Positions 1-64,000 of a DNA stretch of 64,000 nucleotides are shown one piece after another. Source of the stretch: Terriglobales bacterium (GTDB lineage: Bacteria > Acidobacteriota > Terriglobia > Terriglobales > Acidobacteriaceae); the NCBI GenBank assembly GCA_050014475.1, contig JBEKDG010000008.1, forward strand, positions 18,636-82,635. The letters are read 5' to 3'. Under the pieces are notes generated by a model. It was given only the letters and a program-made list of their open reading frames with translations. It was not told where the DNA came from and did not search any database. The position numbers were made by a program, and so were the translations under genes. Numbering within the stretch: position 1 is the first letter of the stretch; the number at the start of each line of letters is the position of its first letter.

Positions 1-164
1 TGTCTGTGAATCATGCTAATACAAGGGAGTGAGTTTTATTGATTTTCTCCGATCACGAGAATCGGATGTCAATACTTTTGCCGACGCCCGACAGGGTGAC
101 GTCTCGCCGCACTAAACCTGAATCCGGCACCTGGTCGGCAGGGCAAGGCGCAGCCGCGTGTTTT

Positions 165-1169
165 TCACAACGAATCCAGCCAGTCCAGTACGTCGGCGTT
201 CCTCTTCCAGCGCGGAGCGGCATGGGGCCGTAGTGCGCCATCGGCTTTCTCGATTGCCTTTCGTTTTGTCTCCAGGTTGGCTTGGGCGTAGATGTTGGTC
301 GTGTCCAGGCTGACATGCCCCATCCAGTTCTGAACGATGGCGGCGTCGACACCCGAGGCAATGAGGTGAACTGCAGCCGTGTGCCTCAGCGTGTGGGGCG
401 ACACGCGCTTGTCAGCCAGACGGGGAGCTTTTTCTGTGGCGGCTTGGACGTATCGCTTCAGGCGGAATCGCACACCGGAAGCCCCGAGCGGATTCCCGTA
501 ACGGTTACGGAACACCGCCTCATCGGGGCCGGTTGGGTGTCGCTTCAAGAATGTGTCCAGAAGTTCCGCTGTTTCCGGCCACAAAGGGCAGATGCGCTCC
601 TTACGTCCTTTGCCATACACACGCACCTGCGACGGAGGATGCAAACGAATGTCGCGCGGGTGAAGCTGGAGAGCTTCCGAGATGCGCGCCCCGGTGTTAT
701 AGAGGAGTGCGAGTAAGACGCGGTCGCGCTCGCCCAGCTTGCTCTTCCGATCCGGCTGATCCATCAGCGCCAACAGTTCATCTGACTCCAGGTAGACGGC
801 GGTTCGTTTCGGAGCACGCTTGTTAGGAATGCGAAGAATAGCCGCGCACTGCTTGGCGGCAAGCGGGTCTCGATCCGCAAGGAATGCGAAGAAGCTGTGG
901 AGAGCAGCCAGCCTACAGTTTCTGGTGGCGATGGTCTTCCCACGGACCTTTTCTAGATCATCGAGAAAGGCCAGCACTTCCTTGTCGTACAGATCAGCCA
1001 AAGCGAGCCGCGCAACGTCCCGGTGGCGACGCTCCGCCACGAAGCGCAGAAACAGCCGCCAAGTGTCACGATAAGAAAGGATGGTGTGGTGTGAGGCGTT
1101 CCGTTGGCCGGCCATCCAGTTATGGAAGTAAGAATGCAACAGATCGGGGAGCGAGTCAGCTATTTTCAT
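165..1169 (-). CDS. tyrosine recombinase, third gene of a recombinase trio (RitC-like position)
   Basis: 334-aa ORF. Catalytic signature is visible (GARISEAL Arg, HTLRHTAA HxxR, GHVSLDTTNIYA Tyr). Its start overlaps the upstream recombinase stop by 14 nt. Confidence 0.9.
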   Translation of the reverse strand: MKIADSLPDLLHSYFHNWMAGQRNASHHTILSYRDTWRLFLRFVAERRHRDVARLALADLYDKEVLAFLDDLEKVRGKTIATRNCRLAALHSFFAFLADRDPLAAKQCAAILRIPNKRAPKRTAVYLESDELLALMDQPDRKSKLGERDRVLLALLYNTGARISEALQLHPRDIRLHPPSQVRVYGKGRKERICPLWPETAELLDTFLKRHPTGPDEAVFRNRYGNPLGASGVRFRLKRYVQAATEKAPRLADKRVSPHTLRHTAAVHLIASGVDAAIVQNWMGHVSLDTTNIYAQANLETKRKAIEKADGALRPHAAPRWKRNADVLDWLDSL

Positions 1170-2526
1170 AAGGGGTTTCCCGGGCCTTCACGAGGTGCGC
1201 ACCGAAGGCTCGAAACCGCTCGCTTGCGCGCTGCAGCAGTTCCTGGGTGACCGTGATGTACACGACGGTGGAGTGCAGGCCGCGATGACCAAGGTAGGTC
1301 CAGAGGTAAGGCAGCTTGGCCTGCACGTCGACGCCTTCCCGGTACCACGCGATCATTCGATTTACGACAAAGCTGTGGCGAAGATCGTGGATCCGGGGGC
1401 CGCGCCGCCCCGGATCTGGTTTAAGGCCTGCCTTGCGCATTATCTGGCGCATCAGGTGGTTGGCGGTAGTGTAAGAGTATCCGCCCTTCCGGTGCCAGAA
1501 TAGAGGACTGTGGGGATCTGTCGGTGCGAGGGCTTGGCGTCGGGCCAACATGTAGTTGCGAATGGCTGCCATAGCACTCTCGCTCAGCGGCAACCGGCGG
1601 GACTTGAAGAACTTCGTATCCCGAATGTCGATGGCGTTGTCGTCCTCTCGAATGTCACCCAGGCGAAGCCCGACAATCTCCCCCATCCGGAGTCCGGCAC
1701 AGTAAGCCAGAACGAACATCGTGTACAGAGACAGCGCCCGCACGGGGGCTTTGGGAGAGGGATAGTTTCGCGCGGTTTCGAGCAGGCGCTGGACCTCTTC
1801 CTGGGTAAAGATGTACGGTCTCTTTCTCTGGCGGAGAACTTCACGAACGATCATGCGGTCGCGCTTGACCGATGCGGTAGCCGGATTGGTGCGTTGGAGG
1901 GATCTGGCAATGGCACGCCCCACCTTCACGCGTTCCATATGAGTTGCGGGCGAAGGTGCAAGCTTCGCGTACTCTTCCACCAGGGAGGAAAGTGATTCGC
2001 TCTCGGCACTGGGTCGGCGCTGAACGAACTTATCGAAGTGCCGGAATCGATTCTCGTCATAACGGAGCCCAAGAGTCTTCATACGTTCCACATGCGCCTG
2101 GATGACGGGTCCAAGATGACTCCCGAAGCGAGGAAGGCCACGAAGGCTCTCCAGGGCTGAGTCCGGGTCAGGGCTTACCAACGCGCGAACAACCGCAGCG
2201 GTGGACTGGCGTCGGCAGCCGCGACGGAGATCGGCGAAGGGATTTACCGCGAGGTAGCCACTGGCAACAAGCCAATCGAGAAAGCAGCTGACGGTCTGTG
2301 CTCGTCGGACAGCCATGCCCAGCGGCGACTGTTTCACACACTCTCGCAGCCAGGCTTGTAAGGTCCTGCTGTCCAATGCCCCCTCAGGAGCGTGATCCGT
2401 CACGAATGTTTGAAAGCGGCGAAGCACGGATTCGTACGGCTTCCCGGCACATGCTCCCCTGAGATCCAGGTCGGCCACATATCGTCGAAGCAGAGCCCTT
2501 TCTCGATCAGGCCAAGCCTTAGTCAT
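1156..2526 (-). CDS. tyrosine recombinase, second gene of trio (RitB-like position)
   Basis: 456-aa ORF. Motifs AGLRMGEI, IHDLRHSF (HxxR) and LGHRGLHSTVVYI are present. ATG overlaps the stop of the upstream gene (ATGACTAA, 8 nt). Confidence 0.9.
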   Translation of the reverse strand: MTKAWPDRERALLRRYVADLDLRGACAGKPYESVLRRFQTFVTDHAPEGALDSRTLQAWLRECVKQSPLGMAVRRAQTVSCFLDWLVASGYLAVNPFADLRRGCRRQSTAAVVRALVSPDPDSALESLRGLPRFGSHLGPVIQAHVERMKTLGLRYDENRFRHFDKFVQRRPSAESESLSSLVEEYAKLAPSPATHMERVKVGRAIARSLQRTNPATASVKRDRMIVREVLRQRKRPYIFTQEEVQRLLETARNYPSPKAPVRALSLYTMFVLAYCAGLRMGEIVGLRLGDIREDDNAIDIRDTKFFKSRRLPLSESAMAAIRNYMLARRQALAPTDPHSPLFWHRKGGYSYTTANHLMRQIMRKAGLKPDPGRRGPRIHDLRHSFVVNRMIAWYREGVDVQAKLPYLWTYLGHRGLHSTVVYITVTQELLQRASERFRAFGAHLVKARETPYENS

Positions 2527-4723
2527 TCCTCCACCCCGGCACCGGCAACGCCACCGAGCGCAAGTCCTCGGTTGCCAGCTTCAGATACACCTGCGTAGAA
2601 GCAGCCGAGCGGTGGCCCAATACGTCACCGATCGACTTCAGCGGAACACTCGCCCGCAAGAGGCTTACTGCTCGTGCGTAGCGGATGGCGTGTGGACCGC
2701 GCCTGCCTTCCGTCTTGATACCGGCCTGCCGGATTCGGCGGCCCAACACCGTGTAGAGACTGGAGCCACCGGCAAAGGGACCGTGAGGTGCTCTAGCCTT
2801 GATGAACACTTCTCGCAGATGTGTTTGTGGCCGGCCCCGGCGGAGATAATTAAGGATGGCTTGGCCGACTTCCGCCATGAGCGGCAAAAGCAGGTCGGCG
2901 CCCGTCTTAGACTGTTTTACCTTTATCTGTTCGCAGCGCCAGTTGATGTCTTCGAGCTTCATGCGGACGACCTCGCCGGCGCGAAGTCCGTACTTGGCTA
3001 CGAGTAACAGCATGGCGTGGTCGCGCAATCCAATCGGCGTCTGATCGTAACGAGTGACGGCTTGCAATCTCTTGACCTGTTCATCGGTGAATGCCAACGG
3101 AATGTCTTCATGCCGATAGAGGATCGGGCCGCTTACGGCGACTGCGAGATCTCGTTCAATCAACCCGTCCGCATAGAGGAAGCGCAGGAAGCTGCGCAGA
3201 CAGCTGGCCACTCCATGCCTGGTCACTCGCCTCAACCCCTGGTTCCGCCAAACAAGGAAGGCATCAATGTCCGACACAGCCAGTCGACGCATCGTATTCG
3301 GGCCGGCACGGTCTCCCAGCCACTCGAGGAACACTTTTGCAGCGTGCCCATTCTTCCGCAGCGTCTCCGCGGAGAATCCGTGGAGTTCCGTCAACCAGCG
3401 CCCGTAGCTCGTGCATATCTGACGGCGGAATGCTTCGATTTCATCTTGGACTGGTCTTTCAGGCGGCCACTGCCCACGGACCAGCCGCAGGTAGCGTCGG
3501 ATCGGGCTCGTCTGGTGGTAGTGCCATAGAGCGACGTTTCGAGGATGCTGTTCGTGGTTGCGCCGGCACTCGGCAAGCCGCAATTCCACGTAGGACGCGA
3601 CGTGTTCGGGCGTCACCTCTTCAACCGGAATCGACCGGCTTCGTAAGAAGCGCAGGAACACCCGGACGGTCGACATCATGCTGGGGATCACGGAAGCGCG
3701 AAACCGCTGTTCGGCGAGGTATTGCCGAAAGCGCTCCAGCGAGGGATCGGGTCGGCTGTCTGCCGGCCAATAACCGTGGACCAACCGCAATAGGCGGCTG
3801 ACCGGAGATACAACAGTGGCTTTCCAACTCCGCATGTACCGCGGAAATCTGCCGTGGCGCTTCTGATAGGCCGCCAGCTTCGTTTGAACGAAGCTGGTCA
3901 CGTGGGCAGCTTGCACTTTTTCCAGAGAGATACCCTGCGTCTCTAAGTGTCTTAGGAACTCAATGCAGCGGCGAAGATATACCCCACGCCTCTTTGGACA
4001 CGAGAAAGCATGCTCCAGATGTTTCTTCAGCCGCTCCAGCCAGGGCTGCACTGGACGTGCCGGTGGCCATTCTCCTTGCACAAGTCGCAGCAAGTAGTGA
4101 ATGCCGGGTGTCAGTCCACATCGCCAGTCTACGACGCTCCCCGGAAGCCGACCTTGCTCGCGCTGGTAAAGAACCAGTTCGCGATCAATGAATGCCGATA
4201 CGTCAGCCGGTGCCGCAACCTCCGGTGGTACAGACCTATCGCCAAGGAAGAAAAGAAAGCGGCGTACGACCTGAAGGTAGCGCTGTCTAGTTCTAGGCTT
4301 TTGCCCCGCCTGTTCGAGGCGCGCCCGAAACCACTCCAGGCGCGTTTCGATCTCATTCGAGGGAGGCCACTGCCCTTGCGCCAGGCGTAGCAGCAGGGTG
4401 ATCGGCGACATGTGATGCCAGTGCCAGCCGCGCTGATTCTTTGGGCACCGTCCGTGTTTCCACCGATAGTGGCGCAACCTTACACGAAGAAATGCGTCGA
4501 CATCCGCTGCTCGTACCGATTCGACCGGAATCTGGCGGCGCTCCAGGTAGCGCAGGAACTTCCGTCCGACTACGCAGTAGCTTTTGGTTGCAGGACGGCT
4601 GTAATGCTCACGGGCTAAGTGTTCCTTCAGTTGCGGCAACCATCTGTCAAGGCATGAGGTGTGCTGTGAAATGGTGTTTGCTCCCCGTACTGGTATACGC
4701 AGAAACAGGCCGATTGGACTCAA
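2519..4723 (-). CDS. large tyrosine recombinase, first gene of trio (RitA-like position), with repeated N-terminal modules
   Basis: 734-aa ORF; TTG start as drawn, exact start uncertain. C-terminal GLRAGEV, PHAIRYARA and LGHRSAASTQVYL motifs. Four tandem 100-aa N-terminal repeats precede a canonical core-binding-like segment. Confidence 0.85.
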   Translation of the reverse strand: MSPIGLFLRIPVRGANTISQHTSCLDRWLPQLKEHLAREHYSRPATKSYCVVGRKFLRYLERRQIPVESVRAADVDAFLRVRLRHYRWKHGRCPKNQRGWHWHHMSPITLLLRLAQGQWPPSNEIETRLEWFRARLEQAGQKPRTRQRYLQVVRRFLFFLGDRSVPPEVAAPADVSAFIDRELVLYQREQGRLPGSVVDWRCGLTPGIHYLLRLVQGEWPPARPVQPWLERLKKHLEHAFSCPKRRGVYLRRCIEFLRHLETQGISLEKVQAAHVTSFVQTKLAAYQKRHGRFPRYMRSWKATVVSPVSRLLRLVHGYWPADSRPDPSLERFRQYLAEQRFRASVIPSMMSTVRVFLRFLRSRSIPVEEVTPEHVASYVELRLAECRRNHEQHPRNVALWHYHQTSPIRRYLRLVRGQWPPERPVQDEIEAFRRQICTSYGRWLTELHGFSAETLRKNGHAAKVFLEWLGDRAGPNTMRRLAVSDIDAFLVWRNQGLRRVTRHGVASCLRSFLRFLYADGLIERDLAVAVSGPILYRHEDIPLAFTDEQVKRLQAVTRYDQTPIGLRDHAMLLLVAKYGLRAGEVVRMKLEDINWRCEQIKVKQSKTGADLLLPLMAEVGQAILNYLRRGRPQTHLREVFIKARAPHGPFAGGSSLYTVLGRRIRQAGIKTEGRRGPHAIRYARAVSLLRASVPLKSIGDVLGHRSAASTQVYLKLATEDLRSVALPVPGWRND

Positions 4724-4805
4724 TTATCGGAAGGAATATTTTTGAACAGCCACGCCGAGCGTAGCTTCCGCTGCTTTCCTCCGCATATTCGGTTGCTGCG
4801 CATAA

Positions 4806-4837
4806 TATCGCTAATCGCGAGCTCGCGATTAGCGATA
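4806..4837. repeat. perfect 32-bp palindrome TATCGCTAATCGCGAG|CTCGCGATTAGCGATA
   Basis: Read directly from the sequence: 12-bp arms around an 8-bp centre CGAGCTCG. It lies between the trio start and the truncated DUF932 gene and contains the DUF932 stop codon. Confidence 0.95.
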
Positions 4838-5146
4838 ACCACAAGTCATCGCCAAACGCATGCTCTTATCGTGGGAGTTGCGAAGGCCGATGGAAAAGCG
4901 GCAGCCTTCCATCTCGGTTTCGAGGTCGAGAACCCCAAAGGCTTTCATGCCGTCTGGTGAGACCGCATACTCATCATGCACGACTCCGATGTGGCGAAAC
5001 CCGAGAGTCTCGACCAATGCTTGCACGATCTCGTGGTGCGGGACCGGACGGTGTGTTTCCGTTGCCACTGGTGTCGGCACCAGTGCTAGTTCTTCGCGAC
5101 CAATCGTTCGGCCATTGTAGCCAATGAGCGTACTAGTTTCTGACAT
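4829..5146 (-). pseudogene. DUF932-family (phage/plasmid-like) protein, N-terminal fragment of about 105 aa
   Basis: ATG at 5146 is preceded by AAGGAGGAAAG. The sequence LVPTPVATETHRPVPHHEIVQALVETL...RNSHDKSMRLAMTCGYR resembles the N-terminal third of DUF932 proteins and stops abruptly inside the palindrome, where homologs continue (VxVCxN). Confidence 0.65.
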
Positions 5147-5316
5147 ACTACTTTCCTCCTTGTTGATTTGGAATGACGTTCTTGAAGGTGAGAGAATGGC
5201 GGCGACGCTGGCCGCAGCCACGTTTGCCGGTATGGTTTACGGACTTCGGAGAGAGGACTGCTCAGCGAGGTTGCGCACCGGGCCTGCGAGTTCGTCCAGC
5301 CGTCGCTTACGTCAGG

Positions 5317-7652
5317 TCAACTGAAACCAAACAACGACGCTTGCTCCGGGACGGCTGGCCTCCCGCGCCGCTTCCTGCCTGACAATGATTCAGGCCGACG
5401 TCCGAAAACGAAGATAGAACCGGGATCGATAACCCCTTCAAAAAGACCAGCGGTGTCAGACTGAGTGTTCAGCGGTATGTTCGCCGTTTCGGTGGAAGCA
5501 GCATCATCGCTGCAAACAGACTTTGTCGGGAACAGTTTTTGATGTTCTGCATTCAGGGCCCTCCAAGTGGAATCGGCGGTCTCGCCAATACCGTTCCTCT
5601 CGACCAGTTCCCGTGCCATGGCTGAAAGCATGTCATCGTCTTCATCGATGCTCTGCAATCCCTCGCCGGCGAACTTGCCTTCCATGGTGAGTGCCACGAG
5701 GAGCTTCTTCCCCATCAAGCGGAGGCAGGAAGTCTGCATGGTCCCCTCAGAGCAAAGAAATTTCACACGTACCGGCCGTCGTTGACCGATCCTCCAAGAC
5801 CTGCGGCTCGCCTGCCGCAAAGTGTGTAGTGAATACCCCGACTCGTAGAAGAGAATCGTCGGGAAGTCCAGCAAATCCAGCCCAGTCTCCACCAGCTTGG
5901 GATGGCAGATCACTACTTGAACTCCGTTTTTATTTGTCTGGCGTACCACGCTTCACGCTTCGAAGTATCGACGCTCGCGCGCAAAACAGCGGTGTGGATT
6001 CCCTCGTTGCTCAGGATTCGTTGAATCCGCGCCGTGACGTCGTGCTTCTGTGTGTACACAGCAAAGACCTGACAGCGGCGACCCTCCACTAATTCTTTCT
6101 TGATCTCTTCGATCAGCCTGCGTTCCTTGGAATAGATACGGTCCTCCGGAAGGTCGCGGGGTTCTGCAATAACGAATCTCACCTTGTGCTTAAGTTCAGG
6201 ATCGAACTCAGTACCGTATAGCGTCCCAATCCCGTATGGGTGATCGGGATACAGCAACAGAGTGTTGAGCATCGTGCTCAGAACCGACCGGTTGCCCCTG
6301 TGAGCTTTCAACGCCTTCCGCATGTCATCTTCGAGCTCGCGGTACGCTTCCTGCATGGGAGCGTCCATCGGCACGCTCAGATAGCTTTCTTCGTATGGCG
6401 GAAGTTCTCCCGAGATGTCCTCGAGAAACAAAAAGGCGCACAGCTGCATCAGGAACTCGCCGAATAGCAGTGGGGAGGCTCCAGGCTTGCGCCGGACCGT
6501 GCTGGTCGTTTTGGCCTTGGAGCAGGCATTGTTGGCGGGTTCCACCTTGGTGATGGTTTCCAGGACGCCGTAATCCTGAATAAAGGAACTGCGCCCGGTA
6601 GTACCCCATTCGTAGCCATGCTCCTTCATCCTTCTCGCTTCGAGACGGAAGAGCGTGTTGAAGAGATCGTCGGCGTAGCCGCCCAGCAGTGTGCCGGTCA
6701 GTCCGACGATCCGGTCGGTGCATGCGGCCAGAGTCCCCAGGGCATTGCCTTGTGCCGTGTCGCCCGCAAGTTGGTGGATTTCGTCGCAAATGGCGTAGTC
6801 GAACCAACCGGGCATATAGCGCCCGATAAATTCCACAGGGGCCATACGGCGGATCTTCTCGGGGTCGGCCTGCCACATCGCGCTGTGCACGCGCCGGCAG
6901 GGCGTTTCTCCGCGGGCCTCAATGGTCTCGGAGATTTTGACCTTTTCGAAGTCGGCGGCGGTCAGCCGGCCATCATCAACGATCACGGGCTTGCCCGTGT
7001 CTGCGTTGACGACGCAGCCCAAGTACGGGCCCGAACGCGGCATGATGAAGGCATGGCGCCAGAAATACCCCAGCTTGGCCCGTTCACGTCCCACGATGAA
7101 CAGTGCCGGTCTCGTACACAACGACATCCAGCGCTCGCGTGAACTCGAAAACTGCTTCCGCAGTCGCATGTCGCTGAGCGTGGTGCGCAAGCCTTCACGC
7201 ACCATCCGGCCGTGCTTGAGCCGCACTTCGTTGACACCGTGCGGTGTGTTCTCGTCGCCGCCGTTCCGCAAATCGTCGATCAAGAACACGCGAATTTCAG
7301 GGACGGTCAGGAATGCTTCACGTGCCCACTTCTCGACCAAGTGTGGAGGGACCATGGCTAAAGCTGTGAATGGATGCCCGTCGCTATGGACATGCATGGC
7401 TCCCAGCGAGATCAGGGTCTTGCCCGTGCCGCATTCGGCTACGACCATGGCAGTTCTGGCGTATTGCCAGCGCTTCACAACACCCATGAGGGCAATCGTC
7501 TGTGCCGGAAACGGCCTTCGCAATAGCGCGTCAATCCGGGGCGAGACCGGATCATTGAACGGATGCAGGGCTGGGTATTCCTGCAGGATGCGCTCTCCAA
7601 GCAACTTGGCATGGGCTCTCATATAGTCATATATCGTCGTAAGTTCGAGCAT
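5317..7652 (-). pseudogene. SF2/SNF2-type helicase interrupted by a frameshift
   Basis: ORFs 5913-7652 and 5317-5949 overlap in different frames and together form one helicase: AECGTGKT Walker A, DEIH box, and C-terminal QASRRSWRIGQ motif VI. The frame switch lies within 5916-5946 around an A5 run. Confidence 0.8.
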
Positions 7653-7730
7653 GGAAATCCTCAGAACGCGGGAAGAGGGACCTGAAGGGAAAAGGATTGA
7701 AAGAGAGAAAGAGACAGGAAAGGACGAGGT

Positions 7731-8393
7731 TCAGTCTTCAGTGGGTAGAAGAGTCTGTTTTAGATCCAAACTTGGCCAATGGATTGGTCCGGTCTCTGGG
7801 GGAAAGCGGATGGTGCTGCTCCACAAGCCGTCACTGAGCCAGGAAAGGAATTGCTCTTTGTTCCCTTTGACGAGTACAGGATTACATCCAAGACCCAGCA
7901 TCGGGACGACGGCTTTGTGCTTTTCGAGTTGGCGCAGAAACCATTCGGCCCAATCAGGAATTCCGGGGATGCCGTGAATGTGGGCCAGCGACGCCCACAC
8001 AAACAAAGCCTCCGAATCGGCCAAGAGGGTTCGATCCGTTCCTGATAATGTGCCGCTGGCGGCAAACTCCTCGGAAACCCCGATGAGATGGCGTAACGGC
8101 TTTTTGCGCCCGGCAAGCTGCAGCGAACCTTTGTAGCACTGGACATTGCGCTCCAGGCATACACGAATCGGTTGTACGCCCGGCCCTTCCACCATGAAAC
8201 GCTCTCCCATGGATATGGCTGCAGAAACGGCCGAGATCTGCGTATCACCGCCGATCGCAGAAATGAAGTGGGCTTTGGCCTGCCGCGGTGGGTCTGGCAA
8301 AACCTCGCCGATGAATCGGTCCAGGCGCAGTCTGATGTTTGTGGTGGTTTTCTCCGTGCTCTTTACGTATGTGACCCAACCCCAGAAAAACAA
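7731..8393 (-). CDS. hypothetical protein upstream of the helicase
   Basis: 220-aa ORF, co-directional with the helicase and 78 nt upstream of it. I recognise no motif and the start is uncertain. Confidence 0.5.
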   Translation of the reverse strand: MFFWGWVTYVKSTEKTTTNIRLRLDRFIGEVLPDPPRQAKAHFISAIGGDTQISAVSAAISMGERFMVEGPGVQPIRVCLERNVQCYKGSLQLAGRKKPLRHLIGVSEEFAASGTLSGTDRTLLADSEALFVWASLAHIHGIPGIPDWAEWFLRQLEKHKAVVPMLGLGCNPVLVKGNKEQFLSWLSDGLWSSTIRFPPETGPIHWPSLDLKQTLLPTED

Positions 8394-8409
8394 GCGAAAT
8401 CAACTCTTC

Positions 8410-9615
8410 GTGTCGGCTGAGGTTCGCGAAGGGAGCCTGGGCATCTCCTCAGTCTTCTTGCGATGTGAGGTTTTGCGCGACTATTTCTATCGTATTCCAC
8501 GAGGCGGCGGTGCGTCCGCTCAATACACCTTCTACGATGTGTTGCGGATTCCGGCTGGCGCTTCTCCCTCTGAAGTTCGCGTTGCGTACAAATTGCGGGC
8601 TTTGGAGCTCGATTCCGCCGGCGCTCCTCACAGCGAGCGTGTTGACTTGGAACGAGCGTTCAACATTTTGGCTCAGCCAGAACTCCGTGCCTGTTATGAC
8701 GCACTCTTGACCGACGCGGATGGCCCCGCGCCCTTTCCCTATGGCGGCTTCGGCTCTCTGCTTGCTGCTGGCGAGCGCTCTCACGATGGCCAGGCTTTCT
8801 TTGCCAACCGCATTTTGGCTTTCCTGCCGGAGCAACGGCAGCGCCAGTTCCATGCCCCGCTGCGCAAATGCGACTTCTACGATGACCGTGCTCTGTACCG
8901 CGATCCTCGCCGCAAGCTGGAGTTTTGGATCGATCACGCCGCCCTGCACATGGTATGGGACTCCAGCTGGAATCGGTGGAAACACCTGCTAGGAGCCAAG
9001 ATGCAGATCAATGCAACGTTTGTACAGAGCGGCAGGTACCAGCATCGCCACGGCAAATGGGAACTCGCATCGCACGAGACGGCGTTGCCCAGCCGGCTGG
9101 AGGTCAAGCTCCCCGCCGATATCCAGCAACAGCTAGAGGCTGCGAGGAGAACCTACCACCGGTTTGGACAGTATTCCACCGCATTGGCTCAGATCCGCCT
9201 GCGCATCGAGTCACAAGCAGTGGAGAAATCGGAACTTGAGAAGATGTGCGCGGCTCTGCGCATTCCCGGCGACTTCGACGTCTCTTTGATAAGTTGGCGT
9301 CCCGATTATGATCGCTTCTTTTATCACCAACTCGCGAACCGTGCTCGTCGGATCTACCTGTTTCGTACCGAATACATTCTTGACCTGGAGAAAGTCGTTG
9401 CTGTCGAAACCCCTCAACTCGGCCATGCAACGTATCTTTTCTCCAAACCCAGGAGCATGGAGGGCTTTCTTGAGATCTATACGAAGGTCACGAAAGACGA
9501 CATCCGTCAGAACCACCGCAATGTGGCTGAAAAGCTAGGATTTCTTGGGCGCGTCATTCACGGTGCGAATCCGAGAGTCTGGCTCAAGGAATTGCGACGA
9601 CGTTCGGGCGAGTAG
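8410..9615 (+). CDS. J-domain-like protein lacking the HPD motif, with a C-terminal region of unknown function
   Basis: The long ORF is 8146-9615, but its 5' part overlaps the divergent gene. In-frame GTG at 8410 or TTG at 8458 are plausible starts. YTFYDVLRIPAGASPSEVRVAYKLRALELD...LERAFNILAQPELRACYDALL resembles DnaJ helices I-III without HPD. Confidence 0.6.
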   Translation: MSAEVREGSLGISSVFLRCEVLRDYFYRIPRGGGASAQYTFYDVLRIPAGASPSEVRVAYKLRALELDSAGAPHSERVDLERAFNILAQPELRACYDALLTDADGPAPFPYGGFGSLLAAGERSHDGQAFFANRILAFLPEQRQRQFHAPLRKCDFYDDRALYRDPRRKLEFWIDHAALHMVWDSSWNRWKHLLGAKMQINATFVQSGRYQHRHGKWELASHETALPSRLEVKLPADIQQQLEAARRTYHRFGQYSTALAQIRLRIESQAVEKSELEKMCAALRIPGDFDVSLISWRPDYDRFFYHQLANRARRIYLFRTEYILDLEKVVAVETPQLGHATYLFSKPRSMEGFLEIYTKVTKDDIRQNHRNVAEKLGFLGRVIHGANPRVWLKELRRRSGE

Positions 9616-9689
9616 CCCATGGTGGGACGACGGCGGTAGCTAGAAGCCGCCGCCGTAGCGCAACACTGTGACTGAACCACAAGATATTG

Positions 9690-11513
9690 TCATTCATGCA
9701 TGTCGTCGAAGAATGTCTTTAGTTCGCGGCAGCGCGAGGGGTGGCGCAGCTTGCGCAGAGCCTTGGCTTCGATCTGGCGAATGCGCTCGCGGGTGACGGC
9801 GAACGCCCGGCCAACCTCCTCCAGCGTGTGCTCCGAACCGTCCTCCAGACCAAAGCGCATCCTCATGATCTTCTCCTCGCGCGGAGTCAGAGTGCGCAGC
9901 ACCTGCCCGGTCTGCTCCTTCAGGTTCACGTTGATGGCAGCCTCGTCCGGTGCGAGCGCAGCGCTGTCTTTGATGAAGTCGCCGAGATGGGAATCCCCCT
10001 CCTCACCAATTGGCGTCTCTAGCGAGAGCGGTACCTGCATGATCTTGCGCACTTTGCGTACCTTGGCTGCGGGAATGTCCAGGCGTTTGGCAATCTCTGA
10101 CGAGGTAGGTTCGCGGCCCAACTCCTGGACCAGTTGCCGCGAGACGCGAATCAGCTTGTTGACGATCTCAATCATGTGCACTGGGAGTCGGATGGTGCGC
10201 GCCTGATCGGCAATGGCTCGGGTGACTGCCTGGCGAATCCACCACGTAGCATAGGTGGAAAACTTGTAGCCTCGGCGATACTCGAACTTGTCCACCGCCT
10301 TCATCAGGCCGACGTTTCCCTCCTGGATCAGATCGAGAAACTGCAATCCGCGGTTGCCATACTTCTTGGCGATGGAAACCACGAGGCGCAGGTTGGCTTC
10401 AATGAGCTCGTGCTTGGCCTGCTCCGCGTCCATCTCGCCCCGGATGATTTCGCGCTGCGTGCGCTGCAACTCCTGGAACCCAACGCCGGCAGCGCTTTCC
10501 AGCCCTTCCAGGTCGGCGTGATGCTGCCGCTGAGTCTTGCTGTACGCCTTCTTGAGTTCTTCGCTGCGCGTGCTCTCAACCTTCTTATCCAGATTGCTGA
10601 TGTGGCGGTCGAGCGAGCGCATAATTTCCATGTTTTTATTCACCCGATCGACCAGGCGGTTGCGCTCGAAATTCGTGAGACCGAGGTTGCGGATGATGAG
10701 CGAAATCCGAACAATCTCGCGGCCCAGCCTGCAGCGGCAGCGAGTGTGTTCGCGTGCTTTCTTTCTTGCCGGGATCGTCTGCAACTGTTCGGCCAGGTGG
10801 CCCGCTCGTTTGTAATGCTTTTGCAACTCGTCGATGCGGCGCGTGACTTCTTCGACGCGGTTCTGCAGGATCTCCTCGGTGATCTCTTCCTCATCGAAGA
10901 CGACAGTTTCCTTGATCGAGCGCACGCCGCGCCTCAAATCCTCGCCAATGGTCAGGACCTGTCGGATCACAACAGGCGAGCGGGAGAGTGCCTTCAACAT
11001 GCGCAGCTGTCCACGCTCGATGCGCTTGGCGATATCCACTTCCCCTTCTCGGGTGAGCAGAGGCACCGCGCCCATCTCGCGCAAGTAGATCCGCACTGGA
11101 TCGTTGGTCTTTTCAAGGGCGCCACCGGTGGGATCGAGTTCGACTTCGCTGCCGCTCTCCACTTCCTTATCAAGCTTTTTTTCGAAGGCCGAGAAAAGAA
11201 GCTTGGGCTGCCCCTCAAGCACATCAATCCCCCGCGTGCCGATGGTAGTGAGCAGGTCGTCCAGATCCTCTGGGGAATGGACGTCGTGCGGAATTAGGTC
11301 ATTCACCTCGTTGTAGGTGAGATAGCCCTTTTCCTTACCTGCATCAACGAGTTTCGTAATGTCGCCAATAGACAAGTGGAATCTCTTCAGCGCCGTCTTG
11401 CCATGGAAGCGAGACTCTGCGGGGAACAAGCAACGGACTACTTCTACCCTCGCCGTTGTAAGACCACGGAAGTGGAATTGATCCGAACCGTAGCGTGAGC
11501 GAAGGCCCGGCAT
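9690..11513 (-). CDS. rpoD: RNA polymerase sigma-70 factor, primary-like
   Basis: Regions 1.1-4 are recognisable ([65 protein letters not shown]). The ORF extends to 11852 but that extension looks spurious. Start is ATG 11513 or TTG 11375. Confidence 0.9.
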
Positions 11514-11805
11514 CAGCCCACATCCGCCGCGGCAAGGGTAGCAAGGTACGGCGGTCTCTTCATGCTGGTTGTTTGCCTTTAACGCACCCCGGAAGTCGCC
11601 GCCGACGCATTTCCGAAAGCCCCACAGCGAAACAAATAGGCCGCGAGTTTCCTGTTGCCAGTCAGTCACGCAGCCCAAACAACTCAGAAAGTTGTCATGT
11701 TGATGATACGCGATCAGCAGCCAAGCTGCTGTGAGAACTCGGTAGTGGTGCAGTTTGAAATCCACAGGGCTAGCGTCAGAGTCCGGCCTGTGGGAAACTG
11801 TCCAC

Positions 11806-11970
11806 ATGGCAAACAAGCGTACAAAAGCCGATAAAGCACAGCGCCAAGCCAATCAACTGGAAAAAAGAGCAGACACCCACCCAGAGCAAACGCCTAAGAA
11901 GCCCAAAGCACGGGAGGACTTCAGCCAAGCCGCTGCCCGGATCGTGAGAGAAGCTACCGAACAAAAGTAA
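11806..11970 (+). CDS. small basic hypothetical protein
   Basis: 54 aa from [14 protein letters not shown]..., divergent from rpoD. Support is the ORF only. Confidence 0.3.
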
Positions 11971-12079
11971 ATTCCATCTGCGGTGATCTCTTAAATAAGC
12001 GTGCGAATTTCTGTCTAAAATCCTCCATGTTCTCGCACAATTTCATAATTGTGACCACTTTTATTGACATGAACAATAC

Positions 12080-12514
12080 TCACCGGCGCCCGCTCCAGAC
12101 GGGGTTGCCTTTCTCGTCTCGGAGCACCACGGTATCGTTCCCCCTCACCACTTCGCGTGCCAGCATGAGGTCGGCTTCACCGTGCTTAACTTTCGAACCC
12201 GTGAGAGAGATCTCGTCTCCCTTGTTGAAGCTCACGCCCATCTCCGCCAGAAAGGACTGCGGGCAGAGGTAGACATCGACGGTGTTGGCACCGCTCTTGA
12301 GGAGCAGGTAGGCAATTTCCTTCTCACTGCCTTTTGGCGGCAGTTTCACCTCCTCGATGGTGCCTTTCAGCTTCGTCTCGGCCTGCAGATCATATTTGGG
12401 AGCGCTTGGCGGTTGCTTGTTTTGCGCAACCAGCGGCAAGGCGCAGAAAAGACATGCCAGAAGAAGAATCTTGCGCAAGCCGAGTGACGCGGTGGGCGTG
12501 ATCCGATCACGCAT
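12080..12514 (-). CDS. secreted hypothetical protein
   Basis: 144-aa ORF with a signal-peptide-like N-terminus (LLLACLFCALPLVAQ). Confidence 0.6.
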   Translation of the reverse strand: MRDRITPTASLGLRKILLLACLFCALPLVAQNKQPPSAPKYDLQAETKLKGTIEEVKLPPKGSEKEIAYLLLKSGANTVDVYLCPQSFLAEMGVSFNKGDEISLTGSKVKHGEADLMLAREVVRGNDTVVLRDEKGNPVWSGRR

Positions 12515-13099
12515 GGCTCCCCTCTTTCGAGGAGCAACCGGGAGGCTCGGTGCGGTGGAGAACCAACATAGAAACTACCGGCTCGCGGTCTCCTCATGTG
12601 CTAAGAATGAAGCCAGCTTTCTCGCCCCAATAGTAACCCTCTTTTCAATACGCGAGATGAATAGTTTCGTGGAGGGACGGGTCGCTCCAGGGATCTGCCC
12701 CTGTTTTCTTGGCGTAGGAGAAACGGGCGCGCCGAAGCGCGCCCTTTAGATGTCTTAGCTCTGCAAAGTTGCTAGGCCGCCGCAGCGAGCGGTTGGATAT
12801 GCCCGAGCTGCGTCAACAGTGGACTATGCCCACAAAGTCAGGAAAGCGGTGGGCCGACATTCTGCACTTCCGGCCAGGATATGCTCTAATTTCGTACCTG
12901 CGGCCGATTGTTACCTTATCTCGCCGCAGGCAGGTTCGGCGGCCTTCAGTGGAAACAAAGAAGTTAAGCGCCCAGGAGGCGGCGAGAATATGGTTTAGCA
13001 GCGGCTGGCCTTTGGTCTTAGTCACGGCGACCCAGCATGGGCATGTTTCGAAGTTTGCTAGTCAGAATCTCGACAATTTCGATTACTCTTTTTTGACGG

Positions 13100-13327
13100 T
13101 CAGGACAGTTCAGATCGATAGAAGTGGCGACGCTCGAAAAGCGGCAGTGGCAGCTCAAAGACCCGCGTTTCACCGATTTCGAAGTCAAATTCCTTCCCAC
13201 ACTCCGGCGCCGGGCAACTCGCCCGAAACTTTGTCTTGCTTTCTCCAAGTTCGGTTTGCTGTCTGACAACAATCCAAGTCCCACATCTGGGACACGTGAC
13301 GCACGAGCACGCAATGCGATCAGCCAT
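13100..13327 (-). CDS. small zinc-ribbon-like protein
   Basis: From MADRIACSCVTCPRCGTW...CPAPECGKEF: two CxxC pairs. The start was chosen inside the 131-aa ORF. Confidence 0.35.
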   Translation of the reverse strand: MADRIACSCVTCPRCGTWIVVRQQTELGESKTKFRASCPAPECGKEFDFEIGETRVFELPLPLFERRHFYRSELS

Positions 13328-13716
13328 TCCAAGATTATATGGCGCTTGGAACAGAGCACCGTGGATGGCACCGGGATCGGGCAAGATTCCGACTTTCTTA
13401 GGCTTGGGGAATTTTGTGGCCGTACGCACTTTGGGTGGTGGACCGTGTGACGTCTTGGGAAGTTCGTAAACGGAAGAGCTAAGACATGCCTCCACAGAGG
13501 GTTGCCAGTGGCGACGGTTCTGCTTCGATCGAGTCGAGGGCCAGCGATTAAGGTCGTTTGACTGAAATCCACTTCCGGTCTAAAAGAACTCCAAACCACG
13601 CGCTCCCAGCCAGCGGCTGTAAGTAACCGGGTCGCCACATCGCGCCGGCAAATCGTGCCACAGGCCTGACGGGCGTCTACCGCGGACGACAAGGATTCCG
13701 CGAGGATGAGGACCCA

Positions 13717-13989
13717 ATGTCAACCCAGCCTACTCCGATCACGCCACGGGGACGCCCACACTCGGTTCGAGAGGCTCCCGTCAGTCCGCAACACGCTGCT
13801 CGCTTCCTCAACATGCACCCCAAGACCGTGCTTCGCAAGGCTCGTGAAGGGTCACTCCCCGCTCATCCGGTTGGGAGAGATCGGAAGCGCTGGCACTTTT
13901 ATCTCTCGGAGCTAGACCATTGGCTTCGTTCTCAGGTAATCTCAAGCAGCCACCCGCGTCGCCAACCCCAAGGAGATTACATTGGCTAA
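13717..13989 (+). CDS. excisionase-family helix-turn-helix DNA-binding protein
   Basis: 90 aa. AARFLNMHPKTVLRKAREGSLPAHPVGRDRKRWHFYLSELDHWL is typical of Xis/MerR-like HTH proteins. It overlaps the integrase start by 8 nt. Confidence 0.75.
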   Translation: MSTQPTPITPRGRPHSVREAPVSPQHAARFLNMHPKTVLRKAREGSLPAHPVGRDRKRWHFYLSELDHWLRSQVISSSHPRRQPQGDYIG

Positions 13990-15151
13990 GCGAACGCGGT
14001 ATCAGTACGGTAGTGTTGAGATCGACAAACGCGTAACAGGACCGGACGTATGGCTCTATCGCTGGTGGGAAACGACTTCGGACGGACTCAGGAAACGAAG
14101 GGGTTTCACCGTCGGAACGGTAGAACAGCACAAGACAGAGGCCCATGCTTTGAAAGCAGCAGAAGGCATGCGGCTGATGATCAACGACGGCATTTCACGC
14201 CGAGAACCGGTTCTCTTCTGTGGCATCCTCGACCGTTTCCTTCTCGATCAGAAACAGGAACAGGAAGCCGAACAAATCACCGACAATACTTTAGCCTCTT
14301 ACCGAAGCATGATTTGCCAACACATCCGACCCAAGTGGGGCGACGCCTACCTGGAAGACGTTCGGCCCGCGTTGGTACAGGACTGGCTCCGCAGGCTCGA
14401 CCTCTCACCCAAGTACAAAGGCCACATTCGGTCCCTGATGTACCGTCTCTTCGACAAGGCGATGCTTTGGGAATTGCTGAACGTGGAACGGAATCCCATG
14501 GACTTGGTCGAAGTGAAGGGCATCAGCAAGCGCAAGAAACGTCCTCGCGTCCTCCAGGTAAAGGATGCTTGGCAAATACTCGACGTGCTGGTTCAGCCCT
14601 ACCGAACCATCGTGCTGATTGCACTGTGCTTCGGTTTGCGGATCAGCGAAATCCTGGGCTTGCGGTGGACGGACTTCGATTTCAAGCGATCGGTGGTTCT
14701 GATCCAACGATCAGCAGTCGGGAAGCGACTCAACAAATTGAAGACGGAGTACTCGCAAGACGAGGTCCCGATCGAGCGGGGCTTCATTCTCGAACTGAAG
14801 AAATGGCAAGCGCTCTGTCTCGACTCCGAAGGACGCTGGCTGTTCCCGAGTCCGGTGACCGGTCGGCCGTATCACGCCGACTCGATTCGTGCCGACTACC
14901 TGGTTCCAACAGGTCTCCAGTTGGGACTTGGCAGGATCGGGTTCCATATGTTCCGCCACACCTACCGTGCATGGCTGGACGAAACCGGAGCACCTGTGGG
15001 CGTACAGCAGAAACTCATGCGACACGCGCACATTTCCACCACAATGGACCAGTACGGCAATGCCTCGACCCTGGCCAAGCGCAAGGCCAATCGGCCAATC
15101 GTGCAACGCCTCTTGAGAAGGCCTGCCAATCAACAGGTCTCCATTCAATAA
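13982..15151 (+). CDS. phage-type tyrosine integrase
   Basis: 389 aa with GLRISEILGLRW, FHMFRHTYRAW (HxxR) and MRHAHISTTMDQYG motifs. It lies adjacent to the 3' end of a tRNA. Confidence 0.92.
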   Translation: MAKRTRYQYGSVEIDKRVTGPDVWLYRWWETTSDGLRKRRGFTVGTVEQHKTEAHALKAAEGMRLMINDGISRREPVLFCGILDRFLLDQKQEQEAEQITDNTLASYRSMICQHIRPKWGDAYLEDVRPALVQDWLRRLDLSPKYKGHIRSLMYRLFDKAMLWELLNVERNPMDLVEVKGISKRKKRPRVLQVKDAWQILDVLVQPYRTIVLIALCFGLRISEILGLRWTDFDFKRSVVLIQRSAVGKRLNKLKTEYSQDEVPIERGFILELKKWQALCLDSEGRWLFPSPVTGRPYHADSIRADYLVPTGLQLGLGRIGFHMFRHTYRAWLDETGAPVGVQQKLMRHAHISTTMDQYGNASTLAKRKANRPIVQRLLRRPANQQVSIQ

Positions 15152-15153
15152 AT

Positions 15154-15180
15154 AAGGGGAACTGTGTGCCAGTTCCCCTT
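15154..15180 (+). terminator. hairpin immediately after the integrase stop
   Basis: AAGGGGAACT-gtgtgcc-AGTTCCCCTT, a perfect 10-bp stem. There is no strong T tract. It is followed by the direct repeat TTGGACAGT x2 (15182-15200). Confidence 0.45.
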
Positions 15181-15240
15181 ATTGGACAGTTTTGGACAGT
15201 CGCTCCAAGTGCCCAATTGCCCGTAACCTTATGATTGCTT

Positions 15241-15317
<77 letters not shown>

Positions 15318-15542
15318 GAAAAATCATAACACAGTGTGGTGAAGCGGGGCCAAACTGACTGGCGCTCCGGTACCGTCCTGGCACTGCTCTGATCAGTAGA
15401 GCAGATCTGATGATTGGTTTCGCACTCCATCCAGTGACTGGTCTTCCTTGTTGGGTCCGCTTGAATTCTTGAGGTCCCATGCGCGTCTTGAATTCTAAGC
15501 GGACCCGCTCCTGGCGCTTCTCCGCCTTGCTTGCACGCTTGA

Positions 15543-16115
15543 TCAGCGGCTCAGCTTCTTGCGCTCGCAGGCATCTACGATCTTCTTGGGATCGATGGCA
15601 TCCCGGTCAATCTGCTCTTCCAGAATTTTTCCGTCTTTGCCGATCAGGAAGTTGACGCGGCGCGCGGCTTTGTATTTGTCAACATAGATTCCGTACTGGC
15701 GGGTGACTTCTCCTCCCCAGTCACTCAGCAGCGGGAAGGTGACGCCGATCTGGTCGGCGAAGGCTTTATTGGCGAAGGGGCTGTCCATGCTCACACCCAG
15801 GACCTGGGTGTCGGCGGCTTCCAGTTGCTTGAGATTCTGCTGGAAGGCCTTCATTTGCGCAGTTCAACCACCGGTGAAGGCAAAGATGTAGAACGCCAGA
15901 ACGACGTTGCTTTTGCCGCGATACTGGCTCAGGGAAACGTCTTTTTCGTCGCTGCCATCGAAGTATTGCAGCTTGAAGTCGGGAGCGACGTCGCCGACTT
16001 TTAGTTTCATGGGTGCAGGCTCGGGCTTGTTGCCCTGAGCTTTGATCTGCGGGCAGACAATCGCAGCTGTGAGCAGCCAGACCCCCAACATTGTCGAAAC
16101 ACACCTTCGCTTCAT
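15543..16115 (-). CDS. secreted AhpE/Bcp-like peroxiredoxin with in-frame TGA (probable selenocysteine) at the peroxidatic position
   Basis: Two same-frame ORFs are joined across TGA 15864-15866, giving ...AFYIFAFTGG-U-TAQMKAFQ... ATG 16115 is preceded by AAGGAG. The N-terminus is signal-peptide-like. The C-terminal part carries VLGVSMDSPF...FPLLSDW, typical of the AhpC/TSA fold. Confidence 0.72.
15816..15849 (-). promoter_or_regulatory. candidate bacterial SECIS hairpin
   Basis: On the mRNA the stem CUUCCAG/CUGGAAG (7 bp plus 2 outer pairs) starts about 17 nt after the UGA. The loop is large (15 nt). Confidence 0.35.
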
Positions 16116-16279
16116 GGGAACTCCTTCGAAAAGATTTCTAAAAGCGTACTCTGCGCCCGGCACACGGTCAAAGCGCAAAATGCTTTCACGAGCAGCAATG
16201 CCGAAGCACTTCTGCGGACTTTGTACAATCACTGCGTACAATGACTTTGTACAATGATTGCTGGCCTCGATCAGACCGG

Positions 16280-18052
<1,773 letters not shown>

Positions 18053-18139
18053 GCCGGTCGCTGCGGGTTTCGACTTTGTTTTGAAGGGGCGCGGCTTCAG
18101 TCGCGCCGTAATCGTCGCAAAATCAACGGCGGCTTCACA

Positions 18140-18256
18140 GGCTGCGGAAAAACTCGGGGATTCGTATCAGGTGATCGCTTTAGCGATGACGTAAACTCTT
18201 TGAAGTCAGATGCCCCTTTAGGGGCTGGGCATCAAATTCCGACTTTTCCCGCAGCC
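18140..18256. repeat. 117-bp MITE-like element with 12-13-bp terminal inverted repeats
   Basis: GGCTGCGGAAAA ... TTTTCCCGCAGCC termini. The core (18161-18233) recurs at 43801-43861 and 44022-44035. Confidence 0.6.
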
Positions 18257-18278
18257 CGCGCAACCGTACAATAAGCTC

Positions 18279-19052
18279 ATGACGGATTCATTGATTATCG
18301 CTGGCAGGCAGTTCCGTTCCCGCTTGATCGTTGGGACCGGCAAATACAAATCTTTTCAGGAAACCGCGCGCGCGCTCGAGGCCAGCGGCGCCGACATGGT
18401 GACGGTGGCCGTGCGCCGGGTGAATCTCGACCGCAGCAAGGAGTCTCTGCTCGATTACATCGATCCGAATAAATATTTTCTTCTCCCGAACACCGCCGGC
18501 TGCTATACGGCCGACGACACCATCCGCACGGCCCGGCTGGCGCGCGAGGTTGGACTCTCGGACTGGATCAAGCTGGAAGTGATTGGCGACCAGGCAACGC
18601 TGTATCCGGATGTGCAAGCGACGCTCGAAGCCACACGTGTGCTGGCGAAAGAAGGATTCACGGTGCTGGCCTATACCTCGGACGACATCGTGTTCGCCAA
18701 ACGGCTGGTGGACGCGGGAGCGTCGGCGGTGATGCCTTTGGGCGCACCGATCGGCAGCGGCCTGGGTATTCAGAACGCGGCCAACCTGCGCATCCTGCGC
18801 GAGATGATCACGGGAGTCCCGTTGATTGTGGACGCGGGCGTGGGCACAGCTTCCGACGCGGCCATTGCCATGGAACTAGGCTACGACGCCGTGCTGATGA
18901 ACACCGGCATCGCCGGCGCTCAGGAACCGGTGCTGATGGCGGAAGCGATGAAGCACGCGGTGCTGGCGGGACGACAGGCGTACCTGGCAGGGCGAATGCC
19001 GCGCAAGCTTTATGCGACTGCCAGTTCCCCGCTCGAAGGCGTGGTGCGATAG
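18279..19052 (+). CDS. thiG: thiazole synthase
   Basis: 257 aa. [19 protein letters not shown]...LPNTAGC...[13 protein letters not shown] is typical ThiG. Confidence 0.95.
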
Positions 19053-19102
19053 AGATTCTCGTGGACGGGCGAGGCGCCCGTCGCTCCACCGGAAAAACAT
19101 AA

Positions 19103-19128
19103 GGGCGGCCACGTGGGCCGCCCTTTTT
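19103..19128 (+). terminator. rho-independent terminator after thiG (possibly bidirectional)
   Basis: GGGCGGCC-acgtg-GGCCGCCC followed by TTTTT, with an A-rich run upstream. Confidence 0.6.
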
Positions 19129-19150
19129 GCGTCTGTTGGAATCGTTAGCC

Positions 19151-19474
19151 CTACAGCATCTTGACGCTGTCCACGTGGATCTTGTCGCCGTCGATGTGCC
19201 CCGTCACGGCAACGTGATGTCCGTAGTGATCCTTAAGGGCATCGGGATTGTCCACCGCCAGGACCTTCTGGTCCTTGTCGGTAACAACAACCGGGCTGGC
19301 GCCGGCTTTGATGCACTTCTTCGTGCATTCTTCCGCGCCCGCGTTGGCTCCCTTAACGCCACACTTGGAGTCGCTAATCCAGCCGTTCACGGTTTGAGCA
19401 TCGCTGGCAAATGACACCGAGGCCACCGATAAAATCAAGGCGCCGGCAAGTAACAACAAGAGAAATTTCCGCAT
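19151..19474 (-). CDS. small secreted Cys-containing hypothetical protein
   Basis: MRKFLLLLLAGALILSVASVSFA signal peptide, with AAGGAGGG upstream of ATG 19474. Confidence 0.6.
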   Translation of the reverse strand: MRKFLLLLLAGALILSVASVSFASDAQTVNGWISDSKCGVKGANAGAEECTKKCIKAGASPVVVTDKDQKVLAVDNPDALKDHYGHHVAVTGHIDGDKIHVDSVKML

Positions 19475-19661
19475 GTCACCCTCCTTAGATTGATTCCCAC
19501 ACGTGATGCGATCTCTGAACTCTATCACAGGTGGAGCAAAGGCTGGGCTGCGAAGAAATTGGAGAACCGCGCCGGAAAAGTTGGGACAAATCCATCGCGG
19601 TTTACGGCGATTCCGGTATATCATGGCGGGCAGCATAATAACCAAGCCAGGAGGAAACGAA

Positions 19662-20333
19662 ATGGTTGCGCCGTTCCGTTTTAGCAAGTTACTCACGCTT
19701 CTGCCACTTTGTGGAATCCTGCTGTTGGCGGACATTGCCGTGGGCCAGCAGTCCTCAACCCCGTTGCTTCGCCTGCAACGTTCGAAGGCCTATCTGAATC
19801 TGGAGACTAACGTAGTGCACGCGCAGGGCATGAATGGCATCACTTATGGCAAATCGGGGGATGTGTTTAGCTATCCCAACTCGCTTTCGTGCCTGGTGGT
19901 TTATGGCGACGGCAAGTATGTGCTGGAAAAGCGAGAGGAAGCGACTTTAGGAAAGCCCAAAATCAAGACCGCCGAAGGCTCCCTGGGCGCCGACGATCTT
20001 CAGCACCTTAAGGCAATCCTCGATGATGAAGCCCTGAACAAAGTGGGCACGCCGAAGCCGCCGAACCTTCCCGACGACGCCGTCACGGTTCGCGAAATCG
20101 AGAGCATCGATGCACAAATCGACCACGCCGGCACAGCGCAGCACTTCACGACAATCAAGGAGCGGGTGAAGACGAGCGCCACCAGCGGAATGGATACCTA
20201 TATCGACAACGGCGCGCCTTACCAAAAAACGTTGAACCCGCTGATGAAGTGGTTCGAGGGTCTGGAGAAAAAGAGTAAGTCGGACCTCAAGGATTCGAAG
20301 CCCCAATACTGCGTACCGATGAACCTGGGTTAG
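19662..20333 (+). CDS. secreted hypothetical protein
   Basis: AGGAGGAAACGAA then ATG, followed by a signal-like LLTLLPLCGILLLADIAVG. Confidence 0.6.
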   Translation: MVAPFRFSKLLTLLPLCGILLLADIAVGQQSSTPLLRLQRSKAYLNLETNVVHAQGMNGITYGKSGDVFSYPNSLSCLVVYGDGKYVLEKREEATLGKPKIKTAEGSLGADDLQHLKAILDDEALNKVGTPKPPNLPDDAVTVREIESIDAQIDHAGTAQHFTTIKERVKTSATSGMDTYIDNGAPYQKTLNPLMKWFEGLEKKSKSDLKDSKPQYCVPMNLG

Positions 20334-20337
20334 CGCG

Positions 20338-20886
20338 ATGACAAGACCCATGAGATTTTTTCCCATCCTCCTGGGATTGGGGCTGGCGACGACTGCCGGC
20401 TCCGGTCAATCGCCGGCTCCTCCCGCAATTCGGCTGCTTCTTTCTGAAGTCCAGCCGGGTTCCTTGTCCGCTGACCAGTATTGCACTCTGGTGTTTACGG
20501 ACCACCGCTTCCACTCGGAGAAAGCGAGCCGCCACCACGGGAAAGATACTGACCGCAAGGTTTACGAAGGCGAACTCTCCGAAGCGGAATGGAATGCGCT
20601 CGGCGGGATTCTGGACAGCAAGGAATTTCGCGAACTCAAAATTCCGCAGACTGTGCCGCCGTTAGTCATGCAGGATACCCACCCATACACGATCAGCGTG
20701 GCGCGGGACGGCAGCTACCAGAATATGGAGTTCCTCGACAGCAAGAGTCTCAAACCCTACGAGCCGCAGATCAAGCCCCTGCTGCAATGGTGGAAGTCGC
20801 TGCGCGGGCGGCGCATCGCGGCATCGAACGCGCCTGCCAATGAAAACTGTTCGCTCGACAGCACGCACGCGATCTTCAGCCAGTAG
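20338..20886 (+). CDS. secreted hypothetical protein, paralog of the upstream gene
   Basis: Signal-like N-terminus. Shared segments with the 19662 product (EG.L....L..IL D; Y...I/LKPLL.WW/F..L). Confidence 0.6.
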   Translation: MTRPMRFFPILLGLGLATTAGSGQSPAPPAIRLLLSEVQPGSLSADQYCTLVFTDHRFHSEKASRHHGKDTDRKVYEGELSEAEWNALGGILDSKEFRELKIPQTVPPLVMQDTHPYTISVARDGSYQNMEFLDSKSLKPYEPQIKPLLQWWKSLRGRRIAASNAPANENCSLDSTHAIFSQ

Positions 20887-20951
20887 TTCAGGCGGTGAGA
20901 CCTGCAGCAGCGGAAGCCGCCGCGTTGCCGAACGATTCTTTCTAGCAGCCT

Positions 20952-21446
20952 CTACTGGCCGTTCTTGGCGCGGCCAGTGGGCGGCTTCTGCGGAGGATCG
21001 GGAGCCACGTAAACAACTTCTCCACGCCGCGTGTAGTGAAGCTGCTCGCGGGCTTCCTTCTCGATCGCGGCAGGATCGGATTTGAGCGATCTGATCTGGT
21101 CGACGTACTGACCGTTTTCCTTCTGCAGACGCTCCACCTCACTCTGGAGCGATTGCATCTCGGCGTGCTTCTGGCGATAAATGACCATGCCGTTGGCTCC
21201 GAACATGGCGTGCAGCAGCAGCCCTACGATGAGAAGGACGGCGGCTGCAGTTCCCAGACGACGCCACTCCAGGACGAGCCACGACCAGACCGGGCGCGTG
21301 CGTTCGATCCAGCGCGCCGCCATCGCCTCTGCCCTTGGAGCCTGATCCTTGGCCTGATCGATGGCCTGACCCATGACCGCGCGGAGGCCTTCCTCCGGAC
21401 GTGGAAGGATGCGCGCTCTCGACGGTGGTCCTAGTCGAAGATCCAT
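20952..21446 (-). CDS. ftsB: septum formation initiator (FtsB/DivIC family)
   Basis: A single TM segment followed by the coiled coil QSLQSEVERLQKENGQYVDQIRSLKSDPAAIEKEAREQLHY. The start is uncertain. Confidence 0.72.
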   Translation of the reverse strand: MDLRLGPPSRARILPRPEEGLRAVMGQAIDQAKDQAPRAEAMAARWIERTRPVWSWLVLEWRRLGTAAAVLLIVGLLLHAMFGANGMVIYRQKHAEMQSLQSEVERLQKENGQYVDQIRSLKSDPAAIEKEAREQLHYTRRGEVVYVAPDPPQKPPTGRAKNGQ

Positions 21447-22858
21447 GCTTTCGCTGCCGCACTCAACTTTGCGAGGTCTTCCCTGCTGCGCGCTTCGCTA
21501 TACACGCGCACCACTGGCTCCGTGCCCGAGAGCCGGTAGCAAACCCACGATCCGTCAGCGAGAACGAGTTTGAGTCCATCGGTCCTCACCACGCTGGCAA
21601 CTTTGATGCCATGAAACTCGCTCGGATCGCCACGTAACTTTTCAGTAAACTTCTGTTTTACTTCCGGCGTCAAGCGGAAGTTCTCCCTTAAAGGATAGAA
21701 GGAACCAACTTTGGCAAATAGGTCGGCTAGTTGTTTGCCGAGCGAGGCGCCACGGCGAGCGACCATCTCGCAGCAGAGCAGGCCGGCAAGCACGCCGTCT
21801 TTCTCCGGGACGTGTTTGCGGATGGAGAGGCCAGCGCTTTCTTCACCGCCGATGAGGATCTTGTCCTGCTTGATCAGTTCGCCAATATATTTGAAGCCAA
21901 CCGGGGTTTCGTAGAGCTCGATTTTATGTTTTTCGGCAAGCGCGTTGATGAGATTGGTGGTGGCAACCGACTTGCCGACTCCGTTTCTCCAACCGCGGGT
22001 TTCGACCAGGTAGTCGAAGAGCAGCGCGATGATGTAGTTGGGCTGAACGAATGTGCCGTCATCGTCCACAATCCCGAAGCGATCGGCATCGCCATCGGTC
22101 GCGATGCCAATTCCAGTGCCCGCGCCCATTTCGCGCATCTTGCAACGCAGGTCTTCGAGCAGGTGATCGTCAGGCTCGGGGGCGTGGCCTCCGAAGAGCA
22201 CGTCGCGGGTGTCGTGGACGGTGGCCACGGTAACGCCGGCCTCGCGCAGGAACGCGTCAGAATAGCCCCGCGCAGCGCCCCACATGGGATCGAAGGCAAT
22301 CTTGACGCCGGCTTTCCTGATGACATCGAGATCGACGATTTCGCGCAGCCGCGAGAGATACATGCGGCGCGGGTCAATAGATTGGGGCTGGGATTGGGAC
22401 TGCGCCTCACCTTTTGTTGTGTGGGGCTTTTGCGGATTCGCATCGAAGGCCGCGATCTCGCGCTCGATGGCTTCCGTGACTTCGGGGAGTGAGGGCGCGC
22501 CATCGGGCGTCGAGAACTTGATGCCGTTGTATTCCGGCGGATTATGCGAAGCGGTGAAGTTGATAGCGCCATCGGCTTTGGACTGGATCACGGCGTAGGA
22601 AATGGCGGGTGTGGGCGCAGGCTCCGCGATGACCAGCGGCGTGATGCCGTAACTGGACAAGATGTCGGCGGCCATGGCGCAGAAAGTTTCGCCCAGAAAG
22701 CGCGGATCGCGGCCGACGATGATTCTTGGTCCCTTCGATTTCTGCGACGACACATAGCGCGCGATGCCGTGCACGGCCCGCTGGACATTGGCAAACGTGA
22801 ACTCTTCGGCCATCACGGCCCGCCATCCAGACGTGCCAAACTTGATTTGCGTTGCCAT
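21431..22858 (-). CDS. phosphoglucomutase/phosphomannomutase family protein
   Basis: FTASHNPPEYNGIKF active-site loop, and GIATDGDADRFGIVD metal-binding loop. Confidence 0.9.
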   Translation of the reverse strand: MATQIKFGTSGWRAVMAEEFTFANVQRAVHGIARYVSSQKSKGPRIIVGRDPRFLGETFCAMAADILSSYGITPLVIAEPAPTPAISYAVIQSKADGAINFTASHNPPEYNGIKFSTPDGAPSLPEVTEAIEREIAAFDANPQKPHTTKGEAQSQSQPQSIDPRRMYLSRLREIVDLDVIRKAGVKIAFDPMWGAARGYSDAFLREAGVTVATVHDTRDVLFGGHAPEPDDHLLEDLRCKMREMGAGTGIGIATDGDADRFGIVDDDGTFVQPNYIIALLFDYLVETRGWRNGVGKSVATTNLINALAEKHKIELYETPVGFKYIGELIKQDKILIGGEESAGLSIRKHVPEKDGVLAGLLCCEMVARRGASLGKQLADLFAKVGSFYPLRENFRLTPEVKQKFTEKLRGDPSEFHGIKVASVVRTDGLKLVLADGSWVCYRLSGTEPVVRVYSEARSREDLAKLSAAAKAWIFD

Positions 22859-22919
22859 CGGCTGCCTCGTATGCTTCCAGTGAAACTTTGAATCTTCGAT
22901 TTTATATGACCGATTTTAT

Positions 22920-23237
22920 ATGACCGACAAAAAGCTGGTTCTTACCACGTGCGGTTCGCTCGAAGAAGCCCGGAGCATCGCACACGCGCTGGTGGAGCGG
23001 CAACTGGCGGCGTGCGTCAACATCGTTCCGCAGATTGAATCGACATATCGCTGGCAAGGCGAGATCGAGACGGCAACGGAGTGGCTGCTCGTAATCAAGA
23101 CGACGGCAGACGCTTTCAATCGCCTGCGCGAGGCTTTGAGTGAGTTACATTCCTACGAGCTTCCAGAGTGTATCGAGATTGCCATTGAAGATGGGAGCGC
23201 GGCGTACCTGGAGTGGATTGGAGAGTCCGTGCGCTGA
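22920..23237 (+). CDS. cutA: divalent-cation tolerance protein CutA
   Basis: 105 aa. LAACVNIVPQIESTYRWQGEIE...YELPE is typical CutA1. Confidence 0.88.
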   Translation: MTDKKLVLTTCGSLEEARSIAHALVERQLAACVNIVPQIESTYRWQGEIETATEWLLVIKTTADAFNRLREALSELHSYELPECIEIAIEDGSAAYLEWIGESVR

Positions 23238-23258
23238 GGGCGACTGGTTCGGACAGCC

Positions 23259-23334
23259 GTGGAGAGCCGGGCGTCCCCGCCCGGCTGGACGGGCGAGACG
23301 CCCGTCCCTCCACCGTATGACTCATCACGCGGTC
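23259..23334. repeat. 76-nt twin-hairpin dispersed repeat, copy 1
   Basis: GCCGGGCG-tccc-CGCCCGGC then GGACGGGCG-aga-CGCCCGTCC. By my count 71/76 identical to 44722-44797. Confidence 0.85.
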
Positions 23335-23340
23335 GCGGCG

Positions 23341-24495
23341 CTAGATCGCCGCCAGCGCCTGGTCGAGATCGGCGAGGATATCGCCCACGTCCTCGATCCC
23401 GACGGAGATGCGGACCAGGCCGTCGGTGATGCCGATTTTGCGGCGGCCTTCCTCGCCGACGGCGGCGTGCGTCATGGTGGCGGGATGCGAAATCAGGGTT
23501 TCGACTCCGCCCAGGGACTCGGCCAGGGAACAGACGCGCACCTTGCGGAGCATCTTGTTGGCGTTCGCGAGCGATCCGGTTTCGAAAGCGATCATGGAGC
23601 CGAAGCCGGACATCTGCCGTTTGGCCAGTTCGTGCTGCGGATGATCCGGCAGTCCTGGATAAAAAACCTTCTGCACTTTCTTGTGCTTCGAGAGATAATC
23701 GGCGACTTTGCGGCCGCTGCGGTCGTGCTGTTCCATGCGAACGGCCAGAGTCTTGACTCCGCGCAGGATCAGCCAGCACTCGAAGGGCGATAGGATGGCG
23801 CCGGCGGCTTTCTGAAGAAAAGCGAGTTTTTCCGCCTGCTCGGGTTTGGTGCAGACGACGACACCTCCCAGCCCGTCGCTGTGTCCGTTGAGAAATTTCG
23901 TGGTGGAGTGAACAACCATGTCGGCGCCGAATTCAATCGGACGCTGAAAATACGGCGACATGAACGTGTTATCGACGACGACCTCGACGCCGTGCCGGTG
24001 GCTGAGTTCGCTGATGGCGCGGAGGTCGCAAAGCTGCATCAGAGGATTGGTCGGCGTCTCCAGGAACACCAGCCGCGTGTTCTTCTGGAATGCGCGCTCA
24101 ACGTTGTTGACGTCGGATGTATCGACGTACGTGAATGTCAAACCAAAGTTTGCTAGGACCTGATTGAACAGGCGCGGCGTCCCGCCATAGAGATTGTGCC
24201 CGGCGACGACGTGGTCTCCGGCTTTGAGCATGGTAGCAATGGCGTTGATGGCCGCCATCCCACTGCCGAACACGCGTGATGCCGTTCCGCCTTCCAGCGC
24301 CGCGAGGTTGGTCTCGAGTCGGTCGCGCGTCGGATTCGATACGCGCGCGTATTCGTAACCTTTGTGCTTGCCGATTTCTTCCTGCGCGTAAGTGGAGGTC
24401 GCATAGATCGGGGCGCTGACCGCGCCGGTGGCGGGGTCGGGCTCTTGTCCGGTGTGGATGGCTTTGGTGGCGAAGCCGGATGGTTTGGGGATCAA
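23341..24495 (-). CDS. PLP-dependent Cys/Met metabolism enzyme (cystathionine gamma-synthase/lyase family)
   Basis: 384 aa with typical family sequence (YARVSNPTR, HSTTKFLNGHSD PLP-Lys region). Confidence 0.9.
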   Translation of the reverse strand: MIPKPSGFATKAIHTGQEPDPATGAVSAPIYATSTYAQEEIGKHKGYEYARVSNPTRDRLETNLAALEGGTASRVFGSGMAAINAIATMLKAGDHVVAGHNLYGGTPRLFNQVLANFGLTFTYVDTSDVNNVERAFQKNTRLVFLETPTNPLMQLCDLRAISELSHRHGVEVVVDNTFMSPYFQRPIEFGADMVVHSTTKFLNGHSDGLGGVVVCTKPEQAEKLAFLQKAAGAILSPFECWLILRGVKTLAVRMEQHDRSGRKVADYLSKHKKVQKVFYPGLPDHPQHELAKRQMSGFGSMIAFETGSLANANKMLRKVRVCSLAESLGGVETLISHPATMTHAAVGEEGRRKIGITDGLVRISVGIEDVGDILADLDQALAAI

Positions 24496-24514
24496 AGATT
24501 TCTCCTGGGTCCGC

Positions 24515-24570
24515 TTGTCGCTGTTCGCTATTCGCTTTTCGCGCGAACAGCGAACGACGAACAGCGAACA
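24515..24570. repeat. near-loopless hairpin made of 4+4 heptads (TGTTCGC / GCGAACA)
   Basis: Read directly. By my count about 22 of 28 positions pair around the centre at 24542/24543. Confidence 0.85.
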
Positions 24571-24576
24571 GCCTCT

Positions 24577-25527
24577 CTATATTCCGCCTTCAAAAATCTT
24601 CTTCGACAGATAGCGTTCGGCAGAGTCGGGAATCAGCGTGACTACGCGCTTCCCTGCCCCGAGCCGTTTTGCAATTTGCACAGCCGCGTAGACGTTGGCG
24701 CCCGCGCTTGAGCCTCCGAGTACGCCTTCGCGGGCGGCCAGTTCTTTCACCATGCCGAAGGCCTGAACGTCGGTCACCATCATGATTTCGCTGCAAACCG
24801 AGCCATCGAAATTCTTGGGGATGAAGCTCGACCCGATCCCTTCCACTTTGTGCGGGCCGGGTTTGCCTCCGCCGAGCACGGACCCTTCCGTTTCTACGGC
24901 AACGGTGTGTACGTTCGGGAGGCGCTCTTTCAGAAATCGGGCAATCCCGGTGAAAGTTCCGGCGGTGCCGCTGCCAACGGTGATGGCATCAATCCGTCCT
25001 TCCATTTGTTCAAAGATTTCGCGGGCCGTAGTTTCGTAGTGGTAGTCGGGGTTGGCAGGATTCTCGAACTGCGCGGCCATGAAGGCCGAGGTGTCGGTTG
25101 CCAGCAGGTCTTTGGCGCGATCGATGGCGCCTTGCATGCCCTCGGCCTCCGGGGTGCGGGTCACCTCGGCGCCGAGGGCCCGCATGATGATGACTTTTTC
25201 CTCCGAAAAGTTCTCCGGGACGAACAGCCGGACTTTGTAGCCGCGACTCACGCCGATCAGGGCGAGGCCGATACCGGTGTTTCCGGCGGTGGCTTCGATG
25301 ACCGTGCCGCCGCGTTTCAGCTTGCCTTCCCGCTCGGCGCGCTCGATCAAGCCAATGGCGGCGCGGTCTTTCACGCTGCCGCCGGGGTTCAGGTATTCGA
25401 GCTTGGCGAAAATATCGGCCGATCCCGGAGGGGCCAGCTTCTTCATTTGCAGCATCGGCGTTTCGCCGACGAGCTTGGAGATATCGTCGCTAACGCGCAG
25501 GCGGGAACTTGCTGTCGATGTGGCCAC
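24577..25527 (-). CDS. cysteine synthase / CBS-like PLP enzyme
   Basis: KLEYLNPGGSVKDR and TAGNTGIGLA motifs. The ORF extends to 25569 but overlaps the upstream gene, so GTG 25527 was chosen; the start is uncertain. Confidence 0.85.
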   Translation of the reverse strand: MATSTASSRLRVSDDISKLVGETPMLQMKKLAPPGSADIFAKLEYLNPGGSVKDRAAIGLIERAEREGKLKRGGTVIEATAGNTGIGLALIGVSRGYKVRLFVPENFSEEKVIIMRALGAEVTRTPEAEGMQGAIDRAKDLLATDTSAFMAAQFENPANPDYHYETTAREIFEQMEGRIDAITVGSGTAGTFTGIARFLKERLPNVHTVAVETEGSVLGGGKPGPHKVEGIGSSFIPKNFDGSVCSEIMMVTDVQAFGMVKELAAREGVLGGSSAGANVYAAVQIAKRLGAGKRVVTLIPDSAERYLSKKIFEGGI

Positions 25528-25558
25528 TCTACAGAGTAAGGAACGCGAGCCGCCAGCG

Positions 25559-26146
25559 TCAATCGCCACTCGTCTTGCCGGAGCGCCCCGCAGCCTCCAC
25601 TGTCGTAGTGGGGTCGGCGCCTTGCCAGCTCACGTCGGCCGTCGGCCCGTACGTCGCAGGCACCGGCTTTCCCAGCAAACGCAGGTAGACCGTCAACTGC
25701 GTCCGGTGATGAGCTGTATGCAAGACGCGCCGCCAGAAGATCCAGATCCGTTCCCGGCGGGTATCGAAGAAAGGGACAACCGTCCGCCACCACTCCTCAT
25801 CGCGTTCCGCCATGAAGCCAAGTCGCGGCCAGGCAAGCTCCAGCATCCGCTGGTTGAAGTCCTCGACCGCAAGCCTCTGCGGCAGGACTTGTTCCGCTGC
25901 GACTTCCGGCACGCCGAGGAATTCGGCAAAGAATCGCCGCTCCGACAGCAGTTGGTGCTTCATGATGTCGGCGACCGAACTGGAGTTCGCATGCGGGCGG
26001 TAGCCAAGATCCGAATCGACAAAGGTCGCCCAGACGGAAATGACTTTGTTCGTCTCGCTGGCGTAGGTATCGAGGACGTGCTGAAGCAGCGCAACCCGGC
26101 AGCGTGGAACTTGTTCGTCGCGAATCGCCGAGAACGAATATTTCAT
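25559..26146 (-). CDS. DinB-family protein
   Basis: 195 aa with the His pattern of the four-helix DinB/YfiT-like fold (HQLLSERRFF, HTAHHRTQL). Confidence 0.75.
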   Translation of the reverse strand: MKYSFSAIRDEQVPRCRVALLQHVLDTYASETNKVISVWATFVDSDLGYRPHANSSSVADIMKHQLLSERRFFAEFLGVPEVAAEQVLPQRLAVEDFNQRMLELAWPRLGFMAERDEEWWRTVVPFFDTRRERIWIFWRRVLHTAHHRTQLTVYLRLLGKPVPATYGPTADVSWQGADPTTTVEAAGRSGKTSGD

Positions 26147-26166
26147 AAATGCAACGCGACTCTCGC

Positions 26167-27351
26167 TTACTGCGCCCCGGAAGCGGGCTCGGCTCCGGCG
26201 TAATAACCGCTTTTCGTGCGGACGGTGAGTTTGCCGTAGCTGCGCGAACGGGCGTCCACTTTCACTTGCCGATAGCCGCCCTGGTTTTTCGGCGTCGTCG
26301 GTTTGTATCCAATGGTGTACTGGTTGCGAATATCGTGGGCCACGCTGCGGCTGATGGCGTCAACTTCGTCCAGCGTTTTGGGGAAGAAAGCGATGCCGCC
26401 AGTTCTCTCGGACATGATTTGCAGCGCACGTTTGGCGTGCTTCGGGTGCTCTTCCTTCTCCAGGATGCCAATGGCGTAAACGGTTGGTCCGCCGTCGGCC
26501 TGCAGACGCCGTACGGCCTGCTCCAGAGTCTCGGCGCTCTCGTTGTCCTCTCCGTCCGTAACTACAAGAATCACTTTCTTTTCGAGCCTCGCTTCTTTTT
26601 TCAAGTGGTCGGCGGAGGCTACGACCGCATCGTAGAGCGCCGTGCCGCCGCGAGCTTCGATTTTTTCCAGCCCCTCTTTCAGCTTATTGATGTTGGAAGT
26701 GAAATCCTGGTCAAGGTAGTACTCGTCGTTGAAGTTGACGATGAACACTTCGTCATTTGGATTCGACGAGCGCACCAGGTTCAGGGCGGCGGCGTTCACC
26801 TTCTGCCGCTTCTCGCGCATGGAGCCAGAGTTATCCACGACGATGCCCATGGCGACGGGGATGTCTTCGTGGCGGAATGAGATGATGGTTTGGGGATGCC
26901 CATCCTCATAGACGTTGAAATCGCCCTTGTCGAGGCTGGTGACGATGTGTTGCTTGTCGTCGATAACGGTGGCATGCAACACGACTTCTTCGACGTCCTT
27001 GCGGAAAACGAAGACGCCGCTGTCGGAGGAATCCGGATTCTGTCCGGCGTTCGGAGCGGCATTCGGAGCGACGATCTGCCCCGTCGAGGCTGGCTGGGAA
27101 CTGGCAACCGGGGCCGGCGGCGACTGCTTCGGGGCTCCGGCTTTGGTTTGAGAGTTAGAGCTGGTTTCATAAATCGGTTTTGGGTAGGGCACGGCTTCAG
27201 CCGTGCCGTTCAGGGCCTGGAAAGATGCGGGCTTTAGCCCCTGCGGAACGTACCCTCCGAGCGGAAAGGCATTTATGAAACCAGCTCCAGCCAGGAACAG
27301 CGTTGTCAGGAGAAAGAAAATCGGTAGCGGAACGTTATTCCGTTGGCGCAT
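26167..27351 (-). CDS. VWA domain-containing secreted protein
   Basis: MIDAS-like VVDNSGSM, with VILVVTDGEDN and a conserved C-terminal YRQVKVD...SGYYA tail. Confidence 0.85.
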   Translation of the reverse strand: MRQRNNVPLPIFFLLTTLFLAGAGFINAFPLGGYVPQGLKPASFQALNGTAEAVPYPKPIYETSSNSQTKAGAPKQSPPAPVASSQPASTGQIVAPNAAPNAGQNPDSSDSGVFVFRKDVEEVVLHATVIDDKQHIVTSLDKGDFNVYEDGHPQTIISFRHEDIPVAMGIVVDNSGSMREKRQKVNAAALNLVRSSNPNDEVFIVNFNDEYYLDQDFTSNINKLKEGLEKIEARGGTALYDAVVASADHLKKEARLEKKVILVVTDGEDNESAETLEQAVRRLQADGGPTVYAIGILEKEEHPKHAKRALQIMSERTGGIAFFPKTLDEVDAISRSVAHDIRNQYTIGYKPTTPKNQGGYRQVKVDARSRSYGKLTVRTKSGYYAGAEPASGAQ

Positions 27352-28348
27352 AGTAACCCGTCTTGGCGTAGACCCGGAGCGGCGGCAATCCTTTTGGCGG
27401 TAAGAGTTTCACTTTTATTTTACGCCATTTGCCATCGCGCACTGGGTTCTTGGGACGGTATCCGATGACATATTGGTTGCGCAACTCGATGCCAATTTTT
27501 GTGGAAACGTCCGCCAGGTCGTTCGGGTTATCAATGGTAAAAGCCCGGCCCCCAGTCAGTTCGGTGACATCGCTGAGCAGGGCAGGTCCGAGCCGCTCTT
27601 CTTCGGTCGGAAAGTAATGATCGTAAATGCCGATGGCGTAGATAAGAATGTCGGCCTCTTTGACCATGGAACGGATCTCGCCTTCCGTATAGCGGCTATG
27701 GTTGTCGCCGCCGTCGGAGATGATCAGCAATGCCTTCTTCGGATACTTGGCCTGGCGCATTTTGCTGACGCCAAGGTAAATGGCATCAAGCAGCGCCGTG
27801 CGGCCCCTGGGAACCGTGTAAATGAGCCGGCCCTGAATATCATCCACCGAACTGGTGAAATCGGAGATCTCCTCCGGCTTATCGGCAAAGGTGATCATGA
27901 AGAATTCGTCTTGCGGGTTGGCGGTCTTGAAGAACTCGACCACCGCCTCGCGGGCGCGCTCGATCTTGCCGCCCATGCTGCCGCTCATGTCAAAGATCAC
28001 GCCGATCGAAACCGGAGCGTCTTCGCTGGAGAAAGTCTTGATCTCCTGCAGGTCTTTGCCTTCGAAAAGGTTGAAGTTCTCGCGATCGAGGCCGGTGACA
28101 AGCCGGTTTAAGGGATCGGTGATGGTGACCGGCACCAGGACCATGTCCACGGCTACTTTGAAGGGCTTGGTGTGGGTCTTGAGCGCCGGATCCACGTCGG
28201 GCTCTTTTGGAGCCGGTGGCCGGACGCGGGGTTGGATGTGGACGTCCTCAGTCGAAGTCTGGGCGAGAAGCGGGAGGGCGCTGCACACCGCAACCAGCAG
28301 AAGTACAACGAAGAAGACGCGAGCCGAGAACTGTTTGCCGTACAACAT
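27335..28348 (-). CDS. VWA domain-containing secreted protein (paralog)
   Basis: IFDMSGSM, LLIISDGGDNHS and a WRKIKVKL...TGYYAP tail. The start was chosen at the signal-peptide Met. Confidence 0.83.
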   Translation of the reverse strand: MLYGKQFSARVFFVVLLLVAVCSALPLLAQTSTEDVHIQPRVRPPAPKEPDVDPALKTHTKPFKVAVDMVLVPVTITDPLNRLVTGLDRENFNLFEGKDLQEIKTFSSEDAPVSIGVIFDMSGSMGGKIERAREAVVEFFKTANPQDEFFMITFADKPEEISDFTSSVDDIQGRLIYTVPRGRTALLDAIYLGVSKMRQAKYPKKALLIISDGGDNHSRYTEGEIRSMVKEADILIYAIGIYDHYFPTEEERLGPALLSDVTELTGGRAFTIDNPNDLADVSTKIGIELRNQYVIGYRPKNPVRDGKWRKIKVKLLPPKGLPPLRVYAKTGYYAPTE

Positions 28349-28670
28349 AGGCCCCACTAAATCCGCGCCTTGCAGGGAGGCGACCCGCATCCCCAAAAGG
28401 CGGGCCAATAGAATCTCTCCTAAGCCGGATACTAGCACAATCGCGAAAAAGTGTTGCCACCTTTTCGTCTCCGACCCATACCTTCTGCGCATCTTTTTTC
28501 TCCTTTTGGGTGGTGGGCTAATTCCGTATTGCTGAGCCGCGAGCTTCGAGCAAACCGGTGCCCCGCAGCTCGCAGCTTACTTATTCGGCAACACAGAATT
28601 AGCCCATTCAGTCCTTTTGCTCGTTGGCCCCGGGGCCGGATCGTCCCTGCTACAATTCTGCGTTCCCTTT

Positions 28671-30002
28671 ATGGCAATTATTTCCCCATTTCGAGCTTGG
28701 CGCTATGACCCGGAGCGCGTACCGGTCCAGCACGCTGTAACCCAGCCCTACGACAAAATCACCCCTGCCATGCAGGATCGTTACTACCAAGCCAGTCCTT
28801 ATAACCTGGTGCGGATCATTCTCGGGAAACGCCTGCCGGGGGACGGGGACGCCGAGAACGTCTATACCCGGGCGGCGGCGTCCTTCCAGAACTGGCGCCA
28901 GACAAGCGTTTTGCGACAGGATCCCGAGCCTTCGATCTACCGCTATTCCCAGACGTTCATAGTTCCGGGAGGCGCTCCCGGAGGCGTCGTCGGAAACCAG
29001 GCGCGGGCTGAGCGGCGGGGCTTCATCGCACTCGGCCGGATCGAGGAGTATTCCGCGGGCGTCGTGTTCCGGCACGAGCAGACGCTGGCCAAGCCGAAGG
29101 CCGACCGGCTGGATTTGCTGCGCGCGAATCGAGCCCACTTCGGTCAAATCTTCATGCTGTACAGCGCGGCGGGCAAGGTCGATGCCCTGCTCGATTCGGC
29201 GGCAGCCAGAGACATCGACATCGAGGTCACCGACGAGTACGACGTGGTGCACCGCGTCTGGAAGATCTCCGATTCCTCGGTCATTGCCTCCGTACAGGAG
29301 CAGATGCGGGATCGGAAGCTGATCGTCGCCGACGGCCATCACCGCTATGAAACTGCTTTGACTTACCGCAACGAGCGGCGCGCCGCGGCCGACACGGGGT
29401 CGGGCCTTCCAGTTCCTTACGACTCGGTGATGATGACCTTCGTTGACATGGATCGCCCCGGCCTGGTGATCTTGCCGACACATCGGCTGGTGTTCGGCCT
29501 GCCATCTTTTTCAGCTGCGCAATTTCAGGGGGAGGCGCGGAAATTCTTCCATGTGGAAGAGGTCGATGCCGGAATCGATGCGGCGCGCGCCACCGCCATT
29601 CTGCAGCAGGCAGGGCACGCGGGAACGGCGTTGCTGGCGGTCACCGCCGAGCGTTCATTTCTGCTGCACTCGCCTAAAGCCATTGGCGCCAGCTTGTTCG
29701 GAAACCTTTCTCTGCGCCAGCAAGCGCTGGACGTCGTGCAATTGCACAAGTGCCTGCTGGAAGGTGTGCTGAAGATTTCGGAGGAAGCCATTCGCCATCA
29801 GGCGAACGTTTCCTATTGTCGCGAGGCCGCTGAAGCCCTGTCGCAGGTGCGGAGTGGAAAGGTGCAGGTGGCGTTCCTGATGAATCCGGTGCGCATGGAC
29901 CAGGTTCGCGATATCGCTCTTGCCGGCGATGTGTTGCCCCAGAAGTCCACCGATTTCTACCCCAAGTTGCTGAGTGGGCTCACGATTTATGCGCTGGAAT
30001 AG
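28671..30002 (+). CDS. DUF1015 family protein
   Basis: MAIISPFRAWRYDP...QPYDKI N-terminus and the ADGHHRYETAL motif. Confidence 0.85.
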   Translation: MAIISPFRAWRYDPERVPVQHAVTQPYDKITPAMQDRYYQASPYNLVRIILGKRLPGDGDAENVYTRAAASFQNWRQTSVLRQDPEPSIYRYSQTFIVPGGAPGGVVGNQARAERRGFIALGRIEEYSAGVVFRHEQTLAKPKADRLDLLRANRAHFGQIFMLYSAAGKVDALLDSAAARDIDIEVTDEYDVVHRVWKISDSSVIASVQEQMRDRKLIVADGHHRYETALTYRNERRAAADTGSGLPVPYDSVMMTFVDMDRPGLVILPTHRLVFGLPSFSAAQFQGEARKFFHVEEVDAGIDAARATAILQQAGHAGTALLAVTAERSFLLHSPKAIGASLFGNLSLRQQALDVVQLHKCLLEGVLKISEEAIRHQANVSYCREAAEALSQVRSGKVQVAFLMNPVRMDQVRDIALAGDVLPQKSTDFYPKLLSGLTIYALE

Positions 30003-30009
30003 CAAACTG

Positions 30010-30086
30010 CAGTTCTCAGTTCCCAGTTCTCAGTTCTCAGTACGAGCTGATTTTGCTGAGAACTGAGAACTGGGAACTGAGAACTA
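30010..30086. repeat. long hairpin with arms built from CAGTTCT heptads
   Basis: 31-nt arms, 30/31 complementary, with a 15-nt loop. The left-arm variant CAGTTCC is matched by GGGAACT in the right arm. Confidence 0.92.
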
Positions 30087-30092
30087 GCGGAA

Positions 30093-31523
30093 GTGCCCTC
30101 CACGACGAAAAAGACCTTGACGAATAAGACCCTGGCCATCCTGTTGGCCAGCGTGACGTTTCTTTCCGCGGCGCCTGCTGCGGACGAGAAACACATCTCC
30201 GTCTATTCTCCGGTCGCGATCTACACGCTCCCGGTTCTGGATCGTGCCGGCCATGAGTATGTCGGCCTGCTCGAACTTCTGGAACCGCTTGGCCGCGTAA
30301 GCAGCCAGTCGGACGGGCGCCGCTGGAAGCTTCGCTATAACGCGGTGGATGCCGAGTTTGTTGCGGGAAAGACGCGGGCCAAAATTCGCGGGCACAATTT
30401 TGATCTCCTGGCTCCCTTCCTTCTGGAAAACTCGCGCGGATTGGTTCCGTTAAATTCGCTCAGCGCGTTGCTGCCGCGCTTTCTGGGAACGCCAGTTAAT
30501 TTTCGCGAAAGCGCGCGCCGCTTATTCGTCGGCGATGTCGGCATACAAATCAGTTTCCAACTGGACGCGAGCAATCCGCCGCGGCTGGCGCTGAATTTTA
30601 GCGCTCCGGTGAACCCGACGATCTCCACCGAACCAGGCAAGCTGCGCATGGTCTTTAAGCGCGACCCGGTCGTGTCCCCGGGAAGCCAGTCGATTGCTTT
30701 TGCCAACAAGGTCATCACGCAGGCCAGCTACTCCGAGAACAACGGTGACGCTGAATTAGACCTGGCTGCAAACGAGCCGCTGATGGCAAGCTTCAGCAAC
30801 AACCGAAGGACGATCGTCGTTTCCGCGGTCCCACAAACGCCAGCGACGCCGAGTGCCGTTGGACTTGGACCACAGAATCCGGCGCAGACCCCACCACCGG
30901 CGGCGCCGGCTGCAAACGCCGCCGCAGGCACTCATCGCGTTCTGGCCGTGGTCGATGCCGCGCACGGTGGCGATGAACGGGGTGCGGCCTTGACCGATAC
31001 GCTGGCCGAAAAAGACGTCACCTTGGGATTTGCGCGGCTGCTGCGGCATGAACTGGAGATTCGGGGCTTCGCGGTTGCCTTGCTGCGCGATGCGGATAAC
31101 AGTTTGACTCTGGATCAGCGCGCCGCGGCAGCCAACGTTGCGCGCGCCGGAATCTACATCAGCCTGCACGCGGTTTCGCAGGGCAGCGGCGCGCGCGTGT
31201 ACACCGCCCTGCTTCCGGTCGAGGGAACGAGCAAAGGAGTATTCCATGCGTGGAATGCGGCACAGGCGCCGGCTTTGCCCATCAGCCGGATCGTATCGGC
31301 GGCAATTGTTGCCGAGATGCAGAAGAGAGAATTCCCGGTTCAAGCGTCTTCCGCTTCGCTGCGGCCGTTGAACAACGTGTTCATGCCCGCGGTCGCGGTG
31401 GAACTGGCGCCCGGAGCGGATGGTGTCGCCGACTTGACCTCTGCCAATTATCAACAACGGGCCGCGTCGGCGATTGCCGATGCTGTGGTTTCCGTCCGTG
31501 ACCGCCTGGGGGTGCGGCCATGA
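30093..31523 (+). CDS. N-acetylmuramoyl-L-alanine amidase with N-terminal AMIN-like region
   Basis: VVDAAHGGDERGA amidase_3 motif and a signal peptide. GTG start. Confidence 0.82.
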   Translation: MPSTTKKTLTNKTLAILLASVTFLSAAPAADEKHISVYSPVAIYTLPVLDRAGHEYVGLLELLEPLGRVSSQSDGRRWKLRYNAVDAEFVAGKTRAKIRGHNFDLLAPFLLENSRGLVPLNSLSALLPRFLGTPVNFRESARRLFVGDVGIQISFQLDASNPPRLALNFSAPVNPTISTEPGKLRMVFKRDPVVSPGSQSIAFANKVITQASYSENNGDAELDLAANEPLMASFSNNRRTIVVSAVPQTPATPSAVGLGPQNPAQTPPPAAPAANAAAGTHRVLAVVDAAHGGDERGAALTDTLAEKDVTLGFARLLRHELEIRGFAVALLRDADNSLTLDQRAAAANVARAGIYISLHAVSQGSGARVYTALLPVEGTSKGVFHAWNAAQAPALPISRIVSAAIVAEMQKREFPVQASSASLRPLNNVFMPAVAVELAPGADGVADLTSANYQQRAASAIADAVVSVRDRLGVRP

Positions 31524-31539
31524 TGGGCACGGGAAGAAA

Positions 31540-31633
31540 ATCGGGTCATCGGATGATCGGGTCATCGGGTCATCTAAAGTCAAAGGCCTTTGAACTTCGA
31601 TCACCCGATGGCCCGATCATCCGATCACCCGAT
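31540..31633. repeat. compound hairpin with 35-nt arms of octamer units (CGGGTCAT / ATGACCCG-like) and an inner 14-nt palindrome
   Basis: The arms are 32/35 complementary. The inner palindrome is TCAAAGGCCTTTGA at 31580-31593. Confidence 0.9.
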
Positions 31634-31647
31634 CCGCAGGTGCAAAG

Positions 31648-32232
31648 ATGATCCCCCGCCATCTTCTGATCGGCGTAGCTGCGCTGCTGGTGCTGGTCGT
31701 GTCGATGGGAATCTACCTTCGCCACATGCGGCAACAGGCGAGGGATTTGGAGTCTCCGGCGGCCAACGCGTTGCCCGTGGCTCCCCCAGCCTCGGGTCCA
31801 ATGGAGACGGTGACTCTGTATGTGGCCGATGACGCCGCCGGCATGTTGCGCCCGCGATCGGCGCAGATTCCTCTGCCCGGAGGACGCCAGCAGCGAGCCG
31901 AGGAGTTGTTGCGCGCGCTGCTGCGCATCTACCAGCAGCCGGGTGCAGCCCATCCTCTGGCGCCGGCGGCGGACATCCGCAGCATCTACCTGGTCGATCC
32001 GGGCGCGGCCGTCATTGATCTGAATGCTGCCTTCGCCGACCAGCACCGCTCCGGCATTCTAAGCGAGCAGCTCACCGTGAATTCGCTGGTGGAGACGCTG
32101 GCCGTCAACGTTCCAGGGATCCAGCGGGTCAACATCCTGGTCGAGGGTAAGACGCGCGACACGCTCGCGGGTCACGCCGACCTGACCGGGACGTTCGATG
32201 TAATCGCGGTTGAGCAGGCGGGCAGCCAATAA
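31648..32232 (+). CDS. GerMN domain-containing protein
   Basis: 194 aa with an N-terminal TM segment, then ...AEELLRALL...IYLVD...AVIDLN...VNSLVETLAVNVPGIQRVNILVEG. Confidence 0.72.
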   Translation: MIPRHLLIGVAALLVLVVSMGIYLRHMRQQARDLESPAANALPVAPPASGPMETVTLYVADDAAGMLRPRSAQIPLPGGRQQRAEELLRALLRIYQQPGAAHPLAPAADIRSIYLVDPGAAVIDLNAAFADQHRSGILSEQLTVNSLVETLAVNVPGIQRVNILVEGKTRDTLAGHADLTGTFDVIAVEQAGSQ

Positions 32233-32324
32233 GCATCTCTGAATTACGTCAAAAGATGGGGTACCCCCCACCCCCCCTTTTTTTTCGATCTATTAGAATC
32301 ATAGGGTTAGCGGGAAGTTTCCGC

Positions 32325-32377
32325 AAAATCCTCAAGAATACGGACTTATATGGAAAATCCTCAGGAATAAGGAGTTA
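32325..32377. repeat. two 24-nt direct repeats (21/24 identical, 29-nt period) in an AT-rich patch
   Basis: AAAATCCTCAAGAATACGGACTTA and AAAATCCTCAGGAATAAGGAGTTA. Confidence 0.85.
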
Positions 32378-32812
32378 GCTTGATTCTTCGCTTAATTCTA
32401 TTAAGATTCGGAGTTTCGGCGGCGTGCTGACGCCCGCCCATTGCCTCAAATTTAGTTATCAAAGAACAACTAGCAAATGGGGCTGGAGCAGCTTCGAGGG
32501 CCGTCTCGGGAGACGGGCACAGCTCTTCGCTGCCCTAATCAGATTCATTGTCGCGCAGCGCGGGTTGGAAGTCTGTGATGGTGCACACAGATGGTTTGTG
32601 ATGAAAAAGGTCAGGCGTGGGACTGAAGAAAGAGGGAACGTTCGCGGCATCCCACGTCTCGAAAACCGCGAGACGCGGGGCACCCGGCATCGGCTACGGT
32701 CGTGAAGAAGAACTCAGTTCCAGATAGGGAGTACGGGCCTGGAATACGAAAATTCAGGTTCGATGACTAACCAAAACAGCCGCGACGCTGGAATCTCTCG
32801 CAGGAAAGAAAA

Positions 32813-32870
32813 GGCGTTTATCACTCAGGACAGGGGTCAATGAGTGTAATCGCGATTTTTCGCCAATAAT
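32813..32870. repeat. direct repeat flanking the TonB-like gene (degenerate copy)
   Basis: Shares GGCGTT(T)ATCACTCA, GGGTCAATGAGTG, GCGATTT and CAATA blocks with 34941-35010. Confidence 0.7.
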
Positions 32871-32907
32871 CGGATAGTCCCTTGAACGTGACGGCCAGGC
32901 TGCTAGA

Positions 32908-34824
32908 TCACTCCACGTTCACTTGAACGAAGCCGAGCGACGGGTGTCCGTTGATTGTGGCAGGTTCGTACTCCCAATTCATAAGGGCCGCGCGGATGGG
33001 CTTAATGACGGACTCGTCCGTCGTACCCTTCAGGTCCACATCACGCACGTGACCGTGCTCGTCGATTTTGACTCCGCAGGTGACCTTCCCATGCCAACCA
33101 GGGACGGAAGGCCTCACTGTATAGACGGCGTGCGGCTGAGTGAATCGCTCATCTTCTTCTGCCGAAGTATAGAGTGGCTTCACACCCGCCATGCTGAAAA
33201 GGCTCTCGCTGACATTTGCGGCCGGTTCCAGGGTATCGATCGTGATCTCCATCTTATTCACATCGCCGCCGAGCGTCGTGAGCTTGCGTGCAACAGTTTT
33301 TTCTCCGAAGGGCTGCAAGTCATTGAAGACTGTCAGAATCGAGTAGTGGTAGCGGCCACGGATGAACGCGGTCTTCTCCTCAAGGAAATACACCAAGGTG
33401 AGTGCATCGGCCTTCCCCTGCGGGTTGATGTAGCCGTTCGACAACCTCAGCACTGGTAGGTTGGCGAGCTTCGTGTTCACCGTGCTCCAATCGGCATCGT
33501 GAAAGTCGCTGCCATTGTCACCTGGCAACCTGAAGGAGAGGGATTCGATCACGTCATCGGCCAGCCGCGGCGCATATTTGCCGGGAAAGGTTCGATAGAA
33601 CGCGTCTTCCGTTTGCACCTCGACGACCGAAGTTTCGTTTAGTCTCACCTCTCTGCGCCACTTCTTTGGAGACACCCAGGTCTCTTCATAGGTGCCTTTC
33701 GCCGCACCATCTTCCGAGTGGAAACTGGCCTTCACGTGGAAACCAGGCGCACCGTCGAGCCGCACATCATTGGCTGCACGCATTCGGTCGAAGATGGGTT
33801 TCACTTCTGGCTGGGTTGCAGCCGCACCCTGAAACTCGGCCGGGAACGGGATCGTCAGGCCGGTCTCAATCTGTGCTGGGACCCCGTCGACGTTCTGGGG
33901 CTGGAATGTCCACTTCTTTATGGCATTGAGCGCTGCATCTTCGATCGCATTCTCCACCGGACTGTAGGTCCACGCCTCCTTCACTCGTCCATCACGGCCA
34001 ATGACGAGGTCCACGCTCATGCTGTTGCTGTTCGGTTTCTTGCTGACTGGAGGCCATTGAATCTCTGTCTTCTCAGCAAGGAACGTGCGTGCCTCGGTCT
34101 CACTCACTTTTTCCGTCGTCATCCGTTTGGCGGGAGGGGTGGGCTGGGAAATCGCAAACATCGACTCGTCCGGGGCATCGAGGTCGCGCAAAGTATCGAT
34201 GCGAATGTTGATGGGATCATCTTTTGTCGCATAGGCCACCAGTTTGTTGTGAAACTTGCGATAGTCAGTCATCACTCCGTAGCAGCAAGTCGGCGACCAA
34301 AGATAGATCAGCAGCCCGGTCTTGCAATCATACGCAAGCAGCACCCTCGTCTCCCGGCCCTCGGCATTGTTGAAGTACTTCTCGGCCATGCACTGGCCCA
34401 CGCCCGATCCAGGCTCGGCTCCCATAAGTTCGAGCTGATTCATGAGATCGACAGCCGACTTCGGCAGCGGGTCAACGATTTCGTTGGCGAGCATCTCGTC
34501 GTGCAACGGGAAATAGTCCCCGTTGTTGTCCTCATAAATCATGTCGCCATTGGCAATTCGTGTCTGCGAAAAGTCGCGCAGCTTGATGACGCGACGCCAT
34601 TTCGTTGGCGACAGCCAATACTCCTCGACCGTTCCGTTGAACTCAGACTTGGCGTCATCCCGATCGGTGATGGTGGCCTTCAGGTAAAAAGGCCTGCCCC
34701 CCGGTTCAGCCAGTGTCGATCGGTGAATCATTTGGTCAAGCAGTTTGCTAACGGGAATCCTGTTCGCAGCGGCGGAAGCCAATTGCGACAAAAGCAGCAC
34801 AATAAGCGGGATACGAGAACGCAT
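32908..34824 (-). CDS. secreted protein with two TonB-C-like domains and an internal duplication
   Basis: Signal peptide. Two TonB C-terminal-like segments (GRVKEAWTYSP...WTFQPQNVDGVP and GHVRDVDLKG...WEYEPATINGHP). Duplicated module FYLKATITDR...EEYWLSPTKWRR / FHVKASFHSE...EETWVSPKKWRR. Confidence 0.7.
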   Translation of the reverse strand: MRSRIPLIVLLLSQLASAAANRIPVSKLLDQMIHRSTLAEPGGRPFYLKATITDRDDAKSEFNGTVEEYWLSPTKWRRVIKLRDFSQTRIANGDMIYEDNNGDYFPLHDEMLANEIVDPLPKSAVDLMNQLELMGAEPGSGVGQCMAEKYFNNAEGRETRVLLAYDCKTGLLIYLWSPTCCYGVMTDYRKFHNKLVAYATKDDPINIRIDTLRDLDAPDESMFAISQPTPPAKRMTTEKVSETEARTFLAEKTEIQWPPVSKKPNSNSMSVDLVIGRDGRVKEAWTYSPVENAIEDAALNAIKKWTFQPQNVDGVPAQIETGLTIPFPAEFQGAAATQPEVKPIFDRMRAANDVRLDGAPGFHVKASFHSEDGAAKGTYEETWVSPKKWRREVRLNETSVVEVQTEDAFYRTFPGKYAPRLADDVIESLSFRLPGDNGSDFHDADWSTVNTKLANLPVLRLSNGYINPQGKADALTLVYFLEEKTAFIRGRYHYSILTVFNDLQPFGEKTVARKLTTLGGDVNKMEITIDTLEPAANVSESLFSMAGVKPLYTSAEEDERFTQPHAVYTVRPSVPGWHGKVTCGVKIDEHGHVRDVDLKGTTDESVIKPIRAALMNWEYEPATINGHPSLGFVQVNVE

Positions 34825-34940
34825 CGGCCATCCTTCAAGATCAGTGTGGGCGAGATTATCTAGCCGGACAGTCTAACCCGCTCCAATTTACGCTCAAGAT
34901 GGTCTGCTCTGCCAGATGTTGTGAATGATTGTTGTAAACA

Positions 34941-35010
34941 GGCGTTATCACTCATTGAGAACTGGCCGACCCGGGTCAATGAGTGATATGGCGATTTATC
35001 AATAGTTAAT
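34941..35010. repeat. direct repeat flanking the TonB-like gene (copy with intact 13-bp inverted repeat)
   Basis: TATCACTCATTGA, a 17-nt spacer, then TCAATGAGTGATA. Confidence 0.8.
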
Positions 35011-35259
35011 GCGGGAAAGCCGATGTGGGGGGCTTATCCTCGCTGCGGATACCCGAAACGTGAAACTTTGTGAAAGACACTATGTAATAGATTACCTTTG
35101 TTACCTTTTTTTGGGGCTGTGGAATCAATAAGTTACGTGTTTTCAACGTTGTCAGGTTATCCGCTGCGCCACCCAAAATCAAGTGCAAGGTCGAGTCTCT
35201 CAGCAGCCTGGTGGGGCGGCAGCCATCAGTTTTCCCGCACACTGTTAGAATCCCGTCTG

Positions 35260-35997
35260 ATGATCTTTCGCAGCGATAACCGTACTCCCGAGCAGATCCG
35301 TCCCGTCAACATCATTCCTGACTTCATCTCGACCGCGGAGGGCTCGGCGCTGATTGAGATGGGCAACACTCGCGTCATCTGCACCGCATCGGTCGAGGAA
35401 TCGGTACCTGCGTTCTTGCGCAATTCGGGCAAGGGATGGATATCCGGCGAGTACGGGATGTTGCCGCGCTCGACCCTGACGCGCACTGCGCGGGAATCGG
35501 CCAGGGGACGGCAAAGCGGGCGGACACACGAGATTCAGCGGCTCATCGGACGCTCGCTGCGCGCGGTGGCCGATTTGAAGCGCCTGGGCGAGCGCACCAT
35601 CTGGATCGATTGCGACGTAATCCAGGCGGACGGAGGCACGCGAACCGCCTCGATCACCGGGGCATTCGTCGCGCTGGGCCTGGCTTTGCAGCGCCTGGTC
35701 GATGCGGGAACTTTGACTGCGGCGCCGATCAAGGATTTTGTGGCGGCGATCAGCGTCGGCATCGTGGACGGCGAAGTTCTTCTCGACCTCAACTACGAAG
35801 AAGATTCGCGCGCCGACGTGGACATGAACTTCGTCATGACGGCCGGCAACAAGATTGTCGAACTGCAGGCCACCGCCGAGCACCAGGTGTTCGACGACGC
35901 TCAACTGGCAAAGATGCTGGCGCTCGCTCGACAGGGCGTCCAGTCGCTAATTGCCAAGCAGCGGACGCTGCTCGGAAAACTCGCTCTGCGGCAGTGA
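35260..35997 (+). CDS. rph: ribonuclease PH
   Basis: [13 protein letters not shown]..., [10 protein letters not shown] and [19 protein letters not shown]. Confidence 0.93.
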
Positions 35998-36172
35998 CTT
36001 CGGTCATGACCAGGGCGGCGCTTTGCTTGGTATTCTCAAAGCGTCGCTGTAACCCGTTCGTGTGGGGACGGGCGCTGTCGCGAGCATGCCCTGAGCGGAG
36101 TCGAAGGGGCCAAGCCGAGCGCAGCTCGGCAGCTGCCGCGGTCACGGTGAATCTGGATTCGCAATAGGCCAA

Positions 36173-38494
36173 ATGCCAAGTTTGCAATTTAAAGTTCGAG
36201 CCCTGGTTGCGACCGCTTGTCTTGTGTCCGCCGCCCTGTCCGCGCGTGGGCAAACCGCACCCTCATCGGTGACGGGCGTGGTTGAAGATCCTTCCGGCGC
36301 CGTCATCGTCGGCGCGCGCGTGGAGTTCACCAGTGGTAACTACCACATTGCAGTTCAAACGAATTCGGTCGGAAAATTCCAACTCGAAATCGCCGCCACT
36401 TCCGGCACGATTTCCGCCAGAGCGGCTGGATTTCTTCCCCTTCAGCGCCCCTGGAATCATGAACCGCAGCTCCGGCTCGTCCTGCACCCGCAATTTGAAT
36501 CGGACTACGCCAGCCAGCATGTTCTCGTTGCCGCCACCCGCATTAACACCGCGCTGGAGGATTCTCCCGCCGACAGCGTAATCATGTCCCACGACGATCT
36601 GGCCTCGACGCCAGCGCTCGCGCTCGATGATGTGCTCCGCGAAGTTCCGGGCTTCACGCTCTTTCGCCGGGCCAGCAGCCGCACCGCAAATCCGGGCACG
36701 CAGGGAGTCTCCATGCGTGGAGTCGGCGCCAGCGGCGCCAGCCGCGCTCTCGTCCTGGTGGATGACATTCCGCTCAACGATCCCTTCGGCGGATGGGTTT
36801 ATTGGGACCGCGTCGTCCGTGAATCCATCAGTGACGTCGAGGTGGTGCGCGGAGGCGCCGATGCCAGCCTCTACGGTTCGACTGCCATGGGCGGTGTCAT
36901 TCAGTTCCGCACCCGCCAGCCCGACCAGACCGCGATCTCCGCCGAAAGCTCCTGGGGAAGTGAAAACACGCCCGAGTTGTCGCTCTGGGCTGGAACTCGC
37001 CTGGGGCCGTGGTACGGCTCCGCATCCACCGATCTCTTCCGCACCAATGGATATATCCCGGTGCCCGAGTCCCAACGCGGCGCAGTGGATTCGCCCGCCA
37101 ACTCCCGCCACGAACTGACCACGCTCGAACTCGGCCGCCGGTTTGGCGACTTCAGCCGTTTCTTCGCGCGCGGGTCATTTTTCAACGAGGACCGTCACAA
37201 CGGCACCGTGATCCAGTTAAACAACACGCAATTGGGTGACTTCGCGACCGGCGCGAACTACGAAACGAAGAGTGTAGGAGCGATTTCAGCGCGCCTCTTC
37301 GGACTCTTCGAGTCCTACTACCAGACTTTTTCCACGGTTCCATACGGTCGCAATTCCGAAACGCTGACCGACGACCAGTCGGTTCCGTCACAGGCACTCG
37401 GAGGCAGCGCCCAATGGTCACGCCCCGTCGGCCGTATGCAGACGCTGGTTGCAGGTTTTGAGGGCCGGGAGGTGCATGGCGAGAGCAACGACGTCCTCCC
37501 TGCCGTAAGCGCGACCGTGGCCGGCGGAAGAGAGCGCACCATGCGGCTTTTCGGGGAAGACATTCTCCAGCTGAATCCCAAGCTGATTGCGAATTTATCG
37601 CTCGGCTACGATCACTGGAGCGACTTCAATGCGCGGTCGATCGCAATCAATTCCGGTGGCACGACACTGAAGCCCTATCCCGACCGCACCCAGGACGCGC
37701 TCAACCCGCGCGCCTCGCTACTCTACCACCTCGGACATGGGACTGCGCTGACGGCTTCGGGTTATCGTGCCTTCCGCGCGCCCACCCTGAACGAACTCTA
37801 TCGCAATTTTTATCAAGGCAACATCCTGACCTACGGCAACCCCGGTCTGGTTGCTGAGCGACTGACTGGAGTGGAAGCGGGAGTCCGGCAAAGTTTCCTC
37901 TCCGACCGCCTCAGTTTGCGGACAACGTTCTTCTGGAACGACATCACCAATGCCGTCGTGAATGTCACCATCACACAAACGCCCAAGACGCGCGAGAAAG
38001 AGAACGTCGACCGCATACTCTCCACCGGCGTCAACCTCGACGGCGAATTCCGCGTCAGCAACACGCTTCAGTTCGCCGGAGGCTACCAGTTCGCACATGC
38101 CGTGGTATCGAGCTTCACGCCGAATCCCGCCATCGTCGGGCTGAACCAATCGCTCGTGGGAAATTGGATACCCGAGGTGCCGCATCAGCAATTCACGCTG
38201 CAGGCACGCTACGTCAATCCCAAGATCCTCACCGCCAACGTGCAAGGAACCTTCGTTGGCCAGCAATTCGATGACGACCTGAACACGTTATTGCTGAAGA
38301 AATTCTTTACCGTCGACCTGTACCTCGGCCGCTCGCTCGGTCGCGGTCTGGAAGTCTTCGCCGCCGCCGAAAACACGTTCAATCAGCGCTACTACACGGC
38401 TCTAACCACCGTGCCGAACCATCCAGCGGTCCCCAGCCTCGGCCCGCCCATCCTCGCCCGCATCGGCCTGCGCTATCAGTTCCCGAAGCGTTAA
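36173..38494 (+). CDS. TonB-dependent receptor with N-terminal carboxypeptidase-regulatory-like domain
   Basis: Signal peptide, GVVEDPSGAVIVGARVEF, plug motif VDDIPLNDPFGG, and a C-terminal beta-barrel ending in an aromatic-rich tail. Confidence 0.88.
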   Translation: MPSLQFKVRALVATACLVSAALSARGQTAPSSVTGVVEDPSGAVIVGARVEFTSGNYHIAVQTNSVGKFQLEIAATSGTISARAAGFLPLQRPWNHEPQLRLVLHPQFESDYASQHVLVAATRINTALEDSPADSVIMSHDDLASTPALALDDVLREVPGFTLFRRASSRTANPGTQGVSMRGVGASGASRALVLVDDIPLNDPFGGWVYWDRVVRESISDVEVVRGGADASLYGSTAMGGVIQFRTRQPDQTAISAESSWGSENTPELSLWAGTRLGPWYGSASTDLFRTNGYIPVPESQRGAVDSPANSRHELTTLELGRRFGDFSRFFARGSFFNEDRHNGTVIQLNNTQLGDFATGANYETKSVGAISARLFGLFESYYQTFSTVPYGRNSETLTDDQSVPSQALGGSAQWSRPVGRMQTLVAGFEGREVHGESNDVLPAVSATVAGGRERTMRLFGEDILQLNPKLIANLSLGYDHWSDFNARSIAINSGGTTLKPYPDRTQDALNPRASLLYHLGHGTALTASGYRAFRAPTLNELYRNFYQGNILTYGNPGLVAERLTGVEAGVRQSFLSDRLSLRTTFFWNDITNAVVNVTITQTPKTREKENVDRILSTGVNLDGEFRVSNTLQFAGGYQFAHAVVSSFTPNPAIVGLNQSLVGNWIPEVPHQQFTLQARYVNPKILTANVQGTFVGQQFDDDLNTLLLKKFFTVDLYLGRSLGRGLEVFAAAENTFNQRYYTALTTVPNHPAVPSLGPPILARIGLRYQFPKR

Positions 38495-38604
38495 TTTCAA
38501 CCCCTCTTGCCGATAGAACGCGTCCTTTTGCAGGAACTTGCTAATGCTCATTGCAGGGGCTGTGGTTTAGAATGACTTGTCGTATTGCACTGATAGGAGG
38601 ACTT

Positions 38605-39612
38605 ATGAAACTTACCCCCGGCAAACTCGCCGGAATGAAGGCGGTATCGAATGAACGTGGAGTTATCGCGGCTGCCGCCATGGACCAGCGCGGCTCGCTG
38701 CAGAAGTCTCTCGCCAAGGAAAAAGGCACGGCCGTTTCTGACGCCATGATGGAAGAATTCAAGATACTGGTGAGCGAGGTCCTCACGCCACATGCCAGCG
38801 CCATCCTGCTTGATCCCGAGTGGGGGCTGCCGGCTTCGAAGCGCCGCTCAAAAAATGCTGGTCTGCTCCTGGCGTATGAAAAGACCGGGTACGACAAGAC
38901 TGGACCGGGGCGCCAGGGCGATCTGCTGAATCATTGGTCGGTGCGCCGCTTGAAAGAAGCGGGCGCGGATTGCATCAAGATTCTGCTTTACTACACGCCG
39001 TTTGATCCGAAAGACATCAACGACCAGAAGCACGCCTGGGTCGAGCGGCTGGGCGATGAGTGCCGCGCCAATGACATCCCATTCTTCCTGGAGTTCGTCA
39101 CGTACGAAGAAGGCGTGGACGAGAAAGGCCTCGACTTCGCGAAAAAGAAGCCGAAGGCGGTCCTCGAAGCCATGCGCGAGTTCACCAAGGACCGCTACGG
39201 CGTTGACGTAATGAAGGTGGAAGTCCCGATCAACATGAAGTTTGTGGAAGGGACCAAGTCCTACAAGGGTGAGAAGGCTTACACGAAACAGGAGGCGATG
39301 AAGCTCTTCCGTGAGGCCGCCGCGGTCGCGACCAAGCCCTTCATCTATCTGTCGGCGGGCGTGAGCAATGCCGAGTTCACCGAGTCGCTGGAGCTGGCGG
39401 CCGAGTCGGGTGTGAAATTCAACGGCGTGCTCTGCGGACGCGCCACCTGGAAAGATGGCATCCCCATCTATGCCAAACACGGCGCCGGTGCTTTCCGGAA
39501 GTGGCTGGAAGATGAAGGCGTAAAGAATATCAATAACGTAAACGATCGCTTGAAGGCCGCAACCTCATGGCACTCGATCTACGGGGTGGAGCCGGCGCTG
39601 GCCCGCGTGTAG
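38605..39612 (+). CDS. class I tagatose-bisphosphate aldolase family (LacD-like)
   Basis: GGAGGA upstream of the ATG. VIAAAAMDQRGSL N-terminal motif and KVEVP active-site Lys region. Confidence 0.78.
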   Translation: MKLTPGKLAGMKAVSNERGVIAAAAMDQRGSLQKSLAKEKGTAVSDAMMEEFKILVSEVLTPHASAILLDPEWGLPASKRRSKNAGLLLAYEKTGYDKTGPGRQGDLLNHWSVRRLKEAGADCIKILLYYTPFDPKDINDQKHAWVERLGDECRANDIPFFLEFVTYEEGVDEKGLDFAKKKPKAVLEAMREFTKDRYGVDVMKVEVPINMKFVEGTKSYKGEKAYTKQEAMKLFREAAAVATKPFIYLSAGVSNAEFTESLELAAESGVKFNGVLCGRATWKDGIPIYAKHGAGAFRKWLEDEGVKNINNVNDRLKAATSWHSIYGVEPALARV

Positions 39613-39637
39613 GTGAAACCGTTTCCCAAGCGCAGAG

Positions 39638-39663
39638 GCGGGTCTCCGGACCCGCTTTTGTTT
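39638..39663 (+). terminator. rho-independent terminator
   Basis: GCGGGTC-tccg-GACCCGC followed by TTTTGTTTG. Confidence 0.7.
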
Positions 39664-39672
39664 GTTGCCTAA

Positions 39673-39707
39673 GTGCTGAATGCTGAGTGCCGAATGCTGA
39701 CTGCTGA
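39673..39707. repeat. five tandem heptads NTGCYGA with no inverted partner
   Basis: GTGCTGA ATGCTGA GTGCCGA ATGCTGA CTGCTGA. Confidence 0.85.
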
Positions 39708-39711
39708 CCAC

Positions 39712-40491
39712 ATGCCCGACCGCAAGACCGCTCTGATCACCGGCGCCTCGTTCGGCATCGGGATGGAATTCGCCCGCATCTTCGCGCGCGAAGGTTACAA
39801 CCTGGTTCTCGTCGCCCGCAGCGCGGACAAACTCCGTCAACTCGCTTCCGAACTCGAGAAGGCGCAGGGCACGCGTTCGCTGATTCTGGCGGCCGACCTG
39901 ACCGAACCTGGAGCTTCCGCGTATGTACTGGATCAGACCACGCGCGCCGACATTCACGTGGATGTGCTGGTCAACAATGCGGGATTCGGACAGTATGGTA
40001 TGTTCGCCGAAAACGATCTGGAAGAATGTCTGCGCCAGATCCAACTCAACGTGACGACTCTCACCCACCTCACGCGCCTGTATCTCCCGGCAATGATTGA
40101 GAGAAAGACCGGGCGCATCCTGAACGTGGCGTCCACCGCGGCGTTTCAGCCAGGGCCACTGATGGCCGTATATTTTGCGACCAAGGCTTACGTCCTGTTT
40201 TTGTCGGAGGCGCTGGCCAATGAACTCAACGGGTCGGGCGTCACCGTAACCTGCCTGTGCCCGGGCGCGACGGCCACGGAGTTCCACAAGCGCGCGAAAG
40301 CAACCGGCATGAACCTGCTGAAGTTCGGCTCGATGGATGCCCGCACCGTTGCCGAAGACGGTTATCGCGCATTGCTGGCCGGAAAACCCGTGGCGATCTC
40401 GGGATTCAAGAATTGGCTGGTGGCACAATCGGTGCGCTTCTCCCCACGCCGCCTGGTGACGGCGATTACCAGGAAAGCGCAAGAAGAATAG
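39712..40491 (+). CDS. SDR-family oxidoreductase
   Basis: TALITGASFGIG Rossmann motif, NNAG and YxxxK (YFATKAY). The start is uncertain (39673-39712). Confidence 0.88.
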   Translation: MPDRKTALITGASFGIGMEFARIFAREGYNLVLVARSADKLRQLASELEKAQGTRSLILAADLTEPGASAYVLDQTTRADIHVDVLVNNAGFGQYGMFAENDLEECLRQIQLNVTTLTHLTRLYLPAMIERKTGRILNVASTAAFQPGPLMAVYFATKAYVLFLSEALANELNGSGVTVTCLCPGATATEFHKRAKATGMNLLKFGSMDARTVAEDGYRALLAGKPVAISGFKNWLVAQSVRFSPRRLVTAITRKAQEE

Positions 40492-40544
40492 CCGACGATG
40501 GAGCGACGGGCGTCCCCGCCCGTCCGCCGAGATGCCGCGCGCCG

Positions 40545-40568
40545 AGAGACGCGGCAAGCCGCGTCTCT
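40545..40568. repeat. GAGACGCGGC-AA-GCCGCGTCTC palindrome family member
   Basis: Read directly. Other copies are at 44691-44712 and 46786-46813, with a half copy at 54851-54862. Confidence 0.85.
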
Positions 40569-40578
40569 ACAGGATATT

Positions 40579-42180
40579 TTAGGTTGTCTTGCGGCCTTCC
40601 AATGCCGCCTGCACGCGGCTGTGTTTCCGGCTATATGTGAAATACACGACCAGCCCAATAACCAGCCAGATAATCAATCGCGCCCAGTTGATCCAGCCGA
40701 GTTTGTACATCATGTAGCCGTTGAAGAGGATGCCCATAACTGGCACAAACGGCACCCATGGGGTCCGGAAGGGTCGAGGTTGGCCAGGGTTCGTATGCCG
40801 CAGAGCCAGGATGGCGATGCAAACAATCACGAACGCCAGCAACGTTCCTATGTTGACCATTTTTCCGATATCGTCGATCGGCGTCAGGCTGCCCACGATC
40901 GCCGCGAGCAGGCCCACGAGCATGGTGTTCTTCCATGGCGTCCGGAAGCGCTCGTGAACATCGGCGAAGAATTTCTTAGGCAAAAGCCCGTCGTTGGCCA
41001 TCGAATACAGGACACGGGTCTGTCCCAGCAGCATGACGAGCATCACGCTGGTCAGCCCGGCCAGCGCGCCAAGCGTAATGATGTGGGATGCGCCGGTGAG
41101 GCCACGGTCCAGGAAAGCGCGCGCAATGGGCGCTTCGATGTTGACCTCCCTCCACGGCACCATCCCAGTCAGAACCGACGCCACCGCGATATACAACGCG
41201 GTGCAGATCAGAAGCGAAGCAATGATACCGATCGGAAGATCGCGCTGCGGATTCTTCGCCTCCTGGGCGGTGGTGGAAACGGCATCGAATCCGATGTACG
41301 CAAAGAAAATGTAGGCCGCTCCGGCCCCGATTCCGGAGAATCCGAAAGGCGCAAAACTCGACCAGTCCGATCCCCAGTTGCTGGCGCTAACGTAGCGGAA
41401 CCCGAGGCCAATAACAAAAAGCACAACGGCAACCTTGATGGTAACGATCGTGGCGTTGAAGCGGGCGCTCTCCTTGATGCCAATCACCAGAATCGCCGTG
41501 ATCACCAGAGCGATCACGAAGGCCGGCACGTTGACCCCGATTTCATATCCGAACAGATGCGGCGCGCTCAACAAATCGTGAGCTTTCTGCATTAACTCTG
41601 GCGATTGTGCTCCCATGATCGCCGTTACCTTATTGAGGAAAGCCTGAGTACCAGGCACAAGCGTGGAATCGGAGGCCTGTGCCATCTGGCGAGCCACGAT
41701 GTTCTCCGCAGTGCGGAGTCCAGTCCAGTGGTCGTACGCCAGCCACAGCGGCATCTTGATGTGGAAAATATTGAGCAGTTCGATGAAGTGATTAGACCAA
41801 CCAGACGACACGGTACTGGCGCCCATGGCGTATTCGAGCGTGAGGTCCCAGCCGATGATCCAGGCAAAAATCTCGCCCAGCGTAGCGTATGCGTAGGTGT
41901 AAGCGCTGCCCGCCAATGGGATCATAGCCGCAAACTCTGCGTAGCACAGAGCCGCGAAAGCGCAACCCAACCCGGAGAGCACGAAAGAGAGCATCAGCCC
42001 TGGCCCAGCGTAGTGAGCGCCCAATCCGGAAAGCACGAAGATTCCGGCGCCGATCACCGCGCCAACGCCCAGCGCCGTCAACTGAAATACGCCCAGTGTG
42101 CGTTTCAAGCTATGCGTGCCAGTCTCTCGCGCCTCCTCCATCAGCAGCTCAAGCGGCTTTTTCGCAAAGAGGTCAGTCAT
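40579..42180 (-). CDS. APC-family amino acid permease
   Basis: About 12 TM segments with an N-terminal LTALGVGAVIGAGIFVLSG motif. The start was chosen at MTDLFAKKP. Confidence 0.9.
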   Translation of the reverse strand: MTDLFAKKPLELLMEEARETGTHSLKRTLGVFQLTALGVGAVIGAGIFVLSGLGAHYAGPGLMLSFVLSGLGCAFAALCYAEFAAMIPLAGSAYTYAYATLGEIFAWIIGWDLTLEYAMGASTVSSGWSNHFIELLNIFHIKMPLWLAYDHWTGLRTAENIVARQMAQASDSTLVPGTQAFLNKVTAIMGAQSPELMQKAHDLLSAPHLFGYEIGVNVPAFVIALVITAILVIGIKESARFNATIVTIKVAVVLFVIGLGFRYVSASNWGSDWSSFAPFGFSGIGAGAAYIFFAYIGFDAVSTTAQEAKNPQRDLPIGIIASLLICTALYIAVASVLTGMVPWREVNIEAPIARAFLDRGLTGASHIITLGALAGLTSVMLVMLLGQTRVLYSMANDGLLPKKFFADVHERFRTPWKNTMLVGLLAAIVGSLTPIDDIGKMVNIGTLLAFVIVCIAILALRHTNPGQPRPFRTPWVPFVPVMGILFNGYMMYKLGWINWARLIIWLVIGLVVYFTYSRKHSRVQAALEGRKTT

Positions 42181-42202
42181 CAGTACCGTCTCTCCTATCG
42201 GG

Positions 42203-43768
42203 TTAAACAGAATTCGTCTGGGCTCGCGGCCGCCAGATGTAGTACACCGGGATGCCGAGCAGCACGATGAACAGTCCCGGCCATGTGTATTGCGGTTTGT
42301 AGCGTAACAGTACAACGTCGATAAACAAAGCCATCACGATATAGATGGCAGGCAAAATGGGGTATCCAATGGCCTTGTAGGGACGCTCGGCCTCGGGATG
42401 CGTGCGGCGCAAAACGAAAAGTCCGAAGATCGTGAGCACGTAGAACACCAGCACCGCAAAAACAATGTAGTCCAGGAGTTGGCCGTAACTGCCGGAGATG
42501 CAGAGGACGCACGTCCAGACCATCTGCACCATCAGCGAAATCGCGGGCGTCTTGTAGGTGGGATGAATCCGGGCAACGTTGCGAAAGAACAGACCATCCT
42601 TCGCCATGGCGTAATAGACGCGGGCCCCGGAGAGAATCAAGCCATTGCAGCAGCCGAAGCCGGAAATCATGATGGCGACGGCCATCAGCGCTCCGCCGGC
42701 GGAACCGAACATCTGGGTCATGACCGCGGTGGCGACGCGGTCCTCGCGGGCGTACTGGATGCCGCGCTCCAGTAGCGTCGCTCCGGTCGGACTACCCACT
42801 AGCGGCAGCGTGCTCAGATAAATAAAGTTGCACCCGATATAGAGCGCGATCACTACGCCGGTACCGAGCGCCAGCGACAACGGGAGATTCCGGCTGGGAT
42901 TTTTCACCTCGCCGGCCGTGAACGTAACGTTGTTCCAGGCATCGGCGGAAAACAGCGAACCGACCTGCGCAATCGCCAGCACGGTCAGCGTCGAGACCAG
43001 CACGCTTCCGCCGACGCCGACGTCATGCAAAGCGCCCAGACCCGAATTGTTCCAGAAGTGTGCGCCGAAATTGGCGGCCAGCGCCTGCGCGTTCCGGCCA
43101 AGAAATACTCCGAAGATGACCAGGCCGAGCAGCGCCGCAACTTTCGCAGTGGTAAAGATGTTCTGGATGAAAGCGCCCGTCTTCACGCCGAAAATATTGA
43201 TGACCGAGAGCACGATCACTACCAGGATGGCGACGAGGTTCTGCGTGTTCAGCCCAACATCCATGCCCCCGAGCATCATGGGGCCGACCGCGAACTTCGG
43301 TACTTTCCACAGGTGGACGATCCAATGACTCGAGGAGACAGCCGGCCAGAAGATCCCGAGGAACTTGCCGAAGGCGACGCCCACGGCAGCGATCGTGCCC
43401 GTCTGAATCACGAGAAACAGCGTCCAACCGTAGAGAAAACCCCAGAGCGGGCCAAGCGACTCGCGCAGATAGACGTACTGCCCGCCCGCCCGCGGCATCA
43501 TGGCCGCCAGTTCGCCGTAGGTGAGCGCGCCGACAATGGTCAGAAAGCCGGTGATGACCCACGCGCCAATGAGCAGCGCGGGCGAGGTGACCTCGCGAGA
43601 AATCTCGGCGGACACAATAAAAATGCCCGAGCCGATCATGGAGCCCATCACCAGCATGGTCGCGCTGGTCAGGCCGAGACCTTTGACGAGCTCTTTGTCC
43701 TGATGGAGGTGGCGCTCCCAATCGCTGACGCTCGAAGCGGGAACTGGGGGTGGAACGTTCGTGCTCAC
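42203..43768 (-). CDS. APC-family amino acid permease
   Basis: Polytopic, with a MLVMGSMIGSGIF motif. Confidence 0.9.
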   Translation of the reverse strand: MSTNVPPPVPASSVSDWERHLHQDKELVKGLGLTSATMLVMGSMIGSGIFIVSAEISREVTSPALLIGAWVITGFLTIVGALTYGELAAMMPRAGGQYVYLRESLGPLWGFLYGWTLFLVIQTGTIAAVGVAFGKFLGIFWPAVSSSHWIVHLWKVPKFAVGPMMLGGMDVGLNTQNLVAILVVIVLSVINIFGVKTGAFIQNIFTTAKVAALLGLVIFGVFLGRNAQALAANFGAHFWNNSGLGALHDVGVGGSVLVSTLTVLAIAQVGSLFSADAWNNVTFTAGEVKNPSRNLPLSLALGTGVVIALYIGCNFIYLSTLPLVGSPTGATLLERGIQYAREDRVATAVMTQMFGSAGGALMAVAIMISGFGCCNGLILSGARVYYAMAKDGLFFRNVARIHPTYKTPAISLMVQMVWTCVLCISGSYGQLLDYIVFAVLVFYVLTIFGLFVLRRTHPEAERPYKAIGYPILPAIYIVMALFIDVVLLRYKPQYTWPGLFIVLLGIPVYYIWRPRAQTNSV

Positions 43769-43800
43769 GAACCTCCTAAGGGTTGCTGAAAAACAAAGGC

Positions 43801-44035
43801 TTCGTATCAGGGCATCGCTTTAGCGATACCGTAAGTTCTTCGAAATCGGACGCCCCTTTAGAGTGTGCATGAGAACTCGGTCGTCCCTCCGGGACTCGAA
43901 TCATTTCCTCCACTTTTCCCAGCGCTGAAGCGCTGGGCTAAGCTCGGACGCCCCTCCGGGGCTGGATTCTCGGGCATCTTGTTCCACCGGGTTGCCCGAA
44001 AACGAGTTCTCTCACACACACTTTAGGGGCTGGGC
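43801..44035. repeat. compound repeat: a copy of the 18161-18233 core interrupted by a 160-bp insert
   Basis: The core halves are 43801-43861 and 44022-44035. TTTAG is present on both sides of the insert (43862-44021), and the insert ends are imperfect inverted repeats. Confidence 0.55.
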
Positions 44036-44062
44036 ACTGCGCTGCTGCAAGAGCAATCAACT

Positions 44063-44677
44063 TTACCCCAGAACTCTCAAAAATTCCTCTGCTGATTTGC
44101 GGGGATCCCGTAACAAGTCGGATATCACCGCCACGGCATCAGCGCCGGCTTCGATGACGGAACGGGCATTGGCGCGGGTAATGCCGCCGATCGCAACCAG
44201 AGACTTGCGCGTCAGTTCCCTCGCCCGGCGAACCCCTTCGAGTCCCACGACAGGATCAGGATTGGCCTTACTGCTTGTCGCAAAGACGGGGCCGATGGCA
44301 AGGTAGTCCGCGGGAGTTTTATCGGCTTCCGCAAGCTGCTCCGGATTGTGCGTGGAGACTCCCAGCCAACGAGCGGGCCCAAGTATCTTACGAGCTGCCT
44401 CTGGAGATAGATCATCCTGCCCAACATGCAGCCCATCGAATCCAGCCGCCAGGCAGAGGTCGGCGCGGTCGTTCATGATGAGCTTGACGCTCGCTCCGAG
44501 GCGCCCCCTAAGCTCACGCGACTCTTCGAGCATGCGCCGGGCGTTGCCAGATTTGTTGCGGTACTGCAGCAACCTGCAGCCGGCAGCAGCGATCTCCTCG
44601 GCGGCGGCGAACATTCCGGCAGCGTCGTGGAAACAGGCAGCGTCGAGAATCGGGTAAAGCCGCGGAAGTTGCAACAT
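44063..44677 (-). CDS. thiE: thiamine-phosphate synthase
   Basis: YPILD N-terminus, LLQYRNK, and the LHVGQDD...GVSTH...DYLAIGPVF..SK pattern. Confidence 0.9.
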   Translation of the reverse strand: MLQLPRLYPILDAACFHDAAGMFAAAEEIAAAGCRLLQYRNKSGNARRMLEESRELRGRLGASVKLIMNDRADLCLAAGFDGLHVGQDDLSPEAARKILGPARWLGVSTHNPEQLAEADKTPADYLAIGPVFATSSKANPDPVVGLEGVRRARELTRKSLVAIGGITRANARSVIEAGADAVAVISDLLRDPRKSAEEFLRVLG

Positions 44678-44690
44678 AGTCTCAACCGTA

Positions 44691-44712
44691 GAGACGCGGC
44701 TTGCCGCGTCTC
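44691..44712. repeat. GAGACGCGGC-TT-GCCGCGTCTC palindrome
   Basis: Perfect 10-bp arms, 14 nt upstream of the thiE start. Confidence 0.9.
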
Positions 44713-44721
44713 AGATTGCTG

Positions 44722-44797
44722 GTGGAGAGCCGGGCGTCTCCGCCCGGCTGGACGGGCGAGACGCCCGTCCCTCCACAATATGACCTATCACGCGGTC
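44722..44797. repeat. 76-nt twin-hairpin dispersed repeat, copy 2
   Basis: 71/76 identical to 23259-23334, in the same orientation. Confidence 0.85.
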
Positions 44798-44803
44798 ATG
44801 GTT

Positions 44804-46162
44804 TCACCCTGCGGACTCTTTTTTCGCCAGGAATCTCTCAATGAACCCCGTATCGAAATTCCCCGCACGAAATTCCGGATCCGCCAGAATGCGCCGGTGC
44901 AGCGGAATCGTGGTGTGGATTCCCTCCACGATAAACATTCCGAGCGCGCGGCTCATGCGCGAGATAGCTTCGCTGCGATCCTTGCCACGAACCACCAGCT
45001 TGGCGATGAGCGAATCGTAGTACGGAGGAATCGTGCCTTCGGCATAGGCGGCCGTGTCGATGCGCACGCCCGTCCCTCCCGGAGGGTGAAAGGTGGTGAT
45101 TTTGCCGGCCGAGGGCGTGAACTTCTCCGGATGCTCGGCATTGATGCGGCACTCGATCGCGTGTCCGCGATGCACGATGGGGCCTTGTAACACGTCGGCC
45201 AGATTTTCGCCCGCGGCGATCATGATCTGACTCTTGACCAGGTCCACGTCCGTGACCATTTCGGTGACCGGATGCTCCACCTGGATGCGCGTGTTCATCT
45301 CGATAAAGTAAAGCCGCCGATCCTGGTCCATGAGGAATTCGATGGTCCCGGCATTGTGATAGCCGACCTGGCTGAGCGTTTTGCTGAGCACGTCTCCGAT
45401 TTCCTTGCGCAGCTCGGGCGTTACCTTTACCGACGGCGACTCTTCGAGCAGCTTCTGGTGGCGCCGCTGAATCGAGCACTCGCGTTCCCCCAGACTGACG
45501 ACGTTGCCGTGTTCGTCGCCCAGCACCTGGAATTCGATGTGGCGCGGGTGCTCGACATACTTCTCCAGGTAGAGATCGCCGTTGCCGAAGGCGGCCGAGG
45601 CCTCCGACTGCGCCTGACGGTAAAGCCCGGGCAATTCGTCTTCATTGCGCACAATGCGCATGCCCCGCCCGCCGCCGCCCGCCGTGGCCTTGAGGATGAC
45701 CGGAAAACCTACCTGCCGCGCCCACTCGCGCGCTTCTCCATCGGAGGCGACCACGCCGTCCGAACCGGGAAGGATCGGCACCCCGTGCTGTTTCATGGCG
45801 GCGCGAGCTTTCTCTTTTTCGCCCATCAGCCGGATGACATCCGGAGTCGGCCCGATGAACTTGATGTGACAGGCTTCGCAGACTTCCGCGAAATTGGCGT
45901 TTTCCGAAAGCAAGCCATAACCGGGATGGATGGCGTCGACGTTCGCAATCTCGGCCGCGCTGATCACCGCGGGAATGTTGAGATAACTCTGCGCCAGCTG
46001 CGGCGGGCCAATGCAAATCGCTTCGTCGGCAAAGCGCACATGGAGCGAATTCCGGTCCGCCTCGCTGTAGATCGCCACCGAGCGGATGCCGAGTTCCTTG
46101 CACGCGCAAATGACGCGCAGTGCAATTTCTCCGCGATTCGCTACCAGAATTTTCTTGAACAT
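44804..46162 (-). CDS. accC: acetyl-CoA carboxylase biotin carboxylase subunit
   Basis: [18 protein letters not shown]..., ATP-grasp GGGGRGMR, and [14 protein letters not shown]. Confidence 0.96.
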
Positions 46163-46215
46163 GATTGTTTCGTGGAATAGTCAGTTGCTCGGGTCCGTCT
46201 TATCCGGTTTGGTGT

Positions 46216-46255
46216 CCGATGACCCGATGGCCCGATCACCCGATGGCCCGATCAA
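46216..46255. repeat. five tandem octamers CCGATSRC abutting the accB stop
   Basis: CCGATGAC CCGATGGC CCGATCAC CCGATGGC CCGATCAA. No inverted partner is seen. Confidence 0.85.
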
Positions 46256-46256
46256 C

Positions 46257-46754
46257 TCATTTTGCCGGCCGGACGGCGAACAGTTCCTGGCCGTACTCGA
46301 TGGGCTGGCCGTTGGCGACGAGCTTCTTGACCAACTCTCCCGCCACGTCGCATTCGATTTCGTTCATCAGTTTCATCGCTTCAACAATGCACAAAACCTG
46401 GCCCACTTCCAGGGGATCGCCAACTTTGACGAAGGGCGGCGACCCGGGCGAGGGCGATTCGTAGAAGGTGCCCACGATCGGCGACCGCACAATGTGCAGA
46501 TCTTCTTCCGGCTCAGGGACCGGCGCGGCAGCCGCGGCGAGGTCGACCTTGGCAGGCGCGGAAGCGGGACTGTGGCCGCCCGCGTCAACCGGGGCGGGGT
46601 GAACCGCGATATAACGCGCGTCCGGCAACACCACGGGCGACGGTTCGGCGGCGCGCTTGATCTTCACCTTGACATCGCCGCGCTCCAATTCAAACTCGGC
46701 AATGTCCTTTTCGATTAAGAACTCGATGAGTTCTTTCAGCTCTTTTTGATTCAT
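46257..46754 (-). CDS. accB: biotin carboxyl carrier protein
   Basis: EAMKLMNEIE biotinylation motif in the C-terminal lipoyl-like domain. Confidence 0.93.
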   Translation of the reverse strand: MNQKELKELIEFLIEKDIAEFELERGDVKVKIKRAAEPSPVVLPDARYIAVHPAPVDAGGHSPASAPAKVDLAAAAAPVPEPEEDLHIVRSPIVGTFYESPSPGSPPFVKVGDPLEVGQVLCIVEAMKLMNEIECDVAGELVKKLVANGQPIEYGQELFAVRPAK

Positions 46755-46785
46755 GTATAAGGGCAGGTTCCGTTTTAGATTCTAA

Positions 46786-46813
46786 GTAGAGACGGGGCTT
46801 GCCGCGTCTCTAC
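46786..46813. repeat. GTAGAGACGGGGC-TT-GCCGCGTCTCTAC palindrome (one mismatch)
   Basis: Read directly; 32 nt upstream of the accB start. Confidence 0.85.
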
Positions 46814-46828
46814 GGAAAATCCGACCTG

Positions 46829-47947
46829 CTAAATAATAACCAGTTCTTTATCTGTGGGCGTTAGCACTTCGCAGCCCGAAGGGGTAACCACCACCACATC
46901 TTCGATCCGCACACCCCACTTCCCAGGCACGTAAGCGCCCGGCTCAATCGTAATGACCATTCCCGGTTCCAGCTTCTGGCTTTGCCCAACCGCCAGCCGC
47001 GGCGCCTCGTGTATCTCTAATCCTAAACCATGCCCGGTCGAATGGGTGAAGTACCGGGCCAGTTTCCGCTGGCGAAGCACACGGCGCGCCGCGCCATCTA
47101 CTTCGGCGGCAGTCACGCCCGGACGAACCGCCGAAATGGCGGCCTGCTGCGCTTCCAGCACCGCCTCATACAGCTGTCGAGCTTCTCCCGACGGCCGTCC
47201 GACATGCACAGTTCGCGTGCGATCCGAACAATAACCGGCGAGTATAACACCAAAATCACAGACCACGAACCCGCGCCGGGGAATGCGTGCGCCCGAGGCC
47301 CGGCCATGCACAATCGCCGAGCGGGTTCCGGAAGCGAGTATCGTCGGGAAGGACATTCCTTCGGCCCCGGCACAACGGGCCTCGTATTCCATGGCGGCGG
47401 CGACTTCGACTTCACTCACACCCGGCCGAATTTTCTTGCGTGCGATCCGGAACAGACTGGCGCCGTGTTCAACCGCCCGCCGTATGCGCAGGATTTCGGC
47501 AGCGTCCTTCACCATGCGGGCGCGCTCCACCAGCGGTGGCGCGGAACGCAGGCGCGCTCTCCCTTTCAACACAGACGCCAACCGGTCGCGCATGCCGGCG
47601 GTGATCGACTCCGGCTCGATGCCCACTGATACTGGCGTCAAAGATGCTGTCGTCGAACTTCTTCGCTGCGCGGCCAGCCACTCCGCAGCCGCCACCAGCG
47701 GGGACTTGCGAGCGATGACAATGGTCGCATTATTGACGTTCGCACTCTTGACTTCCTCTTTTGCCTGGGCACCATAGCGGCCGTCGGTAAAGAGGATGGA
47801 ACCACCATCAGCGACAAGCAAAGCAGCCGCACTGCCAGTAAAGCCACAGAGATAGTGAACATTAGGGAGGTGCGTCACCAGCAGCGAGTCTAGATCGTTC
47901 TCTTCGAGCCCAGATCGAAGACGACTCAGGCGGCCAGCGTGATCCAT
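46829..47947 (-). CDS. M24-family Xaa-Pro aminopeptidase
   Basis: Creatinase-like N-domain plus HSTGHGLGLEIHE and the EPG...IED metal ligands. Confidence 0.88.
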   Translation of the reverse strand: MDHAGRLSRLRSGLEENDLDSLLVTHLPNVHYLCGFTGSAAALLVADGGSILFTDGRYGAQAKEEVKSANVNNATIVIARKSPLVAAAEWLAAQRRSSTTASLTPVSVGIEPESITAGMRDRLASVLKGRARLRSAPPLVERARMVKDAAEILRIRRAVEHGASLFRIARKKIRPGVSEVEVAAAMEYEARCAGAEGMSFPTILASGTRSAIVHGRASGARIPRRGFVVCDFGVILAGYCSDRTRTVHVGRPSGEARQLYEAVLEAQQAAISAVRPGVTAAEVDGAARRVLRQRKLARYFTHSTGHGLGLEIHEAPRLAVGQSQKLEPGMVITIEPGAYVPGKWGVRIEDVVVVTPSGCEVLTPTDKELVII

Positions 47948-47966
47948 GGGAGGAGTGTAGCAAGAA

Positions 47967-48084
47967 CCAGTTCTCAGGTCTCAGGTCTCAGGAAATCCAA
48001 ATTCCCACTAGATGCGATGTCAACAATGTTCTGCAGAGCCGCCGACGATTTTCCTGAGACCTGACAACTGAGACCTGAAACCTG
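47967..48084. repeat. inverted heptad arrays (CAGGTCT / AGACCTG) with a 53-nt spacer
   Basis: The 29-nt arms pair at 25/29 positions by my count. Confidence 0.8.
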
Positions 48085-48135
48085 AAAAGCAAAGCCGCCG
48101 GGCTCTCGGCAGGTTCTCCGAGAAAGCCGGCGGCT
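48084..48135 (-). terminator. probable rho-independent terminator of pilQ
   Basis: On the minus strand, AGCCGCCGG...CCGGCGGCT with an inner CTCGG/CCGAG pair, followed by TTGCTTTTC. Confidence 0.55.
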
Positions 48136-48156
48136 GTGGCTGTTCTAACTTCGCGC

Positions 48157-50259
48157 TTACGTCTGCACGATGCGCGGAGTGATGAAGAAAATCAGCTCCT
48201 GGTTTGAAGTGGTCACCGAACGGTGCTTGAACAGGTTGCCAAGGTACGGGATATCCCCGAGCAAGGGCACCTGCGAAACGCTCAGCGAGTTCTGGGTCTG
48301 GATCACGCCGCCAATCACAACCGTGCCGCCGTCGGTCACCAGCACTTGCGTGGTCGCCTGCTGCGTGATCAGGGCTGGGTTGCCATAAAGGTCTTCGTGG
48401 CCAAAGTCAGGCAAGGTGTTTTCCACATCCACGTTGAGGAAGATGGTTCCTTCCGATGTGATCTGCGGCGTCACCGTGAGTCGCAGGAAAGCATCCACGT
48501 AGGTAGTGGTCGGCGGACCATTCAACTGGGCCGCGGTCACGATCGGTATTTTCGTGCCCTGTTTCACCACCGCCTGAATGTTGTTCTGCGTGACGATACG
48601 CGGACGGGAAAGAACTTTCAGCAACCCGCGCGACTCGGCCATGGTGAGCAGAAGGTCGAGCCGCATGTTGTTGGTGGCGTTCACAAGCTCCAGACCGCTG
48701 GTCGGCCCGGCTGCGCCCAGGTTCGAAAACAGCGGAATCTGAGTCCCGCTCGCGGGCGTGCCAAGGACGGGGTACAACGGATTATTTACCTGTGGACCGA
48801 CGAGGATCGGCGAGGTTCCAACTTTGTTCACGCCGCCAACGCCGGTTGTGCCGTTGCCCCAGCCCAGGCCAAGTTGCACGCCGATGTCGCGAGCGAAGCT
48901 GCGCGTGGCCGCCACCACGCGGGCTTCAATTTCGACTTCCTGCGTCTTGCGGTCCATCTGCTGGATGAGGCGGTCAATCTGCGGCAGGACCGCCGGAATG
49001 TCGGCAACGATTATCGAGTTGGTGCGTTCGTCGGCGACTATGTCGCCACGCTGACTTAGGAATTTCTTGAGCGGCAGTAATAGGTCCTTCGCGTGTGCGT
49101 AGCTGAGGAAGCGGGTGATGCTGACTTTGTCTACCGCGAGCGCCTCGGCATCGATTTGCGCGCGCCGGCCCTCGGCTTCCTTCTTCAACGTTTCAACGGT
49201 GGCGATGCGCAGTACATTGCCGTCCAGTTGGCGGGACAGATCGTTGTTCTTGAGCACGATGTCCAGCGCCTGATCCCACGGCACGTCATCGAGCACGATC
49301 GTCAGGTTGCCGTGGATCGCGGGATCGAGCACAACGTTCAAACCGCTGATCTCGTGAATCAGGCGGAAGAAATCTTTCAGATCCACATCCTTAAGATTGA
49401 CCGAGATCGGCTCGCCGGTGTATTTGGCCCCGCTCACCGCCGGCTTCTGTTCCAACTGAGCCTTCTGCTCGGCCGCCAGGTTCACGGCCGGCTGGGCGCC
49501 CTGCCCGTTGCCGCCCGCTTGCCCGATGGCGGCATTGGCATGGGTGGCGACCAGTTCCGCCGCCGTCTTGTCGGCAAAGCGACCCGCCGCTTCTTGGGCC
49601 TTCACGGCCGGCTGGGCGGCTTTGTCGTCCTTGACCGAATACTTCGGTTCGACGAAGGCAAAGTCCGCCGGTTTCTGGGTGTTCTCGGCCGAGGCCGGGG
49701 TGGGCACAACCGCTGCTACCGGAGCCGGAGTTACCGGAACGGAGGCGACCGGAGCCGAAGCCAGCACCAGTTGCGGCGCGGCGCTCGCGGCCACCGATTT
49801 TGCGGCCGGCGCCGGTTGGCGATGGGCCAGCACAGCGTCGTGGATCTTGAGAACGAAGCTGCCGTCCGGGCCCGTCACCAGTTCATGCTGGCGGCTGTCG
49901 GCGAGATCACTGTTGGCAAGATCAATGACCACGCGCGTGGTGGGCGGCGTTTGCCCGTCCATCCCGACGCGGACGTCTTTCACGCCATCGCTGCCAACGC
50001 TGATGCGGCTCTGCGCCGTGGCCATCACGGTGTTGGGAAAGTCGATGACGATGCGTGCCGGAGAATCGAGCGTCGTCACTTTGGGCGCCACTATGCCCTT
50101 CGCTTTGAACTCGACCCGCAATCCGTCCTGGCTGTGCGCGACCTCGAGCCTCTGCAATCGAGCGCTCGCGGCCACCCCCTTGCCCGTCATGTCAGCCGCG
50201 GCTGCGATCAGTACGAACGTCAGCAGCGGAACCAAGATGCCCAGCAGTTGCTTTCGCAT
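48157..50259 (-). CDS. pilQ: type IV pilus secretin
   Basis: N-terminal AMIN-like domain (ARIVIDFPN) and a C-terminal secretin domain (VPLLGDIPYLGNLFK). Confidence 0.92.
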   Translation of the reverse strand: MRKQLLGILVPLLTFVLIAAAADMTGKGVAASARLQRLEVAHSQDGLRVEFKAKGIVAPKVTTLDSPARIVIDFPNTVMATAQSRISVGSDGVKDVRVGMDGQTPPTTRVVIDLANSDLADSRQHELVTGPDGSFVLKIHDAVLAHRQPAPAAKSVAASAAPQLVLASAPVASVPVTPAPVAAVVPTPASAENTQKPADFAFVEPKYSVKDDKAAQPAVKAQEAAGRFADKTAAELVATHANAAIGQAGGNGQGAQPAVNLAAEQKAQLEQKPAVSGAKYTGEPISVNLKDVDLKDFFRLIHEISGLNVVLDPAIHGNLTIVLDDVPWDQALDIVLKNNDLSRQLDGNVLRIATVETLKKEAEGRRAQIDAEALAVDKVSITRFLSYAHAKDLLLPLKKFLSQRGDIVADERTNSIIVADIPAVLPQIDRLIQQMDRKTQEVEIEARVVAATRSFARDIGVQLGLGWGNGTTGVGGVNKVGTSPILVGPQVNNPLYPVLGTPASGTQIPLFSNLGAAGPTSGLELVNATNNMRLDLLLTMAESRGLLKVLSRPRIVTQNNIQAVVKQGTKIPIVTAAQLNGPPTTTYVDAFLRLTVTPQITSEGTIFLNVDVENTLPDFGHEDLYGNPALITQQATTQVLVTDGGTVVIGGVIQTQNSLSVSQVPLLGDIPYLGNLFKHRSVTTSNQELIFFITPRIVQT

Positions 50260-50326
50260 TTCCCTATCTCCCCATGCGAGGCCGTTTCGCCTCCATGTGT
50301 TTCTTCGAAGTCTTTGGTCTCCAGGC

Positions 50327-51103
50327 CTACACTGCCGGAGTCGTAATCTTCTTCACTACTTCCCGCGTAAAGGTCTTGCCCATCCGGTCCTGCAGTGTTT
50401 CCTGGAAAACGATGGAGTCCCCCGTGATTTTCATCACGTAACCGTTGAACACCGGGTCGTTTTCCCGCAGAAAATAAGCTTTATTCATGCTGTTACTAAC
50501 CACCGCGATGAAACCGCTTTCGGCGCGCACCACTCCTCGCAGGTTGATGGCCCCGATTTCCAGACACTTCTTGCCCGTGCTGCAGCCCGAACCGCCCGCG
50601 TGGCTCACCACCGGACTGATGAAAGGATCCCGTCTCCCGTTCGCGGCGTATTTGCTGTCCGGGGCGAGCTCCTGCTCGCTCGCCGCGTTCTCGCCTGCTC
50701 CGCTTTCCGAAGCGCCGTTGCCGGCTGCGCTAGCCGCCGCTGGCGGATTGTTCTTGGGAACCACGACGGTTGGCTTCGGTTGCGCGCTACGCCGGGCCGC
50801 GACTGCCGGAACCCGCTTCGCCGCGCCCGTGTTTTTCGTCTTCGCCGAACTCGCGCTCGCCTGTAATGAAGACGACTTCGCCGGCGTAACCACCGCGACC
50901 CCGCTCGCCTTAGCCGGAGCATGCGTGGCGCTCGCTGCTGCTGGCGCCGCTTGGTGAATGCCCAGCGCCTCATTCGAGGCGGCCGTGGCATGGTTGCTCA
51001 CCGCGTTCATCGTGTTGCGCGTGTTCTGGATAATGCTGGGACTCTGGGCCCAGGCCAAGCCCGCGGCCAGTACGCAAACCAGAATTGTCACCGTCGGCTT
51101 CAT
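50327..51103 (-). CDS. pilP: PilP-like pilus assembly protein with an Ala/Ser-rich linker
   Basis: It sits between pilO and pilQ. The C-terminal segment GRRDPF...LRGVV...AVV...YFLRENDPV...V.KI is PilP-like. Confidence 0.6.
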   Translation of the reverse strand: MKPTVTILVCVLAAGLAWAQSPSIIQNTRNTMNAVSNHATAASNEALGIHQAAPAAASATHAPAKASGVAVVTPAKSSSLQASASSAKTKNTGAAKRVPAVAARRSAQPKPTVVVPKNNPPAAASAAGNGASESGAGENAASEQELAPDSKYAANGRRDPFISPVVSHAGGSGCSTGKKCLEIGAINLRGVVRAESGFIAVVSNSMNKAYFLRENDPVFNGYVMKITGDSIVFQETLQDRMGKTFTREVVKKITTPAV

Positions 51104-51113
51104 CGTGTCCCTC

Positions 51114-51746
51114 CTATTTCTTCACCGGTGGTCCGGGCTTGCTGGCCGGCGGCGCCGGATCCAGATCATGACTGAAATACGTGGTGGTCAGGCAGGTCGC
51201 CACCACACTCTCACTGGGCGCGTACTGGTAGGTATGCTTCGCCTTGGCCTCGGACGGCTTGCGGGTCGAGGCCACCAGCAGGTTCGAGACGTTTACGATG
51301 CGCTCCACTTTTCCCAACCGATCGAAAAATCCCAGCATCGAGTAGTACGGACCGTCGAGCTCAATTTCGAACGGCACTTCGCTATAGAACTCTTTCGCAA
51401 CGTACGGACGGGCCGTATAGCGGCGGATTTCCACTCCCGACTTGCGCGCTTCTCCGCTCACCATGCGCATGAAATTGTCCACTTCTTTTTCATCGGGCAC
51501 GATGCGCCGCTCGATTTCGAGTTGCTGCTTCAAGCTGGCGAGTTGGCGCTCGATGTCGGCCAGTTTCGGCCGGTAGGCTTCGAGTTCCGCGTTCTCCCGC
51601 CGTTTGGCCTGCAGCTTGATCTGGGCCGCCGCGTTTTCGTTGCGCTGCGACTTGAAGACCGTATAGTAGAGAGCGCCCGTGCCCACCGCCGCCGCCAGCA
51701 GCAGAACTCCCAGCAGCTTCGCCCCTGATAATTCGCCAAGATTCAT
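51114..51746 (-). CDS. pilO: type IV pilus assembly protein PilO
   Basis: TM segment, coiled coil, and C-terminal F.EVPFEIELDGPYYSMLGFFDRL. Confidence 0.8.
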   Translation of the reverse strand: MNLGELSGAKLLGVLLLAAAVGTGALYYTVFKSQRNENAAAQIKLQAKRRENAELEAYRPKLADIERQLASLKQQLEIERRIVPDEKEVDNFMRMVSGEARKSGVEIRRYTARPYVAKEFYSEVPFEIELDGPYYSMLGFFDRLGKVERIVNVSNLLVASTRKPSEAKAKHTYQYAPSESVVATCLTTTYFSHDLDPAPPASKPGPPVKK

Positions 51747-51760
51747 AGTCGGTTCCGCCT

Positions 51761-52348
51761 TTACGACTTCGCCTTTTCGCAGGTCAGTGTGAACTGAAAC
51801 GCCTGCATGTCCTTTACCTGTTCGTCCTGATAACTTTCCTTGATCTCGATGTTGCGGAAGAAACCGGTCTTCTGCAGGTTGGAAATCAGATTGGCCACCG
51901 CATCGCTGCTCAGCGCCGTGCCGTCAATGGCAACGCTGGCGCCCTGGTCCTGCATGCTGTTCAACCACACCGCCTCGGTGCTGTTGACCGTATCGCCAAT
52001 CATGGCCAGCAGGCCGACCGGGCCCGATTGGTTCAAGCGCAACTGGTCGATCACATCCACCCGCCGCTTGTAGGACTCGGCTTGCCTCTGCCGCTCCATG
52101 TACCGCACCTTGATGTCGGCCAGTTCGCGATTTTTCTGTTCCGCCAGCCGGGCTTGCACCTCGATCGATTTCTTTTCCCGGTCGAGCTGGTACCAGTACC
52201 CGAAATTGAGGGCGCCGGCAATCAGCAGCACCGCCGCCACCTGCACCAGTGGCCCGCCTAAATTGCCCAGCTCGAAGCTCGGCATGCTGATGGCAACGTT
52301 TTTCTTGCCTTTCGGTTTCGGAGAACCCAGCAGATTGATTCGGATCAT
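51761..52348 (-). CDS. pilN: type IV pilus assembly protein PilN
   Basis: MIRINLL N-terminus, TM segment and coiled coil. It overlaps the pilM stop by 4 nt. Confidence 0.85.
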   Translation of the reverse strand: MIRINLLGSPKPKGKKNVAISMPSFELGNLGGPLVQVAAVLLIAGALNFGYWYQLDREKKSIEVQARLAEQKNRELADIKVRYMERQRQAESYKRRVDVIDQLRLNQSGPVGLLAMIGDTVNSTEAVWLNSMQDQGASVAIDGTALSSDAVANLISNLQKTGFFRNIEIKESYQDEQVKDMQAFQFTLTCEKAKS

Positions 52349-53400
52349 AGCTTTTCAAAGCTCCTCAGGGCCAAACCCACGGCCACTGCCAACTGGCCCG
52401 CGTTCTGTTCGACCAACTCCGCCCCGACGCCTTCCGCCGGAGCCAGCACTTTCTGAAACGGGTTGAACAACTCCACCGGCATCGAGAACTCCTGGCGCAG
52501 CGCTTCCACCAGGCCCGGAACCTTGGCCGAACCGCCGGCCAGATAAATCTTCTCGATGTGCTCGCCCGCGGCGCTGGCCCGGAAGAAGTCGAATGTCTTC
52601 TGAATTTCCAGCACGATAATTTCCGTGACCTGCTGCAGGATCGGCGTCTTCGCGTCGTCGTGCACCGTCCCCACCTTGCGCCCCAGCTTGAGCGATTCCG
52701 CGTCATCGAAACTGAGATCCAGTTCCTTCTGCAGCGAGTCGGTGTACTGATGCCCGCCCACCGAAACGTCGCGCGGGAACAGCGGCGTCGTGCCCTTGAC
52801 GATGTTGATGTTCATCACGCTCGCACCCAGGTTGAGCAGCGCAACCACCTGCGTCGGAGCCGGCTCGTAGTTGTACTCGTAACAATTCTGCAGGGCGAGC
52901 GCATCGATATCCACAATAGCCGGAGTCTTCCCCGCCATCGAGAGTACGTTGGTGTAGTTCAGAATCTTGTCTTTCTTCACCGCCACCAGCAGCACATCCA
53001 TTTGCGGGCTGCTCGCGTCGTCGGAAAGAATCTGGTAGTCGAGGTTCACATCCGCCAGATCGAACGGGATGTGCTGCGCGGCTTCCTTCTGGATGGTCTC
53101 GGCCAGTTCCTGGTCGCTCATCGAGGGCAGCGAGATTTTCTTCACGATCACCGAGTGTCCGCTCACCGCCGTGGCCACCGCCTTCGAATTGATCTGCGTG
53201 TCCGTGAACAGCTTGGCGATGGCCGCCGAAACCGTGCCCGAATCCACGATCATGGAATCGACCACGATGTCGGGCGCGATCGGCTCCAGGCCGAGGTGCG
53301 CCACTTCGATCCCAGTGCGTGTCTTCCTGAGCTCGACCGCCTTGATGCTCGAAGAGCCCACATCCAGACCCACTATCGTCTTCGATCCCATTCCAAACAT
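52345..53400 (-). CDS. pilM: type IV pilus assembly ATPase-fold protein PilM
   Basis: Actin-like fold: VGLDVGSSSIKAVEL, LNLGASVMNINIV and IYLAGGSAKVPGL. Confidence 0.92.
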   Translation of the reverse strand: MFGMGSKTIVGLDVGSSSIKAVELRKTRTGIEVAHLGLEPIAPDIVVDSMIVDSGTVSAAIAKLFTDTQINSKAVATAVSGHSVIVKKISLPSMSDQELAETIQKEAAQHIPFDLADVNLDYQILSDDASSPQMDVLLVAVKKDKILNYTNVLSMAGKTPAIVDIDALALQNCYEYNYEPAPTQVVALLNLGASVMNINIVKGTTPLFPRDVSVGGHQYTDSLQKELDLSFDDAESLKLGRKVGTVHDDAKTPILQQVTEIIVLEIQKTFDFFRASAAGEHIEKIYLAGGSAKVPGLVEALRQEFSMPVELFNPFQKVLAPAEGVGAELVEQNAGQLAVAVGLALRSFEKL

Positions 53401-53428
53401 GTGCCCGCCCTTCTTTAACGAAGTTCGC

Positions 53429-53665
53429 CTACGGAGTTCCGGCAGCTTTCACCGCTGCCTTGATTTTCTTCTTGCCCCGCGCTTCCGTTTCCATCGACTG
53501 CTCTTCCATCCACTGATCCAGCTTCGATTTCTTGAAGCGCCAGCGATTGCCCAACTTGAACGCCGGAATCTTCTGCTCGTTCACGTACTTGTACAGCGTG
53601 TCCGGACTCACTCCCAGATACTGCGAAGCTTGGCGAATATTCATCACTTCTCGCGAGTCGGCCAT
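53429..53665 (-). CDS. excisionase-family HTH DNA-binding protein
   Basis: MNIRQASQYLGVSPDTLYKYVNEQKIPAFKLGNRWRFKKSKLDQW. Its stop lies 28 nt upstream of pilM. Confidence 0.75.
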   Translation of the reverse strand: MADSREVMNIRQASQYLGVSPDTLYKYVNEQKIPAFKLGNRWRFKKSKLDQWMEEQSMETEARGKKKIKAAVKAAGTP

Positions 53666-54213
53666 TAAATGTTTCCCTTCTCCCGCAAACTCCAGCTCTC
53701 AGCCCAGCCTTTTCTTCCCGGCAACGCTGAGGAAATTGGGAGAACCAAGTCCTCGATCAAACGCGTTCGAGTGTATTTTGGTGTGCTGAGCATATCTCAA
53801 CCGGAACCGCGGGCCTCTCCACGTGAATCTCCCGGTTTTGTTGGGTTTTATGGGGGTTTTCTGGATTCCACAAAAAGTGGACTTGCAGTTTGTTTCTGCT
53901 AATTGCGTTTGGCGATGACGATACCACTATAGGTAGTAGTCTCGACCGAAGTAAGGCACCGGTCACACGAGTTGGGGTAACTAAGGTACTAGAGACGGTA
54001 CGGAAGTACTTGCACGGGCGCGCAAGCCGCTGAAAACACACACACACGGAGCCCGCTCGCGCTGGCCACAAGCTGCGCTTCCCGCATTACTTTTCCATGG
54101 CGAATCGGCTGCGAGCTGCGCGCAAGCAGATGCCGGGGTTTGCTCGTAGCTCGCAGCAGCCCGCGGTTCCTCACGAAGGCCGCTTCCCCGGTGCACCCCT
54201 GTGCCCCCTGTGG

Positions 54214-54837
54214 TTAAAGCTTTTTCTCCGCCCGCTCCAAACACCCAGCCCGGAACGACCGACCATCCAGCCGATGCAACCGCTTCGCCTGGGCGCGCGT
54301 GATCAAAGGATAGTGAGAAATGGTCAGCAGATATTCCGCCACGAACCACACCGGCTGCTCCGTGGTCATCCACTGGAGAGGGTCAAAACGGCGCATCTGG
54401 ACAGGCCGGGAAAAAGTCCGCAGCGTGCGCTCTCCCCGCAGATTGAAGTACACGTCGAAATAACTAAGCGCCAGTTCACGCAGCGAACGATACACCGGTT
54501 CGCGATAGCGGCACCCGGTGTAGTTCGATTTGGCCACCGCGCCCCAGTGTCCGTCGATGCGGTACACGGCAATCACGTGGTCGGTATCGTGCTCGGCTTC
54601 CAGATCGACAATGAGCGGAGGATATCCGATGACGCGCAGCGCCGCCGCCGCAAACAGCGCCCCCTCGTAGCAATGCGAAGTGTTTTCCCGCAGCACCCGT
54701 CGCGGAGACCAGGCGCTGTCCGCAAGGTGGTACGGCATGTCGTCAAGCAAGCGCTGAACGCCATGCGGAGTCTTCAACCCACGCAGCTTGCGCAGTTCGG
54801 CAGGGGTCAGGCCCCAGGAGTTGACGTTGTCAGTCAT
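54214..54837 (-). CDS. transglutaminase-like cysteine-peptidase-fold hypothetical protein
   Basis: Ordered Cys/His/Asp candidates (SHCYEGALF, DTDHVIAVY, WGAVAKSN). The start was chosen at MTDNVNSWG. Confidence 0.55.
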   Translation of the reverse strand: MTDNVNSWGLTPAELRKLRGLKTPHGVQRLLDDMPYHLADSAWSPRRVLRENTSHCYEGALFAAAALRVIGYPPLIVDLEAEHDTDHVIAVYRIDGHWGAVAKSNYTGCRYREPVYRSLRELALSYFDVYFNLRGERTLRTFSRPVQMRRFDPLQWMTTEQPVWFVAEYLLTISHYPLITRAQAKRLHRLDGRSFRAGCLERAEKKL

Positions 54838-55000
54838 CCCAAATTTTCCCGTAGAGACGCGGGTGGCAGAGTCACTTGAAGGTAGCAGGATCGGGCGATG
54901 ATTGGGAATAAAGGAGCGGGTTCGTGCGTGAGCCTCGTCACAAGAAAGCCCGCCCTCCGGCAACCGAAGGGCGGGCTCGGTGCTTTCCAAGCTCAAGTCT

Positions 55001-55888
55001 TTAATGATTAGCAGCCGGCTTATCCGCTGGTTTCTTGGCGGCCGCGGGAGCAGCGGCGGCTTTTGGTTTCCAAAACTCCGGATCTGCCTTAACCCACTCG
55101 TCAGCCGGGTAGCTCATGCGCGGATTAAACGCGAACAGGTTCGTCTGGCTCGACTCAATCGCTGCGGCCGACAACTCGGCGAACTTCTTCATGCCTGCTT
55201 CGCCCATCGCCGCCTCAAACTCCTTGTTCGCCGCGAAGTTCCGGTCAATCTCCGCCGCCGACTTCATCGGGTTGAAGACGATGTAGGTAGTGTCTGGAAA
55301 TCCATAGACCGCCGAATACGTCGCCCAGTGTGCGTCGGGAATGTTCTTGTAGGCGGCGGTCACCAGCTTCAGGATTTCGTCCCAATCCTTGTCATGTCCC
55401 TGCTTAACCTGGAAGCGCGAGATTTCGAAATAGCGCATATGGGCTATGTCTACCTCGGGACGCAGGCTGTATTCCTCGCGGAATACGAACGCGCCGCCGT
55501 CGGTCTCGCTCAATAGTTCACCGTCTGCCGCCCAGGCGCGGTCAAGGGCAGCCGACAGAGTCGCATTTTTTTGGGTTGCGAGCGTGTCCTTTTCCCACGC
55601 TGCAAACGAATCATAGCCTGTCAGAAAGAGCGCACGCGACTTGCCCGAAAGAGATTCCACAGCCAGATAGTGGGTTGGCCATTTCGCACGCGTCGTTGCT
55701 TGAACAAACAAGCTTTCGGTCTTTTCATGTTGGGTACCCGATTTCCCCGGCTTAGTAAACTCCCGCGTGATCACCAGTACCTTGGGTGGCATCATAGCGG
55801 TGGACTTGTCCTGGCCAGCAGCGATCCCGGATCCTCCAACCGCCAGCAAAACAAGCAGAGCGAGCATCGACCCCGTAAGTCTTTTCAT
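55001..55888 (-). CDS. secreted hypothetical protein
   Basis: Signal peptide MKRLTGSMLALLVLLAVGGSGIAAG and an Ala/Lys/Pro-rich tail. Confidence 0.65.
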   Translation of the reverse strand: MKRLTGSMLALLVLLAVGGSGIAAGQDKSTAMMPPKVLVITREFTKPGKSGTQHEKTESLFVQATTRAKWPTHYLAVESLSGKSRALFLTGYDSFAAWEKDTLATQKNATLSAALDRAWAADGELLSETDGGAFVFREEYSLRPEVDIAHMRYFEISRFQVKQGHDKDWDEILKLVTAAYKNIPDAHWATYSAVYGFPDTTYIVFNPMKSAAEIDRNFAANKEFEAAMGEAGMKKFAELSAAAIESSQTNLFAFNPRMSYPADEWVKADPEFWKPKAAAAPAAAKKPADKPAANH

Positions 55889-56068
55889 GGTTGACCTCCT
55901 AGGTCACACAAATAGAGTGAGAATCGGAATTTCCTTCCCTGACTTTGAAAGCAGTGGAATTGTACACAGATTCGTTTCCCTGCGCGCGGTAGAAAAACGA
56001 TTGCCTGTCTGGACCGCTCCCGGCAACCATGCCGTCGCTGTTCTCCCTCCGAGAATGCTCCGCTGCCG

Positions 56069-56758
56069 CTACCGCAACAACTCCCCCAGCTCCCGAGGAG
56101 TCTCAATCAGCACATCCGGAGGCACATCCTCCAGCGAATGCGGAGCGAACCCATACGTCACGCCGCAAGTCCACAACCCGGCATTGTGTCCCGTCAAAAC
56201 GTCGATCGACGAGTCTCCAATGATCAGCGCCTCATCTGCCGCAACGCCAGTTTCCCGCAGGATGGTCTGCACCCCCAGCGGATCGGGCTTCTTCGTCGTA
56301 AAGCTGTTGCCGCCGTATACACGCACAAAGAAGTCCCCCAGCCCCAGCGCCTGCACAATGTCGCGCGAAGGATTGACCGGCTTGTTCGAGAGCACCGCCA
56401 TCAGCCGCTGCACTCCATTTGACAGATCGGCCAGGCTCGCCAGCACTTCCGGAATCCCCTCATAAACCGTGGTGTGGTCGAGCTTGTGCAGGCGGTAGTA
56501 GCCAAGAAAATACTCCAGAGCCGCTCGGAGCAACGCCTCGTCGTCCGTGTCGCCGAGCGCGCGGCGCACCAGCGCCGGAGCGCCATCTCCCACATAGCTC
56601 GCAATAACGTCGCCGTCCAGTTCGGGACGTCCGATATGGAGCAACATCGCATTCACGGAGTGAATCAAATCCAGCCGCGAGTCAATCAGGGTGCCATCGA
56701 GATCAAACACCAGCAAGCGAACGCGATGCGGATCGAACGGGCGCAGGAAACGAATCAT
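56069..56758 (-). CDS. HAD-superfamily hydrolase (phosphoglycolate phosphatase-like)
   Basis: LLVFDLDGTLIDS motif I and a GDSSIDV motif IV region. Confidence 0.88.
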   Translation of the reverse strand: MIRFLRPFDPHRVRLLVFDLDGTLIDSRLDLIHSVNAMLLHIGRPELDGDVIASYVGDGAPALVRRALGDTDDEALLRAALEYFLGYYRLHKLDHTTVYEGIPEVLASLADLSNGVQRLMAVLSNKPVNPSRDIVQALGLGDFFVRVYGGNSFTTKKPDPLGVQTILRETGVAADEALIIGDSSIDVLTGHNAGLWTCGVTYGFAPHSLEDVPPDVLIETPRELGELLR

Positions 56759-56774
56759 GTGAGTTCAGGATAAA

Positions 56775-56944
56775 CCAGGTCTCAGGTCTCAGGTCTCGGC
56801 TCTCAGCTATCAGTTCTCAGGAGAATCTCTTCATCTTGAGTCCCTGGGTTTTTCGTGAGCATCTGGCACGCTATTGACTGTCGATTCGTGTGAAGGTCAG
56901 CCTTTTCTGAGAACTGAGAACTGATAGCTGAGAGCTGAGAGCTG
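56775..56944. repeat. inverted heptad arrays (CAGGTCT/CAGCTCT/CAGTTCT) with an 85-nt spacer
   Basis: A 21-nt perfect core, CTCTCAGCTATCAGTTCTCAG, has its complement at 56909-56932, and pairing extends to about 31 bp with 2 mismatches. Confidence 0.85.
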
Positions 56945-56991
56945 ATTTACAATGATGCGGGGCTGGAACTCCGTGGGGTGAAAAACGCAGC

Positions 56992-59223
56992 ATGGCCACG
57001 ACTAAAGTCGATCCCAAGCTGAACGAAAACGACATCGCGAAAAAGGCCAAAACCTACCAGGGCCTGACGAGTCAGCAACTGATTGATTCGTATCGCATCA
57101 TGTTCACCTCGCGGCGCGTGGACGACCGCGAGATCCTGCTCAAGCGCCAGCAGAAGGTCTTCTTCCAGATCTCGGGCGCCGGCCACGAAGCCTTGGGCGT
57201 CGCTGCAGCCTTTGCGTTGAAGCCCGGCTGCGACTGGTTCTATCCCTACTACCGCGACCGCGCCCTGTGTCTCGCCCTGGGCGCAACTCCGTACGAAATG
57301 CTGCTCGGCGCCGTCGGCGCGGCCGACGACCCCTGTTCCGGCGGCCGCCAGATGCCCTCGCACTGGGCTTACCAGCGGCTCAACGTCGTTACTCAATCGT
57401 CCGCCACGGGCACCCAGATTCTGCAAGCCATCGGATGCGCCGAAGCGGGCCGCTATTTCGCCAAGCATCCCAAGGCAGCCCAAAAAGCCGAGGGCGATTA
57501 CCGCCAATTCAAGGAAGTCCAATTCCAGGGCGATGAAATCACTTACGTCTCGCTCGGCGACGGCACCACCAGCGGAGGCGAATTCTGGGAGGCGTTGAAC
57601 ACGGCTTCCAACCGCCGGCTGCCGGTAATTTTTTGCGTGCAAGACAACGAGTACGCGATTTCCGTGCCCGTCGAAGTGCAGACTTCCGGCGGCAACATTT
57701 CGCGCCTGGTTTCCGGCTTCCCCAATTTCCATTTCGAAGAGATTGACGGCACCGACCCCGTCGTCGCCTATGCGGCCTTCCGGCGGGCGGCCGACCATTG
57801 CCGCGCCGGCCATGGTCCCGCGTTTGTCCATGCCCATGTGATCCGTCCCTATTCCCACTCGCTCTCCGACGACGAGCGCCTTTACCGCCCCGACGCCGAG
57901 CGCCAGGCCGATGCCGCGCGCGACCCGGTTCCGCGCCTGCAAATGTTCCTGCTGCGGGAAGGAATCCTCGACGAAAAGGGGATCAACAAAATCGAGAAGG
58001 AAATCGAAGAGCAGATCCAGGCCGATGCCGATCGCGCGCTCGCAGCCGCGATACCGCAACCGGAAACGATCTACAACTTCGTGTACTCGCCCGATCTCGA
58101 TCCCACCTCGGCGGCGTTCGAAACTCTTCCCGCATTTGCCGCGCCCGAGACCGCCGCGGATGGCAAAGGCTCCGCCGCGCCAAACAAGTCGCCAAACAAG
58201 ACCATGGCGGACCTCATCAACACCACGCTGCGCGACGAGATGCGCCGCGATGAGCGCATCGTCATCTTCGGCGAAGACGTCGCCGACTGCAGCCGCGAAG
58301 AATACTTAAGGCAGAAGCTCGTTAAAGGCAAGGGCGGAGTCTTCAAGCTAACGGCTGGCCTGCAGTCCCAGTTCGGCTCCGACCGCGTGTTCAATTCCCC
58401 AATCGCCGAAGCCAACATCGTCGGCCGCGCCACCGGCATGGCCACGCGCGGATTGAAGCCCGTGGTCGAGATCCAGTTCTTCGATTACATCTGGCCAGCG
58501 ATGATGCAGTTGCGCGACGAACTCCCCATCATCCGCTGGCGCTCGAACAACGCCTTCTCCGCGCCTTTGGTGATCCGCGTCGCGATCGGCGGCTATCTGA
58601 CGGGCGGCGCCATTTACCACTCGCAGTGCGGCGAAAGCATCTTCACCCATACTCCCGGATTGCGCGTCGTGTTCCCCTCGAACGCACTCGATGCCGCGGG
58701 CCTGCTGCGCACGGCGATCCGCTGCGACGATCCGGTCTTGTTCCTCGAACACAAACGCCTCTACCGCGAAACCTACGGGCGCGCGCCCTATCCCGGCCCC
58801 GACTACATGGTTCCGTTCGGAAAAGCGAAGATCGTGCAGCCCGGAACCGGCCTCACCGTCATCACCTACGGCGCCGTGGTGCCGCGCGCGCTCCAGGCCG
58901 CGCAAAAACTCGAGCGCGAGCATCGCGTCAGTGTCGAGCTGGTCGACCTGCGCTGTTTGAATCCGTTTGACTGGGATGCGATTGCCGCTTCGGTGAAGAA
59001 AACCAACCGCGCGTTAATTGCTTACGAAGACTCGCTGAGCTGGGGATACGGCGCCGAAATTGCCGCCCGCATCGCCGACCAACTGTTCCATCACCTCGAT
59101 GCCCCGGTGAAGCGAATCGCCGCCACCGATACCTTCGTCGCCTATCAGCCGATTCTCGAGAATGCCATCCTGCCCCAGCCCAGCGACCTGTTCCGGGCAA
59201 TGAAGGAGCTGGCGGAATTCTGA
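56992..59223 (+). CDS. fused 2-oxoacid dehydrogenase E1 component (alpha plus beta)
   Basis: 743 aa. The N-terminal half has the TPP-binding [15 protein letters not shown]. The C-terminal half is transketolase-like (FGEDV..., [11 protein letters not shown]). Confidence 0.9.
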
Positions 59224-59234
59224 GGGGCAGCTTT

Positions 59235-59290
59235 CAGCTCTCAGCTCTCAGCTCTTCGCTCTTGGCTTTTCGCTCTCGGTTCTTGGCTCT
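59235..59290. repeat. eight tandem heptads (CAGCTCT degenerating to TGGCTCT) with no inverted partner
   Basis: Read directly, immediately after the E1 stop. Confidence 0.85.
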
Positions 59291-59324
59291 CGGATTTCAC
59301 AGAGTCCCGGAGGGACGGCCGAGA

Positions 59325-59753
59325 TTACCCTTTCTTTGCTTTGCTCGAACCGCCCCAGCCCTTCCCGAAATTAAATCCCCACGGCCCACCGCCAAAACAA
59401 AGCAGTGCAAACGCGATGACCGCCAGCGCCAGCGGAAATTCGTATCCGCCATTGCCCGTCAGCCCGTTCTTAAAGTGCACCTTCCAGATGGCCACGGCCA
59501 TCTCGATCGCGAACGCAAGCGAAAAGAAGGGCGTAAACAATCCAAGCACGATGGCAATCCCACCGAAGAATTCCGTCCCGGCGGAAAGATATGCCAACCA
59601 ACGAGGAAGACCGAGCGAGCCCACGAAATCCATGTGATGATGAAACCCGCCCCACACCTTGTGATAACCATGCGCGATCATGATCGCTCCCAGAACGAGC
59701 CGCATCACGAGCAGCGCGAAGGGCCGCAGCCGATTGAGAAAATCCACGCTCAC
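59325..59753 (-). CDS. DoxX-family membrane protein
   Basis: 142 aa with four TM segments. RLVLGAIMIAHGYHKV is typical DoxX. Confidence 0.82.
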   Translation of the reverse strand: MSVDFLNRLRPFALLVMRLVLGAIMIAHGYHKVWGGFHHHMDFVGSLGLPRWLAYLSAGTEFFGGIAIVLGLFTPFFSLAFAIEMAVAIWKVHFKNGLTGNGGYEFPLALAVIAFALLCFGGGPWGFNFGKGWGGSSKAKKG

Positions 59754-60159
59754 CTCCAGAACAGGGAACGGATAAGGTAACAGAAAGGGCGGGGTCAGGG
59801 GTCAACTCTTCGCCTAAGCTTACACCGGTTGGTCTGAAGTTGTTTTGGATGACATACCCGCCTGCGTTTGCTTGTCAGGCGGAATTTCAGCCCCGGCTGG
59901 ATAGATGAAAATCTCCAATTGATCTCTTTCGTCACTAAAGATGAGTATTTTCTTGCACCGAAGCTGCAAGTAATTGACGTTTTTGCGCGGCTACATTCTT
60001 GTTTCTTGCAAGTCTCTCGGGGGGGGCCTAACTTTCTGAAGCGAGAACACTTATCAGCGCTTCCCGGGGGTGGGGGGGCGCATTGGTGACGAAAGTGCTA
60101 TTACTTTCGGGGCCGGAGTGTACTTTCGTCAATAGAAGACCTGGAAGGTAGGAAGACAT

Positions 60160-60942
60160 ATGAGACCTCGCCGCTTTCGTTGCTTTGCTCTCTCGTTCTT
60201 GCTTCTCCCGTTGTTGGTACTCAGCGCTTATGCCGGCACGATCAATCTGGGAACCGCCGGCAGCTATGCAGTGCTGGCTGGCTCGGCTGTGACCAATACC
60301 GGCCCAAGCGGCATCTACGGAGACCTAGGTGTCAGCCCAGGTTGCGCGATAACCGGCATTCCTCCGGGGATCGTGCACGGAGCGATCAACGCATGTAACG
60401 CGAAGGCAGCTCAGGCTCAGCTTGATCTGACCTCAGCGTACAACGTGGCAGCGGGCCTGCCGTACAATGTCAACTTGACTGGTCAGGACTTGGGTGGACA
60501 GAATCTCAAGCCCGGCGTATATTTTTTTTCTAGTACTGCTCAGCTGACGGGGGTACTGACTCTCAACAACAACGGTAACAAAAATGCACTGTTCGTTTTT
60601 CAGATAGGTAGTGCGCTCACGACCGCAACCAGCTCGTCTGTTGTTTTTACCAATGGTCCAGATAAGAACGTGTTTTGGCAGGTTGGCAGCTCCGCGACTC
60701 TCGGTACAACCACCAAGTTCGTGGGACACATTCTCGCGCTCGACAGCATCACCCTGAATACCGGCGCAAGCATCACTTGCGGGAGTGCCTTGGCGAGAAA
60801 TGGTGCAGTGACGCTGGATACTAACGTCATCACTACTAATTGCAGAGCCGTGGGGACTGTTCCAGAGCCCGGCACCCTAAGCTTGATGGGGAGTGGACTG
60901 GCAATTCTGGCCGGTTTAGCGCGTCGGAGAATGCGCATCTAG
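60160..60942 (+). CDS. DUF3494 (ice-binding-like) protein with a PEP-CTERM anchor
   Basis: LGTAGSYAVLAGSAVTNTGPSGIYGDLGVSPG at the N-terminus, and VPEPGTLSLMGSGLAILAGLARRR at the C-terminus. Confidence 0.8.
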   Translation: MRPRRFRCFALSFLLLPLLVLSAYAGTINLGTAGSYAVLAGSAVTNTGPSGIYGDLGVSPGCAITGIPPGIVHGAINACNAKAAQAQLDLTSAYNVAAGLPYNVNLTGQDLGGQNLKPGVYFFSSTAQLTGVLTLNNNGNKNALFVFQIGSALTTATSSSVVFTNGPDKNVFWQVGSSATLGTTTKFVGHILALDSITLNTGASITCGSALARNGAVTLDTNVITTNCRAVGTVPEPGTLSLMGSGLAILAGLARRRMRI

Positions 60943-61290
60943 CGCATTCGGCGAAAGATCGGCATACGAGCTTCTCCTCTTAAGGATACTCTGATTAAGT
61001 CGGTTCACGGATAGCTTTGAAAGGGCATGGCTTCAGCCATGCCGTCAGAACCCGCTACACAAGCGGCTTTAGCCGCTGAGGGTCGCCCTCTCAAAACATC
61101 CCGTCTCGCCAGCGAAGACGTAATCAGACAATCCTTAAGCCTATCGGTAGAGACCGCTTGTCGTCATGCTACCGCTCCCGCTGCCTTCTGCTCCAATAAT
61201 TCCACCAATCGCTGCAAGTCCAACGTGATCTGCTAGGGGTATATGGTCGGCCAGGGGGAATTGATGGCAGAAGTAAATCGCGTCTAAGTA

Positions 61291-61707
61291 CTACCAGCTA
61301 GAGTACGCGGTGCCGTCGATGGCCGTTTGGTCGGAGCCGCTATGGACACCCACGATGCCAGGCTGGGTCTGGTCGATGGACTTGAGCGAGTCTTCCTGTT
61401 CCAGCACCCAGGTGTCCTTGCTGCCGGTAATATCGTTCGGGACAAACTTGAGGTATCCCGCCGAGACCAAATCTTCTAGCGACTGCGGCGCCTTCTGCTT
61501 GTCGAGCGTGTACTGATCGATGACTTTGTTGAGCGTCGCCAGATTCTGTCTCAGCGTGGTTTCGCGCGCGCGGATAATGCTCTGGTTGTACATCGGCAAC
61601 GCAATCGACAGCAGAATCAGGATCATGCTGATGACCACCACCATTTCGATCAGCGTGAAACCCCGATTGCAGAACTTGCGACTGCGGGCTTTGGACCTGA
61701 ATTTCAT
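61291..61707 (-). CDS. prepilin-type N-terminal cleavage/methylation protein (pseudopilin)
   Basis: RGFTLIEMVVVISMILILLSIALP. Confidence 0.8.
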   Translation of the reverse strand: MKFRSKARSRKFCNRGFTLIEMVVVISMILILLSIALPMYNQSIIRARETTLRQNLATLNKVIDQYTLDKQKAPQSLEDLVSAGYLKFVPNDITGSKDTWVLEQEDSLKSIDQTQPGIVGVHSGSDQTAIDGTAYSSW

Positions 61708-62175
61708 CTACCAGTCCTTGTACTTCGTGCCGTCCAAAGCGATTTGGTCCGACTTGCTGTAAACGTCGAAAACGTTTTGCCCACCCCAGGAATCCGAGTC
61801 TTTATCGTCCTGCATGGAGCGCATTCCCCACTCCTGTTTGGTCATGGGATCAACCGGGATCCTGCGGAGAAACTTCAGTTTCTTGCCTGCCACATCCACA
61901 CCGGTGACCAGCGTGTCGAGATCCGGTGGATAGCCTTCGCTCCCCAGCTTGATCTGGAACGCGCCCCGATCGGCGGCGTCCTTGTAGCGATCGATCGCGT
62001 CGCGGATCATCCAGAGGTCTTCGCGCAGCTCGTGCTCGCGCTCCCGATATATGGTGATTCTTACCAGCGGAAACGCCGCTCCCACCAGGATGGCCAGGAT
62101 GGCGGTCGCAACGATCAACTCGATCAGCGTAAACCCGCGCTGCCGGCGAGCCGCCGTGTTTGTCGACTGGTCCAT
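61708..62175 (-). CDS. GspG-like pseudopilin
   Basis: QRGFTLIELIVATAILAIL, then REHELREDLWMIRDAIDRY. Confidence 0.82.
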   Translation of the reverse strand: MDQSTNTAARRQRGFTLIELIVATAILAILVGAAFPLVRITIYREREHELREDLWMIRDAIDRYKDAADRGAFQIKLGSEGYPPDLDTLVTGVDVAGKKLKFLRRIPVDPMTKQEWGMRSMQDDKDSDSWGGQNVFDVYSKSDQIALDGTKYKDW

Positions 62176-62186
62176 ACAGGAGTTCC

Positions 62187-62254
62187 CGGCTCTCCGTTCT
62201 CAGTTCAACCAACCGGATCTCCACTGAGAACTGAGAACCGGAAACTGAGAACTG
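62187..62254. repeat. short hairpin/array of GAGAACT-type heptads
   Basis: GTTCTCAG pairs with CTGAGAAC, and the right arm carries three CTGAGAAC-type units. Confidence 0.7.
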
Positions 62255-62257
62255 TTT

Positions 62258-64000
62258 CTACTGAATCGTAATCGCCGCCTGCGCTCCGCTCATCGCAATC
62301 GGCTGCATCGCCGGGTCCCGGGCTCCGCCCCGAGTAATCGTCAGCGCCGACTGGCCCGGCCCCTTCGCCATGAAGGTGAGCGTCACCACCGCGCCCTGTC
62401 CAGAAACGCCCCCGGCGCCCGGAGGCCGCGTGGCCGTGACTTGCAGCGTGCCGGTCGCGGGATCGTCGCGATGCACTAACGCCACCGCTTGCCCGTCCTG
62501 CGACAGGAATCCGCCGTTCGATATGTTGACCACCTGCAACTGATTCGGATCGTAGTTAAGTTGCACGGGGACCGAATACACGTTCTGCCCGCCGGAAAGC
62601 ATCACATTCACCGTGAAGGTCGAGCCCTTGGCCTGGCTCAAGGTGGGCGGATCAAACAGGAACGTTCCTGTACCGGCTCCAGCCTGGGTTTGCGGAACTT
62701 GATTCTGCGGAGGCTGAGCTTGCGGAATCAAATTCTGCGGAGTCGGCGTTTGCGGCATCGCCGCCTGCGGCTGCGCCGGAGCGGCTGCGGGCGCGGCCTG
62801 GATCCCTGGTGAAGACGCCGGGGCGGGCGCGCCGCTCGCCGGCCCCGCCGGCTTGCTGCTCGATCGTCTCAACTCCAGCGCATTGGCCGTACCCACGTCG
62901 ATCATGTCGACATTGCCACGCGGCCCCTCAGGCCCGCGGATAATGTGCGGGACCAGCACGAACACGATTTCGTTCTCCGCATGATCGGTATCGGTCTCTC
63001 CAAAGAGATATTTCAGGATCGGAATCTGCGCCAGACCCGGAATCCCGGTCAGCGCCTTGGTCTGCGTATCCTCCATCATGCCGCCCAGCAGGCTGACTTC
63101 GCCATCCTTCAAGCGAATCTCGTTCTCGATTTTGCGCTGGCCGATCACCGGTTGGCTGATGCCTCCAATGCTTACGTACGAGGTCACCGCCGAGACGTCC
63201 ATCGTCATCTTCAACGTAATTTCCCGTCCCGCATGCACCCGCGGCGTGATGTCGATGTTCACGCCCACATCGAGGTATTGAAATTGCGTGTTGACCAGCG
63301 GGTTGATACCGACTCCGCCAATGCCCGGCTGAAACGATCCCGTCGCCACCGGCACGCGATCGCCGATCTTCAGCGACGCCTTCTGCCCGTCCAGCGCCCG
63401 GATCTGCGGGTTCTGGATGATCTTGGTGTTGGTGTCGCTCAACAATGCCGTCGCCGTAGCCTGCGGAATCGTCACCTGGAAGTCGGTGGCATTCAGGTTC
63501 GCGATCGTATTCAGGCTGATGCCGGTCGTCGAGGCGGTAGTACCCGTGGTGGTTGTAGTGCTCGAGGTAGTGTTGACATTGGGCTGCAACTGTACCGAGG
63601 CGCTGGTCGGAGGGTTGATTCCAAGCTTGCGCGACTTGTCGCGGCTCACCTGCATCACCGCCACTTCGATCAGCACCTCTGGTTTCGCCTTGTCGAGATC
63701 GTCCACCAGTTTCTGCGCCAGCGCCATCTGGTCCGGCGTGCCCCGCACCACGATCGCTCCCTGCGAGGGCAACTGCTGAATCCGGCTCACCTCGAGGATG
63801 GTGCGCATCGCGTTCACTACATCCTGCAATTCGGTAGGCTGAGAAAGATTGGAAAGATAAAAAGTTTTGATGACGTTTTGTTCCAGCTCTTTCCGCTTCG
63901 CGGGATTGTCTTGCGCGATAAAAATCGTGTTCGGCGTCACCGGACGCCAAAAGGTTTTGGTCTCAAACGATATGACCTCCAGCGCGTCTTCGAGCGTCAC
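62258..64000 (-). CDS. secretin (GspD/PilQ superfamily) with a C-terminal cohesin-like domain; 5' end outside the window
   Basis: Secretin domain (IPGLAQIPILKYLFG), a Pro/Ala/Gln linker, then about 150 aa of cohesin-like beta domain (FTVNVMLSGGQNVYSVPVQLNYDPNQLQVV). Confidence 0.88.
   Translation of the reverse strand: MTLEDALEVISFETKTFWRPVTPNTIFIAQDNPAKRKELEQNVIKTFYLSNLSQPTELQDVVNAMRTILEVSRIQQLPSQGAIVVRGTPDQMALAQKLVDDLDKAKPEVLIEVAVMQVSRDKSRKLGINPPTSASVQLQPNVNTTSSTTTTTGTTASTTGISLNTIANLNATDFQVTIPQATATALLSDTNTKIIQNPQIRALDGQKASLKIGDRVPVATGSFQPGIGGVGINPLVNTQFQYLDVGVNIDITPRVHAGREITLKMTMDVSAVTSYVSIGGISQPVIGQRKIENEIRLKDGEVSLLGGMMEDTQTKALTGIPGLAQIPILKYLFGETDTDHAENEIVFVLVPHIIRGPEGPRGNVDMIDVGTANALELRRSSSKPAGPASGAPAPASSPGIQAAPAAAPAQPQAAMPQTPTPQNLIPQAQPPQNQVPQTQAGAGTGTFLFDPPTLSQAKGSTFTVNVMLSGGQNVYSVPVQLNYDPNQLQVVNISNGGFLSQDGQAVALVHRDDPATGTLQVTATRPPGAGGVSGQGAVVTLTFMAKGPGQSALTITRGGARDPAMQPIAMSGAQAAITIQ

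Follow-up and report, generated by a model that had tools for sequence, protein, structure and literature searches.

Results

A peroxiredoxin gene divided by an in-frame TGA

Does a TGA codon that lies at the active site of a bacterial peroxiredoxin gene terminate translation, or is it read as an amino acid? The question is raised by a locus on the minus strand of a 64-kb stretch of DNA from a Terriglobales bacterium, the whole of which is called the window here. An ORF at 16241-15864 closes with TGA at 15866-15864, and a second ORF at 15854-15543 lies in the same frame, its ATG following the three sense codons ACT GCG CAA past the TGA. An earlier note on this DNA had described such a layout, and had given the joined product as VVLAFYIFAFTGG, the TGA and then TAQMKAFQQNL. 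Our read-through translation is identical, and the arrangement of the two ORFs is as described. Numbered from ATG 16115, the internal TGA is codon 84, and the final stop is at 15545-15543. The note had also placed a sequence AAGGAG 6 nt before ATG 16115; the motif is present at 16126-16121, but the gap is 5 nt. The features of the gene are:

15543..16115, minus strand: complete gene of 190 codons plus TGA stop, AhpE/BCP-like peroxiredoxin precursor with a predicted selenocysteine (Sec) at residue 84 (translation, Pfam, phmmer)
16121..16126, minus strand: Shine-Dalgarno-like AAGGAG, 5 nt upstream of ATG 16115 (read from the sequence)
16038..16115, minus strand: predicted Sec-type signal peptide, residues 1-26, MKRRCVSTMLGVWLLTAAIVCPQIKA before and QG after the predicted cleavage site (heuristic charge/hydrophobicity check)
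15873..15875, minus strand: active-site Thr81, in the motif TxxU (same residue in every TGA form)
15864..15866, minus strand: in-frame TGA, predicted to encode Sec84, the peroxidatic residue in (I/V)xxxTxxU (TGA in 164/164; alignment with the AhpE Cys; TGC/TGT homologs)
15657..15659, minus strand: Arg153, the conserved catalytic Arg of peroxiredoxins (invariant in alignment A1; matches the AhpE Arg in ...ANRGTFVVD)
15567..15569, minus strand: Cys183 (DACER), C-terminal, candidate resolving residue (invariant in Sec, Cys and Trp forms; 82/82 CDS)

By ORF translation and Pfam, the minus strand from 16115 to 15543 is a single gene for an AhpC/TSA peroxiredoxin of 190 aa. The Pfam domain AhpC-TSA (PF00578) matches residues 40-164 without interruption at the TGA (E = 4.4e-36; score 124 bits, cut-off 26), and tblastn alignments to relatives span residues 1-190, with conservation of the N-terminus. 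A screen of the window for ORF pairs in the same frame split by TGA gave 82 pairs, the other 81 of which have the look of out-of-frame noise, the genome being GC-rich. Since the peroxiredoxin pair is the only one among the 82 that reads as a single conserved domain, and since its TGA is kept in every TGA-form relative examined (see below), the split is not due to chance. TGA terminates 7 of the 20 Pfam-supported ORFs checked in the window, including that of the 16115-15543 gene itself. It is thus a normal stop codon in this genome, which means that context must recode the internal TGA. The gene encodes one protein across the TGA.

The TGA occupies the peroxidatic position of a probably exported peroxiredoxin

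What is the function of the residue at codon 84? Comparison with solved structures by phmmer aligned the TGA column with the peroxidatic cysteine of Mycobacterium tuberculosis AhpE (AFTGIC) and of an S. tokodaii peroxiredoxin (AFTQVC). Together with the Pfam match, this agrees with the earlier assignment of the TGA to the catalytic Cys of AhpE/Bcp-type peroxiredoxins. The sequence FAFTGG is near-invariant over 160 related loci, with residue 82 rarely S, D or L. Every TGA form has Ile or Val where the PxxxTxxC/U motif has Pro, the sequence being FY[IV]FAFTGGU; the Pro is retained by one Cys form, P0010. The difference concerns a residue of the motif and not the fold, and the remaining catalytic residues are present. 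The invariance of Cys183 suggests a 2-Cys-like (Se-S) mechanism in which this would be the resolving residue. No NCBIfam model claims the 190-aa peroxiredoxin, which scores below the equivalog cut-offs for PrxU (NF040737, 81 bits against 270) and BCP (PRK09437, 80.4 against 140). A literature search for the active-site motif AFTGGU or FTGGU gave no match.

The N-terminal segment comprises a K/R-rich n-region, a hydrophobic core of ~17 residues and an I-K-A site. Relatives have the same n-h-c architecture in divergent sequence, and the heuristic check was passed by the window protein and by 113 of 142 relatives; in those failures that were inspected the script had taken an upstream Met. On this heuristic basis the earlier suggestion that ATG 16115 opens a signal peptide finds support, and the peroxiredoxin is probably exported.

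Conservation of the TGA, and of the sequence beyond it

We examined 164 TGA-form sequences: 80 from genomes of Terriglobia species, 80 from contigs of soil metagenomes, the window itself with two contigs nearly identical to it, and a single distant form. Of these, 157 are distinct over the 128-nt segment analyzed, and their protein identity to the window protein is ~62-95%. All 164 have TGA at codon 84. The codon is kept in 80/80 of the Terriglobia species genomes (72-95% identity), or 83/83 when all close sequences are counted, and in 80/80 of the sister-clade metagenome contigs, and is also present in the distant or independent forms L092, L176 and L178. Synonymous and nonsynonymous codon differences are in the ratio 59630:23054 (2.6:1) upstream of the TGA, compared with 118157:50167 (2.4:1) downstream. 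Purifying selection is therefore equal on the two sides.

Alignment of the joined product with its Cys-containing homologs, as the earlier note had proposed, places a cysteine codon exactly at the TGA. This is TGC in L087 and L177, and TGT in L089 and L090; Cys also occupies the active-site column in the proteins P0007, P0008, P0010, P0034 and P0046. One close lineage, L003-L006, has a genuine TGG (Trp) at codon 84. This copy also carries a deletion, together with changes at otherwise invariant residues, and for this reason looks like a decaying derivative and not the norm. A different sense codon in close relatives, which the earlier note would have counted against selenocysteine, does therefore occur, but in L003-L006 only, against the TGA of all 164 TGA forms.

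Two conserved hairpins follow the TGA

Is there a structure in the RNA that might direct recoding? Downstream of the TGA we find two hairpins, hp1 and hp2:

15818..15846, minus strand: hp1, CUUCCAG / CUGGAAG, 7-bp stem with a variable loop of 13-15 nt starting 24-25 nt after the UGA (frozen synonymous sites, pairing, -11.7 kcal/mol)
15793..15811, minus strand: hp2, ACACCCAG-GUC-CUGGGUGU, 8-bp stem with a G-U-N triloop starting 60 nt after the UGA (pairing, covariation, -12.6 kcal/mol)

The stem of hp1 begins 18 nt past the UGA, and is lengthened to 8 bp in most relatives by an extra pair C28-G42. Synonymous sites in its arms are frozen (Leu CTG in 81/82, Glu GAA in 80/80), and 94-97% of cells are paired. 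Changes in hp1 are to wobble pairs only, with zero double compensatory changes in the alignment. Pairing in hp2 extends to 99.6% of cells, and its Gly codon is GGT in 82/82. Moreover hp2 covaries, at pair 63-67 (GC 53, AU 22, GU 7) and at pair 57-73 (CG 59, UG 20, UA 5). There are 27 double-change cells compared with 9.7 in shuffles, and none of 500 shuffles reached 27; an unbiased covariation screen picked up the same two pairs. A further signal, 16/107, was rejected: it has no neighboring pairs and reflects K>Q and F>W replacements that mark a clade. Extension of hp2 by a pair 52-78 was also rejected, as A52 variants (ACC) face C78 (AGC) in the alignment, a mismatch. Third-position entropy is ~0-0.4 bits in most stem columns, compared with 0.8-1.65 bits in those of the spacer and loop. 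The stem third positions 57, 60 and 63 are above 0.4 bits, where the variation is exclusively wobble-compatible or compensated.

The calculated stability of hp2 corresponds to z = -2.4, and the 61-nt element has a folding energy of -26.9 kcal/mol (z = -3.05). Folding of the 81-nt stretch 15870-15790, which starts 4 nt upstream of the TGA, is unexceptional compared with shuffles (z = -0.81). The evidence for the hairpins is evolutionary and not energetic.

The hairpins track the TGA. Of the distant TGA forms, L092 and L176 have the two hairpins intact; a third, L178, lacks both, and its sole SECIS-like hairpin is at the place of hp1. The four Cys forms have a crippled hp1, and synonymous changes in them (GGT>GGC, ACC>ACA, GTG>GTC and CTG>CTC) abolish hp2; in the Trp form hp1 is destroyed and hp2 survives. 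The earlier note had regarded an unconserved hairpin downstream of the TGA as evidence against a selenoprotein. The opposite is found, with two conserved hairpins, one covarying, and both broken in the four Cys forms.

Do these hairpins conform to the bacterial SECIS consensus? The rules applied (PMC13188914) were a loop of 3-9 nt, a stem of 4-16 bp, a G among the first two nucleotides of the loop, a distance of 16-37 nt from the UGA and MFE <= -7.5 kcal/mol. A scan of the sequence after the TGA gave no hairpin that satisfies every rule. Two come close: hp2 passes all except spacing (60 nt compared with 16-37 nt), and hp1 passes all except loop size (13-15 nt compared with 3-9 nt). Rfam scans of the region, at gathering thresholds and by E-value, gave no SECIS-like family; matches to ctRNA_pGA1 and v-snoRNA-1 were noise on the opposite strand. 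Because hp1 and hp2 are conserved and linked to the TGA, yet neither matches the consensus in full, we infer a non-consensus SECIS. In common with the consensus element (the bSECISearch model; E. coli fdhF type) there is an in-CDS hairpin downstream of the UGA, and hp2 is well below the -7.5 kcal/mol of the energy rule. Its apex CAGGUCCUG is similar to CAGGUCUG of fdhF. Here, however, the hairpin with the canonical loop is 60 nt away, and a second conserved hairpin with a loop of 13-15 nt fills the canonical zone. The loop of hp2 fits the published pattern N1-G-[G/U]-N-N2 (PMC13188914). Related metagenome contigs carry ordinary SECIS elements in their AhpD-like and deiodinase-like genes, at 24 and 17 nt.

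Probable insertion of selenocysteine, and which hairpin would direct it

The position of the TGA, its conservation, the Cys forms, the selection downstream and the hairpins all support the reading, put forward in the earlier note, of a probable selenoprotein split by ORF calling. We consider it very probable that 16115-15543 encodes an exported AhpE/BCP-like peroxiredoxin in which the peroxidatic residue 84 is UGA-encoded selenocysteine. In the mechanism we propose, SelB and Sec-tRNA(Sec) would be recruited by a composite RNA signal within the coding sequence, and the ribosome would insert selenocysteine instead of terminating. After export by the Sec pathway and cleavage of the signal peptide, Sec84, activated by Thr81 and Arg153, would reduce peroxides in the periplasm. 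Cys183 would probably resolve the resulting selenenic acid, and a periplasmic thiol reductant would then carry out the re-reduction.

Which of the hairpins would bind SelB? We prefer hp2, with a G-U-N triloop of the kind that SelB recognizes, and would assign to hp1 the role of a structured spacer, the folding of which would cut the effective distance from UGA to loop to about 31-33 nt. Such an element would constitute a new, bipartite class of SECIS, in which hp2 binds SelB and the intervening hp1, an obligatory spacer of conserved sequence, makes up for its distance of 60 nt by bringing it into range. We advance this class tentatively. If true, such elements would be missed by current SECIS-based predictors, and the assumed distance rule for SelB would be relaxed.

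The roles might be reversed within the same selenoprotein, hp1 being the real SECIS that binds SelB from the canonical position through an oversized loop, and hp2 an accessory (a pausing or stabilizing hairpin, or a second SelB site). The loop of hp1 does start within 16-37 nt of the UGA, and with G30 in 139/155 sequences and C28-G42 in 121/155 there is a G at loop position 2. The SECIS-like hairpin of L178 is at the same place, and it is hp1 that is lost from the Trp form while hp2 is kept. We nevertheless think this assignment the less likely of the two. The loop is too large, it shows free sequence variation (H reaching 1.65 bits), and its G is followed by A, not by G or U. It is hp2 that has the canonical loop, is more strongly conserved and alone shows true covariation, and the synonymous changes in the Cys forms break it specifically.

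Could the UGA be recoded as something other than selenocysteine? Cys might be inserted by a SelB-delivered tRNA of the tRNA-ReC/SelC*-like kind, or Trp by near-cognate read-through. SECIS-dependent decoding of UGA as Cys has been described, as cited in PMC13582414, and one lineage here does have Trp (TGG). But TGC or TGT would serve for Cys, and the relatives that use them show decayed hairpins; the deletion and invariant-residue changes of the Trp lineage suggest loss of function, and selenocysteine in place of Cys at the peroxidatic site of peroxiredoxins is established (PMC13188914, PMC1794560). We give recoding to another residue little credence.

Still less probable is the production of two polypeptides, an exported peptide of 83 residues ending at the TGA and an independent 103-aa C-terminal protein initiated at ATG 15854. 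This ATG is conserved, and a product of 103-105 aa is found in many databases. Yet neither half is a complete thioredoxin fold, both the Pfam domain and the AhpE alignments cross the junction, and the active-site Cys/Sec is absent from both halves. The Met of ATG 15854 is a conserved internal residue that is present in the Cys forms too, and there is no Shine-Dalgarno sequence in the ~20 nt before it (GCC TTC ACC GGT GGT TGA ACT GCG CAA). A pseudogene in which the TGA is a real stop, created by nonsense mutation or assembly error, would account for the two ORFs or 103-aa fragment of gene callers and public annotation, but is already contradicted by the same TGA in 164 independent assemblies at ~62-95% protein identity, by downstream purifying selection equal to that upstream and by structured RNA conserved past the TGA, leaving it a negligible prospect.

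Comparison with known selenoproteins and peroxiredoxins

Peroxiredoxins with selenocysteine in place of the peroxidatic Cys have the AhpC/TSA fold, a TxxU site, a SECIS within the coding sequence and abundant Cys homologs (PMC13188914, PMC1794560, PMC12013277 supplement); that they are an established bacterial class, as the earlier note stated, is borne out by this literature (PMC13188914, PMC1794560). The fold and TxxU site are shared by the window protein with PrxU of Eubacterium acidaminophilum (NF040737; FTFVU type) and with BCP-type selenocysteine peroxiredoxins such as WP_011365628.1 (STPGU type). In contrast to these it has an AhpE-like (I/V)FAFTGGU without Pro, a signal peptide, an invariant C-terminal Cys and an atypical SECIS geometry, and it scores far under the family cut-offs. 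The closest solved relatives are M. tuberculosis AhpE (Rv2238c; PDB 1XXU/1XVW) and the S. tokodaii peroxiredoxin (2YWN/4G2E), with E = 1e-20 to 3.5e-22; AhpE, at 1e-20, is among the best PDB hits. The motif xAFTGxC is common to them and the window protein, as are the conserved Arg and the length of the domain. Where the AhpE alignment has the peroxidatic Cys and a conserved Pro, the window protein has the predicted Sec and Ile/Val, and in addition an export signal and the extra Cys183. AhpE itself is a cytoplasmic 1-Cys enzyme. Predicted periplasmic selenoproteins (DsbA-like, DsbG-like and thiol:disulfide interchange proteins) similarly combine thioredoxin-fold redox chemistry with predicted export (PMC1794560, PMC13188914). 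These selenoproteins, however, have motifs of the dithiol type, UxxC/CxxU, and are oxidoreductases or isomerases, whereas the window protein would be a TxxU peroxidase.

Within the 64-kb window there is no selA, selB, selC or selD (Pfam on 30 ORFs; ARAGORN, Rfam). The sole tRNA in the window is tRNA-Met (ARAGORN, Rfam), and no att repeat for the tRNA-Met/integrase element was found in 1-15400. We assume that the source genome has the machinery for selenocysteine insertion. Metagenome contigs with an AhpD-like protein ~76-82% identical to that of Occallatibacter riparius, a member of the Acidobacteriaceae, have TGA in AhpD-like and deiodinase-like genes. O. riparius, listed under Acidobacteriota, uses selenocysteine (PMC12013277).

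A common gene annotated as a fragment

The class of enzyme, the selenocysteine peroxiredoxins, is known; this member is new and widely mis-annotated, and has an atypical SECIS. In public annotation it appears as a fragment of 103-105 aa, "peroxiredoxin family protein". There are at least 562 relatives in species-level genomes, and the fragment is a 90% cluster of 785 members. This is a very common soil-bacterial gene that is systematically mis-annotated as a fragment, and inferences from Terriglobia proteomes or metabolism consequently miss what is very probably a full-length exported selenoenzyme. The gene indicates that many peat and soil acidobacteria invest selenium in periplasmic peroxide defence. 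The pair of hairpins, in which the canonical loop starts only 60 nt past the UGA, is a natural break of consensus bSECIS geometry supported by covariation, and the arrangement makes the SelB distance rule directly testable.

Some metagenome pipelines mistranslate codon 84 as Trp. The W of the proteins P0012, P0023 and P0115 and of the P0006 clade is a code-4 translation of TGA. This does not hold for every W in the JGI proteins, since P0005 corresponds to L003-L006, in which the codon is truly TGG.

An In-Frame TGA at the Catalytic Position of a Probably Exported Peroxiredoxin

Two open reading frames on the minus strand lie in the same frame, the first (16241-15864) closing at a TGA codon (15866-15864) and the second (15854-15543) opening three sense codons further on. 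Reading across the TGA from the ATG at 16115 gives a joined product of 190 amino acids (prx), in which the TGA is codon 84. The Pfam AhpC-TSA profile matches residues 40-164 in one piece spanning the TGA (4.4e-36, 124 bits). Alignment to solved structures puts the TGA in one column with the peroxidatic Cys of both AhpE from M. tuberculosis (AFTGIC) and the Prx of S. tokodaii (AFTQVC); the conserved Arg153 lines up with the catalytic Arg. The earlier note had described this arrangement, with the TGA at the catalytic Cys and a signal peptide at the N-terminus, correctly in all particulars save one: the Shine-Dalgarno sequence AAGGAG (16126-16121) is indeed present before the ATG, but the gap is 5 nt rather than the 6 nt claimed. 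A protein search gave dozens of matches of 104-106 amino acids confined to the part 3′ of the TGA, together with full-length matches carrying C or W at the TGA column.

In the predicted signal peptide, a K/R-rich beginning leads into a core of some 17 hydrophobic residues and then an A-x-A-type site. Since this architecture is conserved in relatives despite sequence drift, export by the Sec pathway with cleavage by SPase I after Ala26 is likely. The active-site motif FY(I/V)FAFTGGU is AhpE-like, with the customary Pro replaced by Ile or Val. Cys183 (in DACER) is invariant across forms with Sec, Cys or Trp at codon 84, and could plausibly act as the resolving residue, forming a selenenylsulfide. 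We infer that selenium is incorporated at codon 84; no genes for the Sec-insertion machinery were found within the 64-kb window.

The TGA Is Conserved and Must Be Recoded by Context

Codon 84 is TGA in all of the best 80 of 562 confirmed relatives among species-representative genomes; these are Terriglobales, Acidobacteriaceae or Terriglobia MAGs of 72-95% identity. TGA likewise stands at this codon in each of 80 sister-clade loci from metagenomes of soil and peat; these loci are 65-89% identical to P0006, a metagenome protein whose own identity to the window protein is 62%. More distant or independent TGA forms occur at loci L092, L176 and L178. The codon is TGC or TGT in the homologs L087, L089, L090 and L177. 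The TGA-form sequences counted number 164, 157 of them distinct over the analyzed 128-nt segment.

Across 82 coding sequences there are 59630 synonymous versus 23054 nonsynonymous codon differences upstream of the TGA, and 118157 versus 50167 downstream, indicating that the downstream half is under the same purifying selection as the upstream half. TGA terminates 7 of 20 Pfam-supported open reading frames, the prx gene itself among them. It is thus an ordinary terminator in this genome, which excludes an alternative genetic code and means that the internal TGA of prx must be recoded by its context. The codon preceding the UGA (15867-15869, minus strand) is GGT in 149 of 155 distinct sequences, Gly being four-fold degenerate, and the base following it (15863, minus strand) is A in 145 of 155. 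These may exert a local context effect on recoding versus termination.

Two Hairpins Follow the TGA

Per-codon analysis reveals a drop in synonymous variation in two blocks 3′ of the TGA, where two hairpins can form (nucleotides numbered from the T of the TGA):

15846-15818, minus strand: hp1, pairing 21-27 with 43-49, plus C28-G42 in 121 of 155 sequences; loop of 13-15 nt, variable in sequence
15811-15793, minus strand: hp2, pairing 56-63 with 67-74; G-U-N triloop

The arms of hp1 (TTC CAG ... CTG GAA) are frozen, with Leu as CTG in 81/82 and Glu as GAA in 80/80, and hp2 is a frozen run of nine codons (Gly GGT in 82/82). Third-position entropy is 0.8-1.65 bits in the freely varying spacer and loop codons and about 0-0.4 bits in most stem columns; at the three stem positions exceeding this range the changes are all wobble-compatible or compensated. 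Stem changes in the closest 81 sequences are C-to-U wobble substitutions only. In the wider set, two pairs of hp2 covary: 63-67 (GC 53, AU 22, GU 7), which shifts through a pair of synonymous changes (CAG>CAA, CTG>TTG), and 57-73 (CG 59, UG 20, UA 5). Double-change cells in hp2 number 27, compared with 9.7 ± 2.2 on shuffling (0/500 shuffles as high), and an unbiased column-pair screen found the same two pairs again. The 61-nt element has a folding energy of −26.9 kcal/mol (z = −3.05); the 81-nt stretch 15870-15790, which begins 4 nt before the TGA, folds no better than ordinary (z = −0.81).

The presence of the hairpins goes with that of the TGA. L092 and L176, both distant TGA forms, keep the two hairpins intact, even though L176 is nested in a clade whose other members have Cys. 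Among the Cys forms, all four have hp2 disrupted by synonymous changes (GGT>GGC, ACC>ACA, GTG>GTC, CTG>CTC) and hp1 lost or weakened. A close lineage from JGI peat metagenomes (L003-L006; about 70% identity) has a genuine TGG (Trp) at codon 84 (e.g., L005:3217-3219), with hp2 intact, a two-codon deletion abolishing hp1, and substitutions (M110T, D111R, F127S, I158N) of residues that are invariant elsewhere. Given the deletion and the altered residues, the Trp copy is probably a decaying or repurposed (neofunctionalized) derivative of a Sec form. On some contigs (proteins P0008 and P0017) a Cys-form Prx of the family is followed by a tandem second copy ending ...YAFTGG, which presumably stops at a Sec-TGA, so that Cys and Sec paralogs adjoin.

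The very distant form L178 (467-1021; 46% identity) has TGA at the same codon but neither of the family hairpins. In their place is a single hairpin, small and weak, whose GGC loop lies 23 nt 3′ of the UGA, the canonical position. This suggests that the SECIS architecture has changed inside the prx family; given the position of the L178 hairpin, hp1 is possibly descended from the original SECIS.

Relationship to the SECIS Consensus

The bacterial SECIS model has an apical loop of 3-9 nt, a stem of 4-16 bp, MFE ≤ −7.5 kcal/mol, a G within the first two nucleotides of the loop (N1-G-[G/U]-N-N2) and a UGA-to-loop distance of 16-37 nt (PMC13188914). A scan of the region with these rules gave no hairpin satisfying all of them, and an Rfam search of the region gave no matching family. 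Each hairpin departs from the consensus in one respect, hp2 in spacing (60 nt from the UGA) and hp1 in loop size (13-15 nt). We prefer a model in which hp2 would be the SelB-binding hairpin, with hp1 a structured spacer that would leave an effective UGA-to-loop distance of about 31-33 nt. A serious rival is the opposite assignment, in which SelB would bind hp1 (whose G30 is retained in 139/155) and hp2 would be accessory.

On Acidobacteriaceae-like contigs from soil metagenomes (L173:279-1612, L175:345-1653), two selenoprotein genes adjoin, one AhpD-like (CPY-U-LDSH) and one deiodinase-like (GSYT-U-PPF). Occallatibacter riparius has FdhA, AhpD-like and deiodinase-like selenoproteins (PMC12013277 and supplement); the AhpD-like proteins of O. 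riparius and of the contigs share about 76-82% identity. Both genes on the contigs have an ordinary SECIS, with the loop 24 nt past the UGA in the AhpD-like gene and 17 nt past it in the deiodinase-like gene (GGCGGGA-GGU-UCCCGCC). The prx arrangement is therefore unusual even in its own phylogenetic neighborhood.

Genomic Neighborhood

The following features surround prx or lie elsewhere in the window:

165-4723, minus strand: three overlapping tyrosine-recombinase genes (334, 456, 734 aa), a 'recombinase-in-trio'-like block
13982-15151, plus strand: fourth phage-type integrase, facing tRNA-Met
15241-15317, minus strand: tRNA-Met, directly downstream of prx
16241-18052, plus strand: AMP-binding acyl-CoA ligase, divergent upstream neighbor of prx
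43918-43963, plus strand: Acido-Lenti-1 small RNA (Rfam RF01687, 56 bits)

The divergent acyl-CoA ligase is conserved upstream of prx in 77 of 80 related genomes. AhpE prefers fatty-acid hydroperoxides, and together these may point to lipid peroxides as substrates of prx. No redox-partner gene was recognized among the annotated neighbors (acyl-CoA ligase, ThiG, integrase). An integrase lies on the same side of prx in 23 of the 80 genomes, which suggests that integration recurs at this tRNA-Met as a hot spot; a search of 1-15400 gave no att repeat. The Acido-Lenti-1 RNA is consistent with an acidobacterial origin of the window.

Class Membership and Annotation

Peroxiredoxins with Sec for Cys are, as the earlier note held, an established bacterial class; TxxU genes numbered 12 in 2006 and 91 in 2016, and PrxU has been demonstrated experimentally (PMC1794560, PMC5029168, PMC13188914). 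Sec use is known in Acidobacteria (PMC1794560). The motifs in the accessible catalogued Sec-Prx examples are FTFVU and STPGU. Our literature search found no mention of the AFTGGU motif of prx. The protein falls short of the NCBIfam cut-offs for PrxU (81 bits vs 270) and BCP (80 vs 140), and none of the NCBIfam models covers it. The prx gene would be an addition to the TxxU class; it is widespread and systematically mis-annotated, with a SECIS geometry off consensus. In public records it appears as a fragment of 103 aa whose cluster has 785 members, MBZ5615123.1 and MGA9472694.1 among them.

In metagenome gene calls on short contigs TGA is read as W, and some calls continue past the true TGA stop (proteins P0001-P0003, P0006, P0012, P0015, P0016 and P0121-P0148). 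Such calls place spurious Trp-bearing 'full-length' selenoproteins in public protein collections. In the JGI translations of the AhpD-like and deiodinase-like genes (L173, L175), both TGAs are rendered as Trp or passed over in some other way.

Follow-up and report, generated by a model that had tools for sequence, protein, structure and literature searches.

Head-to-head arrays of 7- and 8-nt tandem repeats form intergenic hairpins near gene ends in Acidobacteriaceae

Results

A repeat-armed hairpin between the DUF1015 and Amidase_3 genes

The stretch of DNA analysed here, referred to as the window, is 64 kb long and comes from an uncultured member of the Acidobacteriaceae. At positions 30010-30086 the space between a DUF1015 gene (stop at 30002) and an Amidase_3 gene (GTG start at 30093) is occupied by a long hairpin. 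Its left arm (approximately 30010..30041) begins 7 nt past the DUF1015 stop and consists of 4.6 heptads of the types CAGTTCT and CAGTTCC. The right arm (30056..30086) is built of CTGAGAA and CTGGGAA heptads and ends 6 nt upstream of the GTG, and the loop between the arms (approximately 30042..30055; ACGAGCTGATTTTG) is locus-specific, yet kept in orthologues. Tandem Repeats Finder (TRF) detected a period-7 array in each arm. The CAGTTCY heptads provide perfectly complementary arms of 30 nt (30011-30040 and 30056-30085) separated by 15 nt; when the C at 30010 and the A opposite it at 30086 are counted in, one obtains the 31-nt arms with 30 pairs out of 31 described in the first-pass annotation of this DNA, and its coordinates, repeats and 15-nt loop were all recovered.

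The same annotation had pointed out that the variant unit CAGTTCC of the left arm is mirrored by GGGAACT in the right arm, which is indeed the case. Comparison with orthologues showed that this variant pair is common to many species: it is an inherited feature of the focal hairpin and not a fresh compensatory event. Folded as RNA, the segment 30010-30086 reaches −65.7 kcal/mol, versus −22.7 ± 3.0 kcal/mol for shuffled sequences (z = −14.3). A small alternative apical stem, at 30030-30050, is followed by TTTTG and is the only stem with a T tract behind it.

Further hairpins and single arrays in the window

Besides the focal hairpin, the window contains five further repeat-armed hairpins and three single arrays. 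The five loci had been listed in the first-pass annotation and proved to be real hairpins with repeat arms, both by TRF and by folding (z from −4.3 to −10.6). The hairpin at 24513..24572 pairs TTCGCTN with GCGAACA heptads without any loop spacer (z = −5.9) and lies between two PLP-enzyme genes on the − strand. The one at 31540..31634, between the amidase gene and a Germane-domain gene, has period 8: its arms consist of ATCGGGYS and SRCCCGAT octads around an apical palindrome, GTCAAAGGCCTTTGA (z = −10.6). CAGGTCT and AGACCTG heptads flank a loop of 54-60 nt at 47968..48085 (z = −4.3), between M24 peptidase and secretin genes of the − strand. At 56776..56945 the left arm runs from CAGGTCT through CAGCTAT to CAGTTCT heptads, the right arm mirrors it across an 86-nt loop (z = −5.6), and the flanking genes are divergent, encoding a HAD hydrolase (−) and an E1 dehydrogenase (+). 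Finally, AGTTCYC-type heptads form the hairpin at 62181..62254 (z = −5.5), which takes up the 82-nt spacer of two − strand genes except for 5 nt at one end and 3 nt at the other.

Single arrays, which had been missed before along with the divergent setting of 56776-56945, are found at three places. Approximately ten CAGCTCT-type heptads on the + strand, at 59228..59297, start 4 nt past the stop of the E1 gene and have no partner arm. An octad array of the ATCGGGYS type on the − strand (46216..46254) starts 2-4 nt past the stop of the open reading frame (ORF) 46257..46754. The third array (39674..39707, + strand) consists of TGCTGAA heptads, which are CTGA-type; it follows the stop of the ORF 38551..39612 by 61 nt and either precedes the next + strand ORF or lies at its start.

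All six hairpins lie between called genes and differ in unit sequence from locus to locus, which supports the earlier description on both points. Five of them separate co-directional genes and one separates divergent genes. At most ends the gap between hairpin and gene measures 3-20 nt. With our own gene calls, repeat arrays occur in 9 of the 34 window spacers of at least 60 nt, about one quarter; at this density the genome would hold hundreds of such arrays. The sequence CAGNTCYCAGNTCYCAG, allowing at most one mismatch, has 22 matches in the window versus 0.01 expected. The window also carries a separate GC-rich REP-like family, at 44722-44776.

Abundance, polarity and placement in related genomes and metagenomes

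We took a census of arrays of at least three copies in 1.49 Mb from related genomes. It returned 166 arrays of period 7, 64 of period 8, 33 of period 6, 8 of period 9 and 2 of period 5; metagenome loci yielded 258 period-7 arrays. An inverted partner was present within 260 nt for 132 of 233 arrays (57%), versus none of the 233 in a reverse-only control. The elements are head-to-head pairs of tandem 7- or 8-nt arrays near gene ends, abundant, strongly non-random and intergenic.

The order of the two arms is close to invariant. It is identical in all 56 array-array hairpins of the window and 77 orthologous loci, where orthologous copies are not independent of each other. In a metagenome sample that was selected on one unit type, (CAGTTCY)3, and otherwise unbiased, the partner lay 3' of 39 arrays (32 unique hairpins) and 5' of one (p = 8e-9), and the CAG-type arm came first in 32 of 33 independent metagenome hairpins. 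On either strand the elements thus read 5'-(CAGTTCY)n, loop, (RGAACTG)n-3' with near-fixed polarity. The spacing of paired arrays varies from 0 to about 150 bp, while their orientation is fixed. The most frequent arm length is four units, or about 28-31 bp (24 of 38 hairpin-arm arrays, in a count whose three-unit minimum was set by the search pattern), and arms measure about 30 bp regardless of unit length; single arrays reach 9, 16 and 27 units. Unit sequence, besides pairing, is conserved across loci and samples: positions 1 and 3-6 of the unit are conserved, and positions 2 and 7 vary.

Arrays begin 0-11 nt past stop codons. A same-strand stop precedes 16 of 25 CAG-type arrays by at most 11 nt, whereas this is so for 5 of 30 arrays in the opposite orientation (p = 6e-4). 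Start-adjacent arrays number 11 of 21 versus 1 of 17, but these figures carry a bias from ORF calling, in which the longest ORFs were taken and CTGA arrays place TGA in every frame; an ATG is found within 0-11 nt of many metagenome arrays. Arrays adjoin ORF ends even where the other side of the spacer is long. The idea that CTGA arrays serve as three-frame stops before starts fails for the CAGTACC, ATCGGGYS and AATTTGT families. Conversely, CAG-type arrays are open in all three frames, and hairpins can therefore mislead ORF callers. Short-read assembly can also break at the hairpins: of 129 sampled arrays, 25 are no more than 120 nt away from a contig end.

The type of spacer does not appear to matter. 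Metagenome hairpins occupy co-directional, divergent and convergent spacers in the proportions 18/7/3, against a background of 233/74/66 (p = 0.58, with crude gene calls and a small sample of 28 hairpins). Divergent spacers account for 7 of 28 hairpins (25%) and for 20% of background spacers. The first-pass annotation had placed several copies between co-directional genes of likely operons, a description that fails for one window hairpin and for these 7 metagenome copies, which separate divergent genes.

Coupling of the two arms, probably at the level of DNA rather than RNA

Position 7 of the unit, compared across the arms of the 32 independent metagenome hairpins, gave 76 T:A, 18 C:G, 9 T:G and 11 C:A combinations. 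At this position a variant in one arm tends to have its mirror in the other (odds ratio 13.8, p = 1e-7), which is not the case for variants at position 2 (CGG). In orthologues the arms form 699 Watson-Crick pairs in their true order versus 657.7 with the units permuted. The arms are thus coupled beyond generic unit complementarity. Whole lineages carry either CAGTTCY/RGAACTG or CAGTACC/GGTACTG in both arms within the same spacer. Length varies as well: each arm is one unit shorter than that of the window in genome L005, and about two units longer per side in L052. Mismatched families do occur, since L012 combines a CAGTTCY left arm with a GGTACTG right arm, showing that arms are able to diverge.

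One explanation of this coupling is that the element is an intercistronic mRNA stem-loop whose complementarity is held by selection on RNA pairing, where it would block 3' exonucleases, be processed by RNase III or couple translation. Folding predicts very stable stems (z from −4 to −14), these stems span operon-like contexts from a few nucleotides past one stop to a few nucleotides before the next start, and most species have a strong hairpin after the DUF1015 stop. The cyanobacterial literature also proposes transcript stability or translational coupling for hairpins of STRR repeats. However, G:U pairs, which RNA would tolerate on the sense strand, do not exceed A:C mismatches: the sense-strand G:T to A:C ratios were 34:22, 19:14 and 26:34, in sum 79:70 (p = 0.51), as counted without gaps by a scorer giving every non-Watson-Crick pair equal weight. 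Covariation in the stem of nine orthologues is marginal, with 5 compensated pairs versus 2.5 ± 1.3 after shuffling (33 of 500 shuffles reach 5); 18 of the 31 stem pairs are invariant and the RNAalifold covariation term is +0.37. Moreover, unit sequence is conserved in addition to pairing, a quarter of the independent copies have divergent neighbours, in which case the arms may belong to different transcripts, and single arms, which are equally common as hairpins, obey the same placement rule. Evidence for selection on RNA pairing is weak, and we regard a structured RNA as an unlikely basis for these elements.

The first-pass annotation had left the choice between selection on RNA or DNA structure and a templated generating mechanism. 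Because G:T mismatches are as frequent as A:C mismatches and covariation among orthologues is weak, the templated option fits better than selection on RNA structure, and arm complementarity is most likely maintained in the DNA itself.

Evolution at orthologous sites

At orthologous sites the rate of change in the hairpin elements is roughly 0.3-0.5 of that at fourfold sites. In close pairs the spacer divergence is 0.076 versus 0.157 at fourfold sites, and in more distant pairs the ratio of the two ranges from 0.09 to 0.45; repeat alignments understate divergence, and the lower divergence of the arms could reflect homogenisation of units instead of selection. The same loop is retained up to a fourfold-site divergence of about 0.5-0.6. 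Elements are also repeatedly lost, or swapped for other hairpins, among close relatives, as illustrated by the interleaved element states along a UPGMA ordering of species that was used solely for this purpose. Such frequent loss and replacement argues against an indispensable function. A strong hairpin of some sequence family nevertheless follows the DUF1015 stop in most species.

The site of the octad hairpin offers filled and empty states. About 15 species have a spacer of 13 nt here, about 35 have one of about 120 nt, and no target-site duplication is visible between filled and empty sites. The Germane gene has a conserved ATG; in L024, L025, L027 and L069 a single (CTGAGAA)n array stops 3 nt short of it and the AGGTG Shine-Dalgarno sequence found in array-free species is missing, which would fit a leader role. 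A fuzzy search for the octad apical palindrome retrieved 20 orthologous matches and one clear non-orthologous copy, in L171; a weaker, possible second non-orthologous likeness lies at 12188 in L052.

Discussion

Proposed origin and retention of the hairpins

The explanation that we favour, tentatively and on the strength of sequence comparisons, is that these are STRR-type hairpins in which slippage-made arrays with DNA-templated arms are retained as cis-acting expression elements. Replication slippage would create the arrays and alter their length. Fold-back of the inverted repeat in the course of replication or repair would let one arm serve as template for the other, through intramolecular template switching or quasipalindrome correction, so that selection on RNA base pairs would not be the cause of arm complementarity; palindrome instability may cap the arms near 30 bp. 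Template switching is known from quasipalindromes of E. coli. Neither the recurrence of unit and polarity at unrelated loci nor the position of array 5' ends beside ORF ends follows from it. Since arrays begin just past stops and end just before starts, (CAGUUCU)n would form a trailer and (AGAACUG)n a leader on the flanking mRNAs, and when both tracts are on one transcript they could close into a stem of 25-35 bp. The elements probably act in cis on expression: they may be retained as leader and trailer tracts, or as a stem, read by a putative sequence-specific factor, and not as neutral junk.

Alternatively, the arrays might act as double-stranded DNA sites, either as a multi-site platform for a nucleoid-associated or global regulatory protein or through extrusion of the pair as a cruciform. 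Every signal is strand-symmetric, the use of spacers is independent of gene orientation, and orientation is fixed at spacings of 0 to about 150 bp. The conservation of positions 1 and 3-6 next to variable positions 2 and 7 resembles a degenerate binding motif, and arms of about 30 bp are kept whatever the unit length. In contrast, a period of 7-8 bp turns neighbouring sites towards different faces of B-DNA, protein binding does not call for variant units in mirrored order, no candidate protein was found, and it would be unusual for a transcription factor to have its sites beside both stop and start codons. We consider this possibility doubtful.

We are similarly sceptical that the hairpins are a non-functional by-product of slippage-prone heptads and fold-back copying that is harmless in spacers. 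According to the literature, heptamers are the most slippage-prone class of long simple-sequence repeats in many bacteria; in addition, no type of spacer is preferred, close relatives often gain, lose or replace elements, mismatches are strand-symmetric and unit numbers vary. However, the spacer, including its locus-specific loop, changes at about half of the fourfold-site rate or less, and the loop persists to the large divergences given above. Arrays adjoin ORF ends despite a long spacer on the other side, and a near-absolute polarity with similar units across phyla calls for a sequence-specific cause.

Less probable still is that the hairpins are mobile, MITE- or REPIN-like elements copied by a transposase, with single arrays as decayed halves. 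REPIN populations show fixed polarity and consist of doublets and decayed singlets, which the hairpins and single arrays resemble, and the octad hairpin is present or absent at one site across species, with its apical palindrome at one, possibly two, non-orthologous loci. Against this, loops show no relationship, in sequence or in length, among the four CAGNTCT-type hairpins of the window and the 32 from metagenomes, and filled and empty sites differ without a visible target-site duplication.

That the hairpins are Rho-independent, possibly bidirectional, terminators lacking a canonical U tract is highly improbable: although they lie just past stop codons, their loop borders are often CAGTAAAA...TTTTNCTG and some apices are small GC stems followed by Ts, such as 30030-30050 with its TTTTG, no whole hairpin precedes a T tract, as the first-pass annotation had stated, no terminator-like call spans any full hairpin, the A/T tracts at loop borders have no sense-strand bias, convergent spacers are not enriched nor divergent spacers depleted, and many copies sit inside apparent operons.

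A search of the window with Rfam 15 at the gathering score returned a tRNA and Acido-Lenti-1, neither of which overlaps a hairpin. On inspection, the likeness of GATCACC, a sequence in the octad, to the 3' tail of 16S rRNA was not upheld, as it is just one of several unit variants, nor was that of the GTTC/GTAC spacing to LexA boxes, from which it departs by at least one position. For attC sites, no R'/R'' cores were seen by eye and the flanking genes are syntenic housekeeping genes.

Comparison with known repeat systems

The first-pass annotation knew of no function for such hairpins. None has been demonstrated for their kin in the literature, but the architecture itself has been published: the acidobacterial hairpins belong to the one described for Xanthomonas and Nostoc, for Geobacter and for the cyanobacterial STRRs. 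We found no reports of such repeat hairpins in the literature specific to Acidobacteria.

REP, BIME and REPIN elements are likewise abundant intergenic imperfect palindromes with fixed-orientation doublets and decayed singlets. REP elements are linked to RAYT (IS200-like) transposases. They are unique sequences of 20-40 nt with a conserved head (GTAG or CGTC), whereas the acidobacterial arms are tandem 7-8-mers, and recent REP copies share spacers, whereas the acidobacterial loops and variant patterns differ at every locus. Closer in architecture are the STRRs, 7-bp tandem repeats that form hairpins between co-transcribed genes such as hupS and hupL and for which roles in transcript stability or translational coupling have been proposed. 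Their architecture matches that of the acidobacterial hairpins, but they have been described only in filamentous cyanobacteria. STRR1 (CCCCAGT) resembles the acidobacterial unit ACCCAGT.

The heptads of Xanthomonas (GGGAATC) and Nostoc (GGGGA(C/T)T) are mostly intergenic and mostly form arrays of 4 units, and each Xanthomonas genome has 70-75 'convergent' inverted pairs (Rehm et al. 2015, PMC4692102). These arrays lie nearer to the 5' neighbouring ORF regardless of its orientation, that is, past its stop when the array is on the coding strand and before its start when the array is on the non-coding strand, and relatives differ in unit number but keep the type, single or paired (PMC4692102). 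The acidobacterial arrays, from another phylum, share with them the excess of period 7, the fixed-orientation pairs on opposite strands, the arrays of about 4 units and the 5'-ORF-proximal placement; in addition, the octad ATCGGGYS has its core, ATCGGG, in common with the rotated Xanthomonas unit. They differ in that the Xanthomonas and Nostoc repeats are under-represented between divergent ORFs, which the acidobacterial hairpins are not (7 of 28 versus 20%). The Xanthomonas and Nostoc units are also G-rich and have been read as G-quadruplex formers, whereas CAGTTCY has one G and cannot form a quadruplex; the rules shared by the two sets therefore cannot depend on quadruplexes. Composition excludes them for all the main units (CAGTTCY, CAGTACC and TTCGCTN, which have no G tract), the octad ATCGGGYS being the only unit with GGG. 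That architecture, the mode of about 4 units and the close apposition to the 5' ORF hold for such units removes the main published rationale. To this the acidobacterial set adds a near-absolute polarity, together with an arm complementarity that is apparently DNA-templated and not RNA-selected, in elements that are still constrained.

In Geobacter metallireducens, paired 'global regulator sites' lie on opposite strands at variable distance, one pair between proB and proA, and consist of 3-5 tandem 7-9-mers: GTTGCTYN x4, TCTCCGTS[Y] x3 and MTYCTGA x5 (Aklujkar et al. 2009, PMC2700814). MTYCTGA has the CTGA core of the acidobacterial CTGAGAA, and TCTCCGTS resembles acidobacterial ACGGAG-type octads. 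The sites were guessed to be IHF/HU-type DNA sites, in a study that contains neither a hairpin reading nor a conservation analysis (PMC2700814). TAACTGA direct repeats occur in marine Beggiatoaceae, cyanobacteria and Bacteroidetes (MacGregor 2015, PMC4679880). This unit and the acidobacterial GAACTGA are nearly one heptad, and CTGA-type arrays obey the same orientation rule; in contrast, TAACTGA arrays are almost all direct, with one inverted pair in 170 sets, whereas more than half of the acidobacterial arrays are in inverted pairs.

A far-reaching, and in our view improbable, reading of these likenesses between units is that the acidobacterial, Xanthomonas/Nostoc, Geobacter and Beggiatoa arrays are products or targets of one conserved sequence-specific system. 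If so, a protein or process would install or read, in fixed orientation at ORF ends, arrays of about 4 units of 7-8 nt each, and would need neither G-quadruplexes nor RNA pairing to do so; its signature would be the cores CTGA, ATCGGG and ACGGAG together with placement rules shared over at least four phyla.

Repeat-arm hairpins in the window

The hairpin that fills the spacer between the DUF1015 and amidase (Amidase_3) genes (30010-30086) is made of two perfectly complementary 30-nt arms (30011-30040 and 30056-30085) separated by 15 nt. As the first-pass annotation had described, both arms are period-7 arrays, and the one variant unit (CAGTTCC) has its mirrored counterpart in GGGAACT. The hairpin starts 7 nt after the DUF1015 stop and ends 6 nt ahead of the Amidase_3 GTG; its RNA fold reaches -65.7 kcal/mol versus -22.7 ± 3.0 in shuffles (z = -14.3). 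The five other loci proposed to share this architecture are also repeat-arm hairpins (z between -4.3 and -10.6). They include an octad hairpin between the Amidase_3 gene and the Germane-domain gene (31540-31634) and a hairpin located in a divergent-gene spacer (56776-56945), where the unit order TTCT, CTAT, CTCT is mirrored across an 86-nt loop. Three single-arm arrays (39674-39707, 46216-46254 and 59228-59297) add to those already noticed. All hairpins and single arrays of the window lie between genes called by our home-made codon-bias caller, in agreement with the intergenic location first reported. Searching the window for a degenerate pattern of two units yields 22 occurrences, for an expectation of 0.01. 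No Rfam family was found for the hairpins.

Other features of the window were recorded. An Acido-Lenti-1 RNA match (RF01687; 43918-43963, + strand; 56 bits, gathering score 37) is flanked on both sides by the arms of an inverted repeat, 28 nt long with 79% complementarity (43852-43879 and 44003-44030). The divergent spacer between a VWA-domain gene and the DUF1015 gene holds a 22-nt, 86% complementary inverted repeat with arms 49 nt apart (28514-28535 and 28585-28606), which might serve as an operator or form a structured leader. At 62688-62797, inside a minus-strand ORF (62258..64000), the sequence is tandemly repeated with periods of 30 and ~15 nt.

Census, polarity and placement of the arrays

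A search with the window's amidase protein returned 77 syntenic loci (48-94% amino-acid identity; handles below L078), whose source genomes are all those of uncultured Acidobacteriaceae or Terriglobales of peat and soil. Scanning metagenome contigs for the exact pattern (CAGTTCY)3CAG, which selects on one unit and picks arrays regardless of a partner arm, gave at least 120 further loci (L078-L197). The window and the 77 loci together (1.49 Mb) contain arrays of 3 or more copies with periods of 7 (166 arrays), 8 (64), 6 (33), 9 (8) and 5 (2), the commonest units being CTCAGTT/AACTGAG, ACCCAGT, GTAATTT, CAGCATT and the octads ATCGGGYS. A complementary partner lies at most 260 nt away for 132 of 233 arrays, orthologous copies not being independent of one another, and for none in the reverse-only control. 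The hairpin family is thus beyond chance and more frequent than simple-repeat content would predict. Among the metagenome matches listed, a contig end is no more than 120 nt away for 25 of 129 heptad arrays, which suggests that heptad repeats often break assemblies.

All 56 array-array hairpins, mostly orthologues of a few loci, read (CAGTTCY, CAGTACC, AATTTGT or ATCGGGYS)n, loop, complement. Because an inverted repeat reads alike on both strands, this asymmetry is real and gene direction is irrelevant to it. Among the metagenome matches listed, the partner is 3' of the CAG-type array (the CAGTTCY-like strand) in 39 arrays, corresponding to 32 unique hairpins, and 5' in a single one (p = 8 × 10⁻⁹); 64 arrays are single and 25 too near contig ends. 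This sole reversed pair, at ~2860-3150 on the minus strand of metagenome locus L079, reads (CTGAGAR)n, 23 nt, (TCTCAGT)n. The unit number of hairpin arms has a sharp mode at 4, and that of single arrays spreads more widely. Loops differ between loci without relation, except for a loose CAGTAAAA...TTTTNCTG border, for which no sense-strand bias was detected.

Single arrays in CAG orientation start within 11 nt past a same-strand stop in 16 of 25 cases, compared with 5 of 30 in the opposite orientation (p = 6 × 10⁻⁴). For CTGA-type arrays (the complement, RGAACTG or CTGAGAA), a start lies at most 11 nt from the array end in 11 of 21 cases versus 1 of 17, counts that longest-ORF calling inflates because these arrays carry TGA in all frames; even so, an ATG lies 0-11 nt away in many cases. 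At four syntenic loci (L024, L025, L027 and L069), only 3 nt separate a (CTGAGAA)n array from the conserved Germane ATG 3' of it, and the array stands where array-free species have an AGGTG Shine-Dalgarno. Among the matches listed, the shares of hairpins found in co-directional, divergent and convergent spacers (18/7/3) follow the supply of such spacers (233/74/66; p = 0.58). The proposed location between co-directional genes of likely operons holds for several hairpins, but not for 56776-56945.

Coupling of the two arms

The two arms are coupled. Unit position 7, which is polymorphic, is mirrored between arms: independent loci among the matches listed show T:A 76, C:G 18, T:G 9 and C:A 11 times (odds ratio 13.8, p = 1 × 10⁻⁷). 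At position 2 they show no mirroring. In orthologues, arms in their actual order form 699 Watson-Crick pairs versus 657.7 after unit permutation, with 22 hairpins above their own mean and 4 below. In whole lineages, the pair of arms is built of either CAGTTCY/RGAACTG or CAGTACC/GGTACTG units. Relative to the window, each arm of syntenic locus L005 is one unit shorter, mirrored variant included, and that of L052 about two units longer per side.

This coupling, already perceived from the sequence, does not look like selection at the RNA level, one of the origins then envisaged. Sense-strand G:T and A:C mismatches are balanced: 34:22 in the DUF1015-amidase spacer, 19:14 in independent co-directional loci among the matches listed and 26:34 in octads (total 79:70, p = 0.51). 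Nine orthologues contain 5 compensated pairs versus 2.5 ± 1.3 after shuffling, a number reached by 33 of 500 shuffles; 18 of 31 pairs are invariant, and alifold gives a covariation term of +0.37. We consider it unlikely that an RNA structure is selected for its pairing. The hybrid hairpin of syntenic locus L012 (9917-10006), with CAGTTCY units on the left, GGTACTG on the right and T:T and T:G mismatches at regular intervals, demonstrates that homogenisation can affect a single arm and spare its partner. Moreover, all units vary only at positions 2 and 7, so that unit sequence, and not pairing alone, is conserved.

Persistence and turnover in orthologous spacers

In most species the DUF1015 stop is followed by a strong hairpin, of differing families. 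CAGTTCY hairpins in this spacer have two loop types; elsewhere the spacer contains CAGTACC heptads, a REP-like palindrome rich in GC, or other elements, and in the most distant species it is short. These states are interleaved along the protein-distance ordering of species, showing that replacement is frequent. About 35 species have the octad hairpin in the amidase-Germane spacer; in about 15 this spacer is empty and measures 13 nt, and the remaining species have there either a lone CTGAGAA array or repeats of other kinds.

Retained hairpins are conserved under moderate constraint. The CAGTTCY hairpin with loop ACGAGCTGATYTTRC is kept up to a fourfold-site divergence of ~0.5-0.6, with spacer/fourfold-site divergence ratios of 0.09-0.45; in close pairs the values are 0.076 and 0.157, respectively, repeat alignments understating spacer divergence and unit homogenisation possibly slowing the arms. 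The locus-specific loop is slow too (~0.19 differences per site versus ~0.42, counted by hand).

The REP-like palindrome (GGTGGAGGGACGGGCGTC...GACGCCCGNCTCTCCACC) is present in the window at 44722-44776; nine species (L004, L006-L009, L013, L034, L054 and L066) have it right after the DUF1015 stop, in the spacer where the window has its heptad hairpin. Part of the palindrome, CCCGGAGGGACGGCC (59298-59320), follows the single array 59228-59297 on its 3' side. The final 13 nt of the amidase gene (GGTGCAACCATGA) recur just 5' of the Germane start (31511-31650), and in the L021 and L054 spacers this unit, 13-15 nt long, is present in 4-5 tandem copies. Other dispersed repeats (GGGTGGCGCAGCGCTTCAGCGCTGCG...GACTGCGGCTTTAGCCGC and TTGAATTGTCATCCTGAGCGAAGCGAAGGACC) occur in these two spacers (L002, L007, L023-L025, L029, L030, L071 and L001), where L001 and L002 also have a MITE-like element ~220 nt long. 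In CAGTACC-hairpin species, no conserved amidase start codon is visible 3' of the hairpin (~position 10000; L003, L010, L011, L015, L017, L022, L024, L046 and L070). The (GGTACTG)n right arm may encode the amidase N-terminus, or translation may begin at an unusual start; in tblastn alignments these heptads matched VPST of the window protein.

Origin and maintenance

Quasipalindrome correction, a fold-back template switching, is known from E. coli. The reading we favour, tentatively, is that slippage makes and resizes the arrays, while such switching would create and refresh complementarity at the DNA level, palindrome instability perhaps capping arm length near 30 bp. The elements would be kept because the tracts that they put on mRNAs, right past stops and right ahead of starts, would act in cis on expression, mediated by the stem or by a putative factor that reads their sequence. 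Such a scheme leaves unaccounted for the recurrence of identical units and polarity at unrelated loci and in other phyla. On that basis, one sequence-specific system common to several phyla could be postulated, which we consider improbable; protein sites on double-stranded DNA or cruciforms, and a neutral by-product, are equally doubtful. Mobile elements are more improbable still, and terminators barely plausible given that no full hairpin of the window is followed by a T tract, as the first-pass annotation had pointed out.

Comparison with known repeat systems

The hairpin architecture itself is already described. GGGAATC arrays of Xanthomonas, mostly of four units, form 70-75 convergent inverted pairs per genome and lie 'almost exclusively' closer to the 5' neighbouring ORF in either ORF orientation; they are transcribed, their length varies from one species to another, and no function has been assigned to them (PMC4692102). 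Geobacter metallireducens has opposite-strand site pairs, each with 3-5 tandem 7-9-mers, including MTYCTGA x5 between proB and proA, for which Aklujkar et al. conjectured binding of IHF/HU-like regulators (PMC2700814). For the STRR hairpins located between hupS and hupL in cyanobacteria, a role in transcript stability or translational coupling has been suggested, and TAACTGA direct arrays end about 1 nt 5' of start codons (MacGregor, PMC4679880). Our literature search found no report of such hairpins in Acidobacteria. By eye and without statistics, the cores CTGA, ATCGGG and ACGGAG are common to acidobacterial units and known families. CAGTTCY arrays share with Xanthomonas heptads the four-unit mode, convergent pairing and placement rule. 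Rehm et al. read the GGGAATC arrays as G-quadruplex formers (PMC4692102); in contrast to G-rich heptads, CAGTTCY permits no quadruplex and yet obeys identical rules, so that quadruplex formation cannot be the general explanation of such arrays. Our observations thus confirm the hairpins and their coupling and support the initial interpretation in part: the acidobacterial hairpins belong to a known, functionally unexplained class, to which they add a phylum and units that are not G-rich.
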